A stretch of DNA of 62,636 nucleotides, counting the filler. It is 3 parts of 3 records of this genome, joined end to end, with 100 filler letters (N's around TTAATTAATTAA, not from the genome) between each part and the next. Parts side by side here need not be neighbours in the genome. Positions count along the whole stretch, not along the records: positions 1 to 29,769 come from SRR2962707_512; 2 more parts are not named here. One strand, given 5' to 3'. The position numbers and the translations under genes were made by a program. The notes under the pieces were generated by a model. It saw only the letters and a list, made by a program, of their open reading frames with translations. It made no database searches and was not told the DNA's origin. Each line of letters begins with the position of its first letter. The stretch's first letter is position 1. Below, in pieces: positions 1 through 62,636 of this stretch.

Positions 1-543
1 TCCTGCATGGGCTATGAGATTGCCGGTGGCTGGGGCGCACGCATTGCCCAATCACAAAAGCAACCTGACAGCGACACAATCGTGTTTATTGGCGATGGCT
101 CATATTTGTTGATGAATTCGGATGTTTATTCTTCAGTTCTAAGCGACAAAAAGCTGATTATTCTTGTGCTTGATAATGGCGGCTTTGCGGTTATCAACAA
201 GCTTCAAAACAATACGGGCAATGAGAGCTTCAACAATCTTATCGCCGATGCGCCAACAATCCCTCATCCGTTTGCGGTTGATTTTGCTGGCCATGCGCGC
301 GCTATGGGCGCTAACGCTGAAAAAGTTGAAAATCCAGCTGAGTTGGCCGAAGCTTTCAAACGCGCCAAAGCTGCCGATAAAACAAGTGTCATTGTCATGA
401 ATGTTGATGCCTATGAGGGTTGGACAACTGGCGGTCATACATGGTGGGAAGTGGGCACGCCCCATGTTTCAAACAGTGCAAAAGTTGATGCGGCCCATGC
501 AGAGGTTGAATCTGCACGCGTGCGTCAACGCAAGGGCGTTTGA
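1..543 (+). CDS. iolD: 3D-(3,5/4)-trihydroxycyclohexane-1,2-dione hydrolase IolD, C-terminal part (5' truncated at window edge)
   Basis: TPP-binding motif GDGSYLL...VLDN, SCMGYEIAGGWG and WWEVG motifs typical of IolD; directly upstream of iolC/iolB. Confidence 0.9.
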   Translation, partial: SCMGYEIAGGWGARIAQSQKQPDSDTIVFIGDGSYLLMNSDVYSSVLSDKKLIILVLDNGGFAVINKLQNNTGNESFNNLIADAPTIPHPFAVDFAGHARAMGANAEKVENPAELAEAFKRAKAADKTSVIVMNVDAYEGWTTGGHTWWEVGTPHVSNSAKVDAAHAEVESARVRQRKGV

Positions 544-545
544 TC

Positions 546-1541
546 ATGATGCAGCTTATAAAGGTCCTCGAGGGTATCGAGAAGAATAACTTTGTTGTGG
601 TTGGCCGTGTGGGAATGGATGCTTGTCCAACACCGGCTGGCGCAGATATTGAAACGGCGGAAAATTTCATTGTCGGCATGGGCGGATCGTCTGCCAATAT
701 AGCCGCAGGTATCGTCAAACTCGGCGGCAAAGCTGCACTTGTAACCTGTGTTTCCGATGATGCTGTCGGCCGTTACTGCGTCAATCAGCTGGGTAAATAT
801 GGCGTTGATCATCACCATGTGCGCACGGTAGGCGGCGAATGCCGCAACTCTTTTGCGATCTATGAATCGCGTGTGGAAGATCATCAATCAGTGATTTACC
901 GCAATGGCGCGGCAGACTTTGAATTGTCGATCGAAGATGTTGAAGCAGTCGATTACAAAAGCTTCGGCGCGCTTATTACAGCAGGTACAGTATTTGCCGC
1001 AGAACCATCGCGCACGGCAAGTTTTCGCGCATTTGAACTTGCCCGAGAAGCAGGGATCCCGATCATCTTTGATGTCGATTACCGGCCCTATTCATGGCCT
1101 TCGCCGCAAGTGGCAGAAGAAGTGTTGTCGCGCGCTGGCGCGATGTCCGATGTCATTGTCGGCAATGATGAAGAGTTTGGCTTCATGGCTGGTGGCATTG
1201 AAAAAGGCGAAGCAAAAGCCCGTGAATTTGCGGCATCAAGCGCTGCAATTATTGTTTACAAAATGGGCCCTGAAGGTGCGATCACCTTTGCAGACGGTCA
1301 AGAAATTCGCACCGGTGTCTACAAAGTAGATGCTCTTAAACCAACGGGTGCGGGGGATAGTTTTATGGCTGGTTTCATGGCTTCATTGGCAGAAGGCCTG
1401 AATATGAAAACAGCAGTATTGCGCGGCTCAGCCTGCGCTGCCATCGTGGTTGGAAAACCGGGCTGTGCGCCCGCTATGCCAAAAAATGATGAACTTAATG
1501 CTTTTTTAGCGCGTCATCCAGGCGAGACCCAACCAACTTAA
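546..1541 (+). CDS. iolC: 5-dehydro-2-deoxygluconokinase (PfkB family, kinase domain only)
   Basis: GGSSANIA, DVDYRP and PTGAGDSF PfkB motifs; lies between iolD and iolB; ATG at 546 chosen over TTG at 540. Confidence 0.9.
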   Translation: MMQLIKVLEGIEKNNFVVVGRVGMDACPTPAGADIETAENFIVGMGGSSANIAAGIVKLGGKAALVTCVSDDAVGRYCVNQLGKYGVDHHHVRTVGGECRNSFAIYESRVEDHQSVIYRNGAADFELSIEDVEAVDYKSFGALITAGTVFAAEPSRTASFRAFELAREAGIPIIFDVDYRPYSWPSPQVAEEVLSRAGAMSDVIVGNDEEFGFMAGGIEKGEAKAREFAASSAAIIVYKMGPEGAITFADGQEIRTGVYKVDALKPTGAGDSFMAGFMASLAEGLNMKTAVLRGSACAAIVVGKPGCAPAMPKNDELNAFLARHPGETQPT

Positions 1542-1557
1542 ATTGAGGTAAAAACCT

Positions 1558-2400
1558 ATGCATATTGCGCCATTTGATAACAAGAACGAGCCGATTGTCG
1601 ATGTAGATGACAAGCTGGTCCCGCTCAACTATTTCAACATTGTCAAACTGAAAAAGGGTGAGGCCTTCGCTTACGAAGTGCCGCGTTATGAGACCTGCAT
1701 CGTGCCAGCCACTGGCATGATTGATGTGAATGTCGAAGGCTTCAAAGCTGATAATCTCGGTGGCCGCGGCGTTGATGTTTGGGACGGTGAGCCAGAAGGT
1801 GTTTATGTGCCGTCTTCTGCAAAGGCTGAATTCGTCTGCACATCCGATAGCGCCGAAATATTCATTGCTGGCGCGCGCTATGACAAACAATTAGAAGCAT
1901 TTGCCGTGCGCAAAGACGCACTCGATCTCGTGCAATATGGCTCGGATGATACAAAGACGCATCGCAAGATAAAACACATTTTGGGCCAAAAGCAGCGCGA
2001 TCAAGTGGGCCGGTTGCTGGTGAGTGAACTCTACACCGTTGGGCAGGGTGGCTGGTCAGGCTTCCCATCGCACAAGCATGATACAGACCGTTTGCCCGAT
2101 GAAACACGCCATGATGAAACCTATAATTTCCGCTTCCGCCCTAATTATGGTTCGGGCGTTCAAATGCTTCAGCGCGTCGATAATGAGCCGGGCGATGCCT
2201 ATCATATTGTCGACGGCTCAACCATTTGCCTTGATAAGGGCTACCATCCTTGCTGCGTTTTGCCCGGCTATGAGATGTATTATTTCACCATTCTTGGTGG
2301 CTTGTCGCAGCGCAGTCTGATCCAATATTTCCAACCAACGCATGCAGCACAACTCCACACCATTCCTGGTATCATGGATATGATCGGTAAATTCAAATGA
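1558..2400 (+). CDS. iolB: 5-deoxy-glucuronate isomerase IolB (cupin/KduI family)
   Basis: WSGFPSHKHD, ETYNFRF and KGYHP motifs of IolB. Confidence 0.9.
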   Translation: MHIAPFDNKNEPIVDVDDKLVPLNYFNIVKLKKGEAFAYEVPRYETCIVPATGMIDVNVEGFKADNLGGRGVDVWDGEPEGVYVPSSAKAEFVCTSDSAEIFIAGARYDKQLEAFAVRKDALDLVQYGSDDTKTHRKIKHILGQKQRDQVGRLLVSELYTVGQGGWSGFPSHKHDTDRLPDETRHDETYNFRFRPNYGSGVQMLQRVDNEPGDAYHIVDGSTICLDKGYHPCCVLPGYEMYYFTILGGLSQRSLIQYFQPTHAAQLHTIPGIMDMIGKFK

Positions 2401-3230
2401 GCTTAGTTACTTTATCAGATGTGCTGCAACCGGCGCTAAAAGGCGGCTATGCCGTTGCCGGTCTCGTGACACTGGGCTGGGAAGATATGCGCGCTTATGT
2501 GGCCGCAGCCGAAGCGGAAAACTGCCCTGTGATTTTGCAAGCTGGACCGAGCTGCCGCGCCCACACACCATTGCCCATATTAGGCAAGATGTTTCGCTAT
2601 TTAGCGGAAAATGCGTCAGTGCCGGTGGTTGCCCATCTAGACCATGGTTATACATTTGAAGAGTGCAAGGAAGCACTTGATAGCGGCTTTACCTCGCTGA
2701 TGTTTGATGGTTCGCGCAAACCTCTAAACCAAAACATTGAAGAGACAGCTGCGATTGCTGAAATGGCCCACAAAGCGGGCATTTCTTGCGAAGGTGAAAT
2801 CGGTTTTGTTGGTTATGCCAATGGCGAAAATTCCGCTGGCACGGATCCGGAAGAAGCAGCAAAATTTGCAACGCAAAGCGGCGTGGACGCGATGGCGATT
2901 TCCGTAGGCAATGTGCATCTTCAGCAAAACAAAGAGGGCGGTTTGGACCTTGATCGAATTCGCACAATCGAAGCGATGACCGATGTGCCTTTGGTTATTC
3001 ATGGTGGTTCTGGCGTGCCTGTTTCCCAGCGCACCCTGCTTGCGCAAAACTCCAAGGTGTGCAAATTCAACATTGGTACAGAGCTTAGAATGGCCTTTGG
3101 TCAAGCACTGCGTGAAGCGGTCAATGCGGACCCCGAAAGGTTCGACCGCGTGACAATGTTGAAAGAGACACACGATCCTGTTGTTCTAGCAGCGCGCCGT
3201 GTCTTGTCGGCATTTAAGGCCGCTCATTGA
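2397..3230 (+). CDS. Class II fructose-bisphosphate aldolase family protein, probable IolJ (DKG-phosphate aldolase)
   Basis: Zn-ligand motifs HLDHG, GNVH, VIHGGSG and KFNIGTE; ATGA overlap with iolB. Confidence 0.8.
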   Translation: MSLVTLSDVLQPALKGGYAVAGLVTLGWEDMRAYVAAAEAENCPVILQAGPSCRAHTPLPILGKMFRYLAENASVPVVAHLDHGYTFEECKEALDSGFTSLMFDGSRKPLNQNIEETAAIAEMAHKAGISCEGEIGFVGYANGENSAGTDPEEAAKFATQSGVDAMAISVGNVHLQQNKEGGLDLDRIRTIEAMTDVPLVIHGGSGVPVSQRTLLAQNSKVCKFNIGTELRMAFGQALREAVNADPERFDRVTMLKETHDPVVLAARRVLSAFKAAH

Positions 3231-3239
3231 AAGTAACTT

Positions 3240-3920
3240 ATGTCTCAGTCTAATTGGCCTAAAGCAATCCTATTTGATCTTGACGGCACGTTGATTGATT
3301 CAGCGCCCGATATTGCCGCAGCAACAAATGAGTTGTTGCGCGCGCATGACTTAGCAGAACTCACATTGGATGATGTTCGCAAAATGATCGGTAATGGCGT
3401 TCGGACCTTGGTTGAACGAGCCTTTACCCATCAGGCGCGCGATCTCAGCAAAAATGAGCTGGATAATATCTACGCACAAATGATGGATATTTATGGAAAT
3501 CATCTCATTAATTTGATGGTGCCCTATGAAGGGGTTGAAGACCTATTGAAAGATTATGCGGCGCGCGGTGTGAAAATGGCCGTTGTGACAAATAAGCCAG
3601 AGGGTTTTACCCGCACGATTTTGGATCATCTTGGCTGGACACAAATGTTTGGCGCGATCATCGGCGGAGATAGCCTAAAAACCCGCAAGCCTGATCCCGA
3701 AATGCTGTTTAACGCCTGTGCTCAATTGGGCGTTGAGAGCAAAGATGTGATTATGGTGGGTGATAGCGCAGCTGATGTAAACGCTGCGACCAATGGCGAC
3801 ATCAAGAGCATAGTCGTGCGCGGCGGTTATACGCGCCAACCAGTTGAAGAGATGGGCGCTAACGCAATTATCGAACGCCTCGTCGACTTGAACAAGGCGA
3901 TCGATAGTCTGAAAATCTAG
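3240..3920 (+). CDS. gph: HAD-superfamily phosphoglycolate phosphatase
   Basis: FDLDGTLIDS, VTNKP, KPDP and MVGDS HAD motifs. Confidence 0.8.
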   Translation: MSQSNWPKAILFDLDGTLIDSAPDIAAATNELLRAHDLAELTLDDVRKMIGNGVRTLVERAFTHQARDLSKNELDNIYAQMMDIYGNHLINLMVPYEGVEDLLKDYAARGVKMAVVTNKPEGFTRTILDHLGWTQMFGAIIGGDSLKTRKPDPEMLFNACAQLGVESKDVIMVGDSAADVNAATNGDIKSIVVRGGYTRQPVEEMGANAIIERLVDLNKAIDSLKI

Positions 3921-4459
3921 TTAGGTTTTTTCATTTCGCTATGATCCATCGCGCCATGGTTCATGTCAGGATGATCCATCTTCATTTCCATGTTGCCGCC
4001 GAGATCCTTTTTGATCTGGTCTAGGTTCTCAACTTTCAATTCAACTTCAATTTCGCCCGCTTTTTCAAAAACCAAAGTCGCCTTGCGTTTTTCGCCCTCT
4101 TTGAGCTGCTCACCAAGTTTCATGAACATCATATGATAGCCACCAGGCATCAGCGTAACAGAGCCGCCAGCTGGAATTTCGAGACCTTCTGAAAGCTCGC
4201 GCATCTTCATAACATCATTGTCCATGCTCATCTCATGGATTTCAGCTTTGCCTGCAAAAGTCACAGACGCGCCGATAAGCTTATCCGCTTCGCTACCATT
4301 ATTTGTGATCATCATGTAGCCAGCTGATACAGGCGCACCTGCAGGTGTTGCCCGCGCAACAGGGTGATGAATGCTCAAATCGCCAAGTGTATAATCATGG
4401 GCGAACGCAGTGCCTGCTAACAGCAATAAAGCTGATGCTGAGAGAAGTAGTCGTTTCAT
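3917..4459 (-). CDS. Periplasmic copper chaperone PCu(A)C with Met/His-rich tail
   Basis: Signal peptide; HEM...MKM...PGGYHMM copper motif; C-terminal MEMKMDHPDMNHGAMDHSEM. Confidence 0.85.
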   Translation of the reverse strand: MKRLLLSASALLLLAGTAFAHDYTLGDLSIHHPVARATPAGAPVSAGYMMITNNGSEADKLIGASVTFAGKAEIHEMSMDNDVMKMRELSEGLEIPAGGSVTLMPGGYHMMFMKLGEQLKEGEKRKATLVFEKAGEIEVELKVENLDQIKKDLGGNMEMKMDHPDMNHGAMDHSEMKKPN

Positions 4460-4540
4460 AATCTATCCCGATTTGTTTTCGTCGATGATGCGATTATAAC
4501 TATCAATTGAAAACAAAATATGGACGATCTCTGCGACCAA

Positions 4541-5326
4541 TTAGCCCAATGCGAATGGCCGCATCCATTTCAGACCGGCCTCAACGCTGTCACCCTTAGG
4601 GCGGTATTCTGCGCCAAAATAACCTTGATAACCCATCGCCTTTAGTTCCGGCAGGATTTCAAAATAATCCACATCGCCATGATCCGGCTCTCCACGATCT
4701 GGCACGCCTGCAAATTGAATATGGCCGATATGGTTTTTTGCCTTTTCGTAAAGGCCTAAAATATCGCCGTGAATGCGCTGCATATGATAGCAATCGAACA
4801 TGATTTTTATATTTGGATAGTCGAGCGCGGAAATGACCGTAAGTGCTTCATCAAGCGTCGATAGATGATAGTTTGGCGCGTCATGCGCATTTAATGGCTC
4901 AATTAGGATCGTGATTTTATGCGCCATAGCCATGGTGCAGGCGTAGGATAGGTTCTCCAAAAAACATGTATTTGCCACAACGCTTTTATCTGAAACGCCA
5001 GCCATGACATGAATGTTGGGGCAGCCGATCGCTGCGGCGTAGTCGATAGCGTCCTTAATGAGCGCCCGCGCTTCACTTTCGCGACCAATAATCGCAGCCA
5101 AACCATTGTCACCGGTTTGACTGCCTTTGCCCGTGTTCAAGCTGAGTATTGGCAAGCCTGTCTCTAATAGCGCCGCCTTCACATCACTTGGCGCATAGGC
5201 ATTTGGCGTGTGAAATTCTACGGCGTCAAATCCGGCTTTCTTGGCCGCATGTATCGCATCGGGCAGCGCCAATTCCGTCCATAGAAAGCCTAAATTAGCG
5301 GAAAATTTGAGGGGCGTTTTATACAT
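4541..5326 (-). CDS. Hydroxypyruvate isomerase (Hyi/OtnI-like TIM barrel)
   Basis: FSANLGFLW, IEPLN, FDCYHMQ, HIQFAGVPDRGEPD and AEYRP motifs; start reassigned to MYKTPLKF at 5326 (8-nt overlap with the lacI stop). Confidence 0.85.
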   Translation of the reverse strand: MYKTPLKFSANLGFLWTELALPDAIHAAKKAGFDAVEFHTPNAYAPSDVKAALLETGLPILSLNTGKGSQTGDNGLAAIIGRESEARALIKDAIDYAAAIGCPNIHVMAGVSDKSVVANTCFLENLSYACTMAMAHKITILIEPLNAHDAPNYHLSTLDEALTVISALDYPNIKIMFDCYHMQRIHGDILGLYEKAKNHIGHIQFAGVPDRGEPDHGDVDYFEILPELKAMGYQGYFGAEYRPKGDSVEAGLKWMRPFALG

Positions 5327-6344
5327 GGCTGCGTGTTGTGCTTTCGCGGATAATGATGCGTGGTTCGCGTTCATGGACAACGCTGTTTTGCGTTGAAAAC
5401 AGCCGATTGGCAATCAACGCTGCTGTCGACGCGCCAATTTGCTGTGCGCCCACATCGACGGTTGTAATCGTCGGGTTCGACACTTCCGAAATGTCGTAAC
5501 CGCCAAAGCCCGCAATGGCGATATCATCGGGCACTTTGATATGATTGCGCAGGCAATGGCTGATCGCGCCATAGGCACAAAGGTCCGAAACACACATCAC
5601 TGCTTGCGTGTCGGGCCAGCGCTCGAGCATTTCTGTCATGGTTTTAACGCCTTCGCGCATGGTCACGGGCGGCGAACCAATGGAGACCAAACGGTGGGCC
5701 TCTAGACCAAGCTCTTTAAGGCGAGAAACAAAGCCCAACCGGCGGTGCAGGCCTCTGGTGTCGCGCGCTTCATCGCCGCCAATAAATCCAATTTTCGTGT
5801 AACCAAGCGAGGCGAAATGGTCGACCATCAATGCACCGGCTTTTGGGTTTGAAAATCCGATATATTCATCGATGGGCTCTGCAGGGTTATCCCACATTTC
5901 GATCACGGGTATGCCTGAATTACTCAGCAGCTTGCGGCAGCGATCTGTGTGCGCACCGCCGGTAACAACAATTGCTTCTGGGCGGCGCTGCAAAAACTGC
6001 TCGACCAACCGTTCTTCTTCTTCAACCGAATAATTGGTGTGACCCAAGAGCACTTGCAAATGCGTGTCGCGCAAACCGTCAGTCAGGCCGGTCAGCGTGT
6101 CGGCAAAGTTTGCATTGTTGATAGAGGGAATAGTCACCGCCACAAAGCCGGTCTTGTGCGATGCGAAACTCGCCGCATTGGTGTTGAGCACATAGCCCAA
6201 TTGCTCGGCAGCTTGTTGGATACGCTCGCGCGTTGCTGTGCCGACAGATGTGTCTGGTTTGAGTGCGCGCGAAACAGTCATCGTAGAAACGCCCGCCAAA
6301 TCGGCGACGTCCTGCATAGTCGGCTGTTTTACGGTTTTGCGCAT
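5319..6344 (-). CDS. LacI-family repressor, GntR(LacI)-like
   Basis: HTH PTMQDVADLAGVSTMTVSRAL, LGY hinge region and periplasmic-binding-fold effector domain. Confidence 0.9.
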   Translation of the reverse strand: MRKTVKQPTMQDVADLAGVSTMTVSRALKPDTSVGTATRERIQQAAEQLGYVLNTNAASFASHKTGFVAVTIPSINNANFADTLTGLTDGLRDTHLQVLLGHTNYSVEEEERLVEQFLQRRPEAIVVTGGAHTDRCRKLLSNSGIPVIEMWDNPAEPIDEYIGFSNPKAGALMVDHFASLGYTKIGFIGGDEARDTRGLHRRLGFVSRLKELGLEAHRLVSIGSPPVTMREGVKTMTEMLERWPDTQAVMCVSDLCAYGAISHCLRNHIKVPDDIAIAGFGGYDISEVSNPTITTVDVGAQQIGASTAALIANRLFSTQNSVVHEREPRIIIRESTTRSHV

Positions 6345-6385
6345 GGTTTAGCTGTAATGGATTTTCCAAATAATTATCAAGGGGC

Positions 6386-6424
6386 TATCATCGCGCCGAA
6401 TAGAATATAATCGGCGCGAAGATA
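6386..6424 (-). terminator. Inverted repeat downstream of the minus-strand dehydrogenase/EthD operon; possible terminator
   Basis: TCGCGCCGA (6391-6399) pairs with TCGGCGCGA (6411-6419), extended by TATC/GATA; no strong U tract. Confidence 0.4.
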
Positions 6425-6431
6425 AATGGAA

Positions 6432-6764
6432 CTAGGCGTTAAATTCATTCATCTCAGTTACATGATGATGAATTTTGCCTTTAAAATATTGCGCAACAAT
6501 TTCGCCTGTTACATCGCGCGATGCCGCGCGGGCAGGGCTGTTGAGCGCGCTTTCCAATGCTGCCATATCTGGATAGGTGATCGCCAAGATAAGCGGATAT
6601 TCAGCAGCGCCTTCGTCGCGGTCTGTTGAAAACATCACGCGGACAGAAGAATTGCCCGGAAATTGCTTCCAGAGAGGCACAAGGCGTTCAAGAACGGCAG
6701 CCCGAAACGCTGCAACATTTTGTTCTTCAACATGGCCTTCAAAAAGCGCGAAACGTGTAATCAT
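6432..6764 (-). CDS. Small EthD-like (dimeric alpha+beta barrel) protein of unknown function
   Basis: 110 aa; pattern F...LVPLW..FPG...ITYPDMAALESALNSP resembles EthD/Dabb folds; ATGA coupling to the upstream dehydrogenase. Confidence 0.6.
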   Translation of the reverse strand: MITRFALFEGHVEEQNVAAFRAAVLERLVPLWKQFPGNSSVRVMFSTDRDEGAAEYPLILAITYPDMAALESALNSPARAASRDVTGEIVAQYFKGKIHHHVTEMNEFNA

Positions 6765-7648
6765 GAAAAGTCATCCTTGTTAGGTCCGGTGAAATATTCC
6801 ATCAGCGCGGCTTGGTCTTCTCCGCCAAGGCCGGCTGCTGTCAGCATTTTGTGAATTTCCATGCAAAGCGCTGTCATTGGCATAGAAGTGTTTTTCGCCC
6901 GCGCCAGATCCTGCGCAAAGGCAAGGTCTTTGACCATATTGTCGATCCGGCCGGTGCGGCGATAATCTTTGGTGGCAAAGCGCGGCATATATTCTTGCAA
7001 AATCGCACTGTCGGCGCGCCCGCCTGCCAAAGCCTGCGGAATTTTGGCTGCATCAACGCCTGCATCCAGAGCAAGCTGTGTGGCCTCGGCAACGGCCATA
7101 AAGCCGAGACCGCAAAGCACTTGGTTGATGATTTTGGTGGCTTGGCCTGCGCCCGACGCGCCCATGTGGGTGTAGTTTTTGGCAACATCTTTAAGGCATT
7201 GATGGGCAGCTTCCACATGCGCTGCGTCACCACCTGCCATCAATGTTAATTCGCCGATAAGTGCCTTTGGTGCGCCGCCCGAAAGCGGGGCATCAACCCA
7301 CGCAAAGCCAGCGTCAAGCGCATCTTTCGCCAATGCCTTTGTGCTGTCGGGATCAATCGACGACATGTCAATAAATATTGTGCCTTTTTTTGCGCCGCTC
7401 GCCGCACCGTTTTCGCCAAAGGCTGCCAAGCGCACAATGCGCGCCGCGTTCAGTGAAAAAATCACATAGTCTGCGTTCGCCGCAGCTTCGCCTGCGCTTG
7501 CCGCAGCAACGCCGCCCTTGGCAACAAGGTCAGCTACTTTGTCTGCATCAAGGTCGAAAACGTGAAGGGAATTGCCTGTTTCGAGAATACGTGCGCCAAT
7601 AGCGCTTCCCATTGCGCCAGCACCGATGAGAGCGACTTTATTGGCCAT
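6761..7648 (-). CDS. Beta-hydroxyacid dehydrogenase (3-hydroxyisobutyrate/tartronate semialdehyde/LtnD family)
   Basis: GAGAMG Rossmann motif, DAPLSGG and catalytic K in GQATKIINQ. Confidence 0.85.
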   Translation of the reverse strand: MANKVALIGAGAMGSAIGARILETGNSLHVFDLDADKVADLVAKGGVAAASAGEAAANADYVIFSLNAARIVRLAAFGENGAASGAKKGTIFIDMSSIDPDSTKALAKDALDAGFAWVDAPLSGGAPKALIGELTLMAGGDAAHVEAAHQCLKDVAKNYTHMGASGAGQATKIINQVLCGLGFMAVAEATQLALDAGVDAAKIPQALAGGRADSAILQEYMPRFATKDYRRTGRIDNMVKDLAFAQDLARAKNTSMPMTALCMEIHKMLTAAGLGGEDQAALMEYFTGPNKDDFS

Positions 7649-7650
7649 GA

Positions 7651-8208
7651 TTATCCTACCCGTTGTAATGTCTTAATGTGTGAAACGATGGCCGCAATGA
7701 TCTCGCTTTGCGTGCCTTCAATGTTAATTGCGATGAAGTTTTCCGGCGCACTTGGCACTTCAAGCGTTGCAAATTGACTATCGAGCAAACTGGTCGGCAT
7801 GAAGTGACCTTGGCGTGCAGCCATACGCTTAGAGATCAGTTCTTTTGAGCCATCCAGATAAAGAAAAACTACCGGCGTGCCCGCTTTTTGGGTGATCAGA
7901 TCGCGGTAGCTTTTCTTCAATGCCGAACAGCCGATAAGGCCGATACCATCAATGCCAGCAAGCGTTTGGCCAACAGCCTCTAGCCACGGCCAACGATCAT
8001 CATCGTTCAGCGGTTCGCCGCGACTCATTTTATCGATGTTGGCCTGCGGATGCAGATTGTCACCATCGATATAGGTGCCGCCAATTTTAGCCGCAACGCC
8101 TTCGCCGATGGATGTTTTGCCGGAGCCGGCAACACCCATCACGACGAAATGGCGCGGTTGATTAGAGTGAAACTGTGATGCCGCCGTCAACATAAAGGAT
8201 GTGTCCAT
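7651..8208 (-). CDS. gntK: Gluconokinase (GntK/IdnK); start may be Met at 8193
   Basis: MGVAGSGKT P-loop, DGDNLHPQANIDKMSRGEPLNDDDRWPWL, CSALK and HFMP...SQFATLE. Confidence 0.92.
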   Translation of the reverse strand: MDTSFMLTAASQFHSNQPRHFVVMGVAGSGKTSIGEGVAAKIGGTYIDGDNLHPQANIDKMSRGEPLNDDDRWPWLEAVGQTLAGIDGIGLIGCSALKKSYRDLITQKAGTPVVFLYLDGSKELISKRMAARQGHFMPTSLLDSQFATLEVPSAPENFIAINIEGTQSEIIAAIVSHIKTLQRVG

Positions 8209-8935
8209 TTACAAAAGTTGAAGCCGGAGAGGCGAGGAAAATACACGCGCCGACGAGTTCGTCGACATTGCCCCAGCGTCCAGCCGGTGTGCGTTTTTCA
8301 AGCCATGTTGTGAACTCAGGGTCTGCGACCAATGCAGCATTAAGTGGCGTATCAAAATAGCCAGGTGCAATCGCATTACACTGCAGACCGTGCTTAGCCC
8401 AATCGGTAGCCATGCCTTTGGTCAAATTGCCCACAGCGCCTTTGGTGGCAGTGTAGGGCGCAATGCTTGGACGCGCGAGCGCGGTTTGAACCGAGGCGAT
8501 GTTGACGATTTTGCCAGCGCCGCGTTTGATCATGTGTTTTGCAACAGCCTGACCGACCGCAAAAACGCTATAAACATTGGTTTTCAAGAGAAGCTCAAAT
8601 TTATCAGCGGGATAATTTTCAAGCTCTGTGCGGAACTGCATGCCCGCATTATTTACGAGAATGTCGATAGAACCGTGTTCTGCTTCAAATCCGTCAACGG
8701 CAACTTTAACAGCTTCGTAATCTGTCGCATCGAAAGCGAGTTCATAAACTGTTGCGCCTTGATCGCGCAACGATGCCGCGGCTTCGCTCAATTTATCAAT
8801 GTTGCGCCCATTGATCACAATTTCCGCGCCAGCCTGCGAAAGGCCGAGAGCCAATGCATAACCGATGCCTTGTGATGATCCGGTGATCAGTGCGCGTTTT
8901 CCAGTCAAATTAAATAGTTCGGTACCAACAGCCAC
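8162..8935 (-). CDS. idnO: Gluconate 5-dehydrogenase / 5-keto-D-gluconate 5-reductase (SDR)
   Basis: TGSSQGIG, NNAGMQFR, IASVQTALARPSIAPYTATKG and RTPAGRWG; GTG start at 8935 behind a GAGGA RBS. Confidence 0.88.
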   Translation of the reverse strand: MAVGTELFNLTGKRALITGSSQGIGYALALGLSQAGAEIVINGRNIDKLSEAAASLRDQGATVYELAFDATDYEAVKVAVDGFEAEHGSIDILVNNAGMQFRTELENYPADKFELLLKTNVYSVFAVGQAVAKHMIKRGAGKIVNIASVQTALARPSIAPYTATKGAVGNLTKGMATDWAKHGLQCNAIAPGYFDTPLNAALVADPEFTTWLEKRTPAGRWGNVDELVGACIFLASPASTFVNGHILYVDGGITVSL

Positions 8936-8989
8936 GAATTTATCCTCAACGTTAAAATATGATCTCGACAATCCATTCTCAAACTGTAT

Positions 8990-9005
8990 ATGTTATCGAT
9001 AACAT
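8990..9005. promoter_or_regulatory. GntR(LacI)-type operator ATGTTATCGATAACAT
   Basis: Perfect 16-bp palindrome in the divergent idnO/2-hydroxyacid dehydrogenase intergenic region; fits the ATGTTA-N4-TAACAT gluconate-repressor consensus. Confidence 0.8.
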
Positions 9006-9033
9006 TTTGCAAGCCATAAGAAAGAATTATCCC

Positions 9034-9981
9034 ATGAGTAAGGTGGAAATCCTACAAGTCGGCCCATATCCTGAGTGGGATCAAGTGAACCTCGATGCAC
9101 AATTTACCATGCATCATTACTATAAAGCAGATGATGACGCCGCGCTAATTAAAGAACATGCCGCCAATATTCGCGGTATCGCGACACGCGGCGAATTGGG
9201 CGCAAACCGCGCCATGATCGAGGCGTTGCCCAATCTTGAGATCATTTCGGTCTATGGCGTCGGCTATGATGCGGTTGATCTGCAAGCGGCCAAAGAACGC
9301 GGCATTCGCGTTACCAATACGCCTGATGTTCTAACCAATGATGTGGCCGATTTGGGCGTCGCGATGATGCTTGTTCAATCACGCGGCATGATCGGCGCTG
9401 AAAGCTGGGTACGTTCTGGCGATTGGGCTGCAAAGGGCCTTTATCCGCTAAAAAGCCGTGTGCATGGGCGCAAAGCCGGTGTGCTTGGCCTTGGCCGGAT
9501 TGGTTTTGAAGTCGCCAAACGTTTGGCAGGTTTTGACATGGATATCGCCTATAGCGATGTCGCCGCCAAAGATTATGCGCCCGATTGGAAGTTTATGGCC
9601 GATCCTGTTGAGCTGGCAAAACATGCAGACTTTTTGTTTGTCACGCTGGCCGCATCAGCTGCAACGCGCCATATTGTGGGCAAAGAAGTGATCGAGGCTC
9701 TGGGCCCAGATGGCATGGTGATCAACATTTCACGCGCATCAAATATTGATGAAGAAGCGCTGCTTAATGCGCTAGAAGCTAAAACGCTTGGCTCTGCAGC
9801 ACTCGATGTTTTTGAAGGTGAACCGGCGCTCAACCCGCGTTTCTTCACACTTGATAATGTGTTGTTGCAACCGCACCATGCATCAGGAACTGTGGAAACA
9901 CGCAAAGCAATGGGCAAACTCGTTTTTGATAATTTGAAAGCCCACTTTGATGGCAAAGAACTGCTAACAGCAGTTCTATAG
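9034..9981 (+). CDS. D-isomer-specific 2-hydroxyacid dehydrogenase (2-ketoaldonate/hydroxypyruvate reductase-like)
   Basis: GVGYD, VTNTPDVL, GLGRIG, INISR, LDVFEGEP and QPHHAS; start reassigned to MSKVEIL. Confidence 0.88.
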   Translation: MSKVEILQVGPYPEWDQVNLDAQFTMHHYYKADDDAALIKEHAANIRGIATRGELGANRAMIEALPNLEIISVYGVGYDAVDLQAAKERGIRVTNTPDVLTNDVADLGVAMMLVQSRGMIGAESWVRSGDWAAKGLYPLKSRVHGRKAGVLGLGRIGFEVAKRLAGFDMDIAYSDVAAKDYAPDWKFMADPVELAKHADFLFVTLAASAATRHIVGKEVIEALGPDGMVINISRASNIDEEALLNALEAKTLGSAALDVFEGEPALNPRFFTLDNVLLQPHHASGTVETRKAMGKLVFDNLKAHFDGKELLTAVL

Positions 9982-9989
9982 GAGATATT

Positions 9990-11024
9990 ATGCGTTCGAT
10001 TATCGTTCATGGCGCGAAAGATTTGCGGATTGAAGAAACCGCAATTGAAACGCCCGGCAAAGGCCAAGTGCAAATCAAAATGGCGGTTGGCGGCATTTGC
10101 GGCTCTGACTTACATTACTATAACCACGGCGGCATTGGCGAAACCATTCGCCTTAAAGAGCCAATGATCCTTGGCCATGAAGTGTCTGGTCATATCTCTG
10201 CTTTGGGCGAAGGTGTGACTGGTTTGAAGGTCGGCGATCTTGTCGCTGTGTCTCCATCACGCCCTGATTATACTTGCCAATATTGCCAAAAAGGCTTGCA
10301 CAATCATTGCGAAAATATGCGCTTTTATGGCTCGGCCATGCCGTTCCCACATATTCAAGGTGCGTTCCGCGAAGTGCTGGTTGCCGATGCTTTGCAATGT
10401 GTGAAAGCAGATGGTTTGACCGCGGGTGAAGCGGCGATGGCCGAACCTTTGTCTGTCTGCCTACACGCTGCACGCCGCGCTGGTGAGCTGCTAGGCAAGC
10501 GCGTCTTGGTCACAGGCTCAGGCCCGATTGGCACATTGTGTGTACTTGCGGCCCGCGCCGCCGGCGCTGCAGAAATCGTCGTGACGGATCTAACCGATGA
10601 AGCCTTGGCTTTCGCCAAAACCGTTGGCGCTAACCGCACGATCAATTCGATGAGCGAGCCAGAAGCATTAAAGGAATATGCCCAAGGCAAAGGCTATTTT
10701 GATGTGCTGTTTGAATGCTCTGGCGCAGCGCCTGCGCTTGTGGGCGCGATACCCACTTTGCGGCCACGCTCTGTAATCATGCAGCTTGGGCTTGGCGGAG
10801 ACATGAAGTTGCCGGTTCAGGCGATGACCGCAAAGGAACTCGATTTGCGCGGTTCATTCCGTTTTCATGAAGAGTTTGCCATTGCGATCAAACTGATGCA
10901 GCAGGGCCAAATTGATGTGAAACCACTCATCTCGCACACCCTTCCGCTTGATCGCGCAGTCGAAGCCTTTGAACTGGCTTCGGATAGAACCCGCGCCATG
11001 AAGGCGCAGATTAGTTTTAGCTAA
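9990..11024 (+). CDS. idnD: L-idonate 5-dehydrogenase (Zn-dependent MDR)
   Basis: GGICGSDLHYY, LGHEVSG, MRFYGSAMPFPHIQGAF, EPLSV and GSFRF; clustered with idnO and gntK. Confidence 0.88.
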   Translation: MRSIIVHGAKDLRIEETAIETPGKGQVQIKMAVGGICGSDLHYYNHGGIGETIRLKEPMILGHEVSGHISALGEGVTGLKVGDLVAVSPSRPDYTCQYCQKGLHNHCENMRFYGSAMPFPHIQGAFREVLVADALQCVKADGLTAGEAAMAEPLSVCLHAARRAGELLGKRVLVTGSGPIGTLCVLAARAAGAAEIVVTDLTDEALAFAKTVGANRTINSMSEPEALKEYAQGKGYFDVLFECSGAAPALVGAIPTLRPRSVIMQLGLGGDMKLPVQAMTAKELDLRGSFRFHEEFAIAIKLMQQGQIDVKPLISHTLPLDRAVEAFELASDRTRAMKAQISFS

Positions 11025-11034
11025 GAAAAGCTTC

Positions 11035-11457
11035 TTAGAAGTCCGTTTGGGCACCAATGGCGGCAAGCGCGGCTTTGCCGCATTCAATGTCTTGCTCGCC
11101 GGAGCCTGAACCGACACCGATACCGCCGATCACTTGGCCTTCAACTTTGATCGGCAATCCGCCGCCAAGTCCGGTCACACTGCCGCCCGTTGCCATGCCG
11201 ATGGCTGGGCGGAAATCTTCTGGAATTGCATTGCTGCATCCGCGAATAGAAGCGGCTGTCTGTGCTTTGGCAAATGCGCTCTTGCGGCTTAGAAATTTCG
11301 CGCCAGTCATCCGCACTTCGCCCAGCAGTTCGCCGCTTGCATCAACAATGACGATACACTGCGGCTGGCCGATCTCTTCTGCCTTTTTGATAGCGGCGGC
11401 AAGCATAGTCATCACGGCAGAATGTGTTAGAATTTTTGTGTCTTGAAAAAATGTCAT
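11035..11457 (-). CDS. GlcG/HbpS-family heme-binding protein
   Basis: IVIVDASG, KAQTA and GGLPI...IGGIGVGSG..EQD motifs. Confidence 0.8.
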   Translation of the reverse strand: MTFFQDTKILTHSAVMTMLAAAIKKAEEIGQPQCIVIVDASGELLGEVRMTGAKFLSRKSAFAKAQTAASIRGCSNAIPEDFRPAIGMATGGSVTGLGGGLPIKVEGQVIGGIGVGSGSGEQDIECGKAALAAIGAQTDF

Positions 11458-11487
11458 GATGGCTTGTCCTGTGGAATGAGTATTTGT

Positions 11488-11503
11488 ATGTTATCGGTAA
11501 CAT
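11488..11503. promoter_or_regulatory. GntR(LacI)-type operator ATGTTATCGGTAACAT
   Basis: Near-palindrome between the divergent glcG-like and lactonase genes; one base different from the 8990 site. Confidence 0.78.
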
Positions 11504-11569
11504 ATCGTATGAATTTCGACCATATAGGAATAGGGCGAACTTGGAAATTTACGGAATTGGAAATGCACT

Positions 11570-12469
11570 ATGTCTTTTTTTGAAATAATAGATCCCAGCT
11601 TCGCCCCCTTTGTATTGGGCAATGCGCCGGTAAAGCAACTGGCAACGGGATTTGATTGGGTTGAAGGACCGGTTTGGTTCGGCGATGCCAATTGCCTGTT
11701 GTTTTCTGATATTCCGAATAATCGGATTATGCGCTGGTCGCCCGACACAGGCATTTCTATTTACCGTGAGCCATCAAACTATTCCAATGGTCACACGCGC
11801 GACCGACAGGGACGCTTGGTTTCTTGCGAACATGGTACACGGCGGGTTACGCGCACAGAGCTAGACGGCTCGATAACCATCATTGCAGATCAATTTGAAG
11901 GCAAAAGCCTTAATTCGCCTAACGATGTGATTGTTAAATCAGACGGCACAATTTGGTTCTCCGACCCCCATTATGGCATCGCGTCCAACTATGAGGGATT
12001 TAAATCAGAGCAGGAATTGCCGTGTCAGGTTTACCGCGTTGATCCGTCTACGGGTAAAATTGATGCAATGGTCACCGATATGAACTGCCCCAATGGCTTG
12101 GCGTTTTCGCCCGATGAAACCAAACTCTATGTTGCAGATACGGGGCGCATGGGCAGCGACGATCAAAAACACATGAAAGTCTATGATATTGGCGCTGATG
12201 GCGCGCCAACCAATGGAAAAATTTTCCATGTTATTAATCCGGGCGCATCAGACGGTTTTCGCGTTGATACACTCGGGAATATATGGTCTTCGGCCGCTGA
12301 TGGAGTGCATTGCATCAATCCGGCAGGTCAATTGATAGGCAAAATATTAGTGCCTGAACTGGTTTCTAATGTGTGTTTTGGTGGACGTTCTAAACATCAG
12401 CTCTATATAACAGGGACAACAAGTATTTATAGGATTTCACTAAACGCCGCTGGCGTACAATACCCATGA
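11570..12469 (+). CDS. SMP-30/gluconolactonase family lactonase
   Basis: WVEGPVW, FSDIP, LNSPND, PNGLAFSPD and DGFRVD beta-propeller motifs. Confidence 0.9.
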   Translation: MSFFEIIDPSFAPFVLGNAPVKQLATGFDWVEGPVWFGDANCLLFSDIPNNRIMRWSPDTGISIYREPSNYSNGHTRDRQGRLVSCEHGTRRVTRTELDGSITIIADQFEGKSLNSPNDVIVKSDGTIWFSDPHYGIASNYEGFKSEQELPCQVYRVDPSTGKIDAMVTDMNCPNGLAFSPDETKLYVADTGRMGSDDQKHMKVYDIGADGAPTNGKIFHVINPGASDGFRVDTLGNIWSSAADGVHCINPAGQLIGKILVPELVSNVCFGGRSKHQLYITGTTSIYRISLNAAGVQYP

Positions 12470-13905
12470 AAGAGATGATCGTGACAAAACCTTCTGTTGG
12501 ACTAATCGGCCTTGGCACTATGGGCAGCAATTTGGCTCTAAACATTGCAGAGCACGGCTTCCCAATTTCTGTCTTTAACCGCACCGTAAAAACCACGCAT
12601 GAATTTGTGGCTGGCGCGGGTAAGTTGGCCGAAATGCTGGTGCCATCCGATACGCTTGAAGAATTTGTTGCGTCGATGGAAAGCCCGCGCAGCATCATTT
12701 TGATGGTGCCTGCAGGCGATGTGGTAGACGCACAAATTGCGGCGCTTCGTCCATTGCTCGATAAAGCAGACACAATCATTGATGCGGGCAATGCCAATTT
12801 TGAAGATTCCAATCGCCGCGCAAACGAAGCTAAAGAGGGTGGTTATCTGTTCCTCGGCGTTGGTGTTTCTGGCGGCGAAGATGGTGCGCGTTTCGGCCCC
12901 TCCATCATGGGCGGCGGTCCGCGCCAAGCGTGGGATAATGTTGCGCCGATCATGGAAGCCATTTCTGCGAAATATGAAGGCCAACCATGCGCCACTTGGA
13001 TGGGCGAGGGCGGCGCAGGCCACTTTGTTAAAATGGTTCATAACGGTATTGAATATGCAGATATGCAGATGATCGCAGAAGTCTACGGCATTTTGCGCGA
13101 TGGCATGGGTAAATCAGCGCCAGAGATTTCTGAAATCTTCGCAAAATGGAACGAAGGCCCATTGCAATCTTATCTAATCGAGATTTCTGCGGAAGTTTCC
13201 AAAGTGATTGACGAGAAAGCGGGCGTGCCGCTGCTTGATGTGATTTTGGATAAGGCGGGTCAAAAAGGCACGGGTCGCTGGACGGCGATTGAAGCGCAGC
13301 ATTTGGCAACGCCGGTAACGGCAATTGAAGCAGCTGTCGCAGGTCGTAATCTTTCTTCACGCCTTGATGAGCGCAAAGAGGGCGAAGTAATTTTCGGTGC
13401 TGCACCGCAAAAGCTGGTCGACGGTACAATCACAATTGACGATCTAGAAGCTGCATTGCTCGCTGGTAAAATCGCTTGTTATGCGCAAGGATTTGGCATG
13501 TTGGCTAAAGCGTCTTCAACCTATGAATGGGGCTTGCCTATGCCCGATGTGGCGCAGGTTTGGCGTGAAGGCTGTATCATCCGATCATCTATGCTCAACG
13601 ATATGGCAAGCGCCTTAGAAGCGCACCCAGGCCAGAACCTGATGTTTGCGCCGTTCTTTGCTAATCTGTTGAAAAAATCTCAGGGTGGTCTGCGCACAGT
13701 CGTTGGCCAAGGTGCATTGCATGGTCTGCCTGTGCCAGCTTTGGGTGCGGGTCTGTCTTATTTCGATATGATGCGCACAAGCCGTTCAACAGCTAATATG
13801 ATCCAAGCGCAGCGCGATTTCTTTGGTGCGCATACTTTTGAGCGCCTTGATGCAGAAGGTGCGTTCAACGGCCCGTGGAACGGCACAGCAACGCACAAGA
13901 AATAA
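12466..13905 (+). CDS. gnd: NADP-dependent 6-phosphogluconate dehydrogenase
   Basis: GLGTMG, GVSGGEDGA, VKMVHNGIEY, QKGTG, GCIIRS and QAQRDFFGAH. Confidence 0.95.
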   Translation: MKEMIVTKPSVGLIGLGTMGSNLALNIAEHGFPISVFNRTVKTTHEFVAGAGKLAEMLVPSDTLEEFVASMESPRSIILMVPAGDVVDAQIAALRPLLDKADTIIDAGNANFEDSNRRANEAKEGGYLFLGVGVSGGEDGARFGPSIMGGGPRQAWDNVAPIMEAISAKYEGQPCATWMGEGGAGHFVKMVHNGIEYADMQMIAEVYGILRDGMGKSAPEISEIFAKWNEGPLQSYLIEISAEVSKVIDEKAGVPLLDVILDKAGQKGTGRWTAIEAQHLATPVTAIEAAVAGRNLSSRLDERKEGEVIFGAAPQKLVDGTITIDDLEAALLAGKIACYAQGFGMLAKASSTYEWGLPMPDVAQVWREGCIIRSSMLNDMASALEAHPGQNLMFAPFFANLLKKSQGGLRTVVGQGALHGLPVPALGAGLSYFDMMRTSRSTANMIQAQRDFFGAHTFERLDAEGAFNGPWNGTATHKK

Positions 13906-14925
13906 TTAAATCGTATTGCCCGGTGCAAGCCGTGTGGGCGTGATGGTTACATCGCCCACCGCTTCACCGCGAAGGCGCGCAATGAGCGCGTCAGCGGCTG
14001 TCTTGCCCAATGCTTGCGTGCTGACGATTGTGGTCGTCAGGCGCTGCGGCAACACCGACGCAGCCTCCATGCCGCCCCAGCCAGCAATGCCCATATCATC
14101 GGGCACTTTCATGCCCTGTGATTGGCAATAGAAGATACCGCCAATGGCCATTGCATCATCCTGATAGTAGATAGCATCCAGATTTGGTGCGCGGTTAAGC
14201 AGGGTTTCAGTGCCATAAAAACCAGCGTAATACCCTGGTCTGTCATTGAGAATTTCGATTGCTTCAGCTTCAAGCGATGCTGATTTTAGACCGGCAAAAA
14301 AACCTTTTCGGCGAAGCGCGCCCGTGCTTTGTGCTTGCGCATCGGCGCCCACATAGCCAATCCGTTTATAGCCTTTGCTGGCGATAAAAAGTGCCATTTC
14401 ATGACCGCAGTCAAAATGATTAAACCCAATCGACATATCAATTGGGCTTGTGTTTAAATTCCAAATTTCAGCAACCGGAATACCATAGGCTTTGATCAAG
14501 TCGCGTGTCGTTTGCGTGTGCATAGGACCGCTTAATATCAAGCCAGCGGGTTGCCACGACAAAATGTTTTTAATCCACTTTTCTTCGGTCTGCGCTGAGT
14601 TTTCATGCGCGCCGATCATGGTTTGATAGCCCAATTTCGCCAAAGCTGAATTGATACTATCAAGCACCGGACCAAACAAACCGCTTGAAAGATAAGGCAC
14701 ATTCACGCCGATAATTGTGGATGTTTGATCAGAGCCAAAGGCGGCAGCGATCCGATTCGGCACATAGCCAAGGCGCTCAACTTGCTCGAGCACTTTCCGC
14801 CGCGTTGCTTCAGAAAACCCTGAAGCATCGCGTAAAACCCGCGATGCGGTCATTTTAGAAACGCCAGCGGCCTCAGCAACTTCTGCAAGGCTCACCTTTT
14901 GCGGTTTGTCGTTTTCAGTGTTCAT
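13906..14925 (-). CDS. LacI-family repressor, GntR(LacI)-like (second paralog)
   Basis: HTH VSLAEVAEAAGVSKMTASRVLR and LGYVPN; divergent from the ABC operon. Confidence 0.9.
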   Translation of the reverse strand: MNTENDKPQKVSLAEVAEAAGVSKMTASRVLRDASGFSEATRRKVLEQVERLGYVPNRIAAAFGSDQTSTIIGVNVPYLSSGLFGPVLDSINSALAKLGYQTMIGAHENSAQTEEKWIKNILSWQPAGLILSGPMHTQTTRDLIKAYGIPVAEIWNLNTSPIDMSIGFNHFDCGHEMALFIASKGYKRIGYVGADAQAQSTGALRRKGFFAGLKSASLEAEAIEILNDRPGYYAGFYGTETLLNRAPNLDAIYYQDDAMAIGGIFYCQSQGMKVPDDMGIAGWGGMEAASVLPQRLTTTIVSTQALGKTAADALIARLRGEAVGDVTITPTRLAPGNTI

Positions 14926-14946
14926 TGAAACATTCTAAAATTAGTT

Positions 14947-14962
14947 ACGTTACCGGTAACAT
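14947..14962. promoter_or_regulatory. LacI-type operator ACGTTACCGGTAACAT
   Basis: Core palindrome GTTACCGGTAAC just upstream of the putative -35. Confidence 0.75.
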
Positions 14963-14968
14963 TTGTCC

Positions 14969-14997
14969 TTGACTCTTTTGGAAAAAGCAACCTAATT
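14969..14997 (+). promoter_or_regulatory. Putative sigma70 promoter of the sugar ABC operon
   Basis: TTGACT-17 bp-CTAATT, flanked on both sides by operators. Confidence 0.55.
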
Positions 14998-15004
14998 GTG
15001 ATAT

Positions 15005-15020
15005 AGGTTACCGGTAACGT
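15005..15020. promoter_or_regulatory. LacI-type operator AGGTTACCGGTAACGT
   Basis: Second copy of the core GTTACCGGTAAC, just downstream of the putative -10. Confidence 0.75.
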
Positions 15021-15060
15021 TGTAAATCGTGTGTGTAACCGAGCTTTGGGAGGAGCGAAT

Positions 15061-16593
15061 ATGTCGTCTGCGCCGTCAGGTTTGTTTTTTGATAACATCG
15101 TCAAATCCTTCGGCGGCACTCAGGCGCTGCGCGGCGTATCCATGCATGTTAACCGAGGCGAAATCGTTGCGCTTTTGGGCGAAAACGGCGCTGGAAAATC
15201 CACACTCATTAAAGTACTCGGCGGTATTCATACGCCAGATGCCGGTGCAGTCATCATTGATGGTACGCGCTATACGCATAAGCCGGGAAGCGTAAATGAA
15301 AGCCAAAAAGTTGCGTTCATTCACCAAGATTTGGGCCTGATCGAATGGATGAGCGTTGCCGAAAATATGGCGCTCGCTCAAGGCTTCACCCGCCGCTTTG
15401 GCATGATCGACTGGAACGCAGCCAATGACCGCGCTGTTGAGGCGCTGGCAAAAGTTCGCTGTACCTTTGACCCGACAACACGCATTTCTGATCTAAGCCG
15501 GACAGAAAAATCACTTGTGGCGATTGCCCGTGCATTGGCCGTTGAATGCGATTTTCTTGTGCTTGATGAGCCAACGGCTTCTTTGCCTGCTGACGAAGTA
15601 GAGCGCCTGTTTGATGCACTTCACCCGCTGCGCGAAAAAGGCGTCGGTATGATTTATGTCTCTCACCGGTTGGACGAAATTTTCAAAATCGCTGACCGCG
15701 TGGCCGTGCTGCGCGATGGTATGATGGTCGGCATGCGCGATATTGAGCATACGACTCCAGAAGAATTGGTGAGCCTTATTGTTGGGCGTAAAACACGCGA
15801 TATCGCTCGCCCTCTGGTGAGCGAGGGCAAAGTCATGTTGTCGATCAAAAATCTTTATACAGGCGATGTTGGTCCTGTTGATATGACCATTCATCAAGGT
15901 GAAGTGGTTGGTCTTGTTGGTCTTCGCGGCGCAGGGCACGAAGAAATTGGGCGCTGTCTATTTGGCGTTGAGCCGCATGTTGGCGAAATCTTATTGGCTG
16001 GCGAAAAGCCTAACCTTTCATCACCACGCACAGCCATGAAATCTGGCATCGGCATGGTCGCGCGAGACCGCGTGGTTGAATCCATTACACCGTCGCTCAC
16101 CATCCGTGAGAACGCCTATATGAACCCAGAAGCGATAGGTCGCTCGGCGCTGTCCTTTATGACCGGCGCAAACGAAGACACCGCCGCCGCTAAAATGGGC
16201 GCGGAACTTGGCCTGTCTCCCAATGATCCGACTTTGGCCATTGAGGCGCTTTCAGGTGGCAATCAGCAGAAGGTTGTCGTTGGTCGATGGCTTGCGACAA
16301 ACCGCAAACTCTTGATCGCAGAAGATCCAACCGCTGGCGTTGATGTCGGCGCTAAGGCAGAAATCTACGCGCTGCTTTTTGAAGCTTTATCACGCGGCAT
16401 GGGCGTTCTCGTCGTATCAACCGATTTTGAGGAAGTCGCCAATATTTGCCACCGCGCCATTGTGTTTAGCCGCGGCAAAGTCGTCGGCGAATTGGAAGGC
16501 GTGGGCCTATCCACAGAAACACTTATTCAAGCCGCATCAGCTGGCGAAATAACAATGAATACACGGAAAGAAGACGCACATGCAGTCAATTGA
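15061..16593 (+). CDS. Sugar ABC transporter ATP-binding protein (CUT2/RbsA type)
   Basis: GENGAGKST, LDEPT, VSHRL and LSGGNQQKV; two ABC domains; GGAGGAG RBS before ATG 15061. Confidence 0.92.
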   Translation: MSSAPSGLFFDNIVKSFGGTQALRGVSMHVNRGEIVALLGENGAGKSTLIKVLGGIHTPDAGAVIIDGTRYTHKPGSVNESQKVAFIHQDLGLIEWMSVAENMALAQGFTRRFGMIDWNAANDRAVEALAKVRCTFDPTTRISDLSRTEKSLVAIARALAVECDFLVLDEPTASLPADEVERLFDALHPLREKGVGMIYVSHRLDEIFKIADRVAVLRDGMMVGMRDIEHTTPEELVSLIVGRKTRDIARPLVSEGKVMLSIKNLYTGDVGPVDMTIHQGEVVGLVGLRGAGHEEIGRCLFGVEPHVGEILLAGEKPNLSSPRTAMKSGIGMVARDRVVESITPSLTIRENAYMNPEAIGRSALSFMTGANEDTAAAKMGAELGLSPNDPTLAIEALSGGNQQKVVVGRWLATNRKLLIAEDPTAGVDVGAKAEIYALLFEALSRGMGVLVVSTDFEEVANICHRAIVFSRGKVVGELEGVGLSTETLIQAASAGEITMNTRKEDAHAVN

Positions 16594-17602
16594 ATCAAAT
16601 GCGTTAGAGCCAACAAAAGCTGAGTTAAAAGGCTTGTCGCGCGCGCAAAAACTCATTCGCCTCGCGCCTACTTATGGCTTGGTTATTTTGACCGTATTCC
16701 TTTTGATCCTGTTCTCAATTTTGCTGCCGGATACCTTTCCGACGATGCTCAATCTTCGCGCGATTATTTCTGACAAAGCAATCATCGCTATTTTGAGCTT
16801 GGCTGCAATGATCCCGATGGCCGCGGGTCGCATCGATTTGACCGTTGGTTATGGCATCGTGCTTTGGCATATTTTGGCGATATCCCTTCAAACACTCTAC
16901 GGTATTCCTTGGCCTGTAGCGGTGATGATCGTTCTCGTGTTAGGCGCGATTGTCGGCTTTTTGAACGGCCTATTGGTGGAAATCGCCAAGATCGATTCAT
17001 TCATCGCAACACTCGGCACGGGCACTGTTCTTTATGCTTTGGCTTTGGCTCATACCGGTGGCCGCCAAATGGTTGGCGCATTGCCGCAGGGCTTTTACAA
17101 CATCAACGGCACCTTTGTTTTCGGTCTGCCAATCACTGGATTTTACGTTCTTGCCATTATGATCGTGCTTTGGGTCGTGCTCGAATATACGCCCATTGGC
17201 CGTTATCTATATTCAATTGGCGCCAATCAACGCGCCGCAGAATTGAACGGTATTCCAACGCGCAAATATGTCATCGGTGCATTCGTAACATCCGGGCTTA
17301 TGACTGCTTTAGCGGGCGTGCTTTTGGCATCTAAACTGCGCATCGGACAAGCCAGTGTGGGCCTTGAATTTCTATTGCCTGCGCTTGTCGGTGCGTTCCT
17401 TGGATCAACAACAATCAAACCTGGCCGCGTCAATGTGTGGGGCACGATGATCGGCGTCGCAATTCTAGCGATCGGTATTTCAGGTATTCAGCAATTTGGC
17501 GGCTCATTTTGGGTCGAGCCAATGTTCAACGGTGTGACGCTACTCGTAGCGATCGGTATCGCCGGATATGCACAGCGCCGCAAAGGCGCTGCGAAAAAAT
17601 AG
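16580..17602 (+). CDS. Sugar ABC transporter permease (RbsC type)
   Basis: Hydrophobic segments; IDLTVG, FIATLG and GRYLYSIGAN..AAELNGI motifs. Confidence 0.9.
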   Translation: MQSIESNALEPTKAELKGLSRAQKLIRLAPTYGLVILTVFLLILFSILLPDTFPTMLNLRAIISDKAIIAILSLAAMIPMAAGRIDLTVGYGIVLWHILAISLQTLYGIPWPVAVMIVLVLGAIVGFLNGLLVEIAKIDSFIATLGTGTVLYALALAHTGGRQMVGALPQGFYNINGTFVFGLPITGFYVLAIMIVLWVVLEYTPIGRYLYSIGANQRAAELNGIPTRKYVIGAFVTSGLMTALAGVLLASKLRIGQASVGLEFLLPALVGAFLGSTTIKPGRVNVWGTMIGVAILAIGISGIQQFGGSFWVEPMFNGVTLLVAIGIAGYAQRRKGAAKK

Positions 17603-17631
17603 AGACTGCATCAGCAAAACGGGAGGAAACC

Positions 17632-18684
17632 ATGCTGAAACGTACTTTTATAAAAACCCTGCTCGCAGGGTCAGTGATGATGGGTCTAGGCCTATCAGCT
17701 GCGAATGCTCAAGAGGCTTTTGACGGCCCGACAAGCGGACCAAAAGCGGCCGAAGGCAAGACAATTGTTGTGCTTGCTGCAGACCTAAAAAACGGCGGCA
17801 TCCTTGGCGTTACCAATGGTGTTGAAGAAGCGGCGGCCAAAATCGGTTGGAACGTGCGCGTTCTTGACGGTGCAGGTTCCGTGCAAGGCCGTACAGGCGC
17901 TTTCGGTCAGGCCATGGCGCTGAAACCAGATGGCATCGTCATCAACGGTTTTGATGCGCTTGAGCAACAAGCTGCGCTAGAAGCCGTTGCTGCTGCAAAA
18001 ATTCCAATGGTGTCATGGCACTCAGGTCCAAAAATTGGTTGTGATGCACCGGGCGGTATCTTTGCAAACGTGTCGACAGACGCAATGCAAGTTTCTGAAA
18101 CCGCGGCTGAATGGGCAATGGAAGATGGCGGCGATAAAGTTGGCGCTGTTATTTTCACAGATTCTACATACCAAATCGCGATTGATAAAGCTGACCGCAT
18201 TAAAGAAACAATCGAGAAAATGGGCGGTACAGTTCTTGAATATGTAGACACGCCAATCGCTGATACATCAACACGTATGGGTCCGTTGACGACTTCGCTT
18301 CTGCAGAAATATGGTGCCAAGTGGACACATGCTTTGGCGATCAACGACCTGTATTTTGACTTCATGGGCCCAGCTTTAGCTGCCGCCGGTATCGCAGGCG
18401 ATGGTGCACCACTTGCCGGTTCGGCTGGTGATGGTTCTGAAGCTGCATTCCAGCGTATTCGCACAGCACAATATCAGGCAATTACAGTTGCTGAGCCGCT
18501 TAACCTTCAAGGTTGGCAGCTTGTTGATGAGCTAAACCGTGCCGTTTCTGGCGAGGCTTGTTCTGGCTATATCACAGCGCCAGCACTCGTGACGAAAGAA
18601 GGCTTGGAAGCATCAGGCGATAGCAACCAGTTCGATCCACAGAATGGCTATCGCGAAGCTTACTCTGCGATCTGGGGCAAATAG
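17632..18684 (+). CDS. Sugar ABC transporter periplasmic binding protein
   Basis: GGGAGGA RBS then signal peptide MLKRTFIKTLL...ANA; type I periplasmic-binding pattern (KPDGIVING, AIND). Confidence 0.88.
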   Translation: MLKRTFIKTLLAGSVMMGLGLSAANAQEAFDGPTSGPKAAEGKTIVVLAADLKNGGILGVTNGVEEAAAKIGWNVRVLDGAGSVQGRTGAFGQAMALKPDGIVINGFDALEQQAALEAVAAAKIPMVSWHSGPKIGCDAPGGIFANVSTDAMQVSETAAEWAMEDGGDKVGAVIFTDSTYQIAIDKADRIKETIEKMGGTVLEYVDTPIADTSTRMGPLTTSLLQKYGAKWTHALAINDLYFDFMGPALAAAGIAGDGAPLAGSAGDGSEAAFQRIRTAQYQAITVAEPLNLQGWQLVDELNRAVSGEACSGYITAPALVTKEGLEASGDSNQFDPQNGYREAYSAIWGK

Positions 18685-18712
18685 GCAAAACCGCCTATCT
18701 CATTTAAAAAAG

Positions 18713-18736
18713 AAAAAGGGCCGCGAGGCCCTTTTT
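18713..18736. terminator. Bidirectional rho-independent terminator
   Basis: AAAAAGGGCC-GCGA-GGCCCTTTTT between the convergent ABC and TRAP operons. Confidence 0.85.
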
Positions 18737-18760
18737 ATTGCGTATATTTTAATGCCGGTT

Positions 18761-20056
18761 TTAACCCGGATAGCCAAACATACGCGGGAGGAACAGCACG
18801 ATGCTTGGGAAGAATATCAACATCAAAAGCGCGACAACCAAAATGAATAAAAATGGCCAAATTTCGCGAATAATTTCACCAAGTGGAATACGGGTCACCG
18901 CGTTAATGACGAATAACAGGATACCGTAAGGCGGTGTGATAAGGCCGATCATACAGTTGATAACTGCAACAACACCGAAATGCACAAGGTCAATGCCAAG
19001 CTCACGGCAGGTTGGAATAAACAGCGGCAAGATCACCAAAATGATCGTCGTCGCATCCAAAACACAGCCCAGCAGCAAGAGCAGTAGATTAACGCCCAGC
19101 AAGAACGCGAGGGGCGAAACATCAAGGCCCACCAGTGCCTGTGCAACCATATTGGGTATGTTCTCAGAAGCGACGATGTAGTTGAGGATCAACGCACCAC
19201 CGATAACAAGACCAACAGATGCGGAGCTACGGGCGCTTTCAAGGAGAATTCTATAAAGTGCACTAAAGCTAACAGCGCGGTAAAATAGTGTCGATAATAA
19301 CAACGCATAGGCAGCCGCAACCGCTGCAGCTTCTGTGGGTGTCGTCACGCCGCCATAGATGCCGTAAAGCAAAATTGCAGGCATCAATAGGGCAGGGAAC
19401 GCATTGGCTGTTACACGCGGTAATTCGCGAAACGGCACAGGTTCTTCGGTAGCAAAGTTGCGCTTGTGCGAAAGATAGGTGTTTGTCGCCATAAGAACTG
19501 CGCCCATCAATAGCCCTGGAATGATACCGCCCAAGAATAGATAGCCGATCGAAGAGTTGGAGATCAGCGCATATAAAACCATCGGAATTGAAGGCGGGAT
19601 AACCGGTCCAATCGTTGCAGAGGCAGCCGTGATCGCGGCTGCATATCCACGCGGATAGCGGCCATCTTTGACCATCATCTCGATGATAATTTTACCGATA
19701 CCCGCAGCGTCTGCCACAGCCGAACCAGACATGCCGGAAAAGATGAGCGATGCAACAATATTCACATGGCCCAAGCCACCGCGAAAACGACCAACAGCCG
19801 CCACGCAAAATGCGAGCAGTCTTTCAGAGATCGTTCCAGCATTCATAATGCCAGCAGCGACGATAAAAAGAGGAACCGCGAGCAAAACAAAGCTTGTGTA
19901 AAGTCCTTGCAAAATTTGCTCACCAGCAAGGCCAATATCTTGGCCGCCGATAGCAAGATAGGCAATGGCGCCCACTAAAATAGAATAGGCAATGGGCGTG
20001 CCGATTGCAGCCAATACGAAAATCGACAGGAGGCAGATGCTAAGTGCTAAGCTCAT
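18761..20056 (-). CDS. dctM: TRAP transporter large permease
   Basis: LLAVPLF, FSGMSGSAVADAA, IGPVIPPSIPM, TPTEAAA and GLITPPYG. Confidence 0.93.
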   Translation of the reverse strand: MSLALSICLLSIFVLAAIGTPIAYSILVGAIAYLAIGGQDIGLAGEQILQGLYTSFVLLAVPLFIVAAGIMNAGTISERLLAFCVAAVGRFRGGLGHVNIVASLIFSGMSGSAVADAAGIGKIIIEMMVKDGRYPRGYAAAITAASATIGPVIPPSIPMVLYALISNSSIGYLFLGGIIPGLLMGAVLMATNTYLSHKRNFATEEPVPFRELPRVTANAFPALLMPAILLYGIYGGVTTPTEAAAVAAAYALLLSTLFYRAVSFSALYRILLESARSSASVGLVIGGALILNYIVASENIPNMVAQALVGLDVSPLAFLLGVNLLLLLLGCVLDATTIILVILPLFIPTCRELGIDLVHFGVVAVINCMIGLITPPYGILLFVINAVTRIPLGEIIREIWPFLFILVVALLMLIFFPSIVLFLPRMFGYPG

Positions 20057-20553
20057 TGTCCTACCTCTTCATCATTCATTTGGTCTGCATCGAAGTCATC
20101 GCGGTTGCGCCAAATGTGGATAATGCGCCATAGGTAACGCAAAATAATTGCGATCAAGAATAGGGCGTAAACGGAAAACACCGCTCGCATGGGAATATGC
20201 AGCGTCGGGCTTTTTTTGATCTTCATAAAGTCGATGTAGTCCCATGTCGGTAGCAACGACACGGCTAATGCGATCGCAATCGCGAGCGCGGAAATTGTCG
20301 CCAACACTTGGCGCAACTTGTTCGGTGCCATCCAATACAGGATGTCAAAACTCACATGTCCCTGCTCTTTAACGATAAATGCACTGCCCCAAAAAATGAG
20401 CCAAATCCATAGCGTTAGGCACAGTTCAATTGTCCACCCCAACGGATTGTTCAGGATGTAGCGTGAAAAAATTTGTAGGACAAATGTAAGGAACATGGCG
20501 GCAAGTATTGCCGCCGCCACGCCCTCAGCCCCGCGTTGAAGAAACTTCTTCAT
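20053..20553 (-). CDS. dctQ: TRAP transporter small permease
   Basis: Four TM segments; QIFSRY..N.PLGWTIEL and GHVSFD. Confidence 0.9.
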   Translation of the reverse strand: MKKFLQRGAEGVAAAILAAMFLTFVLQIFSRYILNNPLGWTIELCLTLWIWLIFWGSAFIVKEQGHVSFDILYWMAPNKLRQVLATISALAIAIALAVSLLPTWDYIDFMKIKKSPTLHIPMRAVFSVYALFLIAIILRYLWRIIHIWRNRDDFDADQMNDEEVGQ

Positions 20554-20577
20554 AAGGAGACCCTTTGTTTGGGAAGA

Positions 20578-21582
20578 TTAAAGGCTGTTGATCTTATCAA
20601 GAACGCCTGCAGGCCAATCTTTAGCAAGGTCAGATTCCAAATACATGTTCTGCACTTGTGTGCGGAATGCATTTAGATCCGGCTCATAAACATCAAGGCC
20701 CTGTTCTTCTAGGAATGACACAAGATCTTGCTCTTTTTTCAATTGAGCTTCACGGCCACTTGTTGCAGCTGCATCAGCAGCTGCTTGCAATGTCGCTTGC
20801 TGATCAGCATCAAGCGAGTCCCAAACTTTTTTAGATATCGCAACATAGTTCAAATCAACCAAGTGAGAAGTCAGAACAATCTGCTTAGTCACTTCGTAGA
20901 ATTTTGCGTCCACAACAGTTGGTAGCGGGTTGTCTTGACCATCAACAGCACCGGTTTGAAGCGCTGTATAAACCTCAGTAAAGGCCATCGGTGTTGGGTT
21001 TGCGCCAAGTGCTTTGCCAAGGAACTGCCACGCATCGCTACCAGGCATACGCAAATTAACGCCGGCCAAATCTGCAGGCGTTGTCACTGTGCGATCTGCT
21101 TTAGATTCGCGCAAGTTTACCTGACGGCGACCAAGATACATCACAGACAAAAGCTTTACGCCGAGTTCGTCTTCAACTTTTTTCTTAAATGGGTCCATCA
21201 AGGCATCGTTAAAAACCGCCAATTGGTGCGCGGCATCGCGGTGCACATAGCCAGCAGTAAAAATCGAGAATTCTGGGAAAAGAACTGCAAGCTCTTGGGC
21301 TGACGCGATAGACATTTCCAAGTTGCCACGGGCAATGGCTTCTAGTTCTGTGCCCTGCTTGAACAATGATGCGTTATAATGGGGTTCATATGTTGCGAAC
21401 TCGGCGACAGCTGGTGCAAAAACAGTGGCCAAAGCAATTGCGCGTTGGTCTGTATCTGTCGCAGGTGTAGACATGCGCAATGTAATTTTATCAGCTGCAA
21501 ATGCAGATGAAACGCCGCAAACAGCGATCGCTGTTGTCAGAGCCAGTGCCATAAATGAACGGCGGTTGAAAGTGTTAGTCAT
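20578..21582 (-). CDS. dctP: TRAP solute-binding protein, SiaP/YiaO-like sugar-acid type
   Basis: Tat-like signal NRRSFM; YLGRRQ, LRMP and PTPMAFTEVYTALQTGAVDGQDNPL. Confidence 0.9.
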   Translation of the reverse strand: MTNTFNRRSFMALALTTAIAVCGVSSAFAADKITLRMSTPATDTDQRAIALATVFAPAVAEFATYEPHYNASLFKQGTELEAIARGNLEMSIASAQELAVLFPEFSIFTAGYVHRDAAHQLAVFNDALMDPFKKKVEDELGVKLLSVMYLGRRQVNLRESKADRTVTTPADLAGVNLRMPGSDAWQFLGKALGANPTPMAFTEVYTALQTGAVDGQDNPLPTVVDAKFYEVTKQIVLTSHLVDLNYVAISKKVWDSLDADQQATLQAAADAAATSGREAQLKKEQDLVSFLEEQGLDVYEPDLNAFRTQVQNMYLESDLAKDWPAGVLDKINSL

Positions 21583-21656
21583 AGTCGTTTCCTCCTCAGG
21601 TGTAGTCTTGAAGTTATGTCTTCAAGTTTAGCTTAGTTCGTTTAGTCTCTTCCTGC

Positions 21657-22316
21657 TTAGAGCCCCAATGCGCGTTGTTTGGCGCTTGTAATATGGGCGT
21701 CTAATGCTGAAATTGTTGCTGCTACATCCCGTGCGGCGAGTGCTGAAATGATCTGTAGATGCTCCTCCAGAACAGATACAACCAATTCAGGTAGCATACG
21801 TGTATCGGCGTTTCTAATAAGCCTGATTTTTATCGAATTTACGCGGTAAGTATTTGAAATAAGTTTGTTTCCAAGCGCGTCAATCACATGGTCATGAAAT
21901 GCCCAGTCTACGCGCTGTGCGTGTGCCAGCAATTCAGGTGTGACGCCTTTATGCGCCGCTTCAAGGATTTCTGTGTGCTCGTCATAAAATTGTGTGATCG
22001 TGCTTTGATCAGCAGTTTTACAAAAATGAGAGATCGCCTCACGCTCTAGAAAGTGGCGCAACTGGAAAGCGTTGCGCACAAGTTCCAAATCAATACTGGT
22101 GATCTGCACGCCTTTTTTCGGCACTGTCGTGATTAGGCCATCAGCTTCAAGGCGCGGGATCATTTCGCGAATGGCACCAAGCGGCAGTCCAGTCAGATTG
22201 ACCAGTTCTCGTTGAGAAACGATTTGCCCTGGCATGAGGTCTTGTGCCAGCAGCTTTTCAGTAAAGCTGGCATAAGCCATATCACGCAAGGGTATCATTT
22301 TTGTGGAGACGATCAT
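21657..22316 (-). CDS. GntR/FadR-family (FCD) transcriptional regulator
   Basis: N-terminal wHTH (PGQIVSQREL...IRE...LEADGLI) and FCD domain (DWAFH, EEHLQI). Confidence 0.88.
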   Translation of the reverse strand: MIVSTKMIPLRDMAYASFTEKLLAQDLMPGQIVSQRELVNLTGLPLGAIREMIPRLEADGLITTVPKKGVQITSIDLELVRNAFQLRHFLEREAISHFCKTADQSTITQFYDEHTEILEAAHKGVTPELLAHAQRVDWAFHDHVIDALGNKLISNTYRVNSIKIRLIRNADTRMLPELVVSVLEEHLQIISALAARDVAATISALDAHITSAKQRALGL

Positions 22317-22322
22317 CTTTCT

Positions 22323-23201
22323 TTACTCCGCTGAATTACCGTTCATCGAAGCTAGCAGGCTAAATAATTCAGGCAAGGCGCTTTTCGGCGTTTCTTCAAA
22401 TGGAAGACGCACGCGGTTCCAGCTGTCATCGCCAGATACGTGAGCCACCAAAGATTTGACAGCAGGCGTAACCGGCAGCGAGACTACCGCGTTGACCAGC
22501 GCGAAAAGCGCTTCGTCATCTTTGCCGCTCGCAATCATGTCTTTAAGGCGATTAGGGCAGATGTTAGCCATGCCGCTGATAGCACCAGCGCAGCCAAGCG
22601 GACCGGCTTTTGCAAGATGGCGTTCATCGCCAACCAGAACCGCAAGATCAGGATTTGTCAGCAAGGCCGCTGTATTTTCCCAATTGCCAGAACTGTCTTT
22701 CAAACCGACAACTTGGGCTGGGAAATCTTTTTGCAATCCATGAACGAGCGCTGGCGTCAATGGCACCATTGTCACTTGTGGAATATGGTACAAAATGACC
22801 TGCATACCCTCAGGTAGGCCAGCTAAAACATCAATAAACCAATTGCGCAATGCATTGTCGCTGACACCCTTAAAGTAGAATGGCGGCGGCAATAGAATTT
22901 TCCGAGAACCGTGATCAAACGCGGCCTTGGCCTGTTCAATCGCATCGGCGATCGCATTGCCGTAGATTGCGACTGTTACACGCGCCATTTCAAAGCCATG
23001 TTCTTTAAAATAGGCGAGAGCGGCGATGCGTTCTGATTGGGTCAATGATGCGCCTTCACCAGTGGTGCCAAACAATGTCACACCATCGGCACCAATCTCC
23101 AAAGCATGGTTTGCGTGACCAAGCATAAGAGAATGATTCAATTTGTTGTTCTCATCAAACGGTGTGACGAGGGCAGTCGAAATTCCAAATTCAATGCGCA
23201 T
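22323..23201 (-). CDS. DHDPS/N-acetylneuraminate-lyase family aldolase (pyruvate Schiff-base type)
   Basis: ALVTPF, GTTGEG, LYHIPQ (catalytic Tyr) and LKDSSG (Schiff-base Lys). Confidence 0.88.
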   Translation of the reverse strand: MRIEFGISTALVTPFDENNKLNHSLMLGHANHALEIGADGVTLFGTTGEGASLTQSERIAALAYFKEHGFEMARVTVAIYGNAIADAIEQAKAAFDHGSRKILLPPPFYFKGVSDNALRNWFIDVLAGLPEGMQVILYHIPQVTMVPLTPALVHGLQKDFPAQVVGLKDSSGNWENTAALLTNPDLAVLVGDERHLAKAGPLGCAGAISGMANICPNRLKDMIASGKDDEALFALVNAVVSLPVTPAVKSLVAHVSGDDSWNRVRLPFEETPKSALPELFSLLASMNGNSAE

Positions 23202-23236
23202 TGCGTTCCCACTTAAATTAAGCTCATTGATTTTCC

Positions 23237-23291
23237 AGTAACATGTTACTAAACTTATTACAAGCTAGTGACATGCTTACTAACATGTTAG
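23237..23291. promoter_or_regulatory. Three TAACATGTTA-type palindromic operators in the divergent promoter
   Basis: AGTAACATGTTACT (23237-23250), degenerate AGTGACATGCTTACT (23267-23281) and CTAACATGTTAG (23280-23291). Confidence 0.72.
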
Positions 23292-23327
23292 ATGCTCGCT
23301 TAGAAACGAAAGCGGCTGGGAGAAAAT

Positions 23328-24932
23328 ATGAATCAGAAAATATTTATTGGCGTGGATGTCGGCACGGGAAGCGCACGTGCGGGCATTTTTGATCATGAAG
23401 GCACGCAGCTAGCCAGCGCTTCTGAAGCGATTTCAATGTGGCGTCCGCAGGCCGACTATTGTGAGCAAAGTTCAGCCGACATTTGGCGCGCCGTTGTAAA
23501 ATCTGTGCGGGCAGCTGTCGCAAAGTCCAGCGTGGACAAAGCCCACATTGCAGGCATTGGTTTTGATGCAACCTGTTCGATGGTTATCGAAGGCGCAGAT
23601 GCCGAGCCATTACCAGCCAGCCCAAATGGCGATCCTGATCACAATGTTATTGTATGGATGGATCACCGCGCGACACGCGAGGCAGAAGAAATCACTGCAA
23701 CAGGGCACAGTGTTTTAGAGTCCACAGGCGGTATCATCTCACCTGAAATGCAAACGCCGAAATTATTGTGGCTGTCACGCTTTAACGCTGAAACGTACAA
23801 GTCCGCGACGCAGTTTTTCGATTTGCCAGATTGGTTGACCTATCGCGCTACTGGATCAAACACACGGTCACTATGCTCCGTTGTTTGTAAGTGGACATAT
23901 CGCGGGCAAAGCGGTTTGGCCGGTGAGGGGTGGGACAAAAGCTATTTTGAACAAATTGGCCTTGGCGATTTAATTGACAATAATTTCGCAAAATTAGGCT
24001 CCACAATTGCCGCACCTGGAACCGCAATCGGTTGCTTAAGCAGTCAAGCAGCAGATGAATTGGGACTGCCTGAAAGCGTTGTCGTTGGTGCATCTCTCAT
24101 TGATGCCCACGCCGGTGCTCTGGCCACGCTCGAAGTGAGCGCGCAAGGGCAAGGCGCAAATCGTTTGGCGCTTATCGCGGGTACATCCGCTTGTCATATA
24201 GCCTTGTCTGAAAACGCAACAATGGTGCCCGGCATTTGGGGACCATATTTTGGTGCGGTACTGCCCGATCTTTGGGCAACAGAAGCAGGCCAGTCCATGG
24301 CAGGCGCTGCGCTTGATGTTGTTCTAAATCGACATGCTGCACGCGCCGAATTAGGCGATAATCCGCACAAAGCGATTGCCGATCATATTAACAAAATGGC
24401 GGGCGACAATACGCCAGCATATCTGACCAAGGATCGCCACAGCATTGCAGATTTCCATGGCAATCGCGCACCCTTAGCTGATCCCACACGAAAAGCTGTC
24501 GACATTGGATTGGATAGCAGTGTTGGGCTGGATGATTTGGCAATAAATTATTTGTCGGTACTGCAGGCCCTTGCCTATGGCAGCCGCCATATCATCGAGG
24601 ATATGCAAGCAAAAGGAATTCCAGTCGATAGTATCGTGGTCAGCGGCGGCTTGGTGGAAAATCAACTATACCTGCAAACCCACGCAGATGCGGTTGGCTG
24701 CCCTGTGCTTATTCCAGAGTGTAAAGAGCCAGTTCTGCTGGGCGCTGCAATGCTGGGCGCTTGCGCCGCTAACTTAAAGCCTGATTTGCGCAGCACCGCG
24801 GCTGCTATGTGCGGCGTTGCCAAAGTGTTGCAGCCAAACAGTGATCTTAAAAAATATCACGATGCAAAATACGCTGTTTTCCAAAAACTAATTCAAGACT
24901 TCGCTGCCTATCGCAGCATTATGAACAACTAA
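23328..24932 (+). CDS. FGGY-family pentulose kinase, D-ribulokinase subtype
   Basis: [59 protein letters not shown] and DFHGNRAP, as in RbtK/FGGY-type D-ribulokinases. Confidence 0.85.
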
Positions 24933-24948
24933 ATTTAAGAGGCCAAAA

Positions 24949-26565
24949 ATGACAAAATCGATCTACCTATTTGCAAGCGGTGATAGCCGCGAAAGCGCGA
25001 ACACTACATGCTGGCCTGCGCAGGCGGCAATGGAAGAAAAGCTGAGCGCTGAGTTTGGCCGCATAGGTGCGAAAATTATCCGCGCTCATCCATTTGATAC
25101 GACGCGCGGCCATGGTTTTTTATCGAGCCAGCGCGCTGGCATGAATGCATTTGCGGCCATTGATCCAAATGCGCCTGTCATCGTGGCTGTTTCCTGTTGG
25201 CAATATTCGCACCATGTGCTTGCAGGCCTCTGCAGCCACAAAGGCCCAATCTTAACCGTTGCCAATTGGTCAGGCCAGTGGCCCGGCCTCGTTGGCATGC
25301 TCAATCTAAACGGCAGTTTGACGAAAGCGGGCGTTGAATTTTCCACTATCTGGAGCGAAGATTTTACCGATGATTTTTTCCGCGATGCCATCGCTAGCTG
25401 GCTGAAAGACGGAAAAGTAGAACATGATAGATCGCATATTGAGCCGTTAGCTGCGAGCAAACTGCCTTCTGATATAAAGCAAATGGCTGATGATCTTGCC
25501 ACTGCCCTTCAATCTGAAAAGTCGATTATGGGCGTGTTCGACGAAGGCTGCATGGGCATGTTTAATGCCATTATTCCTGATGCACTTCTCATGCGCCTTG
25601 GCGTTTTCAAAGAACGCCTGTCCCAGTCGGCACTTTATCACGCAACACTGCAGGTGCCTGAAGAAGAGGGCAAAGAAGTCTATGATTGGCTTATTGCCAA
25701 AGGTCTCAAATTCCATTTGGGCAAAGATCCTGCGACAGAATTAACACTTGAACAGGTTATTTTGCAGTGTCGTTTGTATATTGCAGCCGTGCGCCTTGCT
25801 GATGATTTTGATTGCGAGACAATTGGCATTCAATATCAACAAGGCTTGAAAGATTTGCTACCCGCGTCTGACCTTGTTGAAGGCACGCTGAATAACGCAG
25901 ATCGCCCCGATGTGAAACGCGCAGACGGCTCTATCATTCGCCAAGGTCGGCCCGTCACGCATTTTAACGAGGTTGATGAATGTGCAGGTTTAGATGCACT
26001 TCTCATTGCGCGCACGCACACCCTATTGGGTGAGCCATTAGAGACAACATTGCATGACATAAGATGGGGCGATGACGATCAGTCCAGCGCGAAGAATGGG
26101 TTCGTCTGGGTTTTCGAAATCTCTGGTGCCGCGCCGCCAGCACATCATAAGGATGGATGGGCAGGCAGTGAAAGTTTGCGTCAACCAGCTATGTATTTCC
26201 CTTCTGGCGGCGGCACATTGTGCGGTGATGCCCGCGAAGGCGAGATTATTTGGTCTCGTATCTTCGTGTCTGGCGATAAACTGCACATGCATATCGGCCG
26301 CGGCCGTGCAATCGAACTTGAGCGAGCCGAAGCGCTGCGCCGCCGCAATGCGACGACACCTGAATGGCCGATCATGCATGCGCAACTATATGGCGTATCG
26401 CGCGACCAGTTGATGGGGCAGCACCAGGCAAACCATATACAGGTGGTCTATGCGTCAAGCGCTGAGGCGGCAAATAAGGCGGCAAGGGTTAGGGCAGCAT
26501 TTGCACAAAACCTCGGCATTGAGGTGTCGATTGTTGGCGGTGAGGAAAGCCAATTGCTTGCATAA
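24949..26565 (+). CDS. L-fucose/D-arabinose isomerase-like protein (divergent FucI fold)
   Basis: Putative metal ligands in HFNEVD, LHDIRW and QANHIQ, plus TPEWP, parallel the E/D/H ligands of FucI. Confidence 0.7.
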
Positions 26566-26696
26566 ATGCCAATATTTATTGCGTGTTCTAGGTGCGCCAA
26601 AATGTTGCGTGAAAAAAATGCCCCAAAGGCACTTGGTTTCCTATAATAAACTAAAGCTGAATCACTCACTGCATTGGCTTATTAGAAGGAAATTAT

Positions 26697-27737
26697 ATGA
26701 CCAATCGTAGAACATTTATGGGCGTGCTGGGCGGCGCTGCACTTGTTGCGTTGACGGCAACAAGTGCATTGGCTCAAGAATTCACTTTCAAACTTCATCA
26801 ATTTTTGCCAGCAAACGCTGCTGTGCCTGAACTGGTGCTCGATGTATGGGCCGATAAAATTGAAGCCGATTCCGGCGGCCGCATTAAAATCGACCGCTAT
26901 CCGTCAATGCAGCTCGGTGGACGCCCGCAAGAGCTTTATGATCAAGCCGCCGATGGCGTTGCCGATATTATCTATACTGCGGTTGGCTATACGCCTGGCC
27001 GCTTTCCATCCACTGAAGTGTTTGAACTGCCCTTTATGGTCGCCAATCCGCGTGCTGCGTCATATGCGTTTTGGAAAATGTACGAAGCCCATATGAAGGA
27101 CGAATTTAAAGATACGCATGTTTTGTTCACATGGGTTCATGGACCTGGTCTGTTTCACACCGCCGAGCCAGTTGAAAAACCGGCAGACCTAAATGGAATG
27201 AAAATTCGCGGCGGTTCCCGCCTCGTCAATCAGCTGCTTGAAGCGGCAGGCGCAACACCTGTTGGTATGCCGGTTCCTTCTGTTTCAGAGGCTATATCAA
27301 AGGGTGTAATTGATGGTGCTACGCTTCCTTGGGAAGTGACAACATCAGTTAAGGTGCCTGAATTGGTGCATAACCACACTGAGTTTGAAGGTGCGGGCAT
27401 TTATACGCTCACTTTCGTTCTGACGATGAACAACAATTCCTACAACAGCCTGCCTGATGATCTCCAAGCCGTAATCGATAAAAATTCTGGCTTGGATTTC
27501 TCAGTCTTTGCGGGCGGAACGCAGGCAGGCGCCGATGCTCCCGCGCGCCAGATCGCTGTTGATCTGGGCAATAACATCATCACAATCAGCGAAGAAAAAG
27601 CCAAAACAGAATGGGCCCCGCTTGTAGACCCAATCTATGCAACATGGGTCGCTGATATGAAAACCAAAGGCATCGATGGACAGGCTTTGATCGACGAAGC
27701 CCACGCTTTGATGACTGAGTATACAAACAAACAATAA
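26697..27737 (+). CDS. Stand-alone TRAP solute-binding protein
   Basis: Tat-like NRRTFM signal; YPSMQLGG, YTPGRFP..EVFELPF, DLNGMKIR and KGVIDG. Confidence 0.85.
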   Translation: MTNRRTFMGVLGGAALVALTATSALAQEFTFKLHQFLPANAAVPELVLDVWADKIEADSGGRIKIDRYPSMQLGGRPQELYDQAADGVADIIYTAVGYTPGRFPSTEVFELPFMVANPRAASYAFWKMYEAHMKDEFKDTHVLFTWVHGPGLFHTAEPVEKPADLNGMKIRGGSRLVNQLLEAAGATPVGMPVPSVSEAISKGVIDGATLPWEVTTSVKVPELVHNHTEFEGAGIYTLTFVLTMNNNSYNSLPDDLQAVIDKNSGLDFSVFAGGTQAGADAPARQIAVDLGNNIITISEEKAKTEWAPLVDPIYATWVADMKTKGIDGQALIDEAHALMTEYTNKQ

Positions 27738-27789
27738 ACTGAAAGCCGAGGCATTCGCTCGCCTCGCTTAAAAAAATCTCCAAAACAAT

Positions 27790-27820
27790 AAAGGCCAGCA
27801 TTCGTGCTGGTCTTTTTTTT
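27790..27820 (+). terminator. Rho-independent terminator
   Basis: AAAGGCCAGCA-TTCG-TGCTGGTCTTT followed by a T run. Confidence 0.85.
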
Positions 27821-27935
27821 CGCCACAAGCCTGTTGCCTATATTTTATACAGATGGGTTTTGTATGTCTATGTTTAGCCTAATTTTTACCCAAACACGTT
27901 TATTCAATTGATCGCCTGAAATAGTAATCTAACAA

Positions 27936-27948
27936 AATCAATTATTTA
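27936..27948 (+). promoter_or_regulatory. Putative IHF site
   Basis: AATCAATTATTTA matches WATCAANNNNTTR, just upstream of a sigma54 promoter. Confidence 0.55.
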
Positions 27949-27965
27949 CATCATGAATAGCCGAT

Positions 27966-27981
27966 TGGCACAGCTGTTGCA
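27966..27981 (+). promoter_or_regulatory. Sigma54 (-24/-12) promoter
   Basis: TGGCAC-AGCTG-TTGCA, an exact consensus match 27 bp before the permease start. Confidence 0.8.
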
Positions 27982-28008
27982 AAGTCTCGCACTGAGGGAC
28001 TTTAGAAT

Positions 28009-28686
28009 ATGGAACTGCGCTTTTTTGAAATTTATCGGAATGCTGATTATTTGATGCTTCTATTGCATGGGGCAGGGGTCAGCATGGCGTTGACTGCAAT
28101 TGGCGGTCTGCTTGGTTTAATATTGGCCACATTTTTGGCGGTGTCGCGCCATCGTGCAATTCCGGTTCTGGGGCTTTTATCCGCCTGTTATGTTGAACTT
28201 GTGCGCAACACGCCGCTCATCGTTCAACTTTTCTTTGTGGCGTTTGGCTTGCCTCTTTTGCTTGGTTATAGCTGGCCATTTTGGGCGCATGCGCTGCTCG
28301 CGCTGACGCTCAATTTCTCTGCCTATTTTGCTGAAATCATCCGTTCTGGTTTTCTGAGCGTACCCAAAGGCCAGTCTGAAGCAGCAACCGCTCTTGGGCT
28401 TAAAGAAAATCAGATTTTTAGAAAGATTATCTTCCCGCAGGCCATTGCCGCGGTTTACCCATCGCTCAACAGCCAATTTATTTTTCTCTTTTTAACAACG
28501 GGTGTGTTGTCTGAAATTGGCGTCACCGATCTGACAAATGCAGGCCTTTTTATCGATAGCCGCACGTTCCGCTCGTTTGAAGTCTTTATCACACTGACGA
28601 TCATATATATTTTGCTGGCGCTGACCTTCAAAGCTGCGCTCAACCTTTCGGCACGATTTGCTTTTAGATGGACGGTGGCGCGATGA
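28009..28686 (+). CDS. Polar amino-acid ABC transporter permease
   Basis: VRNTPLIVQLF and AEIIRSG...GQSEAATALG (EAA loop). Confidence 0.92.
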   Translation: MELRFFEIYRNADYLMLLLHGAGVSMALTAIGGLLGLILATFLAVSRHRAIPVLGLLSACYVELVRNTPLIVQLFFVAFGLPLLLGYSWPFWAHALLALTLNFSAYFAEIIRSGFLSVPKGQSEAATALGLKENQIFRKIIFPQAIAAVYPSLNSQFIFLFLTTGVLSEIGVTDLTNAGLFIDSRTFRSFEVFITLTIIYILLALTFKAALNLSARFAFRWTVAR

Positions 28687-29387
28687 AAGAACTCTTTGCA
28701 GTCACATTTAGCAAGCCACTTGGCATCGTCCTTTTTCAATTATTGGACGCAGCCCAATATACAATCTATCTATCGCTCATTGCTTTGATCGGGGGTGGCT
28801 TGGTTGGCTTTGCCATCACGCTTTGCCGTGTTGCACCATCGAAAATATCTAAGCGCATAGCGACCGGCTACATTTGGCTTTTCCAGTCAACACCGCTGCT
28901 GATGCTTCTCTTTCTTTTAGGGCTGGGTGTGCCGCGCTTGCTCGACATTCAAGTTAATCCATGGACGGCAGCGAGCATCGCACTGATACTCTATTCAAGC
29001 GCCTATATGGCAGACGTTTGGCGCGGTGCCATCGAGGCGCTGCCGGTTGGGCAATGGGAAGGTGGCCGCGCGCTTGGCTTATCATTCCTGCAAATCGTTC
29101 GCCTGATTATTGTGCCGCAAGCGCTTCGCTTATCCTTGGCACCTACTGTTGGATTTATGGTGCAAATCATCAAAGGCACGTCGCTCGCCTATATCATCGG
29201 CTTTCACGATCTAATGGCAATTGGCAAGCGCTGGGCCAACGCCCATGTCAGCGGCACGGAACCTTTCATCATTTTCCCACTCATGGCGCTCATCTACTTT
29301 TGCCTGTGCTTTCCTCTGTCCAACCTATCCAAACATTTAGAGAAAAAACTCGGCTCTGTGAAAAAGGAGAAGCCGGAAGTCGCCTAA
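28683..29387 (+). CDS. Polar amino-acid ABC transporter permease
   Basis: FQSTPLLMLL, GQWEGGRALG and KGTSLA; ATGA overlap with the previous gene. Confidence 0.92.
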   Translation: MKELFAVTFSKPLGIVLFQLLDAAQYTIYLSLIALIGGGLVGFAITLCRVAPSKISKRIATGYIWLFQSTPLLMLLFLLGLGVPRLLDIQVNPWTAASIALILYSSAYMADVWRGAIEALPVGQWEGGRALGLSFLQIVRLIIVPQALRLSLAPTVGFMVQIIKGTSLAYIIGFHDLMAIGKRWANAHVSGTEPFIIFPLMALIYFCLCFPLSNLSKHLEKKLGSVKKEKPEVA

Positions 29388-29415
29388 ACTTTCACCCAAC
29401 GCAAAGGAAATTTCT

Positions 29416-29769
29416 ATGTGGAAAAAACTGAAATCTATCGCACTTATGGCCTGTGTTGCCTCGCTATCTTTGGGCGTTCCTGCCCACGCTGAATTGTCTG
29501 ATATTTTGGCCGCGGGCAAAATCAAAATCGGCGTTCCTGAGAGCTTCCCGCCATTTGGTTCTTTGGGCGATGACGGCGAATATGAAGGCTATGATGTTGA
29601 TGTTGCCAAATTAATTGCTGAAAATTTGGAAGTTGAAGTGGAATTAATTCCCGTCACTTCAAAACAGCGCATTCCATTTCTTGAAACTGACAAGGTAGAT
29701 TTGATCATCTCTGTAATGGGCGCAAATCCAAGCCGCGCCAAATCGATCTGGTTCTCAAGTGCCTATGCC
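29416..29769 (+). CDS. Polar amino-acid ABC transporter substrate-binding protein (truncated at contig end)
   Basis: Signal peptide; FPPFG, GYDVDVA and RIPFL..KVD (SBP family 3). Confidence 0.88.
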
Positions 29770-29869
29770 NNNNNNNNNNNNNNNNNNNNNNNNNNNNNNN
29801 NNNNNNNNNNNNNTTAATTAATTAANNNNNNNNNNNNNNNNNNNNNNNNNNNNNNNNNNNNNNNNNNNN
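29770..29869. other. Artificial contig linker
   Basis: 44 N + TTAATTAATTAA (stops in all six frames) + 44 N. Confidence 0.97.
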
Positions 29870-30625
29870 TTCAAGGAATGGGAAGGCACGCCCTATTTCG
29901 ATGGCTGTCTGCCGATCGAGATCATGGCTGAACGTGGCCGCGAGACCCTGCGCCACGGCCCGATGAAGCCGATGGGACTGACCAATACCCACCAGCCCGA
30001 TATCAAGGCCTATGCAGTTGTGCAACTGCGCCAGGACAACGCACTGGGCACGCTCTACAATATGGTCGGGTTCCAGACCAAACTGAAATATGGCGCGCAG
30101 GGCGACATCATCCGGATGATTCCCGGCCTGCAGAACGCCGAATTTGCCCGGCTCGGCGGCCTGCATCGCAACACCTATCTCAATTCACCGCTGCTGCTTG
30201 ATGGAAGTCTGCAACTCAAAAGCCGTCCCGGCCTGCGCTTTGCCGGCCAGATCACCGGCTGCGAAGGCTATGTCGAAAGTGCAGCCATGGGCCTGCTTGC
30301 AGGACGGTTCGCAGCCGCCGAGCGGTTGGGTGAAGAATTGGCGCCGCCACCACTGACATCCGCTTTCGGCGCGCTTCTCAACCACATCACAGGCGGGCAT
30401 CTGGTCAGCCATGATGAGCCGGGCAAGCGATCGTTCCAGCCGATGAACGTCAATTTCGGCCTGTTCCCACCGCTTGATCCCGGCGCGATTGTGCGCCCCG
30501 AAGGCGGAGGCCGATTCCGCGGCAAGGACAAGGCAAAGGCCAAGAAGCAAGCCATGGCGCGGCGCGCTCTGACCGACTTTGCCGCATGGCTGGGCAACAC
30601 CGGGGCTCAGCAAGCCGCCGAATAG
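29870..30625 (+). CDS. trmFO: FAD-dependent tRNA m5U54 methyltransferase TrmFO (5' truncated)
   Basis: [42 protein letters not shown] and FQPMNVNFG. Confidence 0.95.
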
Positions 30626-30676
30626 CGTCCGGAAAGACAATCACCACCGCTCCTGGCCGTCGGGCCGGGAGATCCG

Positions 30677-31648
30677 CTACTCCGCCGGCACCACCCGGCG
30701 ACCGGCGAGCGGTTCGGAACCAGGCAATCCTGGTGCACCCGCTGTTTCCGGATTGCGCGCCACATAATCAGCTTTCAGCTCTTCAGAGCCCTTTCGCGAC
30801 CCGTCGTGGCTCCAGCCCGGCGGTGCAAACAAGTAAGCCAGCCTCTGCCTGATCGTCAGGCCGGGCCGAGCCGCATCTCGGAACATGTCGATCCATTCGT
30901 GAAATGCCACCCTGACCGGATTGAACGTACCGATGTTCTTGACGATGCCGTAGCGCGGCATGTCCTCGTCCTGCTCGGGCACAAAACTTCCAAACATCCG
31001 GTCCCAGATAATCAGCGTTCCGGCATAGTTCGAATCGAGATAGCGCGGATTGGTGGCGTGATGCACCCGGTGGTGCGATGGCGTGTTGAAGATCAACTCA
31101 ATCGGCCGCCACATTTTGCCGATCGTCTCGGTGTGGATCCAGAATTGGTAAACCAGATTGAGACCACCGACAAACAGCAACAGCACCGGATGAAACCCGA
31201 GCAGCGCCAGCGGAATTCTCAGGATGAACATCCCGGTAAACGTTCCGGTCCAGCTCTGCCGAAGTGCGGTCGACAAATTGTAGTGCTGCGAGGAGTGGTG
31301 AATCACATGCTCCGCCCAGACCCAGCGGCAACGGTGCGCAATGCGATGGTACCAGTAGTAGCGCAAATCATCGACAACGAAACACAGCGCTATCACCGCC
31401 CAGGATGTGCCAAGATCGACAATCCGGTACTGCCAGGCCCACATCAGCACGCCGAAGGCCACAAACCCCAGCAGCAGGCCAGAGGCGACATTTCCCACCC
31501 CCATCAACAGCGAAGTGGTAGTGTCACGGGTTTCGTAATCGCCGCGTCCCTTGAAATAGCGGATGACGAACAGCTCGATCAGGATCGCTATGACGAAAAA
31601 CGGGATCGCCAATTGGGTGACATCAGGAAAATCCTTGAGGTCAGGCAT
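30677..31648 (-). CDS. Sterol desaturase/fatty-acid hydroxylase family di-iron enzyme, alkylglycerol monooxygenase-like
   Basis: His boxes HRIAH, HVIHH, WIHTE and HHRVHH; YNLSTALRQS; start at MPDL (31648) overlaps the upstream stop. Confidence 0.85.
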   Translation of the reverse strand: MPDLKDFPDVTQLAIPFFVIAILIELFVIRYFKGRGDYETRDTTTSLLMGVGNVASGLLLGFVAFGVLMWAWQYRIVDLGTSWAVIALCFVVDDLRYYWYHRIAHRCRWVWAEHVIHHSSQHYNLSTALRQSWTGTFTGMFILRIPLALLGFHPVLLLFVGGLNLVYQFWIHTETIGKMWRPIELIFNTPSHHRVHHATNPRYLDSNYAGTLIIWDRMFGSFVPEQDEDMPRYGIVKNIGTFNPVRVAFHEWIDMFRDAARPGLTIRQRLAYLFAPPGWSHDGSRKGSEELKADYVARNPETAGAPGLPGSEPLAGRRVVPAE

Positions 31649-32099
31649 TCCCGTCCGCCTCAGGTTTCTCAAGCTCCGCCGTTGCCATCGCGAAGCTGCC
31701 GCACAGCCACAACGACACTTCGGCAGCGTCTTCCGCCGAATCGAAAACGTAGTCTCCGCCCTTCAGCGTGGATTCGTGAAACTCGATGTGCAGACCGGGC
31801 TGATCCTCGACCGGTTGCACACTGACATCGCCTGGCAGAATCAGTCGCGCCACCTGATGACGTCCCATGGTTTGGATGAATCCGGTCTTGCCGTCGGCGA
31901 GCCTGAAAAAACTGGCATTGCCGTCTTTGGTAATCGTCACCGAGCGGATCGCTTCGCCCGGATAGGCGCGAGCAAATTCCAGAATAACCTCTCCATGGTC
32001 ACGACCACTCTTGCCGCGCGATCCACCAGTGTAGTGAACCACACCAATCAGCAGCGTAACCGCAAAGGCAACAACAACAACCAGGGCACCAAGACTCAT
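31641..32099 (-). CDS. Hypothetical membrane-anchored protein, coupled to the hydroxylase
   Basis: GGAGGA RBS, N-terminal TM helix and 8-nt overlap with the downstream gene. Confidence 0.7.
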   Translation of the reverse strand: MSLGALVVVVAFAVTLLIGVVHYTGGSRGKSGRDHGEVILEFARAYPGEAIRSVTITKDGNASFFRLADGKTGFIQTMGRHQVARLILPGDVSVQPVEDQPGLHIEFHESTLKGGDYVFDSAEDAAEVSLWLCGSFAMATAELEKPEADGNA

Positions 32100-32191
32100 G
32101 CATTCCTCCGCTTGACGTAGTTCCCGTCCGCGTCAATTTAGTGACTATGCCGCGCATCCCGACAACGCGCAAGGCATCCCGATACGCGAGC

Positions 32192-32205
32192 TTGACGCTC
32201 ATCAA
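32192..32205. promoter_or_regulatory. Putative FNR/FixK box
   Basis: TTGAC-GCTC-ATCAA (consensus TTGAT-N4-ATCAA), about 100 bp upstream of the 32099 start. Confidence 0.45.
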
Positions 32206-32238
32206 GACGCAGAAAGCTTGCTCCAGACTGTGGTTGAA

Positions 32239-33108
32239 TCAGATTCTGCCGCGGCGTGCGGCGCGCCATAATTGAATTTGCCGGCGCCATTGTGGCAGCC
32301 GCACCGACGCTGACAGGCAATCAGCAGCCTGCTTCCCGGCACGCTCAAGCACGGCTTCAACCAGGGCCACCGGCAGATAGGCCGGTTTGACAACGGCCGG
32401 CACGTCAGCCAGTGCCGCGCGTGCCTTGGCAAGATGATCCCGTCCAAAACCGGCAAAGGCGCGTACAGCATTGGCTGCCCGTTCCGGATTGCCACCGGCA
32501 AGAAAGCTGTCCCTGTCGAGGCCGGTGGCTGAAAGCAGATCCCCGGGGATGAACACCTGGCCCCTGGCCTGTGAAATCGGCAGCAGCATCAAATGCCCGG
32601 CGACAGCCTGGGCGACACCGGCATGCCCGCTGGCCGTGCTGGTTTGCGAAGCTGCAGCCGGATCGAGCAGAAAAGCCGTCATCTGCAAAAGCGATGAGGC
32701 TGTTTCGCCGGCATAGCCCTCGTAGCTGGTCCGGTCCGGCATGGGATCATCATAAAGATCGAAGATCCGCGCGTCGCACATGGCGAGCAACGGCTCGACG
32801 GGAAGGTTCCGGCGCTCGATCAGACCAAGCAACAACGCGCCAACAGGATGTGCCTGCGCCTCGTCACTCCGGTCACCCGCCACCATGTCCCGCCACCATT
32901 GCAGGCGCATTTCTCCGGGCAACGGCTCACGGACGCGATCGCGGACAGATGCAATCTCGGCATTGAACAAAAACAGCGCCAACACATCATCGCGAACGCG
33001 ATCCGGCATCAGCAACAACGCCAGATACCGGTCGATATCGGATTCGCGAAGGCTCGCCAGAATTTGAGATCTGGTTTGCTCTGACAACCCGGCTGGCATC
33101 GACGTCAT
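32239..33108 (-). CDS. Phytoene/squalene synthase family protein (NDUFAF6-like)
   Basis: D.DRYLALL, FNAEIA.VRDRVREPLPGEMRLQWW, AR.FDLYDDP and YAGETAS. Confidence 0.85.
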   Translation of the reverse strand: MTSMPAGLSEQTRSQILASLRESDIDRYLALLLMPDRVRDDVLALFLFNAEIASVRDRVREPLPGEMRLQWWRDMVAGDRSDEAQAHPVGALLLGLIERRNLPVEPLLAMCDARIFDLYDDPMPDRTSYEGYAGETASSLLQMTAFLLDPAAASQTSTASGHAGVAQAVAGHLMLLPISQARGQVFIPGDLLSATGLDRDSFLAGGNPERAANAVRAFAGFGRDHLAKARAALADVPAVVKPAYLPVALVEAVLERAGKQAADCLSASVRLPQWRRQIQLWRAARRGRI

Positions 33109-33497
33109 CCTTCGACGGCGATCAAAGCGGCTGCGACCGCACGGGATTCCGACAACATGACGTTGTAGGTCCGCACTGCCGCCCCGGTGCTCATCGGATC
33201 CGATGAAATATTCGACGCCCGCAGCGCTGCCTTCAAATCCGCAGGCAAGTGGCGGATTGACGGCCCCGTACCAACCAGAAGGAACTCGATGTCTTTTGCT
33301 TCAGCAAGAACCTGCTGAAACAGCTCGACGGTCAGCGGTTGGCCTTCGGCAATGTCCCATTCGTGAACCCCCGATGGCAGGCACAGAATCGAGCCGCGAT
33401 GCGACATGTCGGCAAACCGGAACCCGCCATTTCCGTAGGCGTCTATGGGTGGACGCCCCGGAAAATGGGCGGCGCGAATCTCGATGCCGGAGGCCAT
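33105..33497 (-). CDS. Mth938-like domain protein (NDUFAF3/DUF498)
   Basis: PIDAYGNGGFRF, LLVGTG and MSTGAAVRTYNVMLSE.R.VAAALI. Confidence 0.88.
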   Translation of the reverse strand: MASGIEIRAAHFPGRPPIDAYGNGGFRFADMSHRGSILCLPSGVHEWDIAEGQPLTVELFQQVLAEAKDIEFLLVGTGPSIRHLPADLKAALRASNISSDPMSTGAAVRTYNVMLSESRAVAAALIAVEG

Positions 33498-33500
33498 ACC

Positions 33501-36071
33501 TCAGACCCTGCTTTGATCCGCACCGTCGGGCACAGTTTCCGCCTCGGTGTCGGTGTCCATGCCGACGCGGAAATTGTCCGCTCTCAGCTTGAACAGGATC
33601 AACACCGGCGCTGCGATGAAGATCGACGAATAGGTGCCGACCACCACGCCAAAGATCATCGCAAACGTGAAGGACCGAATGACCTCGCCGCCGAAGATGA
33701 ACAGCGCAAGAAGTGCCAGAAGCGTCGTCAGCGATGTAAGGATCGTCCGCGGCAACATCTGGTTGATCGACAGATCAAGCAGACTGGTCAGCGGCAACTT
33801 CTTGTATCGCCTCAGGTTTTCGCGAACACGGTCATACACCACCACTGTATCGTTGAGCGAGTAACCGACAATTGTCAGCACCGCCGCGATACTCGACAGG
33901 TTGAACTCGATTCCTGAAATCACGAAGATGCCGATGGTCAGCACAACGTCGTGCACGGTCGCGATGATCGCGCCGAGCGCAAACTGCCACTCGAACCGGA
34001 ACCAGATATAGACCAGAATGGCCAGCAGCGACGCAATCACGGCAATTGTGCCAGCCTGCGCCAGTTCACCGGAAACAGTCGGGCCGACGACCTCCACGCG
34101 GCGAATATCGTAATCGCCTTCGAGTTCACCGCGCACCAGCGTGATGACGGTCTGCTCGGCGTTCTCACCGCCGCCCTGTGCCTGCACCCGGATCAACACT
34201 TCCCGGGGTGAGCCAAATTCCTGCACCTGGATATCACCAAGATTGAGCTCCGACATCCGCGCACGGATATCGCCAACATCGGCATTGCCGTCCTTGGCCT
34301 GGACCTCGATCATCGATCCACCCTTGAAATCGATGCCATAATTCATGTTGATCGTGGCAAACAGAGCCATGGCCGCAAGCGACAGCACGGCTGAAGCCAC
34401 GAAAGTGAACCGGCGGATCCGCATGAAGCGGAAGTTGAAGTCCCGGATGATCGCGTCGAGCGCACCCTTAGGCATGCTCTTGGGACGTCTGCGACGCACC
34501 CATTCCGCCACCATCCAGCGTGTGAAGGTGAAAGCGGTAAACACCGTTGTGGCAATACCGACGGCAAGTGTGATGGCAAAGCCGCGAACCGGCCCGGTGC
34601 CGAGATAAAACAGGATGACAGCTGCAATCAGCGTGGTGACGTTGGCATCAAGGATTGTAGCGAAGGCCTTGGAGAAACCGGCGTCAATCGCCTGGATCAG
34701 GGATCGCCCTGCCCGGTGCTCCTCACGAATGCGTTCGTAGATCAGCACGTTGGAGTCCACCGCCATACCGACGGTCAGCACGATACCGGCAATGCCCGGT
34801 AGGGTCAGTGTCGCTCCCAACAGCGTCAGGATTGCAATGATCATGAAGACGTTGGCGATCAGCGCAAGATTGGCGATGAAGCCAAGCATGCCGTAAGCCA
34901 CGAACATGAACGCCAGCACAAGCACAGCGCCGATGATACCCGCGATTTCGCCAGCAGCAACCGAGTCTGCTCCCAGACCGGGACCGACAGTCCGCTCTTC
35001 AATCACTGTCAGCGTCGCGGGCAAGGCGCCGGCACGCAGCAGAATCGCCAGATCGTTGGCGCTCTGGACGTCGAAATTGCCTGAAATCTGGCCTGTACCA
35101 CCGAGGATAGGCTCACGGATCACTGGTGCGGAGACAACCTGATCATCGAGCACAATGGCGAATGGCAGGCCGACAAACTGTGTGGTGGCCTGACCGAAGC
35201 GCTGCCCGCCCTTGGAATCAAACCGGAAGCTGACAATCGGTTCATTGGTGCGCTGGTCGTAGCCCGCCTGGGCATCGACAAGGTTTTCACCCGACACCAG
35301 AACCGTGCGCTGAACGAGATAGGGAATCGGCGGATCGTCGGTGGTGTAGAGAACTTCCGAGCTTGCCGGTGGGCGGCCCTGAATGGCTTCCTGGACAGGC
35401 ATCGTCGTGTCGACCATGCGGAAGGCGAGTTTCGCAGTCTGGTTGAGCAGGTTCTTCAACCGCTCAGGATCATCAAGTCCCGGAACCTGCACCAGAATAC
35501 GGTCAGCACCCTGACGCTGGATAATGGGTTCTGTGGTTCCCAGTTCGTCAATACGCTTGCGCACCACCTCGATCGACTGCGCCACTGCAGATGAAACACG
35601 ATAGGTGATACCGTCATCCGTCAGCAGGATACGCAATTGTCCCGGCTGCATTTCCTCGACCGTCGCTTCAGCCACTGTGCCGCCGCCAAACAGGCCTGAA
35701 TTGACCGGTAGAGACAGCTCCGCAAGAATTTCCTTGGCTTCTTCGACCCTTGCATCGTCACGGATTCGCACCTGAACCATCTGGCCGGTGCCTGACAGAC
35801 CCGTGTAACCGATGCCTGCCTCACGCAACAACCGCCGCACATCATCAACGGTTGTCGTCAACCGGTCCTTGATGATGTCTTCGCGTTCCACCTGCAACAG
35901 CATGTAGGAACCGCCCTGCAGATCGAGACCGAGGGTGAGTTGCTTGGAAGGCACCCATTCCGGCAGACCATCGGCCTGCTGTTTGCTGAGAATGTTCGGG
36001 AACGCGAACACCACCCCGGCAAGCACCGCAAGCCAGATGAGAGTTGTTTTCCAACGGGAGAAATAAAGCAT
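33501..36071 (-). CDS. secDF: Protein translocase subunit SecDF (fused)
   Basis: LGLDLQGG, LRAGALPA, GMAVDSNVLIYERIRE, GIDFKGG and GYSLNDTVVVYDRVREN. Confidence 0.95.
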   Translation of the reverse strand: MLYFSRWKTTLIWLAVLAGVVFAFPNILSKQQADGLPEWVPSKQLTLGLDLQGGSYMLLQVEREDIIKDRLTTTVDDVRRLLREAGIGYTGLSGTGQMVQVRIRDDARVEEAKEILAELSLPVNSGLFGGGTVAEATVEEMQPGQLRILLTDDGITYRVSSAVAQSIEVVRKRIDELGTTEPIIQRQGADRILVQVPGLDDPERLKNLLNQTAKLAFRMVDTTMPVQEAIQGRPPASSEVLYTTDDPPIPYLVQRTVLVSGENLVDAQAGYDQRTNEPIVSFRFDSKGGQRFGQATTQFVGLPFAIVLDDQVVSAPVIREPILGGTGQISGNFDVQSANDLAILLRAGALPATLTVIEERTVGPGLGADSVAAGEIAGIIGAVLVLAFMFVAYGMLGFIANLALIANVFMIIAILTLLGATLTLPGIAGIVLTVGMAVDSNVLIYERIREEHRAGRSLIQAIDAGFSKAFATILDANVTTLIAAVILFYLGTGPVRGFAITLAVGIATTVFTAFTFTRWMVAEWVRRRRPKSMPKGALDAIIRDFNFRFMRIRRFTFVASAVLSLAAMALFATINMNYGIDFKGGSMIEVQAKDGNADVGDIRARMSELNLGDIQVQEFGSPREVLIRVQAQGGGENAEQTVITLVRGELEGDYDIRRVEVVGPTVSGELAQAGTIAVIASLLAILVYIWFRFEWQFALGAIIATVHDVVLTIGIFVISGIEFNLSSIAAVLTIVGYSLNDTVVVYDRVRENLRRYKKLPLTSLLDLSINQMLPRTILTSLTTLLALLALFIFGGEVIRSFTFAMIFGVVVGTYSSIFIAAPVLILFKLRADNFRVGMDTDTEAETVPDGADQSRV

Positions 36072-36165
36072 GGGGCTCTCGGTTCATCCTCGGGGACGAA
36101 ATGGGGTAAGTTGATAGGAAGTGCCGGTTGGCGGACAGAAGCAGCCTTCTGCCCGCATATTACAG

Positions 36166-36495
36166 CTATTCCTTGGCCGGCTCGCCCTTGACGCGAACAT
36201 CGGCAATCAGGCTGCGAACCAGACGAACCTTGACGCCATCGGAAATCTCGACTTCCAGCTCGGAATCATCAATCACCTTGGTGACCTTGGCGATCATGCC
36301 GCCGCCAGTCACCACCTGGTCGCCGCGGCGAACATTGGCGAGCATTTCCGTGCGTTTTTTCATCTGTGTGCGCTGTGGGCGAATGATGAGAAAATACATG
36401 ATCACGAAGATCAGCAGGAAAGGCAGGATCGACATCAGGATCTCGCTGCCGCCGCCGCCGAGTGCGGACTGGGCATAGGCCGGGGTTACAAACAT
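36166..36495 (-). CDS. yajC: Preprotein translocase subunit YajC
   Basis: MFVTPAYAQ, YFLIIRPQ and GDQVVTGGG; AAGGAG RBS before ATG 36495. Confidence 0.95.
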   Translation of the reverse strand: MFVTPAYAQSALGGGGSEILMSILPFLLIFVIMYFLIIRPQRTQMKKRTEMLANVRRGDQVVTGGGMIAKVTKVIDDSELEVEISDGVKVRLVRSLIADVRVKGEPAKE

Positions 36496-36802
36496 GAAAA
36501 ACTCCTTGAAGATAAAGCATGGGGCCCCGAAAACGGGCCGCCAATAGTCGAGCGGAATATAGTGGCAAGATGGGCGATTGCAACGCAAACATGGCCTCTG
36601 CCCACCTGAATTCCGGCTCAAAACCGCTTTTCGCCATAACCACGCCGTGCTACCCGCTCTTTACCACCTCTCAGCCAGATCGCTTTTGCCGGTTCCCCGG
36701 CATAACAACCAGGCAAATGGTGGAGTGAAGCATGCAATTTTGTACGAAACTGCAGCCCACCTAACGCACAAATGACACATCCGTCAGCAACGGGACCAAA
36801 AC

Positions 36803-37672
36803 ATGCAAGACCAGACCGCTCAGCAGATCCTCGCAGAACTCGCCCGGCTTTCCCGCGCAGTCGAAGCCCTGGCGCCAACACCGCACCCGGCTATTGATTT
36901 TACGACCGCAGACTGCTTTGTCTGGAATGCTGATGCCCACCATCTCGCTCCCGTCGGCAAACCCAACCGCATCGACATACGTCTGATCAAGGGTGTTGAT
37001 CACGTCCGTGATATCCTGGTCGACAACACCCGTCGCTTTGCCCGCGGCTTGCCGGCCAACAATGTGCTGCTGTGGGGCGCGCGCGGCATGGGTAAATCGT
37101 CACTGGTCAAATCCGCCCATGCCGAACTCTCGGCCGAAGCGGAGACGATCACTTCCCTGAAACTGATCGAAATACACCGCGAAGACATCAATTCCCTGCC
37201 CGAACTGATGGCTATCCTGAGACCATCGGAATCGCGTTTCATCCTGTTTTGCGATGATCTGTCGTTCGATCACGATGACACGGCTTACAAATCGCTCAAG
37301 GCAGCACTTGATGGCGGCATCGAGGGACGCCCGGAAAATGTTGTGCTCTATGCCACATCAAATCGCAGGCATCTGCTGCCACGCGACATGATGGAAAACG
37401 AACGTTCCACGGCCATCAATCCCAGTGAAGCTGTCGAAGAAAAGGTCTCCCTCTCCGACCGGTTCGGACTGTGGCTCGGCTTTCACAAATGCAACCAGGA
37501 TGAGTACCTGGAAATGGTCACAGGCTATGCCGACCATTTCGACCTGAAAATCACATCCGAAGATTTGCAGGCCCAGGCACTCGAATGGTCCACGACGCGC
37601 GGCGCGCGCTCCGGGCGCGTTGCCTGGCAATTCATCCAGGATCTCGCCGGACGCGCCGGACAGAAACTCTGA
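36803..37672 (+). CDS. DUF815-type AAA+ ATPase
   Basis: LLWGARGMGKSS, FCDDLSF, YATSNRRHL and EEKVSLSDRFGLWLGF. Confidence 0.88.
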   Translation: MQDQTAQQILAELARLSRAVEALAPTPHPAIDFTTADCFVWNADAHHLAPVGKPNRIDIRLIKGVDHVRDILVDNTRRFARGLPANNVLLWGARGMGKSSLVKSAHAELSAEAETITSLKLIEIHREDINSLPELMAILRPSESRFILFCDDLSFDHDDTAYKSLKAALDGGIEGRPENVVLYATSNRRHLLPRDMMENERSTAINPSEAVEEKVSLSDRFGLWLGFHKCNQDEYLEMVTGYADHFDLKITSEDLQAQALEWSTTRGARSGRVAWQFIQDLAGRAGQKL

Positions 37673-37714
37673 GCAAGCTTGGCATAGCTGCTAAGGCAGG
37701 ACCATCAAGACAAG

Positions 37715-37745
37715 AAAAAAGGCCGGCACTCGAAAGCACCGGCCT
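37715..37745 (-). terminator. Rho-independent terminator of nlpD
   Basis: Minus strand GGCCGGTGCT-TTCG-AGTGCCGGCC followed by TTTTTT. Confidence 0.75.
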
Positions 37746-37770
37746 CTCCCACTTTCGCCTGGAGGGGCGT

Positions 37771-39501
37771 CTATTCCAGATATTGGGCCGGATCGACCGG
37801 CGATGCGTTCTTGCGCACTTCAAAGTGCAGACGCGGTGTCTTGGCAACGCCGGACATGCCTGAGCTGGCGATAACCTGACCACGCGTAACCTTGTCGCCA
37901 CGATTAACATTGAGCTTGTCGGCATGGGCATAGACCGTGACCAAGCCATCATCATGCCGGATCAGAACGGTCTTGCCGTATTCCTTCAGCCCGTCACCGG
38001 AATAAATCACAACTCCGTTTTCCGCCGCCTTGACCGGCGTGCCGGTGGGCATCGATATATCGATACCGTCATTGCGCTTGCCGTTCTCACTCTTGGCAAA
38101 GCCGGTGATGACCTGACCGCGGGCCGGCCAGCGGAACTTGTCGATGCCCGTTGCTGCCGGGGCAACCGAAGCCGTATCGCCCTTTGTCTTTGCTGCAACA
38201 CTATCGTCTGCCTGAACGGGTGGCGTGTAGACCTGGGGTGCCTGCTGCGTCGGGCGGACAGAAGCCGTGGACGACGGATCGAGCGTGTTGGCCCCATCCC
38301 CTGGAATGGACAGCGACTGTCCAATGCGGATGTTGCTGCCGGACAAATTGTTGGCTGATTTCAGCGCATCAACGCTGACACCATGGCCACGGGCAATCTT
38401 GCTGAGGCTGTCGCCGCCCTTGACGACATAGATGCCGCTTGCGGCCTGGCCGGAGCTGGACGCAGTTCCGGCAACCGACGGGCTGGTCAATTCGCTCTTG
38501 TCAGGGCTCCGCAGCGAAGGTGCGCTTGGCAGCACCGCCACATCGCGAACCGGTGACGGAGCGGGTACAGGCAAGCGATCATGCTTGACTTCGCCGCGCA
38601 TTCCGGACCCCGAATTGGAGGCACGCGTCTTTGGATTGTTGTCTGGCGCGGAAACAGGCGCCTGGCGCGAGTAGACATAAATCGGGATCAACAGCTGCCT
38701 GCCGCTCGACACCCGCGAGGCGTCGGCAATATCGTTGGCCTTCATGATCTCGGACGCGGGAACCCCATAGCGCTTGGAGAGATTGTAGATGGTCTCGCCT
38801 TCGCCAAGCGTAATCCGGGTAGCTCCCGTCGTCGTCCATCCTGCACCTTGCGGCGCGGACCCTGTAACAATCGGATCGGGAGCAAGAACCGGATCAGCAT
38901 TCTGATAACGCGGGCTCACCGGCACAGCCGAAACGACCTGGCGTGGCCGTTCCGGGAACGCCTGGGTTTGAGGCGCCTGGGAACGGACCATCGGCTCGAG
39001 CACCGGCGCCGCAACGGTGCGCACCGGCTGCTGGACGGGCTGGCTGGCCGGCAGCGGGTTGCGAGCAATCGATGAGACCCGCTGCACTCCGTTGTTGGTC
39101 AGGTTAGATGAAGACGATGCCGCTCGCGCAACGGAACCGGGTATCGAGCCGGTTGATGCCGGGTCATAGCCCTGCTGCGAAGACGCCCGGTAATCGCCAG
39201 GATATGCCTGCGAAACCGATGACGGAGCCTGCGGATAGGCGGTATTTTGCTGATAGTTTGGCGCCTGCTGATAGCCGCCCTGCGGCACCGAGGCGTTGCC
39301 AATGCTTGCCATCGGCGCAAGACGATCTGAAGCAGGCTTGGGGACGGATGCCGTCGTCAGCTGATCCGTATTTCGGTAGGCAAAGCGATTAGCATCCGAA
39401 CTGCACGCGGCAGCTGAACTCGCCAATAGCGCAACACCGAGCAAACGAGTTACCGATGTGCCGGAAACGACAGTCTGTCTGAGACGCATAACACTACCCA
39501 A
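37771..39501 (-). CDS. nlpD: LysM/M23 lipoprotein NlpD/LppB (DipM-like)
   Basis: Lipobox AAAC, two LysM repeats (GETIYNLSKRYGV, GDSLSKIARGHGV) and a degenerate M23 domain (NDGIDI, YAH, LHFEVR); downstream of surE-pcm. Confidence 0.88.
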   Translation of the reverse strand: MGSVMRLRQTVVSGTSVTRLLGVALLASSAAACSSDANRFAYRNTDQLTTASVPKPASDRLAPMASIGNASVPQGGYQQAPNYQQNTAYPQAPSSVSQAYPGDYRASSQQGYDPASTGSIPGSVARAASSSSNLTNNGVQRVSSIARNPLPASQPVQQPVRTVAAPVLEPMVRSQAPQTQAFPERPRQVVSAVPVSPRYQNADPVLAPDPIVTGSAPQGAGWTTTGATRITLGEGETIYNLSKRYGVPASEIMKANDIADASRVSSGRQLLIPIYVYSRQAPVSAPDNNPKTRASNSGSGMRGEVKHDRLPVPAPSPVRDVAVLPSAPSLRSPDKSELTSPSVAGTASSSGQAASGIYVVKGGDSLSKIARGHGVSVDALKSANNLSGSNIRIGQSLSIPGDGANTLDPSSTASVRPTQQAPQVYTPPVQADDSVAAKTKGDTASVAPAATGIDKFRWPARGQVITGFAKSENGKRNDGIDISMPTGTPVKAAENGVVIYSGDGLKEYGKTVLIRHDDGLVTVYAHADKLNVNRGDKVTRGQVIASSGMSGVAKTPRLHFEVRKNASPVDPAQYLE

Positions 39502-39540
39502 TCAACGCAAAACCAATAATGATGATTAAAGCGCGTTAGT

Positions 39541-39556
39541 GTTACTCATCAGTTAA
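39541..39556 (-). promoter_or_regulatory. Putative CtrA box
   Basis: Minus strand TTAA-CTGATGA-GTAAC versus consensus TTAA-N7-TTAAC, upstream of nlpD. Confidence 0.5.
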
Positions 39557-39594
39557 GGATGCAAAATTGGTTGCGTTTTCTGCCGTTCCGCGCC

Positions 39595-40248
39595 TTACAA
39601 TGCAGCCGCGACACCCGGAATGAACGCCCGGTAGGGAACCTCAAAAAGGTCTTCCCGCTCAAAGCGGCTGCCTATTTTGCTCAGCCGCGTCATTATCGTT
39701 CCGCCATCTTCCCGAAGCAGCGGTGCCAGCATGATCCCGCCTGTTGCCAGCTGGTCCACGAACTGGCGTGGCATGCCATCAAAAGCACAGGTTGCTATGA
39801 TTCGATCAAAATTGCCCTCCCCGCTCATACCTTTGAGACCATCGGCCTGGCGCGACACGATGTTGCCAAGTCCAAGGTGGGCAAACCGCTGCTGGGCCAG
39901 CTGGACAAGTGTCTTGTAGCGGTCGACGGTCACCACCCGCTCGGCCAGCCGCGCGGCCACAGCAGCCAGGAAACCGCTGCCAGTCCCCAGATCCAGAACC
40001 CGCTGGCCCGGCTCGACGGACAGCGCTGCGACCAGCCGCGCGACGAGATCAGCACTTTCGGCAAATCCTCCGCAATCAATCGGCACCAACCGGTCCTGAT
40101 AGGCTGCATCGGCATAGGCTGCTGAAAGAAACAGGGTGCGTGGCGTTTGCTCAAGTGCCGTCAGCAACGCCTTGTCGGCCAGACCTTCTGCCCGCAAACG
40201 CAGGAACAGTCCGGCGAACCCCTCCTTCTCCGCCAGACGCACATTCAT
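39595..40248 (-). CDS. pcm: Protein-L-isoaspartate O-methyltransferase (divergent)
   Basis: SAM motif VLDLGTGSG, FDRII and QLATGG; surE-pcm-nlpD synteny. Confidence 0.8.
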   Translation of the reverse strand: MNVRLAEKEGFAGLFLRLRAEGLADKALLTALEQTPRTLFLSAAYADAAYQDRLVPIDCGGFAESADLVARLVAALSVEPGQRVLDLGTGSGFLAAVAARLAERVVTVDRYKTLVQLAQQRFAHLGLGNIVSRQADGLKGMSGEGNFDRIIATCAFDGMPRQFVDQLATGGIMLAPLLREDGGTIMTRLSKIGSRFEREDLFEVPYRAFIPGVAAAL

Positions 40249-40251
40249 CGC

Positions 40252-41004
40252 TCAGTCTCTCAGCGCTTTGGCGATCTGGTCCTGAACCGCATGATTGGTC
40301 AGATCAAGCTTCAGAGGTGTCACAGACACATAGCCATTGGAAATGGCCTTGATGTCGCTGTTGGCTTCAGGCGAAAAGTCGCGGCGGCCAAATTTCAGCC
40401 AGAAGTAGGGAAATCCGCGTCCGTCCTTGCGCTCTTCGATCGACAGCCCATGCGTCATCTGGCCCTGATCTGTCACCACCACGCCCTTGACCTCGCCGGC
40501 GGCGCAATTGGGAAAATTGACGTTGAGCAGCGTGCCGGCAGGCAGATTGATCTCGACAAGCTTTTTCAGCAGGTCCGGCGCAAGCGTTTCGACCACATCC
40601 CAGGGCAGGATCCTGCCCTCCTTGTAGGCTTGGCTGATGGCAATCGACCTGACACCGAGCAACGTCCCCTCGATGGCACCGGCAACGGTTCCCGAATAGG
40701 TCACGTCATCGGCGACATTCTGACCGGCATTGACGCCGGACAGAACAAGATCCGGCTTCTCGTCCATCAGGCTCTTGATCGCCATGATGACACAGTCAGT
40801 CGGCGTGCCACGCAGCGCAAAGGTCTTGTCACGCACCTTGCGCAGTCTCAATGGCTCGGACAGCGTCAATGAATGCGCCAGCCCGCTCTGGTCGGTTTCA
40901 GGTGCAACAATCCAGATATCATCCGACAGCGACCGTGCAATGCGCTCAAGCACCTCAAGTCCCTCGGCGTGAATACCGTCGTCATTGGTGATGAGTATCC
41001 GCAT
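40252..41004 (-). CDS. surE: 5'/3'-nucleotidase SurE
   Basis: [24 protein letters not shown]...VTYSGTV and VSVTPL; start reassigned to 41004. Confidence 0.95.
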
Positions 41005-41029
41005 TGTCTGCTCCCCGGAAATAAATGGA

Positions 41030-42313
41030 CTACGCCGCTTTCTCGATCTTTGTGATCCCGCCCATATAGGGCCGGAGCACGTTGGGCACGGTAATCGTCC
41101 CATCGGCGTTCTGATAATTCTCAATGACTGCAATAAGTGCCCGGCCGACTGCCACGCCCGAGCCGTTCAACGTATGAACAAAGCGCGTGTTCTTGTCGCC
41201 GGCCTTGCGGCAGCGTGCATTCATGCGGCGCGCCTGAAAGTCACCACAGACCGAACAGGAAGAAATTTCCCGATAAGCCTTCTGCCCCGGCAGCCACACT
41301 TCGATGTCATAGGTCTTGCGCGCACCAAAGCCCATGTCGCCGGTGCACAACACGATGGTCCGGAAATGCAGTCCCAGGCCTTTCAGCACGGCTTCCGCGC
41401 TGGCAGTCATCCGCTCATGTTCTTCAAGCGAGGTTTCCGGCGTGGTCACCGACACCAGCTCTACCTTGGTGAACTGGTGTTGACGCAACATGCCGCGGGT
41501 GTCGCGGCCGGCAGATCCGGCTTCCGAGCGGAAGCAGGCAGTCTGCGCCACATAGCGCTTTGGCAGCGATTCCTCGGGGAGGATTTCACCAGCAGCCATA
41601 TAGGTCAGCGGCACTTCCGCTGTCGGAATCAGCCAGCGTCCGTCAGTGGTCTTGAAAAGATCGTCGCCAAACTTCGGCAGCTTGTCAGTGCCATAGGCCG
41701 CCGCATCATTGACCATCAAGGGCGGATTGACTTCCGTGTAACCATGCTCGCCGGTGTGCAGGTCCAACATGTACTGGCCAAGCGCCCGTTCAAGCCGTGC
41801 AAGTCCGCCAGAAAGAATGGTAAATCGTGCGCCCGACATCTTTGCCGCACGCTCGAAATCCATCATCCCCAGCGCTTCGCCGAGTTCGAAATGCTCTTTC
41901 GTTTCAAAGCCGAGATCGGGCTTTTCCCCCGAGACGCGAACTTCGACATTGCCGCTTTCGTCAGCCCCCACCGGTACGTCTTCAAGCGGAATGTTGGGCA
42001 AAACGGACAAGGCATACTTGAGCTGCTCATCGAGCTCGCGCTCTTTGGCCTCTCCGGCCTGCAACTCTTCCTTGATCGTTGCAACTTCGGCTTTCAGACT
42101 GTCGGCTGTGGCCTGGTCCTTGGCTGCCATCGCCTTGCCGATTTCCTTGGAAGCCGCATTGCGGCGTTCCTGCAGGGCCTGAAGTGCCCCCACATGGCTG
42201 CGGCGGGCTTCATCCAGCGCAATCAGTTGTTCTGACTGTGCCCCGGCGCCGCGCTTGGCCAGCGCCGCGTCAAGAGCTTCGGGGTTTTCGCGTATCCATT
42301 TTATGTCAAGCAT
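41030..42313 (-). CDS. serS: Serine--tRNA ligase
   Basis: [35 protein letters not shown] and HTLNGSG. Confidence 0.97.
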
Positions 42314-42393
42314 GGCAGGTTCCGGTACTCGATTGGCAGCGCCAAACCCGCAACCGTGCCGTCAGACGGCACGGCGCAAAATCAAACCGGAGC

Positions 42394-43233
42394 TCAGGCG
42401 TCCCCTTCGGGATCAGAGGCTGCCGCCGATGCTTCATCAGCTTCCGCCATGGCCGCTCTTGCGGCGCGCTGGCGCTCCACGAGTCGGGCGCAATAGATGG
42501 CAATCTCGTAAAGAAGGATGGTAGGCAGCGCAAGCCCGATCTGGGAGACCGGATCCGGCGGCGTCAGGATGGCAGCCGCGATAAAGGCTGCGACAATGGC
42601 GTATTTGCGTTTTTCCGCCAGTCCCTTGCTGGATACAAGTCCGACACGCGCCAGCAGCGTGGTCACCACCGGCAACTGGAACACCAGACCAAAGGCAAAG
42701 ATCAAGGTCATGATCAGCCCGAGATACTCGGACACTTTAGGCAGCAGCACGATTGAGGCTTCGCCCGCGCCGCCGGTCTGTTCCATAGCCAGGAAGAACC
42801 ACATCACCATCGGCGTGAAGAAGAAGTAGACCAGCGCCGCGCCGAGCAAAAACAGCAATGGCGAGGCAATCAGGAACGGTAGAAACGCACCGCGCTCGTT
42901 CTTGTAAAGCCCCGGCGCCACGAACTTGTAGACCTGGGCCGCGATCATCGGGAACGCCAGCACCAGACCGCCAAACATGCCGATCTTGATCTGCGTGAAG
43001 AAGAACTCCTGCGGCGCGGTATAGATCAGCTCGATCTTGCGATCCGTCATTCCCGCCCAGTCGACAGCCCAGGTAAAAGGCTGAACCAGGAGGTTAAACA
43101 ACGGCTTGGCGAATGAAAAGCACACAAGAAAAGCGATGAAGAAGGCGCCGATCGCCCACATCAGGCGGTTGCGCAACTCCAGCAGGTGAGCCAGCAGCGG
43201 CTGCGGCTTGTCGTCGATATTTTCGTCGGTCAC
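42394..43233 (-). CDS. tatC: Twin-arginine translocase subunit TatC
   Basis: HLLELRNR, PQEFF, FVAPGLYKNE, FQLPV and LTPPD. Confidence 0.95.
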   Translation of the reverse strand: MTDENIDDKPQPLLAHLLELRNRLMWAIGAFFIAFLVCFSFAKPLFNLLVQPFTWAVDWAGMTDRKIELIYTAPQEFFFTQIKIGMFGGLVLAFPMIAAQVYKFVAPGLYKNERGAFLPFLIASPLLFLLGAALVYFFFTPMVMWFFLAMEQTGGAGEASIVLLPKVSEYLGLIMTLIFAFGLVFQLPVVTTLLARVGLVSSKGLAEKRKYAIVAAFIAAAILTPPDPVSQIGLALPTILLYEIAIYCARLVERQRAARAAMAEADEASAAASDPEGDA

Positions 43234-43949
43234 GCCTGGCCCTCGCCTTTAGGTTTTTTGGCGCGAGGCGCACTTTTCGCAGCCGCCGGTTTTGCCGGCG
43301 CTTTTGCCTTGGAAGCAGGTGTAGTGGCTTTCACGGCAGATTTCGGCGTCGCAGTTTTCGTAGCGGCAGGCTTGGAAGCCGCAGCTGTCTTTGCCGCTGC
43401 GGGCTTGGCCTTAGCGGCCACTGTCGACTTGGCTTTGGTTGAAGCCGGCGCCTTGGCAGCCTTTGCCGCGGTTGGCTTGGCATCAGGCTTGTTCGCAGCA
43501 GCTGGCTTGGCCGATGTTGTGTCCGAAGCCTCGCCAGCCTTTGCCGCCGGCGCTTCCGTCTTGAATTCAGGCGGACCGTCCGCAAGCTTCATCGTCGGTT
43601 CGGGAGCTGACATCTTCGGCGGCTCTGCAGCCGCCGAAGATGGTGTTTTGACTGATTTTTCCAGATCCGCCTTGATATCCTTTGCCGTATCCTTGAGCGG
43701 ATTTACGGCATCGCGAATGCTCTGCATTGGATTGAGCTTGCGGGCATCGTCAAACGTCTTCTTGACGTCGTCAAGTTCGGCTTCCCGCAACGCATCGTCG
43801 AACTGCCCGCGAAACTCGGAAGCCATGGCTTTGAGTTTCTTGGTAGTCCGCCCGAAGGCGCGCAGCATGGGTGGCAGGTCCTTCGGACCGACCACGACGA
43901 TCAGCACAATGGCTACGACCAGAAGCTCTGGCCAACCGATGTCGAACAT
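43230..43949 (-). CDS. tatB: Twin-arginine translocase subunit TatB with an Ala/Lys/Pro-rich tail
   Basis: MFDIGWPELLVVAIVLIVVVGPKDLP. Confidence 0.93.
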   Translation of the reverse strand: MFDIGWPELLVVAIVLIVVVGPKDLPPMLRAFGRTTKKLKAMASEFRGQFDDALREAELDDVKKTFDDARKLNPMQSIRDAVNPLKDTAKDIKADLEKSVKTPSSAAAEPPKMSAPEPTMKLADGPPEFKTEAPAAKAGEASDTTSAKPAAANKPDAKPTAAKAAKAPASTKAKSTVAAKAKPAAAKTAAASKPAATKTATPKSAVKATTPASKAKAPAKPAAAKSAPRAKKPKGEGQA

Positions 43950-43990
43950 TCAGGCGTCTCCTCACCCGTCAGGGCAACGGGATTGGGATA

Positions 43991-44191
43991 TCAGCTGCGA
44001 TCCTTGGCTTCTTCAGCCTTGCTCTCGACTGTCTTGGTCTCAGGTGCGGTTTCGTCGTCACCCATGCCCTTCTTGAAGCTTTTGATGCCCTTGGCAACAT
44101 CGCCCATCAATTCCGGAATCTTGCCGCGACCGAAAAGCAGCAGAACGACGACCAGAACGATCAGCCAATGCCAAATACTAAATGAACCCAT
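43991..44191 (-). CDS. tatA: Twin-arginine translocase subunit TatA
   Basis: [25 protein letters not shown]...[17 protein letters not shown]. Confidence 0.95.
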
Positions 44192-44230
44192 GATACTCTC
44201 CTGTATGCATTCCACCCTGATTTAGGGTGT

Positions 44231-45355
44231 TTATCCGTTTGTTTCAAACACCAAAATGTCACGGGCGTTGACAGTGACAGAAACATCGCGGACGCCGGCC
44301 CTCAATTGACCTGCGCGAATCCGCGCGTCAATCGGGTTATCGCCACCCGCAACCACTACCGTCACCAACTCCTCCACCCCGAGAAATCTTCGCGCCACAA
44401 TTCGTGCCGAAACGCCACAAGGCGTTTCCGTAACTTCCACACCCGGAAGCCTTATGGCAATCGAGACGTTAGAACCATGCTTAAATCCTTTTGCCGCGAC
44501 CGGGCCAAGTGGGGTCAAGGCGATTTCATCCTCTACCACGCTTTCGAACACATTGATTTCAGAGAAGAAACCTGCAGCAAAAAGATTGGCCGGCCGGTGA
44601 TAGAGATCTTCAGCCGTTCCCACCTGCTCAAGCGCACCGTCTTTCAGCAAGGCAATCCTGTCGCCCATGCGCATGGCTTCCTCGGCGTCATGGGTAACCA
44701 CGATGGCCGTTGCACGCGCTTCACGCAAAATCGCCAGCGTTTCCGCTCTGACGCTGTCCTTCAGCCGTGAATCCAGGCCCGAGAACGGCTCATCCATCAA
44801 CAGAACCGCAGGGCGTGGCGCCAGGGCGCGGGCGAGCGCCACGCGCTGCTGCTCGCCGCCAGACAGCGCATGCGGATAATTGTCGGCGTAATGCACCATG
44901 CCGACGCGATCCAGCGCAGCCAGCGCTTCACGTTTTGCGTCAACTGATGACAGTGCCGTCAATCCAAACCGGACATTGTCGAGGATTGTCAGGTGCGGAA
45001 AAAGTGCGAAGTCCTGAAACATCAGTCCAATACCGCGGCGTTCGGGCGGGAGGTTTACCCGTGGCCCGGCAATTTCGCGGTCATTGAGCAGCAATCGCCC
45101 GCTTCCCAGAGGCTCGATTCCGGCGGCAAGCCGCAAAAGTGTGGTTTTCCCAGACCCCGATGGCCCGAGCAGGCACAAGACTTCGCCCGGCTCTGCTGCC
45201 AGCGTGACGCCACGCAAGGTCGGCTCGTCACCATAGGCATGGTGAACGTCCTCAAACGCAAGCCTGGCCGCGAATGTAACGCCGGCCGTCCTGCGCGCGA
45301 TTGCCGCTCTTGTCTGCTGTGTAACGATGGTCGGAACCCTTGTAGTCAGCAACAC
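44231..45355 (-). CDS. ABC transporter ATP-binding protein (FbpC/PotA-like), no adjacent permease; start uncertain
   Basis: GPSGSGKT, FQDFALFPHL, LSGGEQQRVALARAL, DEPF and a C-terminal TOBE-like region. Confidence 0.88.
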   Translation of the reverse strand: MLLTTRVPTIVTQQTRAAIARRTAGVTFAARLAFEDVHHAYGDEPTLRGVTLAAEPGEVLCLLGPSGSGKTTLLRLAAGIEPLGSGRLLLNDREIAGPRVNLPPERRGIGLMFQDFALFPHLTILDNVRFGLTALSSVDAKREALAALDRVGMVHYADNYPHALSGGEQQRVALARALAPRPAVLLMDEPFSGLDSRLKDSVRAETLAILREARATAIVVTHDAEEAMRMGDRIALLKDGALEQVGTAEDLYHRPANLFAAGFFSEINVFESVVEDEIALTPLGPVAAKGFKHGSNVSIAIRLPGVEVTETPCGVSARIVARRFLGVEELVTVVVAGGDNPIDARIRAGQLRAGVRDVSVTVNARDILVFETNG

Positions 45356-45384
45356 CTGTTCCGGAGAACACCGGAACCGGATGC

Positions 45385-46134
45385 TTAGTCCTCCGCTTCA
45401 CCCATCGGTGTCAAGAGACCAAGCTCTTCCAAATCCAGTTGAGTGATCGGATCTTCGTCTTCACCAAACTCGTCGCTGGACGACGGAAGCGGTGGCTGAA
45501 AGTTCGACGGCACACGTCCGGAGAGCAACCCTGCCCCCTTGAGTTCATCCATTCCGGGAAGATCGCGCAGATCTTCAAGCCCGAAATGGTCGAGAAATGC
45601 CACGGTTGTCCCATAGGTGACGGGGCGCCCCGGAGACCGCCGTCGGCCACGCATGCGCACCCAGCCGGTTTCGAGCAATACATCAAGCGTTCCCTTGGAT
45701 GTCGCAACGCCGCGGACATCCTCGATTTCCGCCCGCGTCACCGGCTGGTGATAGGCAATCGTCGACAGCACTTCGAGACCCGCACGGGACAATTTCCTGG
45801 CTTCGGTCTCATCACGCCGGATCAGGAACCCCAGATCGGCAGCAGTCCTGAATGCCCAGGCGTCGCCGACGCGGACCAGATTGATGCCACGCGCCGCATA
45901 GCGCTCGGCCAAGCGTTCCATCACCATCCGCACGGGCGTATCTTCAGGCAGTTTGCCCGAGATCAGTTTTTCCGCCACAGGTTCGCTGGATGCGAACACC
46001 AGCGCCTCGGCAATGCGTTCAGCCTCATGCAGGGCACGCTCCTTCAGCGCATCCAGAGCATCCGACCCCATGTCGTTCTCCTCTGCCTCTGCCGTCAGGG
46101 CAAAAGCTGTGCTGTGACCCGGATCAATTGTCAT
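45385..46134 (-). CDS. scpB: SMC-Scp complex subunit ScpB
   Basis: EALVFAS.EP, LE.L..IAYHQPVTRAEIEDVRGV, PGRPVTYGTT and FL.HFGL..L.DLP. Confidence 0.93.
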   Translation of the reverse strand: MTIDPGHSTAFALTAEAEENDMGSDALDALKERALHEAERIAEALVFASSEPVAEKLISGKLPEDTPVRMVMERLAERYAARGINLVRVGDAWAFRTAADLGFLIRRDETEARKLSRAGLEVLSTIAYHQPVTRAEIEDVRGVATSKGTLDVLLETGWVRMRGRRRSPGRPVTYGTTVAFLDHFGLEDLRDLPGMDELKGAGLLSGRVPSNFQPPLPSSSDEFGEDEDPITQLDLEELGLLTPMGEAED

Positions 46135-46991
46135 ACCTTGCTCCCCGCGCTGACAGCCGCCTGTGGCGGAAGACGCATGAAGATAGGCTGGAACGCGCCA
46201 TCCTGACGAATTTCCAGCCGCCCTTCCCGCACCATCTCGAGACTGGCCGCAAACGAGCTGGCGATCGCGGTTGTCCGTTCTTCCGGATCAGACAGGTAGC
46301 GGATCAGATATTGATCCAGCGCCGTCCAGTCCGTGAGCTCGCCAATCAGCCGGAAAAGGATCACCCGGGCATCGCTGAGCGACCAGACACGCCGGCGCGA
46401 GATCGTCACCTGGGTTATGGTCTGGCGCTGTTTCTGGGCTGCGTAGGCCGTCAGCAGGTCATAAAGCGTTGCGTCAAAACTGGAGGACTTGTCGATAACC
46501 ATCGCCTCAGGCGCACCGCGGGCGAACACATCGCGGCCCAGGCGGTTGCGGTTGACCAGCCGTGTTGCCGCTTCCCGCATGGCTTCCAGCCGTTTGAGCC
46601 GGAATGCGAGCTGCGCGGCCATTTCCTCGCCGCTCGGCTCATCGCCCTTGCGCCCCTGTGGGATCAGTAACCGGGATTTGAGATAGGCAAGCCAGGCGGC
46701 CATCACCAGATAGTCAGCTGCAAGTTCCAGCCGCAGCGCACGGGCCTTTTCGACGAACATCAGATACTGCTCGGCCAGCGCCAGAACAGAAATCCGTGCC
46801 AGGTCCACTCGCTGTGTTCGCGCCAGATGCAACAACAGATCGAGCGGGCCTTCAAAACCGGCGACATCTATCACCAGCGAGGGATCGCCTGTGGCCCTGT
46901 CAGTCTTGGCGTCATCCCACATCACGTCCATGGGCGTGCCCTGTGGCGCCTTGCCAGCATTGCCACCGCTTTGACGGTTGTTGTTGACCAC
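46131..46991 (-). CDS. scpA: Segregation and condensation protein ScpA
   Basis: FEGPLDLLL, AADYLVMAAWLAYLKSRLL and F.ASLE..REG. Confidence 0.93.
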   Translation of the reverse strand: MVNNNRQSGGNAGKAPQGTPMDVMWDDAKTDRATGDPSLVIDVAGFEGPLDLLLHLARTQRVDLARISVLALAEQYLMFVEKARALRLELAADYLVMAAWLAYLKSRLLIPQGRKGDEPSGEEMAAQLAFRLKRLEAMREAATRLVNRNRLGRDVFARGAPEAMVIDKSSSFDATLYDLLTAYAAQKQRQTITQVTISRRRVWSLSDARVILFRLIGELTDWTALDQYLIRYLSDPEERTTAIASSFAASLEMVREGRLEIRQDGAFQPIFMRLPPQAAVSAGSKV

Positions 46992-47015
46992 TCCTGCCGC
47001 CTTTCAGATGCCTGG

Positions 47016-48032
47016 TTAGGAGGTTGCCATCAACCCCTCGAATTCTTCGCGCAATGCAGCCTCGTCGCTATTATCGGGAGCGCTGAAGGCGGTCATGACG
47101 TCTCTCGCACGGCGTAACGCAACGTCCGAAAGTACTGGCGTGCCCGACGCCACGGCTTCCATTTCCGCCCGATCGCCATTGCAATGCAATGTGACATCGC
47201 ATCCTGCGGCAAAAATTGCACGGGTCCTTGTCGCGAAATCCCCAGAAAGCGCGTTCATCGACACATCATCAGACATCAACAACCCGTCAAAGCCGATTTC
47301 AGTGCGGATGATCTGATCCACCACCCGGCGCGACGTTGTTGCGGGATGATCCGCATCCAGCGCGCTAAACACAACATGCGCCGACATTGCCATCGCTTCA
47401 CCGGCCAGTGCCTTGAATGGCAGGAAATCCCGTGCCGACAATTCCGCATGCGATGCATCCACACGGGGCAACTCAAAATGCGTATCAGCCCCCGCACGCC
47501 CGTGACCGGGAATGTGCTTGATCACCGGCAACATCCCTCCGGCCTTCAGCCCTTCCGACGCAGCGCGTCCCAGAACGGATACAACGTCAGGTGTGATGCC
47601 GTAGGCGCGGCTGCCAATCACCTCGTGCCCACCCGGCGACGGCACATCCAGCACCGGCAAACAATCGACATTGATCCCCAGCGGAAAAAGATCGAACGCA
47701 TGCAGACGCGACATGATCCAGGTCGCCCGCAAACCGGCTTCCGGACTGGCCAGATATAGCGCGCCGAGATCTGCACCCGAAGGGTATTGCGGCACCAGCG
47801 GCGGTTTGAATCTCTGAACCCGTCCGCCCTCCTGATCTATCAAGACCGGAACATCAGGCCTGCCAACGCTTTCCCGCAGACTGGCGGTCAGCTCCGCGAC
47901 CTGGCTCAGGCTCACGATATTTCGGCCGAAAAGGATAAATCCCCATGGCTTTGTATCGGCAAAAAACGATGCCTCGTCCGGGCGCAGTTCAGGCCCGGCG
48001 CATCCGAAAATAACTGCTTTTGATTCGCTCAT
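47016..48032 (-). CDS. nagZ: Beta-N-acetylhexosaminidase (GH3)
   Basis: DQEGGRVQR, KHIPGHGRAGADTHFELP and SDD. Confidence 0.93.
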   Translation of the reverse strand: MSESKAVIFGCAGPELRPDEASFFADTKPWGFILFGRNIVSLSQVAELTASLRESVGRPDVPVLIDQEGGRVQRFKPPLVPQYPSGADLGALYLASPEAGLRATWIMSRLHAFDLFPLGINVDCLPVLDVPSPGGHEVIGSRAYGITPDVVSVLGRAASEGLKAGGMLPVIKHIPGHGRAGADTHFELPRVDASHAELSARDFLPFKALAGEAMAMSAHVVFSALDADHPATTSRRVVDQIIRTEIGFDGLLMSDDVSMNALSGDFATRTRAIFAAGCDVTLHCNGDRAEMEAVASGTPVLSDVALRRARDVMTAFSAPDNSDEAALREEFEGLMATS

Positions 48033-48096
48033 TGCGCAATGGTAATCGAACCACAGCGTTTTGACAGCAGGCCGCTATCTGATCTTACAACGAGAA

Positions 48097-48121
48097 GAGG
48101 CCGCACTCAGCGTGCGGCCTC
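48097..48121 (-). terminator. Hairpin after the SPOR gene; probable terminator
   Basis: GAGGCCGCAC-5 nt-GTGCGGCCTC perfect 10-bp stem; weak U tail. Confidence 0.55.
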
Positions 48122-48150
48122 CCAATCCAACTATACATCGTGTCAGGCTG

Positions 48151-51100
48151 TCAGCGCGACACGAAACAACTGCCGCCGGCGGCCTTGTAGCGACTGCAAA
48201 GGGCATTGGCTTGATCTCTAGAGCCCGCAGGGACGCGAACCCGGTGGAACACACCCTTGCCAGGGATATCGGCGCGCTGGATGTCAACGCTCTGGCCACC
48301 CAGCACCGAACTGTAGCGATTGGACAATGTGCGCCAGGATGATTGCGCACCCTCCACTGTAGGCTGTGATGCGATCTGCATATAGTACCCGCCCGGATTG
48401 GCGACCGGCGCAGCAGCAGGTGCTGCCGCTGCCGGAGCAGATGCGACAGCGACGGGTTGAGGTGCAGCAGGCGCAGCACTCGCAGCGGGTGCTGCCTCGA
48501 CCCGGCCACCCTGCGTAACGGTACCGACAACATTGACAGGTTGATCAGCCGGGCGACCCAGCGGCACAGGTGCATTGGCAACAGGCCTGATTGGTTGCGT
48601 GGTGACGACCCGAACCGGCGCAACGGTACCCTCGGTTACCGCCGTTTCAGTCTCTGCGGGTTGCTCCTGAACAGGCACGACCGCTTCTGCGGTTGGCTGC
48701 TCGACGGTACCGTCGCTCGGCGTCAGTTGTGTCGCCGTATCGATTTCCGGCTCAGCAGACACTAAAACCTGTGGCGTTTCCACAGAAGCGGCGGCCTCCG
48801 GCTCTACAACTTCCCGCGCCACGATGGACCCATCCGGCTTTACAATCATCGTGCGCACCTTGCGCGGTGAAACAACCGGCGCAGCGGCCCCGTTTGTCGC
48901 AACTTCCGGAGCCGTGTCGTCCGCAGACAACCGCTCCTCGGATTTCTCCGAGAAATCCGAGCGGCCTTCGAGCGGCAATATCTCAGGGTCCAGTGTCCGC
49001 TGGACGACATCCACCGGCTCTTCGGCTGAGTTCACCAGAGCCGGCTGCCCCGTGGAAGCCCCGGTTCCGCCAGCGACGCGATCATAGACCGCCTTGTCCT
49101 GGTTGGGCACGGTGACGCCGCCGGGATTTTCCGGAAGCACCTTTACCGGGTCCTTGTCTGCCCGGATGATGCGTGGTCCGCCATCAGTGGCCGCCTCGTC
49201 ACCCGACAGCATGCTCCAGCCAAATGCACCAACACCGGCAAGCAAGGCGATCCCAAGAACGGCAACCGCCAGAACTGGACCCCGCGACCGGTTCTCTTCT
49301 CCACTGTGATCGACAGCCAACTCATCGTTGATATCATAATCGCCGTTTGGAAAGTCACTGCCATAACTCTCGTCAAATGTGCGGTTGTTCCCATCAACGT
49401 CGACACCCAGCTCCCGCTCCAGTGCGATGTAGTCATCAGACACTTCCTGCGCGTGGGGTGTTGACGCGCCACGGTTCCAGCCTTCCGCTGCCGCCAGCGT
49501 GACACCGATGCCATCTGTCGAGCCGTCGTTGGATTGAGCGTCAGTACGCTCGGAGATATCGGCAAATTCCCGTTCGATCTCGGTATCGTAGTCCGGCTCA
49601 ACCAGCACAGGATCGTCATGATGCAGGACAGGCACGTCAATATCGGCGACAACTTCGACCGTTTCATCAGCTTCCGAAATCAGACCGGCATCAAAATAGT
49701 AGTCTGATTCGTCTGGCTGCGAGCTGCCCTGATCCACACCGTGCTCGGACGTTTCAAATCCGTCGAGCCAGTCGCCCTGTACCGGCTCCGCCGCAGCACC
49801 ACCTGCACGCAATGAAGCGGCTACCGGCGGAACCGTAGCAGGCTCATGCGCCGGCTTCTCATCATCGATATCAGTGGCCAGATCGAGAAAGGCTTCCGAC
49901 ATTTCGTCGTGTGAGATTGCTTGCTCCACTGCGGGGCTCACAGACAGCCAGTCGTCTGCCTCCATGACCTGTTCGGTTTGATGGGTGGTGGCAACCACCT
50001 CTACCGGTTCGACAAGGTCCTCTTCAACATCATCGAAACTGTCGGCCAGAAGCTGCTCCAGATCGAGGTCAAGCTCATCGGGGGCATCTGCTCTTTCCGC
50101 CGATGTACTAACACTACGTTCGGGCAAGCCGAACATATCGTCCAGTTCCTCATCGAGTTCCTCGGCGACAGCCTCTTCGATGCTATCGAGGGACCAGAGA
50201 TCCTCTGCATCATTCGCCGCTTTATCTGCCGGCGCACTGTCGATGCCGTTTTTTCCGTCATCGCCAATGGCAGCCAGCAATTCTTCGGCAGCCTCATCAA
50301 AAACAGCAACCTCGTCATCAAGACCACTGTCATTCAATGCATCGAGCGCGATCTCGACATCCAATTCGGCATCGCTGTCGGCCACATGGACATAGTCAGC
50401 AGCGTCATTGTCGTCACGACTATCGCCCATCGCCACTTCGTGCTCGAAGACATCAAGCTCGGTGGACAGGTATTCTTCAAAATCCAGCGGCGCCTCATCG
50501 GGCTCGCTGGCGATCTCTGTATCTGGCTGACCGTCGTCCGGCGCCTCCGACGCGTCATGACCGGACACGTCGGCTTCCACCGGGCCGCTCTGCTGCACCG
50601 AAGGCAGTTCAAAACGGGCCATATCCGCAAATACATCATCATCGAGCACGTCGCTCGCATCACTGACCTGGGCCACGACCACTTTGGCAACAGGGGCCGG
50701 CGAGACGTCAGTGGCGGGTGCTGAGTTCTGCTGGTTGTCTTGATTGACGTGTTCAAGCTCTTCAGCATCCGGACTTGTCGCAGCATCATCTGCATCCAGG
50801 GTCATCATCCAGTCATCGTCGATACCGGTTTCATCGCCAACACTACCGGAATCATGATCAAAACGCGTTTCGTTTTCAATTGCCTTAAGCAGCGCTCCGG
50901 AAGACCGTCCTTCGATGGCCATGAAATCAGCTTCATCAAGGCCTGGCGTATCGTCAGCCTGAATCTCTGTCTGCTCGTCGCGAAATGCCGAGTCGGCAGC
51001 TTCCGGCAACACATCTTCGGATTCCAGATCGAAATCAGCGTCGGCCAGCATCACATCAAGAGCCTCATCGGCTTCGATGCTGTCAATTTCATCGGCAGAA

Positions 51101-51297
51101 GGAGCCAGAGGCACATCGAGCTCGCGCATCAATTCAGCCTCGAGATCGAATTCGGAAGAATCTGAAGATTCCTCATCCGCCGGAGTCACCTCGGATGGTC
51201 GCTCATAGCCAATAATCCTGGCAAGTTCTGCCAAAGGATCATCGACTTCGGAATCCGGGTGCGCGGACCGCGCGTTGCTTTCGAATTGATCAGCCAT
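48151..51297 (-). CDS. SPOR-domain cell-division protein (FtsN/RgsS-like) with a very long acidic N-terminal region
   Basis: DPLAELARII N-motif, a single TM (VLAVAVLGIALLAGVGAFGW), P.KV.P..PGG..VPNQDK.VYDR and a C-terminal SPOR domain with two Cys; argS-SPOR-nagZ synteny. Confidence 0.85.
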   Translation of the reverse strand: MADQFESNARSAHPDSEVDDPLAELARIIGYERPSEVTPADEESSDSSEFDLEAELMRELDVPLAPSADEIDSIEADEALDVMLADADFDLESEDVLPEAADSAFRDEQTEIQADDTPGLDEADFMAIEGRSSGALLKAIENETRFDHDSGSVGDETGIDDDWMMTLDADDAATSPDAEELEHVNQDNQQNSAPATDVSPAPVAKVVVAQVSDASDVLDDDVFADMARFELPSVQQSGPVEADVSGHDASEAPDDGQPDTEIASEPDEAPLDFEEYLSTELDVFEHEVAMGDSRDDNDAADYVHVADSDAELDVEIALDALNDSGLDDEVAVFDEAAEELLAAIGDDGKNGIDSAPADKAANDAEDLWSLDSIEEAVAEELDEELDDMFGLPERSVSTSAERADAPDELDLDLEQLLADSFDDVEEDLVEPVEVVATTHQTEQVMEADDWLSVSPAVEQAISHDEMSEAFLDLATDIDDEKPAHEPATVPPVAASLRAGGAAAEPVQGDWLDGFETSEHGVDQGSSQPDESDYYFDAGLISEADETVEVVADIDVPVLHHDDPVLVEPDYDTEIEREFADISERTDAQSNDGSTDGIGVTLAAAEGWNRGASTPHAQEVSDDYIALERELGVDVDGNNRTFDESYGSDFPNGDYDINDELAVDHSGEENRSRGPVLAVAVLGIALLAGVGAFGWSMLSGDEAATDGGPRIIRADKDPVKVLPENPGGVTVPNQDKAVYDRVAGGTGASTGQPALVNSAEEPVDVVQRTLDPEILPLEGRSDFSEKSEERLSADDTAPEVATNGAAAPVVSPRKVRTMIVKPDGSIVAREVVEPEAAASVETPQVLVSAEPEIDTATQLTPSDGTVEQPTAEAVVPVQEQPAETETAVTEGTVAPVRVVTTQPIRPVANAPVPLGRPADQPVNVVGTVTQGGRVEAAPAASAAPAAPQPVAVASAPAAAAPAAAPVANPGGYYMQIASQPTVEGAQSSWRTLSNRYSSVLGGQSVDIQRADIPGKGVFHRVRVPAGSRDQANALCSRYKAAGGSCFVSR

Positions 51298-51357
51298 GCA
51301 TCACTCACATACTCTCGCATACTCTACTGCCAGAGCATTGTGCGGAAAAGGTGACGT

Positions 51358-52741
51358 TTAGCGCATTTCTTCCGGAGCATCGGTCCCTGTAATCTTAAGA
51401 CCCGACTTCAACACCGACGCTACTGCGTACACCAATCCCAACCTGGCAATTGTTGATTGTCTATTTTTATCGTTAACAAACCGCAAACCGGGCTCATCGC
51501 GCCCTTTGTTCCAGTGCGCGTGCAGTAGACTTGCAAGCTCATAGAGGTAAAACGCCACCCTGTGCGGCTCCTGTCCGGATGCCGCGGCCTCGATCATACG
51601 CGGATATTCGCTGAGCTTGGCAATCAGCGCCAGTTCACTCTCATGAGAGAGATCCGACAGGTCGGCCGATGCCAGAGCCTCAGGCGACAGGTCGAGATCA
51701 GGGAATATCTCCAAGCCCTGCCGCATCACCGAAGCGCAGCGGGCATGGGCGTACTGCACGTAAAAGACCGGATTGTCCTTGGAGTGCTCGGTGACCTTGG
51801 CGAAATCGAAATCAAGCGATTCCGAGCTCTTCCGGTAAAGCATCATGAACCGAACCGAATCGACACCCACTTCATCAACAACATCGCGGAGCGTAATAAA
51901 ATCGCCCGACCGCTTTGACATCCTGACCGGCTCACCGTCGCGATAGATCTTGACGAGCTGGCACAAGAGAACCGTCAGCTTGGCTTCACCTGCCGAAACC
52001 GCCTTGGCAACTGCTTCGAGCCGTTTGATGTAACCACCATGGTCGGCCCCGAGCACATAGATCATCTCGGAGAAACCACGTTCGAACTTGTCACGGAAAT
52101 AAGCAACATCAGCTGCAAAATAGGTATAGCTGCCGTCGGACTTGATCAGTGGACGGTCGATGTCGTCCCCCACATCGGTGGACCGGAACAGGGTTTGTTC
52201 GCGGTCTTCCCAGTCTTCCGGAGACTGGCCCTTGGGTGGCGGCAGCTTGCCCTTGTAGACGTGGCCCTTGAAGGTCAAGTCATTGATCGCATGCCGGATT
52301 CGCTCTGCCCCGTTGGCGTGCAGGCTGCGCTCGGAGAAGAACACATCGTGCTCGACGTTGAGCGCCTTCAGATCCGCCCGGATCATCGCCATCATCGCAT
52401 CAATGGTACGCTCCTTGATGATGGTCGTGCGCTCGGCCTCGGGCATCACCCTCAGCGCGGTCCCGTATTCATCTGCCAAAGCCTTGCCCACAGGCACAAG
52501 ATAGTCCCCCGGGTAAAGACCGGCAGGTATCTCTCCGATTTCCTCGCCCAGTGCTTCGCGGTATCTCAGATAAGCCGAATTCGCCAGCACATCGATCTGT
52601 GATCCGGCGTCATTGATGTAATACTCCTTGGTGACCTGATAACCGGCAAAGCCCATCAGATTTGCCAGAGCATCCCCGACCACTGCGCCACGGCAATGCC
52701 CGACATGCATCGGCCCCGTCGGATTGGCGGAAACGTATTCG
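51358..52741 (-). CDS. argS: Arginine--tRNA ligase (5' truncated at contig end)
   Basis: [15 protein letters not shown] (HIGH), GADHGGY, MSKRSG and YVQYAHAR. Confidence 0.96.
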
Positions 52742-52841
52742 NNNNNNNNNNNNNNNNNNNNNNNNNNNNNNNNNNNNNNNNNNNNTTAATTAATTAANNN
52801 NNNNNNNNNNNNNNNNNNNNNNNNNNNNNNNNNNNNNNNNN
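52742..52841. other. Artificial contig linker
   Basis: 44 N + TTAATTAATTAA + 44 N. Confidence 0.97.
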
Positions 52842-52842
52842 C

Positions 52843-53616
52843 AAGTGCATCGACCTGAGCCAGAAGAACGAGCCGGTGATCTGGGACGCGATCAAATTCG
52901 GCGCGGTGCTGGAAAACGTCATCATTAACGACGAAACCCGCCTGCCGGACTACAGCGATGTGTCCCTGACCCAGAACACCCGCGCCGCCTACCCGCTGGA
53001 AAACATCGAGAAGCGGGTACCGCAGAACCGCGCCGGCGAACCCAAGCACGTGATCTTCCTGACCTGCGACCTGACCGGCGTGCTACCGCCGGTGTCCTGT
53101 CTGAGCAAGGAAGCCGCCGCCTACCACTTCCTGAGCGGCTACACCGCCCTGGTCGGCTCCACCGAAATGGGCTCCGAGCCCGGCATCAAGAGCACCTTCT
53201 CCACCTGCTTCGGCGCCCCGTTCTTCCCGCGCCGTGCCGGTGAGTATGCCGAGCTGCTGATCAAGCGCATGGAAGAATTCGGCTCCAAGGTGTTCCTGGT
53301 CAACACCGGCTGGACCGGCGGCCCCTACGGTCAGGGCGAGCGCTTCAGCATCCCCACCACCCGTGGCGTGGTCAATGCCATCCTCAGCGGCGCCCTGGAC
53401 GACGCGGAAACCGAGCACCTGGACATCATCAACCTGGATGTGCCGAAGACCGTGCCCGGTGTGGACGACAACCTGCTGCAACCGAAAAACACCTGGGCCA
53501 ACCCGGAAGAGTACGACGCCAAGGCCCGTGACCTGGCGCAGCAGTTCGAGAAAAACTTCGCCGAGAAATACGCGGACGTGTCCGAAGAGATCCACGCCGC
53601 CGGCCCCAAGGCCTGA
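52843..53616 (+). CDS. pckA: Phosphoenolpyruvate carboxykinase (ATP), C-terminal part (5' truncated)
   Basis: [35 protein letters not shown] and LVNTGWTGG. Confidence 0.95.
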
Positions 53617-53639
53617 TCCCCTGATCAGCGCCCGGTAGT

Positions 53640-53667
53640 AAAAAAGCCCGCTTCGGCGGGCTTTTTT
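53640..53667 (+). terminator. Rho-independent terminator
   Basis: AAAAAAGCCCGC-TTCG-GCGGGCTTTTTT. Confidence 0.9.
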
Positions 53668-53776
53668 GTGGGCCGCAGTCCATGGCGGCCCCCTCCTCCC
53701 TCTGCCTGATTGCCCCAATTCATTAATTTGTTATATTTCCCTAAAAGTCCAACAATCCCAGGCGGAAAGGGAGCAT

Positions 53777-53792
53777 TGGCACGGCGTTTGCT
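53777..53792 (+). promoter_or_regulatory. Sigma54 (-24/-12) promoter of the AraC regulator
   Basis: TGGCAC-GGCGT-TTGCT consensus match. Confidence 0.75.
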
Positions 53793-53880
53793 GCGCCGGT
53801 AGCAACATCACCGGAAGCGTCATCACAGGAAGACAGTGACCGCCCTCTCCTTTTCGCCAACGCCTACGCGGAGGGTCCCG

Positions 53881-54834
53881 ATGGAACCCGCAGCCAGCAC
53901 CAATCACCTTGTGGAAACCCGCACCCTGCGGGGGTTTCAGCCGTGGCGGCAGTTCGTCAACGACAACTTCCCCTGGCTCAGAATCGCCTCGCCCCGGGAC
54001 GACGACTTCCATGCCCGGGTGCGCCTGACCAGCCTCGGCGAGCGCTCGGTGGCGGTGATCCGTGCCGACCAGTGCCAGCTCACCCGCACCGATTACGCCA
54101 TCAAACGGGCGGAAACCGGCTACCTCAAGGTCATGTGGCAGCAGGCCGGGCGCATGCTGGTGGAGCAGGATGGCCACCGTACGGTGCTGCGCCCCGGCGA
54201 TATCACCGTGTGCGATACCAGCCGCCCCTATCGGTTGGAGAAAGATCACCAGGCGCAATTGACGGTGTTGACCCTGCCCTATCACGCGGTGCCCGGCTGG
54301 CACCAGATTAGTGACCGTCTTTGCGGCCGTTCGTTGAGTGATCGCACCACCGCCCGCGCGGCCCTTGCCGCCCTGCTGGCTTTACTGGAGCGCCCCGGCG
54401 ACGGCGACAGCGCCCAGACCATTTTTCAGGCGGTGCAATTAATGCTGTCCGCCCTGATCCATTGTTCCGTCAGGCCGGCGGGTCAGGCCTCGCCTACCCT
54501 TCGGCTGGATACCGCCCATCAGCATGTGCTTGCCCATATCGACGACCCGCATTTGAGCCCGGACGAACTGGCCGAGGCGCTGCATGTGTCCCGGCGCGCC
54601 CTGTACCGCCTGTTTCAGGAGCACCAGGTCACCCCCGGACGCTTCATCCGCCAGGTGCGGCTGGATGCGGTGCGCGACGCTCTCGCCTTGCCCGACAATG
54701 ACCATCGCAGCATTCTTGAAGTGGCTCTGGATTACGGCTTTACCGACAGTGCGTCCTTTAGCCGCAGCTTCAAGGCGGCCTTCGCCATCAGCCCCAGCGA
54801 CTGGCGTCTGCAGGCACGGGGCCGTCACAACTGA
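53881..54834 (+). CDS. AraC-family activator, FeaR-like
   Basis: N-terminal cupin (Q..GR..VEQDG....LRPGDI.VCDTSRPY) and C-terminal double HTH (HVSRRALYRLF, YGFTDSASFSRSFK..F.ISP); GGAGG RBS before ATG 53881. Confidence 0.85.
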   Translation: MEPAASTNHLVETRTLRGFQPWRQFVNDNFPWLRIASPRDDDFHARVRLTSLGERSVAVIRADQCQLTRTDYAIKRAETGYLKVMWQQAGRMLVEQDGHRTVLRPGDITVCDTSRPYRLEKDHQAQLTVLTLPYHAVPGWHQISDRLCGRSLSDRTTARAALAALLALLERPGDGDSAQTIFQAVQLMLSALIHCSVRPAGQASPTLRLDTAHQHVLAHIDDPHLSPDELAEALHVSRRALYRLFQEHQVTPGRFIRQVRLDAVRDALALPDNDHRSILEVALDYGFTDSASFSRSFKAAFAISPSDWRLQARGRHN

Positions 54835-54840
54835 TGTCGG

Positions 54841-55614
54841 TCAGGGCCTGCTTGCGGAAAACCCCGTGGCGTGGAGTGTCAGGTCATAGTGCGCGGGCCG
54901 CTCGCCACTGATCTCCACTTGATAACGGCCCGGCGGCACCCGGACGCGCACGCCATCCTCCCCATCATGGGTATGTGCCACGGCGTGGTGGCCACCGGCG
55001 GACAGAATCCGCAGCCGAGGTATCGGCCCGGTCACGCCGAGCGTCGCTTCCAACAACACCTCACGGTCGATCCTCACCTGATAACGATGCGTCAGTACCG
55101 GTGCCTCCAGTTGTTCGGTAACCAGGATCGGCTCCCGCGACAGACGCCCGAGCGCCACGCTCCAAACCTCTGGGGGCCGGTGCGATGGCGCCGTCATGAG
55201 TAAGGTGTAGGAGAGGGACTGGCGTTGCGGTGACGCCACCCACAGCGCATAGCGTCCCGGCGCCAGGACGCCGGCGAACCAGGAGCCGCTCTCCGGCGCC
55301 GGCCCTTCCGCCAGATCATAGCTGCCCGGCCCGCCCCAGATATCCCCCATCTCCCGGCTCAACCGGGCCACCACCGTGCCTTCGGCGCCACCGACTTCGA
55401 TATCGGCGGCGACCCAATCCGATAGCAGAAAATAAAGCGGCTCGGTGAATTCCGGCGCCGTCAGTTGCCCCTGGTACCGGTCCTGACGGTCGCCGGCAAA
55501 ATCCAGATAAACGCCCGGCGGACCAATCTCCGTCGCCCAAGGCACCACCGGCCATAGCCACAGCAACGCCACAAAGAGAAAGCCGCGGGCAGGATCGGCG
55601 GTATTAACCGCCAT
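54841..55614 (-). CDS. Hypothetical exported protein with two PPC-like beta domains
   Basis: Signal-like hydrophobic N-terminus; repeated motif (L/V)xPGRYx(L/V)xVx...YxL; start uncertain (55614 or 55635). Confidence 0.5.
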   Translation of the reverse strand: MAVNTADPARGFLFVALLWLWPVVPWATEIGPPGVYLDFAGDRQDRYQGQLTAPEFTEPLYFLLSDWVAADIEVGGAEGTVVARLSREMGDIWGGPGSYDLAEGPAPESGSWFAGVLAPGRYALWVASPQRQSLSYTLLMTAPSHRPPEVWSVALGRLSREPILVTEQLEAPVLTHRYQVRIDREVLLEATLGVTGPIPRLRILSAGGHHAVAHTHDGEDGVRVRVPPGRYQVEISGERPAHYDLTLHATGFSASRP

Positions 55615-55660
55615 TTTGTGCTTGAATCCGTTCATGGACGCTTACCGGCGAAATACGGAC

Positions 55661-56191
55661 ATGGCAACATCCTACTACCTCAAGCGCTATCCCACCGCCA
55701 TCTCGGGCACCATCTTCACTTTCATGGGGTTCCTGCCGGTCTGGATCTGCCTGGGCACGGGTGAATCGCTGAAGGACAGCATTCTTTTCTATCTGACCTC
55801 GCTGGTCAGCTTTCCCGGCGTCATCATGGCGGGCATGAGCCTGTCGTTTCTGATGATCGGGCTGGCCTTGCTGTGGTGTACCGGCCGGGTTATCCGTTGC
55901 CGACTGGACGATCACGGGATCCACTACGTCCCTCTGGCGCCGCTGCCCGACCGGCCAGCCCTGTTCGGGGACATCCTCCGGGTTCTGTTCGGCACCACCT
56001 TGCGCCCACGGCTGGCCCTCATACCCTATGAGGATATCGCCGATATTCAGGTGCGCGGGGATCGACGCAAAGGCTTCAATCTGTACGTTCAGCGCAAGAG
56101 CAGCGGACTGCCCGAACGCCTGCATACGCTCACCACACTCAGCGAACCCCAGCTTCGCGACATTCAGCAACGGGTACGCGCCCGCCTCTAA
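55661..56191 (+). CDS. Hypothetical membrane protein (2 TM plus a PH-like soluble part)
   Basis: Two hydrophobic segments followed by CRLDDHGIHY...IPYEDIADI; start MATSYY chosen. Confidence 0.55.
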   Translation: MATSYYLKRYPTAISGTIFTFMGFLPVWICLGTGESLKDSILFYLTSLVSFPGVIMAGMSLSFLMIGLALLWCTGRVIRCRLDDHGIHYVPLAPLPDRPALFGDILRVLFGTTLRPRLALIPYEDIADIQVRGDRRKGFNLYVQRKSSGLPERLHTLTTLSEPQLRDIQQRVRARL

Positions 56192-56208
56192 GAGCCTGCT
56201 CTTAGTCT

Positions 56209-56245
56209 TGGCAAGAATAGCCAACGGGTTGGCACCCATTCTCAA
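56209..56245 (+). promoter_or_regulatory. Tandem AraC/FeaR-type binding repeats
   Basis: TGGCA-N8-CAA at 56209-56224 and 56230-56245, a 21-bp period, upstream of aauB. Confidence 0.7.
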
Positions 56246-56319
56246 GCTTCCCCTTCCCTGACCGGCGCAGACTGAAGGCAGTGTTCCATGCCATCGATAA
56301 CCAAAAACAGGGAATCACC

Positions 56320-57462
56320 ATGCCTTTGTCCAAATTTGCCGCCGGCCTGCTGGCGCTGGGATCCGCACTGATCCCACCGTCCTTGTACGCGGCGCTGCCG
56401 ACCGAAACCGTCGGCCAGGCCGAACTGCCTTTCCCTCCCAGTCCTCATCGCAGTTATCTGATCGACTTCGAGTTCGACAACATGGTCGCCACCCGGGTGG
56501 TGGTGGTGGATCCGGGCCGACAAAAAGTGCTGGGCATGCTCAGTACCGGCGGCGCCGCGCCGGCGGTGCTGGCCCACGATCAGAAGACGGTCTACACCGC
56601 CGATATCTTTTTCAGCCGCTATGTGCGCGGCACCCGTACCGATGTGCTGACCGCCTGGGATACCCGCACCCTGTCCCCCTCCTGGGAAGTGGAAATCCCC
56701 GCCAAGCGCGCCTCCACGCTGACCGAGAAGTACGCGCTGTCGATGAGCGGCGATGACCGCTTTGTTTACGTTTACAACTTCACGCCGTCACAAACCATTA
56801 CCGTGGTCGATACCCAGGCCCGAAAAGTGGCCAGCGAGGTCAACATCAACGGCTGCATTCTCGCTTACCCGATTGGTGACCGGCGTTTCGCATCCCTGTG
56901 CGGCAGTGGTGATCTGCAAGTCACCACCCTGGATGACAACGGCAAGGTCAGTGATCGCACCACCACCCAATTCTTCGACCCGGAGCAGGAGAAGCTGGTG
57001 GAAAGGGCCATCCATCTGGGCGACACCTTCTATTTCGTTACCACCGAGGGCGTCATTCACGGTGTCGATTTCTCCGGCGCCAAACCCAAGGTCCTGCCCA
57101 CCTGGTCCCTGACCAGCGAACAAGAAAAGAAAGACGGCTGGGCCCCCGGCGGCTGGCAGTTGATGGCCATCGCACCGCGACTGAATCGTCTCTACGTACT
57201 GATGCATCCGGATCATGAGCGGCACAAGTGGGAAGATCCGAGCACCATCATCTGGGCGTTCGATCTGAAGACCCACAAAAAGGTCGGCACGCTGGAAGCG
57301 CCGAATCTGATCTGGAGCCTCAACGCCACCAACGATGACGCGCCGCTGCTGCTGGGCACCAACATCGAGGGCGGCCTGGAGACCTTTGATCTGAAAACCG
57401 GCAAGCACCTTCACACCATGGAAGGCGTCAGCAAAACCCCAACGCTGATCCTCAATCACTGA
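56320..57462 (+). CDS. aauB: TTQ amine dehydrogenase large (heavy) subunit
   Basis: Signal peptide; RGTRTDV, YNFTPSQ, GC...YP...F.SLC, WAPGGWQ and LYVLMH beta-propeller motifs of MauB/AauB. Confidence 0.9.
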   Translation: MPLSKFAAGLLALGSALIPPSLYAALPTETVGQAELPFPPSPHRSYLIDFEFDNMVATRVVVVDPGRQKVLGMLSTGGAAPAVLAHDQKTVYTADIFFSRYVRGTRTDVLTAWDTRTLSPSWEVEIPAKRASTLTEKYALSMSGDDRFVYVYNFTPSQTITVVDTQARKVASEVNINGCILAYPIGDRRFASLCGSGDLQVTTLDDNGKVSDRTTTQFFDPEQEKLVERAIHLGDTFYFVTTEGVIHGVDFSGAKPKVLPTWSLTSEQEKKDGWAPGGWQLMAIAPRLNRLYVLMHPDHERHKWEDPSTIIWAFDLKTHKKVGTLEAPNLIWSLNATNDDAPLLLGTNIEGGLETFDLKTGKHLHTMEGVSKTPTLILNH

Positions 57463-57476
57463 GTGGAGGAATAACC

Positions 57477-58016
57477 ATGACGCTGGATCCGATTATCAGC
57501 ATCGCCGGCGCCCTGGCCCTGGCGGTGATCCTGGCCAGCGCGGCGCTGCATAAATTGCAGGCACCGGCCTGGTTCGAACGCCAGTTGGATGCCTACCAGC
57601 TGTTGCCAACGAGTCTGACCACGGTAACCGCCCGCGCACTGCCGGTTCTGGAAGGCGCGTTGGCCCTGGGCTTGCTGTTCCAGCCCAGCCGCGTCACCAG
57701 CGCCGTTCTCGCCGCCGGCCTGCTCGCGCTCTACGCCCTGGCCATGATCACCAATCTGCTGCGCGGGCGCCACGATCTCGATTGCGGCTGCGCCGGCCCC
57801 AACAGTCAGCAACCCCTGCATCCGTTGCTGCTGATCCGCAATGGCTTGCTGATCGCCCTGGCGATACCGGCCGGCCTGCCCGTGGCCGAACGCACCCTGG
57901 GTTTATTCGACGGTTTCGTGGTGTTGGCCGCCGGCGCCGCGACCCTGCTGATTTACGCCGCGACCGATGCCCTCTTGGCGAATCGGCCGCGCCTGCTTGC
58001 TTTGACCGGAAGGTAA
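57477..58016 (+). CDS. aauE: MauE/AauE membrane maturation protein
   Basis: TM helices with NLLRGR.DLDCGC and LIRN. Confidence 0.9.
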   Translation: MTLDPIISIAGALALAVILASAALHKLQAPAWFERQLDAYQLLPTSLTTVTARALPVLEGALALGLLFQPSRVTSAVLAAGLLALYALAMITNLLRGRHDLDCGCAGPNSQQPLHPLLLIRNGLLIALAIPAGLPVAERTLGLFDGFVVLAAGAATLLIYAATDALLANRPRLLALTGR

Positions 58017-58022
58017 TACGCT

Positions 58023-58628
58023 ATGACTGCTCTATTGATTTCCAACATTCTGCTCTGGTGCTTACTGATCGCCCTGGCTCTGGTGGTGTTTGGCCTGATC
58101 CGTCAGATCGGTGTTCTGCACGCTCGTATCGCCCCCGCCGGCGCTCTTATGGTGGACAAAGGCGTGGCGGTGAATCAGCCCGCGCCCCAGGTTACCGCCG
58201 AGGATCTTTTGGGGCGTCCGGTGAATTTTGGCTACGCCAACGATCGCACTCAACTGCTGTTCTTCCTGTCGCCGACTTGCCCGATCTGCAAATCCCTGTT
58301 GCCCGCGCTGCGTGCCATCGATAAGGCCCGCGACGATCTGGAAGTGGTGTACATCAGCGACGGTGAGCCGGAACAGCAACGAAAACTGATCAAGGAATTC
58401 GGGCTGGAAGGCGCTCGCTACGTGGTCAGCCCGCAGGTGGGCATGACCTATCAGATCGGCAAGCTGCCCTACGCGGTGATGATCGATCGTCAGGGCGTGC
58501 TCAAAGCCAAAGGGCTGGTGAACTCGCGGGAACACCTGGACAGCCTGTTCGAAACCGAGCACCTCGGTGCGGCCACCCTGCAGGAGTACCTCAACAAGCC
58601 CTCCCCTTCCATGCATACGCCGTCCTGA
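58023..58628 (+). CDS. aauD: MauD/AauD thioredoxin-like maturation protein
   Basis: RQIGVLHARIAPAGAL, SPTCPICK, KLPYAV and KGLVNSREHLDSL. Confidence 0.92.
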   Translation: MTALLISNILLWCLLIALALVVFGLIRQIGVLHARIAPAGALMVDKGVAVNQPAPQVTAEDLLGRPVNFGYANDRTQLLFFLSPTCPICKSLLPALRAIDKARDDLEVVYISDGEPEQQRKLIKEFGLEGARYVVSPQVGMTYQIGKLPYAVMIDRQGVLKAKGLVNSREHLDSLFETEHLGAATLQEYLNKPSPSMHTPS

Positions 58629-58643
58629 GCCAGGAGTCCGACC

Positions 58644-59168
58644 ATGAAATTTCTCGACCGTTTTTTCGAACGCTCCAGCCGGCACGTGGCCAGCACCACG
58701 TCGCGGCGGAATTTTCTTTCCAAACTTGGTTCCCTGATGGTGGTGGGCACCGCCATGCCGGTGCTGCTACCCATCGACCGCACCGCCAAGGCGCTGGCCG
58801 CGGAGTCGCCATCCGCCGGTGATCCGGGCGATCCCAACAGCTGCGACTACTGGCGTTACTGCTCCGTGGACGGCTTTCTGTGCAGTTGCTGCGGCGGCTC
58901 GGTGACCAGTTGTCCGCCGGGCACGGAAGTCTCCCAAGTCACCTGGATCGGCACCTGCCGCAACCCGGCGGACGGCCTGGACTACATCATCTCCTACAAC
59001 GATTGCTGCGGTAAGCACAGCTGCGGTCAGTGCGCCTGCACCCGTAACGACAGCGAGGAACCGATGTACCGACCGTTCAACAACAACGACATCAACTGGT
59101 GCCTGGGCGCCAAGGCCAACGTCTACAACTGCACCGTCGCCGTGATTCGCGGCGTGGCCAGCGCCTGA
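58644..59168 (+). CDS. aauA: TTQ amine dehydrogenase small (light) subunit, aromatic-amine dehydrogenase type
   Basis: Tat signal SRRNFL; CDYWRYC; TTQ Trp residues in TWIGTC and NDINWC; catalytic Asp in YNDCC; 14 Cys. Confidence 0.92.
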   Translation: MKFLDRFFERSSRHVASTTSRRNFLSKLGSLMVVGTAMPVLLPIDRTAKALAAESPSAGDPGDPNSCDYWRYCSVDGFLCSCCGGSVTSCPPGTEVSQVTWIGTCRNPADGLDYIISYNDCCGKHSCGQCACTRNDSEEPMYRPFNNNDINWCLGAKANVYNCTVAVIRGVASA

Positions 59169-59175
59169 GCCCGGC

Positions 59176-59709
59176 ATGAAGTCGTTGCCGCCACTGTTGC
59201 TGGTCGTTGCCTGTCTGGCCACCCCTGCCGGGCACGCCCGGGCGTTTCCCGACCCCGGGCAGAAACCGGCACCGGGTAATGAACAACCGCAGGTGCCACT
59301 GTCCCAGGCCGGCTATCGCCCGGAGGTGAACTATCAGTTGCAATGCGCGGGCTGCCATCTGCCCCAGGGGCAAGGCGCGCCCGCCAACGATGTACCCAAC
59401 ATGATCGGCTTTGTCGGCAACTTTCTGCGCGTACCGGGGGGAAGGGAATTTCTGGTGCGCGTACCTGGCGTGGCTCAGGCGGCGTTGAACGACGAACAAC
59501 TGGCGGCGCTGCTGAACTGGATCCTGCGCCGCGACGGTATCGCCGGTGACAGCACGCCGGCCGGCGCCGAGCCCTACAGCGCCGATGAAGTGGCGGCGAT
59601 TCGCCACCGGATGATGGACAACATTCCCGGCACCCGGGCCGGACTGATCCGTGCCATGCGCGACCAGGGTATCGACATCAACGACGGCATGCCCGCCACA
59701 GCGCCATAA
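59176..59709 (+). CDS. Periplasmic monoheme cytochrome c
   Basis: Signal peptide and a single CAGCH heme-binding motif; directly after aauA. Confidence 0.85.
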   Translation: MKSLPPLLLVVACLATPAGHARAFPDPGQKPAPGNEQPQVPLSQAGYRPEVNYQLQCAGCHLPQGQGAPANDVPNMIGFVGNFLRVPGGREFLVRVPGVAQAALNDEQLAALLNWILRRDGIAGDSTPAGAEPYSADEVAAIRHRMMDNIPGTRAGLIRAMRDQGIDINDGMPATAP

Positions 59710-59727
59710 CAACAGAGGACATTCATC

Positions 59728-61044
59728 ATGCGCGTCAGGCTCGCCCCCCTTGTCGGGGGCTCTCTCCTGCTAATGGCCACCAGCGCACAAGCGCTGGAAT
59801 TGACCAACAACGACCATACTACTTTGAATTTCGATGTTTCCGGCACCGCCGCCTGGCTGCACAGTCAGGAAAGCTACGACCAGGCCGGCACTCTCGACGA
59901 GGGCAGCGTCACCTGGCAGGAAGGCGCGGTGAAGTATGGCATCAGCGGCGAACACCGGCTGGCCAGGGATCAACGTGTCACCGGCGCCCTGAGATGGACC
60001 TCCACCGGCACCTGGGGTGATGGTGACGCCGCCGGCTTCTCCGATGGCGGCGAGCGCACCACCAAACTGGAGGATGCTTTCCTGACCTGGCACTCCGGCG
60101 CCCTGTTTCCCGCCCTCGGCAACGATGGCTTGGCGGTGTCCGCCGGCCGCCAGAGCGTGATCGTCGGCGACGGCTTTCTGATCACCAGTGATTCGCTGAA
60201 CTTCGGCAAGGGCATCGCCGATGGCGCGCTGAACCGCGGCGGTGCTTACTATCTTGCCGGCCGCAGCGCCTTCGACAAGACCGCCATCATCAGTCTGGGT
60301 GGCGAACAAGGCTGGCGCGGTGACGTCATGTGGCTGCAATCGGATAATCCGGCCCAGGCCAAACCGGAACTCAACATTGGTGTGCTGGAGCATGTAAACG
60401 ACAAAGGCACCGTGGGCCTCACCTACGTCAAGGTCACCGATCTGGACGACGAATTCGCCTTCCTCTATCCGCAACGGGATGACATGGAAACCGTCAGCCT
60501 GCGCGCTCAGGGCAACGCTGGCGTGGAGAATCTGTTCCTGGCCGCGGAATACGCCTGGCAGGATCAGGACCAGGGTGATGAAAACGCCTGGTACGCGGAA
60601 CTGGGCTGGACCTTCTCCGGGATGCCCTGGCGGCCCAGTATCCATTATCGATTCAGCCGTTTCTCCACCGGCTACGATCCGCTGCTCTACGGTAATGGCC
60701 GCGCTCTAGGCACCTGGTTCCAGGGCGAAGTGGCGGCGAATTACGCTGGACCGTTCAACACCAATTCACGAGTCCATCATCTCGCCGCGACCGTGACGCC
60801 AAAGGAAAACCTGTCGCTCGGTTTGCTGGCCTACGACTTCACCACTCTGGATCGGGACGCCGGAGCGGACACCAGTGCCCGGGAATACGACCTCTATCTG
60901 GAATGGGCGGTGAACGACCACCTCGCCCTGATTCCGGTCATCGGCCTGTACCAACCGGACCGCGCCGCCGCCGATGGTGGCACGCAATTAGGTAATGACG
61001 ATCGCAACCTGTACAGCCAATTGATCGTCGCCTTTTCGTTTTAA
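59728..61044 (+). CDS. Outer-membrane beta-barrel (alginate-export/AlgE-like) channel
   Basis: Signal peptide, amphipathic beta strands, AGRQ...GDGFLI and C-terminal Phe (IVAFSF). Confidence 0.7.
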   Translation: MRVRLAPLVGGSLLLMATSAQALELTNNDHTTLNFDVSGTAAWLHSQESYDQAGTLDEGSVTWQEGAVKYGISGEHRLARDQRVTGALRWTSTGTWGDGDAAGFSDGGERTTKLEDAFLTWHSGALFPALGNDGLAVSAGRQSVIVGDGFLITSDSLNFGKGIADGALNRGGAYYLAGRSAFDKTAIISLGGEQGWRGDVMWLQSDNPAQAKPELNIGVLEHVNDKGTVGLTYVKVTDLDDEFAFLYPQRDDMETVSLRAQGNAGVENLFLAAEYAWQDQDQGDENAWYAELGWTFSGMPWRPSIHYRFSRFSTGYDPLLYGNGRALGTWFQGEVAANYAGPFNTNSRVHHLAATVTPKENLSLGLLAYDFTTLDRDAGADTSAREYDLYLEWAVNDHLALIPVIGLYQPDRAAADGGTQLGNDDRNLYSQLIVAFSF

Positions 61045-61062
61045 TGCAATGAGGACTGGACC

Positions 61063-62550
61063 ATGAGCGACATCGCTTTATTACCCGAGGTGCGGGCATT
61101 CCTGCAGCAAGGCCATGATTGTTTCATCAACGGCGACTATGGCCGGGCCACCGGTCCGGCCCATCCGGTGGTGAACCCCGGCACCGGCGAAACCTTCGCG
61201 GAGGTACGGGAGGCGGAGCAGGCGCAAACAGACGCTGCGGTGAACGCCGCCCACCACGCCTTTCACAGCGTCTGGCGGGATATGGCGCCACTCCAGCGTG
61301 GCGCCATCCTTAACCGGCTCGCCGATCTGATCGATCAGCATGGGGAGGAGCTCGCGCAATTGGAAACGCTGTGCTCCGGCAAGACCATTCAGTTGTCCCG
61401 GGCCTTCGAAGTAGGACAAAGCAGCCATTTCCTTCGCTATTACGCCGGCTGGGCCGGCAAGATCAACGGTGAGACACTGACACCGTCACTGCCTTCCATG
61501 CAGGGCGAACGCTACACCGCCTTCACGTTACGCGAACCGGTCGGCGTGGTGGCCGGTATCGTGCCGTGGAACTTCTCATTGATGATCGCCATCTGGAAAA
61601 TTGCCTCGGCACTGATCTGCGGTTGTACCGTGGTGATCAAGCCCAGCGAGTTCACGCCCTTCACCCTGCTGCGTTTGGCCGGGTTGGCAAAGGAAGCCGG
61701 CCTGCCCGACGGCGTTCTCAACGTGGTCTGCGGCACTGGCGCCTGCGGCCAGGCGCTGATCGAGCACGAAAAGATCAACAAGGTCTCGTTCACCGGCTCC
61801 ATGAGCACCGGCCGTAGGGTTGGCGCCCAGGCCATGCAGGCCAACCTGACCCGTGCCACTCTGGAGCTGGGCGGCAAGAACGCTGCCGGCTTTCTCGCTG
61901 ATATCGACACCCAAAAAGCAGTGGCGGGCGTCATGGAAGCGGCCTATCTGCATCAAGGCCAGGTGTGCGCGGCGGCGGAACGGTTCTACGTGCACCGCTC
62001 ACGGCTGGATGAAATCGTCGACGGCGTGGCGGCACAGCTGAAGCAGCTCAAAATCGGCTCGCCGCTGGATGAAAGCACCGACTTTGGACCGCTCTCCAAC
62101 CGCCCGCACTTCGAAAAAGTCAGCCAGTACTTCGCCAGTGCCCCCGATCAGGGTTGCGAGATCGTCCACGGTGGCCGGGCGCTGGACCGCCCTGGCTTCT
62201 TTATCGAACCGACCCTGGCGGTGGCGGATCGTCGCGATGCCACTTTGCTGCAAGAGGAAGTGTTCGGCCCGGTGGCGTGCTTCCTGCCTTTCGATGACGA
62301 AGAGGAATTGCTCTCCCTCATGAACGACAGTCCCTACGGCCTCACCGCCAGCCTCTGGACCAACGATTTGTCCCGGGCCCTGCGTCTGGTGCCGCGCATT
62401 GAAGCGGGCACGGTGTGGGTGAACATGCACACCTTCATCGATCCGGCGGTGCCGTTCGGTGGCGTCAAGGGCTCCGGCATCGGCCGGGAGTTCGGCAGCG
62501 CCTTCATCGAGGATTACACCGAACTGAAGTCGGTGACGGTGCGGTATTAA
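61063..62550 (+). CDS. feaB: Phenylacetaldehyde dehydrogenase (FeaB/PeaE-like aldehyde dehydrogenase)
   Basis: N-terminus MSDIALLPEVRAFL, SRAFEV, EPVGVVAGIVPWNF, LELGGKN, catalytic Cys in QGQVC and TELKSV. Confidence 0.82.
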   Translation: MSDIALLPEVRAFLQQGHDCFINGDYGRATGPAHPVVNPGTGETFAEVREAEQAQTDAAVNAAHHAFHSVWRDMAPLQRGAILNRLADLIDQHGEELAQLETLCSGKTIQLSRAFEVGQSSHFLRYYAGWAGKINGETLTPSLPSMQGERYTAFTLREPVGVVAGIVPWNFSLMIAIWKIASALICGCTVVIKPSEFTPFTLLRLAGLAKEAGLPDGVLNVVCGTGACGQALIEHEKINKVSFTGSMSTGRRVGAQAMQANLTRATLELGGKNAAGFLADIDTQKAVAGVMEAAYLHQGQVCAAAERFYVHRSRLDEIVDGVAAQLKQLKIGSPLDESTDFGPLSNRPHFEKVSQYFASAPDQGCEIVHGGRALDRPGFFIEPTLAVADRRDATLLQEEVFGPVACFLPFDDEEELLSLMNDSPYGLTASLWTNDLSRALRLVPRIEAGTVWVNMHTFIDPAVPFGGVKGSGIGREFGSAFIEDYTELKSVTVRY

Positions 62551-62636
62551 AGACACGATCGAGGTTTGGTTCCTCTCCACCTCCCCATCCGGGACAGCGG
62601 AGCCGCGTTATACCTTTGCGGGAACGCCGTGAATAC

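Follow-up and report, generated by a model that had tools for sequence, protein, structure and literature searches.

A GntR-linked TRAP transporter, aldolase and pentulose kinase-isomerase locus as a candidate Kdo-scavenging regulon in a marine-type alphaproteobacterium

Introduction

Which acid sugar is served by a locus in which genes for a TRAP transporter and a pyruvate aldolase diverge from genes for a pentulose kinase and a FucI-fold isomerase, and do the two arms form one pathway? The arrangement lies in the window, as we call the whole 62.6-kb stretch of DNA that was analysed (table 1), and its host is a marine-type alphaproteobacterium with a regulator-controlled gene set. Our reading, which we hold with somewhat more conviction than doubt, is that a GntR protein controls the locus as one regulon, whose products scavenge a 3-deoxy-2-ulosonic acid. 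The likeliest such acid is Kdo (3-deoxy-D-manno-octulosonate), an eight-carbon sugar acid, which would be converted to pyruvate and D-arabinose and then, through D-ribulose, to D-ribulose 5-phosphate (Ru5P).

Results

Gene Content of the Locus

ORF calls returned the DctM, DctQ, DctP1, GntR/FCD regulator and aldolase genes on the minus strand and the kinase and isomerase genes on the plus strand, in agreement with a preliminary description down to each coordinate. Its remark that fucA, nanK, nanE and nagA are missing also held: a Pfam scan of the 63 window ORFs found no class II (FucA-type) aldolase, ROK kinase, NanE or NagA. The DctQ gene overlaps the start of DctM by 4 bases. A second binding protein gene, DctP2, which the preliminary gene list had not included, lies directly 3' of the isomerase gene. 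Its membership in the system is uncertain: a close homologue occurs at only one of 80 loci (L054, 52% identity), with 25-26% matches at three more, and none was found in L177-L189. Terminator-like hairpins directly follow DctM (18713-18736) and stand after DctP2 (27790-27815); such sites were not enriched over shuffles.

Table 1. Features of the locus, with positions along the window
Feature	Position	Strand	Evidence
TRAP large permease DctM, 431 aa	18761..20056	-	PF06808 363.6 bits; TIGR00786 407 bits (cut-off 268)
TRAP small permease DctQ, 166 aa	20053..20553	-	PF04290 74.2 bits
TRAP solute-binding protein DctP1, RR signal, RD1_0742/4PF6 type, SiaP-like	20578..21582	-	DctP Pfam 192.7 bits
GntR/FCD-family regulator	21657..22316	-	PF07729 + PF00392
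DHDPS/NAL-family class I pyruvate aldolase, candidate Kdo aldolase	22323..23201	-	PF00701 130.8 bits
Operator-like palindrome 1, AGTAACATGTTACT, core TAACATGTTA at 23239-23248	23237..23250		Sequence read
Operator-like palindrome 2, CTAACATGTTAG, core TAACATGTTA at 23281-23290	23280..23291		38 bp upstream of kinase ATG
FGGY pentulose kinase, D-ribulokinase-type subfamily	23328..24932	+	FGGY_N + FGGY_C; TIGR01315
Distant FucI-fold aldose-ketose isomerase, 538 aa, candidate D-arabinose isomerase	24949..26565	+	AlphaFold model, fold comparison
Orphan DctP-family binding protein DctP2	26697..27737	+	PF03480 129.6 bits; PDB 7nr2 E 6.5e-152

The Binding Protein and the Transported Acid

By far the closest solved structure to DctP1 is that of Roseobacter denitrificans RD1_0742 (4pf6; E 3.5e-157, as against about 8e-41 for the SiaP entries in the sequence search), with 75-76% identity over 300-304 residues; the DctP1 model matches it with Z 35.0 and rmsd 2.6 Å over 300 aligned residues. 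This structure, EFI target 510239 and reportedly due to Vetting et al. 2015, Biochemistry 54:909, is one that we take to be Kdo-bound. The SiaP-type residue set proposed earlier is present in full (LGRRQV, NLRMPG, PMAFTE and GQDNPL): R153, R178, F201 and N218 align with SiaP (2cex) in HMMER and are invariant in 29/29 aligned orthologues. A DctP1-type protein (69-78% identity) is also encoded in all five of the isomerase-cluster genomes searched.

Proteins 69-80% identical to DctP1 occur in three contexts among 79 classified loci: shikimate-DH/GFO/QuiC-like genes accompany them at 33 + 6 loci, another DHDPS member at 21 and the window-type aldolase at 13. Only four alignment columns separate these contexts, and DctP1 has the shikimate-context residue at all four, so its sequence does not point to a Kdo-specific pocket. 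Since shikimate-DH/QuiC-like clusters contain binding proteins just as similar, the substrate is one that we infer. The transporter might instead import a hydroaromatic acid (quinate, shikimate or 3-dehydroshikimate), in which case a different substrate would fall to the aldolase, kinase and isomerase. In quinate- and shikimate-type acids a carbocycle resembles the pyranose ring of 3-deoxy-ulosonates, and the Kdo in 4pf6 could be a surrogate ligand, if it was co-purified from E. coli. Such import would suit the 39/79 classified orthologue loci with shikimate-DH and GFO/IDH/MocA genes, often with QuiC-like ones (for the proteins of L047, the QuiC model gives 502 bits and a shikimate-DH subfamily model 324 bits against its cut-off of 235), as well as the clustering of DctP1 with shikimate-context proteins in the tree. 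However, shikimate-DH, QuiC-like and GFO genes are absent from the 63 window ORFs scanned, and the window TRAP genes share an operon with the aldolase and its regulator. The shikimate-type loci also lack the TAACATGTTA box described below (only 2 of the 46 remaining loci have it, at unrelated positions that never adjoin DctP), and the window-type aldolase adjoins TRAP modules of the shikimate-context type in L015, L177 and L225. We consider hydroaromatic import improbable, and keep to an ulosonic acid.

Aldolase, Kinase and Isomerase

The aldolase scores under the NCBIfam equivalog cut-offs for both DapA (122.5 vs 206) and NanA (54.8-62.4 vs 281-382), and its best PDB match is 3b4u (E 5.7e-67). 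K168 and Y138 are invariant in 18/18 aligned relatives; the protein also has the GTTGE motif. That a NAL fold is able to accept Kdo is indicated by a passage of PMC4016182, where an engineered E. coli NAL serves as an L-KDO aldolase. The DHDPS family includes dehydratases and decarboxylases too, and the protein weakly matches models of 5-dehydro-4-deoxyglucarate dehydratase (53.9 and 44.1 bits); a KdgD-like reaction on a different acid sugar is nevertheless very improbable, as these scores fall far under the cut-offs of 278 and 374 and below those for DapA, KDG aldolase and NanA, and the corresponding place in L181 is taken by an HpcH/HpaI pyruvate aldolase.

The D-ribulokinase-type assignment of the kinase stands at the level of the subfamily: it scores 620.8 bits on the NCBIfam model TIGR01315 (FGGY family pentulose kinase; cut-off 408.7), a subfamily that presumably contains D-ribulokinases. 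It falls below the equivalog cut-offs for AraB-type ribulokinase (242-282 vs 428-583) and xylulokinase; fuculokinase is ruled out (40 bits vs 471).

The isomerase has no NCBIfam match and no PDB sequence match, and its Pfam scores for Fucose_iso_C/N1 (27.4 and 26.6 bits) lie just below the cut-offs (29.3 and 28). Its AlphaFold model (pLDDT 92.6) has the L-fucose/D-arabinose isomerase fold that had been proposed: Z is 38.2 against E. coli L-fucose isomerase (1fui; rmsd 2.5 Å, 340 residues), 37.4 against B. pallidus D-arabinose isomerase (3a9r) and 29-32 against L-arabinose isomerases (AraA), with the next unrelated chain at about 10. All 41 Foldseek matches at E <=0.001 are FucI, D-arabinose isomerase or AraA.

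Among common natural ulosonic acids Kdo is, so far as we know, the one that gives a pentose, and a TIGR01315 kinase beside an enzyme of this fold fits a pentose product best. The same mechanism could act on another ulosonic or 2-keto-3-deoxy acid, such as KDN, a 3-deoxy-heptulosonate or a modified Kdo of the kind found in algal scales or rhizobial K-antigens, the released aldose being whatever the isomerase and kinase accept: sequence fixes neither chain length nor stereochemistry, and SiaP-type proteins bind several nonulosonic acids, KDN included (PDB titles 2v4c, 2wyk). Aldose handling is also variable, since the commoner aldolase-GntR-TRAP loci (L055, L057, L073) have a ribokinase-like PfkB kinase in place of isomerase and FGGY kinase, and a very divergent DHDPS member (17-19% identity) accompanies the same box-regulated TRAP in 21 loci. 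Given the fit to a pentose and the Kdo that we take to be the ligand of 4PF6, we regard a different acid as unlikely, if the most credible departure from Kdo.

A Shared Operator-Like Box and the Unity of the Two Arms

The 126-bp aldolase-kinase intergenic region holds two perfect TAACATGTTA palindromes, 42 bp apart, which are the only matches (at most one mismatch) in the window. Orthologues of the GntR regulator (60-69% identity) adjoin the aldolase in 13 loci, 9 of which have the box just upstream of the aldolase, with 2 more at two mismatches; the regulator precedes kinase-isomerase in L177, L179 and L181. In other genomes the box precedes three aldolase-GntR-kinase-isomerase operons (L177 and L179 among them) and one GntR-kinase-isomerase operon (L181). 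It also lies in the GntR-DctP spacer in 19/21 loci of the second architecture, that with a TRAP and another DHDPS member. None of six kinase-isomerase loci without the orthologous regulator has it, and metagenomic isomerase loci totalling 843 kb contain it 3 times. This conserved, putative operator thus appears to tie the aldolase/TRAP arm to the kinase/isomerase arm.

The three genomes with co-directional operons (L015, L177, L179; aldolase 47-48%, GntR 61-62%, kinase 48-51%, isomerase 64-66% identity) also give the three top aldolase scores among the 401 Rhodobacteraceae genomes that made up the co-occurrence sample. In L181 the HpcH/HpaI aldolase adjoins a TRAP and GntR-kinase-isomerase, and in L186 a different DHDPS member lies immediately 5' of isomerase-kinase; judged from sequence, these non-homologous replacements preserve the same logic. 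In three metagenome loci (L100, L109, L144) the isomerase gene has a DHDPS-family ORF next to it.

The proposal that the two arms make one Kdo route gains from the shared operators and fused operons, but the kinase-isomerase pair is not generally co-conserved with the aldolase/TRAP arm: only 1/80 DctP-orthologue loci has kinase and isomerase. Among the 401 genomes, 27 have the aldolase, 13 the isomerase and 3 both (overlap p = 0.05), so that 24/27 aldolase-bearing genomes lack the isomerase, as do all 11 with the commoner aldolase-GntR-TRAP locus. Of the 13 isomerase-bearing genomes, 10 have a kinase orthologue (45-52% identity) next to the isomerase. The isomerase family counts at least 8000 proteins, mostly in other contexts; around metagenome isomerase loci, FGGY genes lie within 3 kb in 8/80 and DHDPS genes in 3/80. 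Coupling of the aldolase/TRAP arm to kinase and isomerase is facultative and rare.

Two independent modules that merely have a spacer in common, an acid-sugar TRAP with its aldolase and an isomerase-kinase pair for free D-arabinose (or an L-fucose-like sugar), would account for the aldolase-TRAP loci, mostly without the pair, and for kinase-isomerase pairs that have neither aldolase nor GntR regulator and stand beside sugar transporters of the ABC or MFS type (L180, L183, L187, L096). Against this, aldolase, GntR, kinase and isomerase are co-directional in three genomes, the regulator's box stands upstream of the L181 operon, and the window's two boxes lie between its two arms; independence is accordingly hard to credit. 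One functional unit is supported, because the operator-bearing spacer is common to both arms and L015, L177 and L179 each have aldolase, regulator, kinase and isomerase in a single operon.

Discussion

In the Kdo route that we favour, Tat-exported DctP1 would hold the sugar acid by means of the arginines that bind its carboxylate, and DctQM would import it. The DHDPS/NAL-family enzyme, forming a Schiff base at K168, would then release pyruvate and an aldopentose (D-arabinose if the acid is Kdo), which the FucI-fold isomerase would convert to D-ribulose and the pentulose kinase to D-ribulose 5-phosphate for the pentose phosphate pathway. The GntR/FCD protein may bind both TAACATGTTA palindromes in the spacer of the divergent operons, with substrate or an intermediate derepressing both arms. 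The analysis shows the gene families, the conserved residues for catalysis and binding, the isomerase fold, the conserved box and the fused operons of other genomes; every substrate and effector along this route is one that we infer.

The locus resembles the nan/sia clusters (SiaPQM, NanA, NanR-type GntR/FCD) in its TRAP transporter, with DctP1 at about 30% identity to SiaP (E 8e-41, Z about 27), its NAL/DHDPS Schiff-base lyase releasing pyruvate, its FCD-type GntR regulator and its sugar-processing enzymes. It differs in that the aldolase lies below the NanA equivalog cut-offs and NanK, NanE and NagA were not found in the window ORFs; its sugar processing consists of a FucI-fold isomerase and a pentulose kinase, and therefore suggests a pentose rather than ManNAc. 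RD1_0742, for its part, is no closer to DctP1 than are 80 genomic orthologues in three contexts.

The E. coli L-fucose/D-arabinose route consists of FucI, FucK and FucA, and the Klebsiella RbtK-type enzyme is a D-ribulokinase; the window shares with them a FucI-fold isomerase followed by an FGGY kinase. Its isomerase is only 16-17% identical to FucI, about 50 residues shorter and under the Pfam cut-offs; a FucA-type aldolase is missing from the window, and the kinase is not a fuculokinase.

The reaction proposed for the window aldolase, Kdo to pyruvate and D-arabinose, is that of Kdo aldolase (EC 4.1.2.23), an activity reportedly described by Ghalambor and Heath 1966. It is known as an activity only, and there is therefore no sequence for comparison. 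EC 4.1.2.23 stands among the orphan EC numbers in a passage of PMC1940265, and a passage of PMC12199768 invokes the step without a gene. Our literature search found no paper on Kdo catabolic genes. If the reading is right, the breakdown of Kdo to pyruvate and D-arabinose, a route to which no genes have been assigned so far, gains candidate genes.

Gene Arrangement and Proposed Pathway

The locus consists of two divergent arms, and our list of open reading frames reproduces exactly the gene coordinates of the preliminary description. All three TRAP subunits score above the cut-offs of their Pfam models and are encoded by contiguous, codirectional genes. Promoter and terminator scans gave no excess over shuffled sequences (12 vs. 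10.9 and 15 vs. 13.1, respectively), and only 0.05–0.16 of the sampled words were present in the seven runs checked for expression.

Genes of the two arms and the adjoining second binding-protein gene
Gene product	Coordinates	Strand	Family model	Remarks
DHDPS-family protein (aldolase)	22323–23201	-	PF00701	First in transcription order
GntR/FCD regulator	21657–22316	-	PF00392 + PF07729	
DctP (DctP1)	20578–21582	-	PF03480	
DctQ	20053–20553	-	PF04290	
DctM	18761–20056	-	PF06808	Last in transcription order
FGGY kinase	23328–24932	+	TIGR01315	126 bp from the minus-strand arm
FucI-fold isomerase (538 aa)	24949–26565	+	Fucose_iso matches under threshold	
Second DctP-family protein (DctP2)	26697–27737	+		After the isomerase; outside the set described previously

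These genes would form a scavenging route controlled as a whole by the one regulator: uptake of a 3-deoxy-2-ulosonic acid by the TRAP transporter would be followed by Schiff-base cleavage to pyruvate and an aldopentose, isomerization of the aldopentose to a pentulose, and phosphorylation of the latter to a pentulose phosphate. Because the kinase is a member of a pentulose-kinase subfamily and the isomerase has the fold of L-fucose and D-arabinose isomerases, the simplest chemistry that uses every gene leads from Kdo over D-arabinose and D-ribulose to Ru5P, a reading that we hold with slightly better than even confidence.

Predicted Functions of the Enzymes

The aldolase belongs to the class I DHDPS/NAL family, with 130.8 bits against PF00701 (cut-off 22.1). 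Its residues K168 and Y138, which we take to be the Schiff-base lysine and the catalytic tyrosine of the family, are invariant in 18 of 18 sequences, and the GTTGE motif is present. We regard a DHDPS-family member that is not an aldolase as highly improbable. Assignments to two named members of the family were rejected: the protein reaches 122.5 bits against the DapA model TIGR00674 (equivalog cut-off 206.15), and 62.4 and 54.8 bits against the NanA models NF003164 (cut-off 281) and TIGR00683 (cut-off 382). An Arg in the segment after the catalytic Tyr is typical of DapA; the segment after Y138 reads YHIPQVT, without Arg. Kdo aldolase (EC 4.1.2.23) is an orphan activity without a reference sequence, for which the aldolase of the window is a candidate gene: the activity is listed among orphan enzymes in a table from 2007 (PMC1940265), and a 2025 paper refers to it but names no gene (PMC12199768).

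The kinase, described previously as an FGGY kinase of the D-ribulokinase type, is placed in a pentulose-kinase subfamily by 620.8 bits against TIGR01315 ("FGGY family pentulose kinase"; cut-off 408.7) over residues 6–529 of 534, and scores under the cut-offs of the AraB, XylB, and FucK models. For the isomerase, the proposed likeness to FucI stands at the level of the fold but not at that of the Pfam cut-offs (27.4 vs. 29.3 bits for Fucose_iso_C and 26.6 vs. 28 for Fucose_iso_N1); searches of the NCBIfam models and, at E ≤1, of PDB sequences gave no match. A structure model built from 35 homologues (pLDDT 92.6) superposes on the Escherichia coli L-fucose isomerase 1fui with Z 38.2 and an rmsd of 2.5 Å over 340 residues, on the D-arabinose isomerase of B. 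pallidus (3a9r) with Z 37.4, and on L-arabinose isomerases with Z 29–32, the next unrelated chain following at a Z of about 10. The superposed residues 170–537 cover the catalytic N2 and C domains of the FucI fold, and all 41 Foldseek matches of the model at E ≤0.001 are FucI, D-arabinose, or L-arabinose isomerases. Since a strong match in fold is thus combined with the lack of a sequence match, the protein represents a separate, distantly related family of FucI fold. Invariant E, D, and H columns occur in its alignment, the residue types that bind Mn2+ and act in catalysis in FucI.

Linkage of the Two Arms

If the preliminary description is right, the kinase and isomerase should be co-conserved with the aldolase and the TRAP transporter. 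For the aldolase, this is true of three loci, L015, L177, and L179, in which a fused operon encodes orthologues of the aldolase, regulator, kinase, and isomerase in tandem; in a sample of 401 Rhodobacteraceae genomes, the top three aldolase scores belong to the genomes of these loci. It is not true as a general coupling: among 80 loci with DctP1 orthologues (69–89% identity), only L015 encodes both kinase and isomerase, and the isomerase was found in none of 11 genomes with the commoner aldolase–GntR–DctPQM locus, the same query having found genome G001. Within the Rhodobacteraceae sample, the isomerase is encoded in 13 genomes, an aldolase orthologue in 27, and both in 3 (hypergeometric p = 0.05); co-occurrence was counted in this family sample, as a class-wide search for the isomerase gave only 4 of 301 genomes.

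Kinase and isomerase themselves form a stable module, because they are adjacent in 10 of the 13 isomerase-bearing Rhodobacteraceae genomes (kinase identity 45–52%). The pair also accompanies sugar transporters of the ABC or MFS type in the absence of an aldolase, and 80 metagenomic loci of the isomerase, a family of at least 8,000 proteins, show an FGGY neighbor in 8 cases and a DHDPS neighbor in 3. In these three metagenomic loci the DHDPS-family ORF adjoins the isomerase; in L186, another DHDPS member lies immediately 5' of the isomerase–kinase pair; and L181, without a DHDPS aldolase, has an HpcH/HpaI pyruvate aldolase adjoining the TRAP genes. We count this non-homologous replacement as one of three lines that bear on the linkage of the arms. 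That the aldolase/TRAP and kinase/isomerase arms are independent modules would fit the scarcity of joint loci and the aldolase-free pairs; the fused operons and the shared box described below speak against it, and we consider it distinctly improbable.

A ribokinase-like PfkB kinase is encoded divergently from the aldolase in three of the seven aldolase–GntR–TRAP loci whose flanks were scanned (L055, 7371–8237; L057, 7435–8277; L073, 7410–8402). It may provide an alternative phosphorylation of the released sugar in these genomes, which lack the FucI-fold isomerase.

A Shared Operator-Like Box

Reading the sequence of the aldolase/kinase spacer at 23202–23327 revealed two perfect palindromes, AGTAACATGTTACT (23237–23250) and CTAACATGTTAG (23280–23291); an inverted-repeat scan of the spacer had given no pairs. 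Both match the core TAACATGTTA, and no other match with one mismatch or less occurs in the 62.6 kb. The regulator, with an N-terminal GntR winged helix and a C-terminal FCD domain, thereby combines the features of its family with a conserved box as the putative operator.

Loci with an orthologous regulator (60–69% identity) carry the box directly 5' of the aldolase in 9 of 13 cases, the other four being two loci with the box at two mismatches, one that is cut, and one without it. The box likewise precedes the aldolase–GntR–kinase–isomerase operons of L177 and L179 and the GntR–kinase–isomerase operon of L181. A second, minimal architecture, here called b-type (L005, L037, and 19 more), encodes a divergent paralogous GntR, DctPQM, and a DHDPS member with 17–19% identity to the aldolase of the window; 19 of its 21 loci likewise have the box in the GntR/DctP spacer. 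Two of the 46 other DctP-orthologue loci have the box, away from DctP; the metagenomic isomerase loci, 843 kb in total, contain it three times, and the six kinase–isomerase loci without an orthologous regulator do not have it. The box provides a handle for locating the regulon in other genomes.

The Binding Protein and Its Ligand

The closest PDB entry to DctP1 is 4pf6 (E 3.5e-157), followed by SiaP entries (about 8e-41), and the structure model of DctP1 (pLDDT 77.8) superposes on 4pf6 with Z 35.0, an rmsd of 2.6 Å, and 75% identity. This entry holds RD1_0742, a TRAP binding protein from Roseobacter denitrificans (EFI target 510239). The ligand of RD1_0742 in 4PF6 is reportedly Kdo, and the proposed Kdo route agrees with this complex of the closest solved binding protein. 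Kdo is not among the ligands of Vetting et al. 2015 as listed in PMC12076931, and PMC5788505 names KDO for a biosynthesis benchmark only; in the literature searched, RD1_0742 itself appeared only in the sequence list of a bioRxiv preprint. Another, related ulosonic acid degraded by the same mechanism is an unlikely, if not negligible, alternative to Kdo. RD1_0742 is absent from the best 120 of 4,138 DctP1 relatives, and the scan of genome contigs relied on exact eight-residue words, none of which is common to the DctP1 query and 4pf6.

The Arg/Arg/Phe/Asn set of the SiaP type, noticed previously in DctP1, can be aligned with that of SiaP and is unchanged across all 29 orthologues aligned. R178 (NLRMPG), kept in all 29, pairs with the Arg of the SiaP motif KLRVP, which is described as pairing with the substrate carboxylate (PMC4646407). 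More than 4,000 close relatives of DctP1 are public, and five of the family (P0129, P0132, P0133, P0139, and P0225) bear the NCBI-sourced name "sialic acid TRAP transporter substrate-binding protein SiaP"; at an identity to SiaP of only about 30%, this naming is probably an over-annotation, judged from sequence.

We classified the genomic contexts of 79 DctP1-orthologue loci, leaving out L050, where the match spans only 273 residues. A context of shikimate dehydrogenase and GFO/IDH/MocA, often with QuiC-like genes, is found in 33 loci and a reduced version of it in 6; the b-type architecture accounts for 21, the window-type aldolase context for 13, and another aldolase for 1, with 5 in none of these contexts. 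The proteins in the shikimate-type clusters (L001, L047, and about 37 more) are 69–80% identical to DctP1, and their QuiC-like neighbors combine a TIM barrel with an HPPD-like part; in L047, the QuiC model gives 502 bits (cut-off 1,200) and a shikimate-dehydrogenase subfamily model 324 bits (cut-off 235). Such clusters suggest that the TRAP transporter takes up quinate or shikimate, or else that ulosonic acids are handled by a second route.

On a quick tree of the binding proteins the contexts cluster (0 of 500 shuffles as low), with DctP1 placed in a mixed clade, and the two paralogues of one genome, L005 and L009, differ in their context. The genomes with fused operons have only a reduced shikimate-type TRAP module, which adjoins the fused operon in L015 and L177. 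The contexts are told apart by just four alignment columns (residues 74, 77, 78, and 212 of DctP1), at each of which DctP1 carries the shikimate-context residue, a point in favor of hydroaromatic acid uptake with an unrelated role for the aldolase. We judge this explanation improbable. With its carbocycle, quinate is an analogue of the pyranose ring of 3-deoxy-ulosonates; the DctP1 family may therefore bind both kinds of acid, or the ligand of 4PF6 may be a surrogate.

Genomic Surroundings

Among the matches listed, the closest proteins come from Rhodobacterales and Hyphomicrobiales, and a public contig of 14.8 kb (14779) encodes relatives of both DctP1 (P0121, 91% identity) and the isomerase (P0001, 91%). 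The locus sits in a segment of about 30 kb with 47–52% G+C; genes are truncated on either side of the junction that closes this segment. At this abrupt junction (29416–30625), a family-3 binding-protein gene ends after 133 aa (Pfam positions 1–83 of 132), an ORF beginning in the middle of MnmG/GidA (profile positions 264–390 of 391) starts about 100 bp past the break, and the G+C content rises sharply, from about 0.47 to about 0.59. The junction resembles a rearrangement or a join made in assembly, and the locus is therefore confined to the first, lower-GC segment. Two apparently partial genes at 51358–53616, a PEPCK ORF spanning only profile positions 269–464 of 465 and an arginyl-tRNA synthetase ORF in which just a short stretch of the catalytic domain is found, may reflect further joins or frameshifts.

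DctP2, directly after the isomerase, is an orphan with an RR signal that lacks dedicated permease genes. Among solved structures, it is most similar to 7nr2 (E 6.5e-152) and then to 5im2, 5iga, and 7nsw, all presumably aromatic-acid binders. It might share DctQM; its adjacency to the cluster is not conserved in the other loci compared.

The window opens with an inositol-catabolism-like run (7–3230). It encodes an IolD-like TPP enzyme, of which the window edge leaves only the C-terminal part, together with a PfkB kinase, a KduI/IolB family protein, and a class II FBP-type aldolase. Adjoining the TRAP operon, 11570–18684 encodes a gluconolactonase-like protein (SGL), a 6-phosphogluconate dehydrogenase, a sugar ABC transporter, and a LacI-family regulator with Pseudomonas GntR as its best model (240 bits, under the cut-off). 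A mau cluster (methylamine dehydrogenase heavy chain, MauE, and light chain) lies in the high-GC segment at 56281–59168.

Significance and Comparison with Known Systems

Nearly all Gram-negative bacteria make Kdo, and some algal scales as well as plant RG-II contain it as a major component; we know of no genes assigned to its breakdown. A search of the main texts of open-access papers turned up no account of genes for Kdo catabolism. We see a little less than an even chance that the TAACATGTTA-box regulon holds the gene long missing for Kdo aldolase (EC 4.1.2.23) and that it defines the first Kdo catabolic route to be assigned to genes. The back ends of this route would be interchangeable: the FucI-fold isomerase and a D-ribulokinase here, and the ribokinase-like kinase elsewhere. 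If so, the route would be widespread in marine and rhizosphere Alphaproteobacteria recycling Kdo from LPS, capsules, or algal scales, and the presence of the same binding-protein family in clusters with shikimate dehydrogenase and QuiC-like genes would point to dual Kdo/hydroaromatic specificity or to a second, oxidative ulosonic-acid route.

The locus offers a compact, testable set: one binding protein, an aldolase, an isomerase, a kinase, and a regulator with a defined box. Confirmation would correct database names, "SiaP" for some relatives of the binding protein and "fucose isomerase," as NCBI-sourced records have it, for those of the isomerase, and would give a clearer view of how marine heterotrophs recycle cell-envelope carbon.

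In design, the locus parallels the sialic-acid clusters with SiaPQM, NanA, and NanR. It differs from them in its members: its aldolase scores far under the cut-offs of the NanA models, and no NanK, NanE, or NagA turned up among the 63 ORFs scanned, in agreement with the preliminary description, so that the locus falls outside that group. We class it as an ulosonic-acid catabolic cluster; what it adds is a concrete box as putative operator and a candidate for the gene behind an orphan enzyme.
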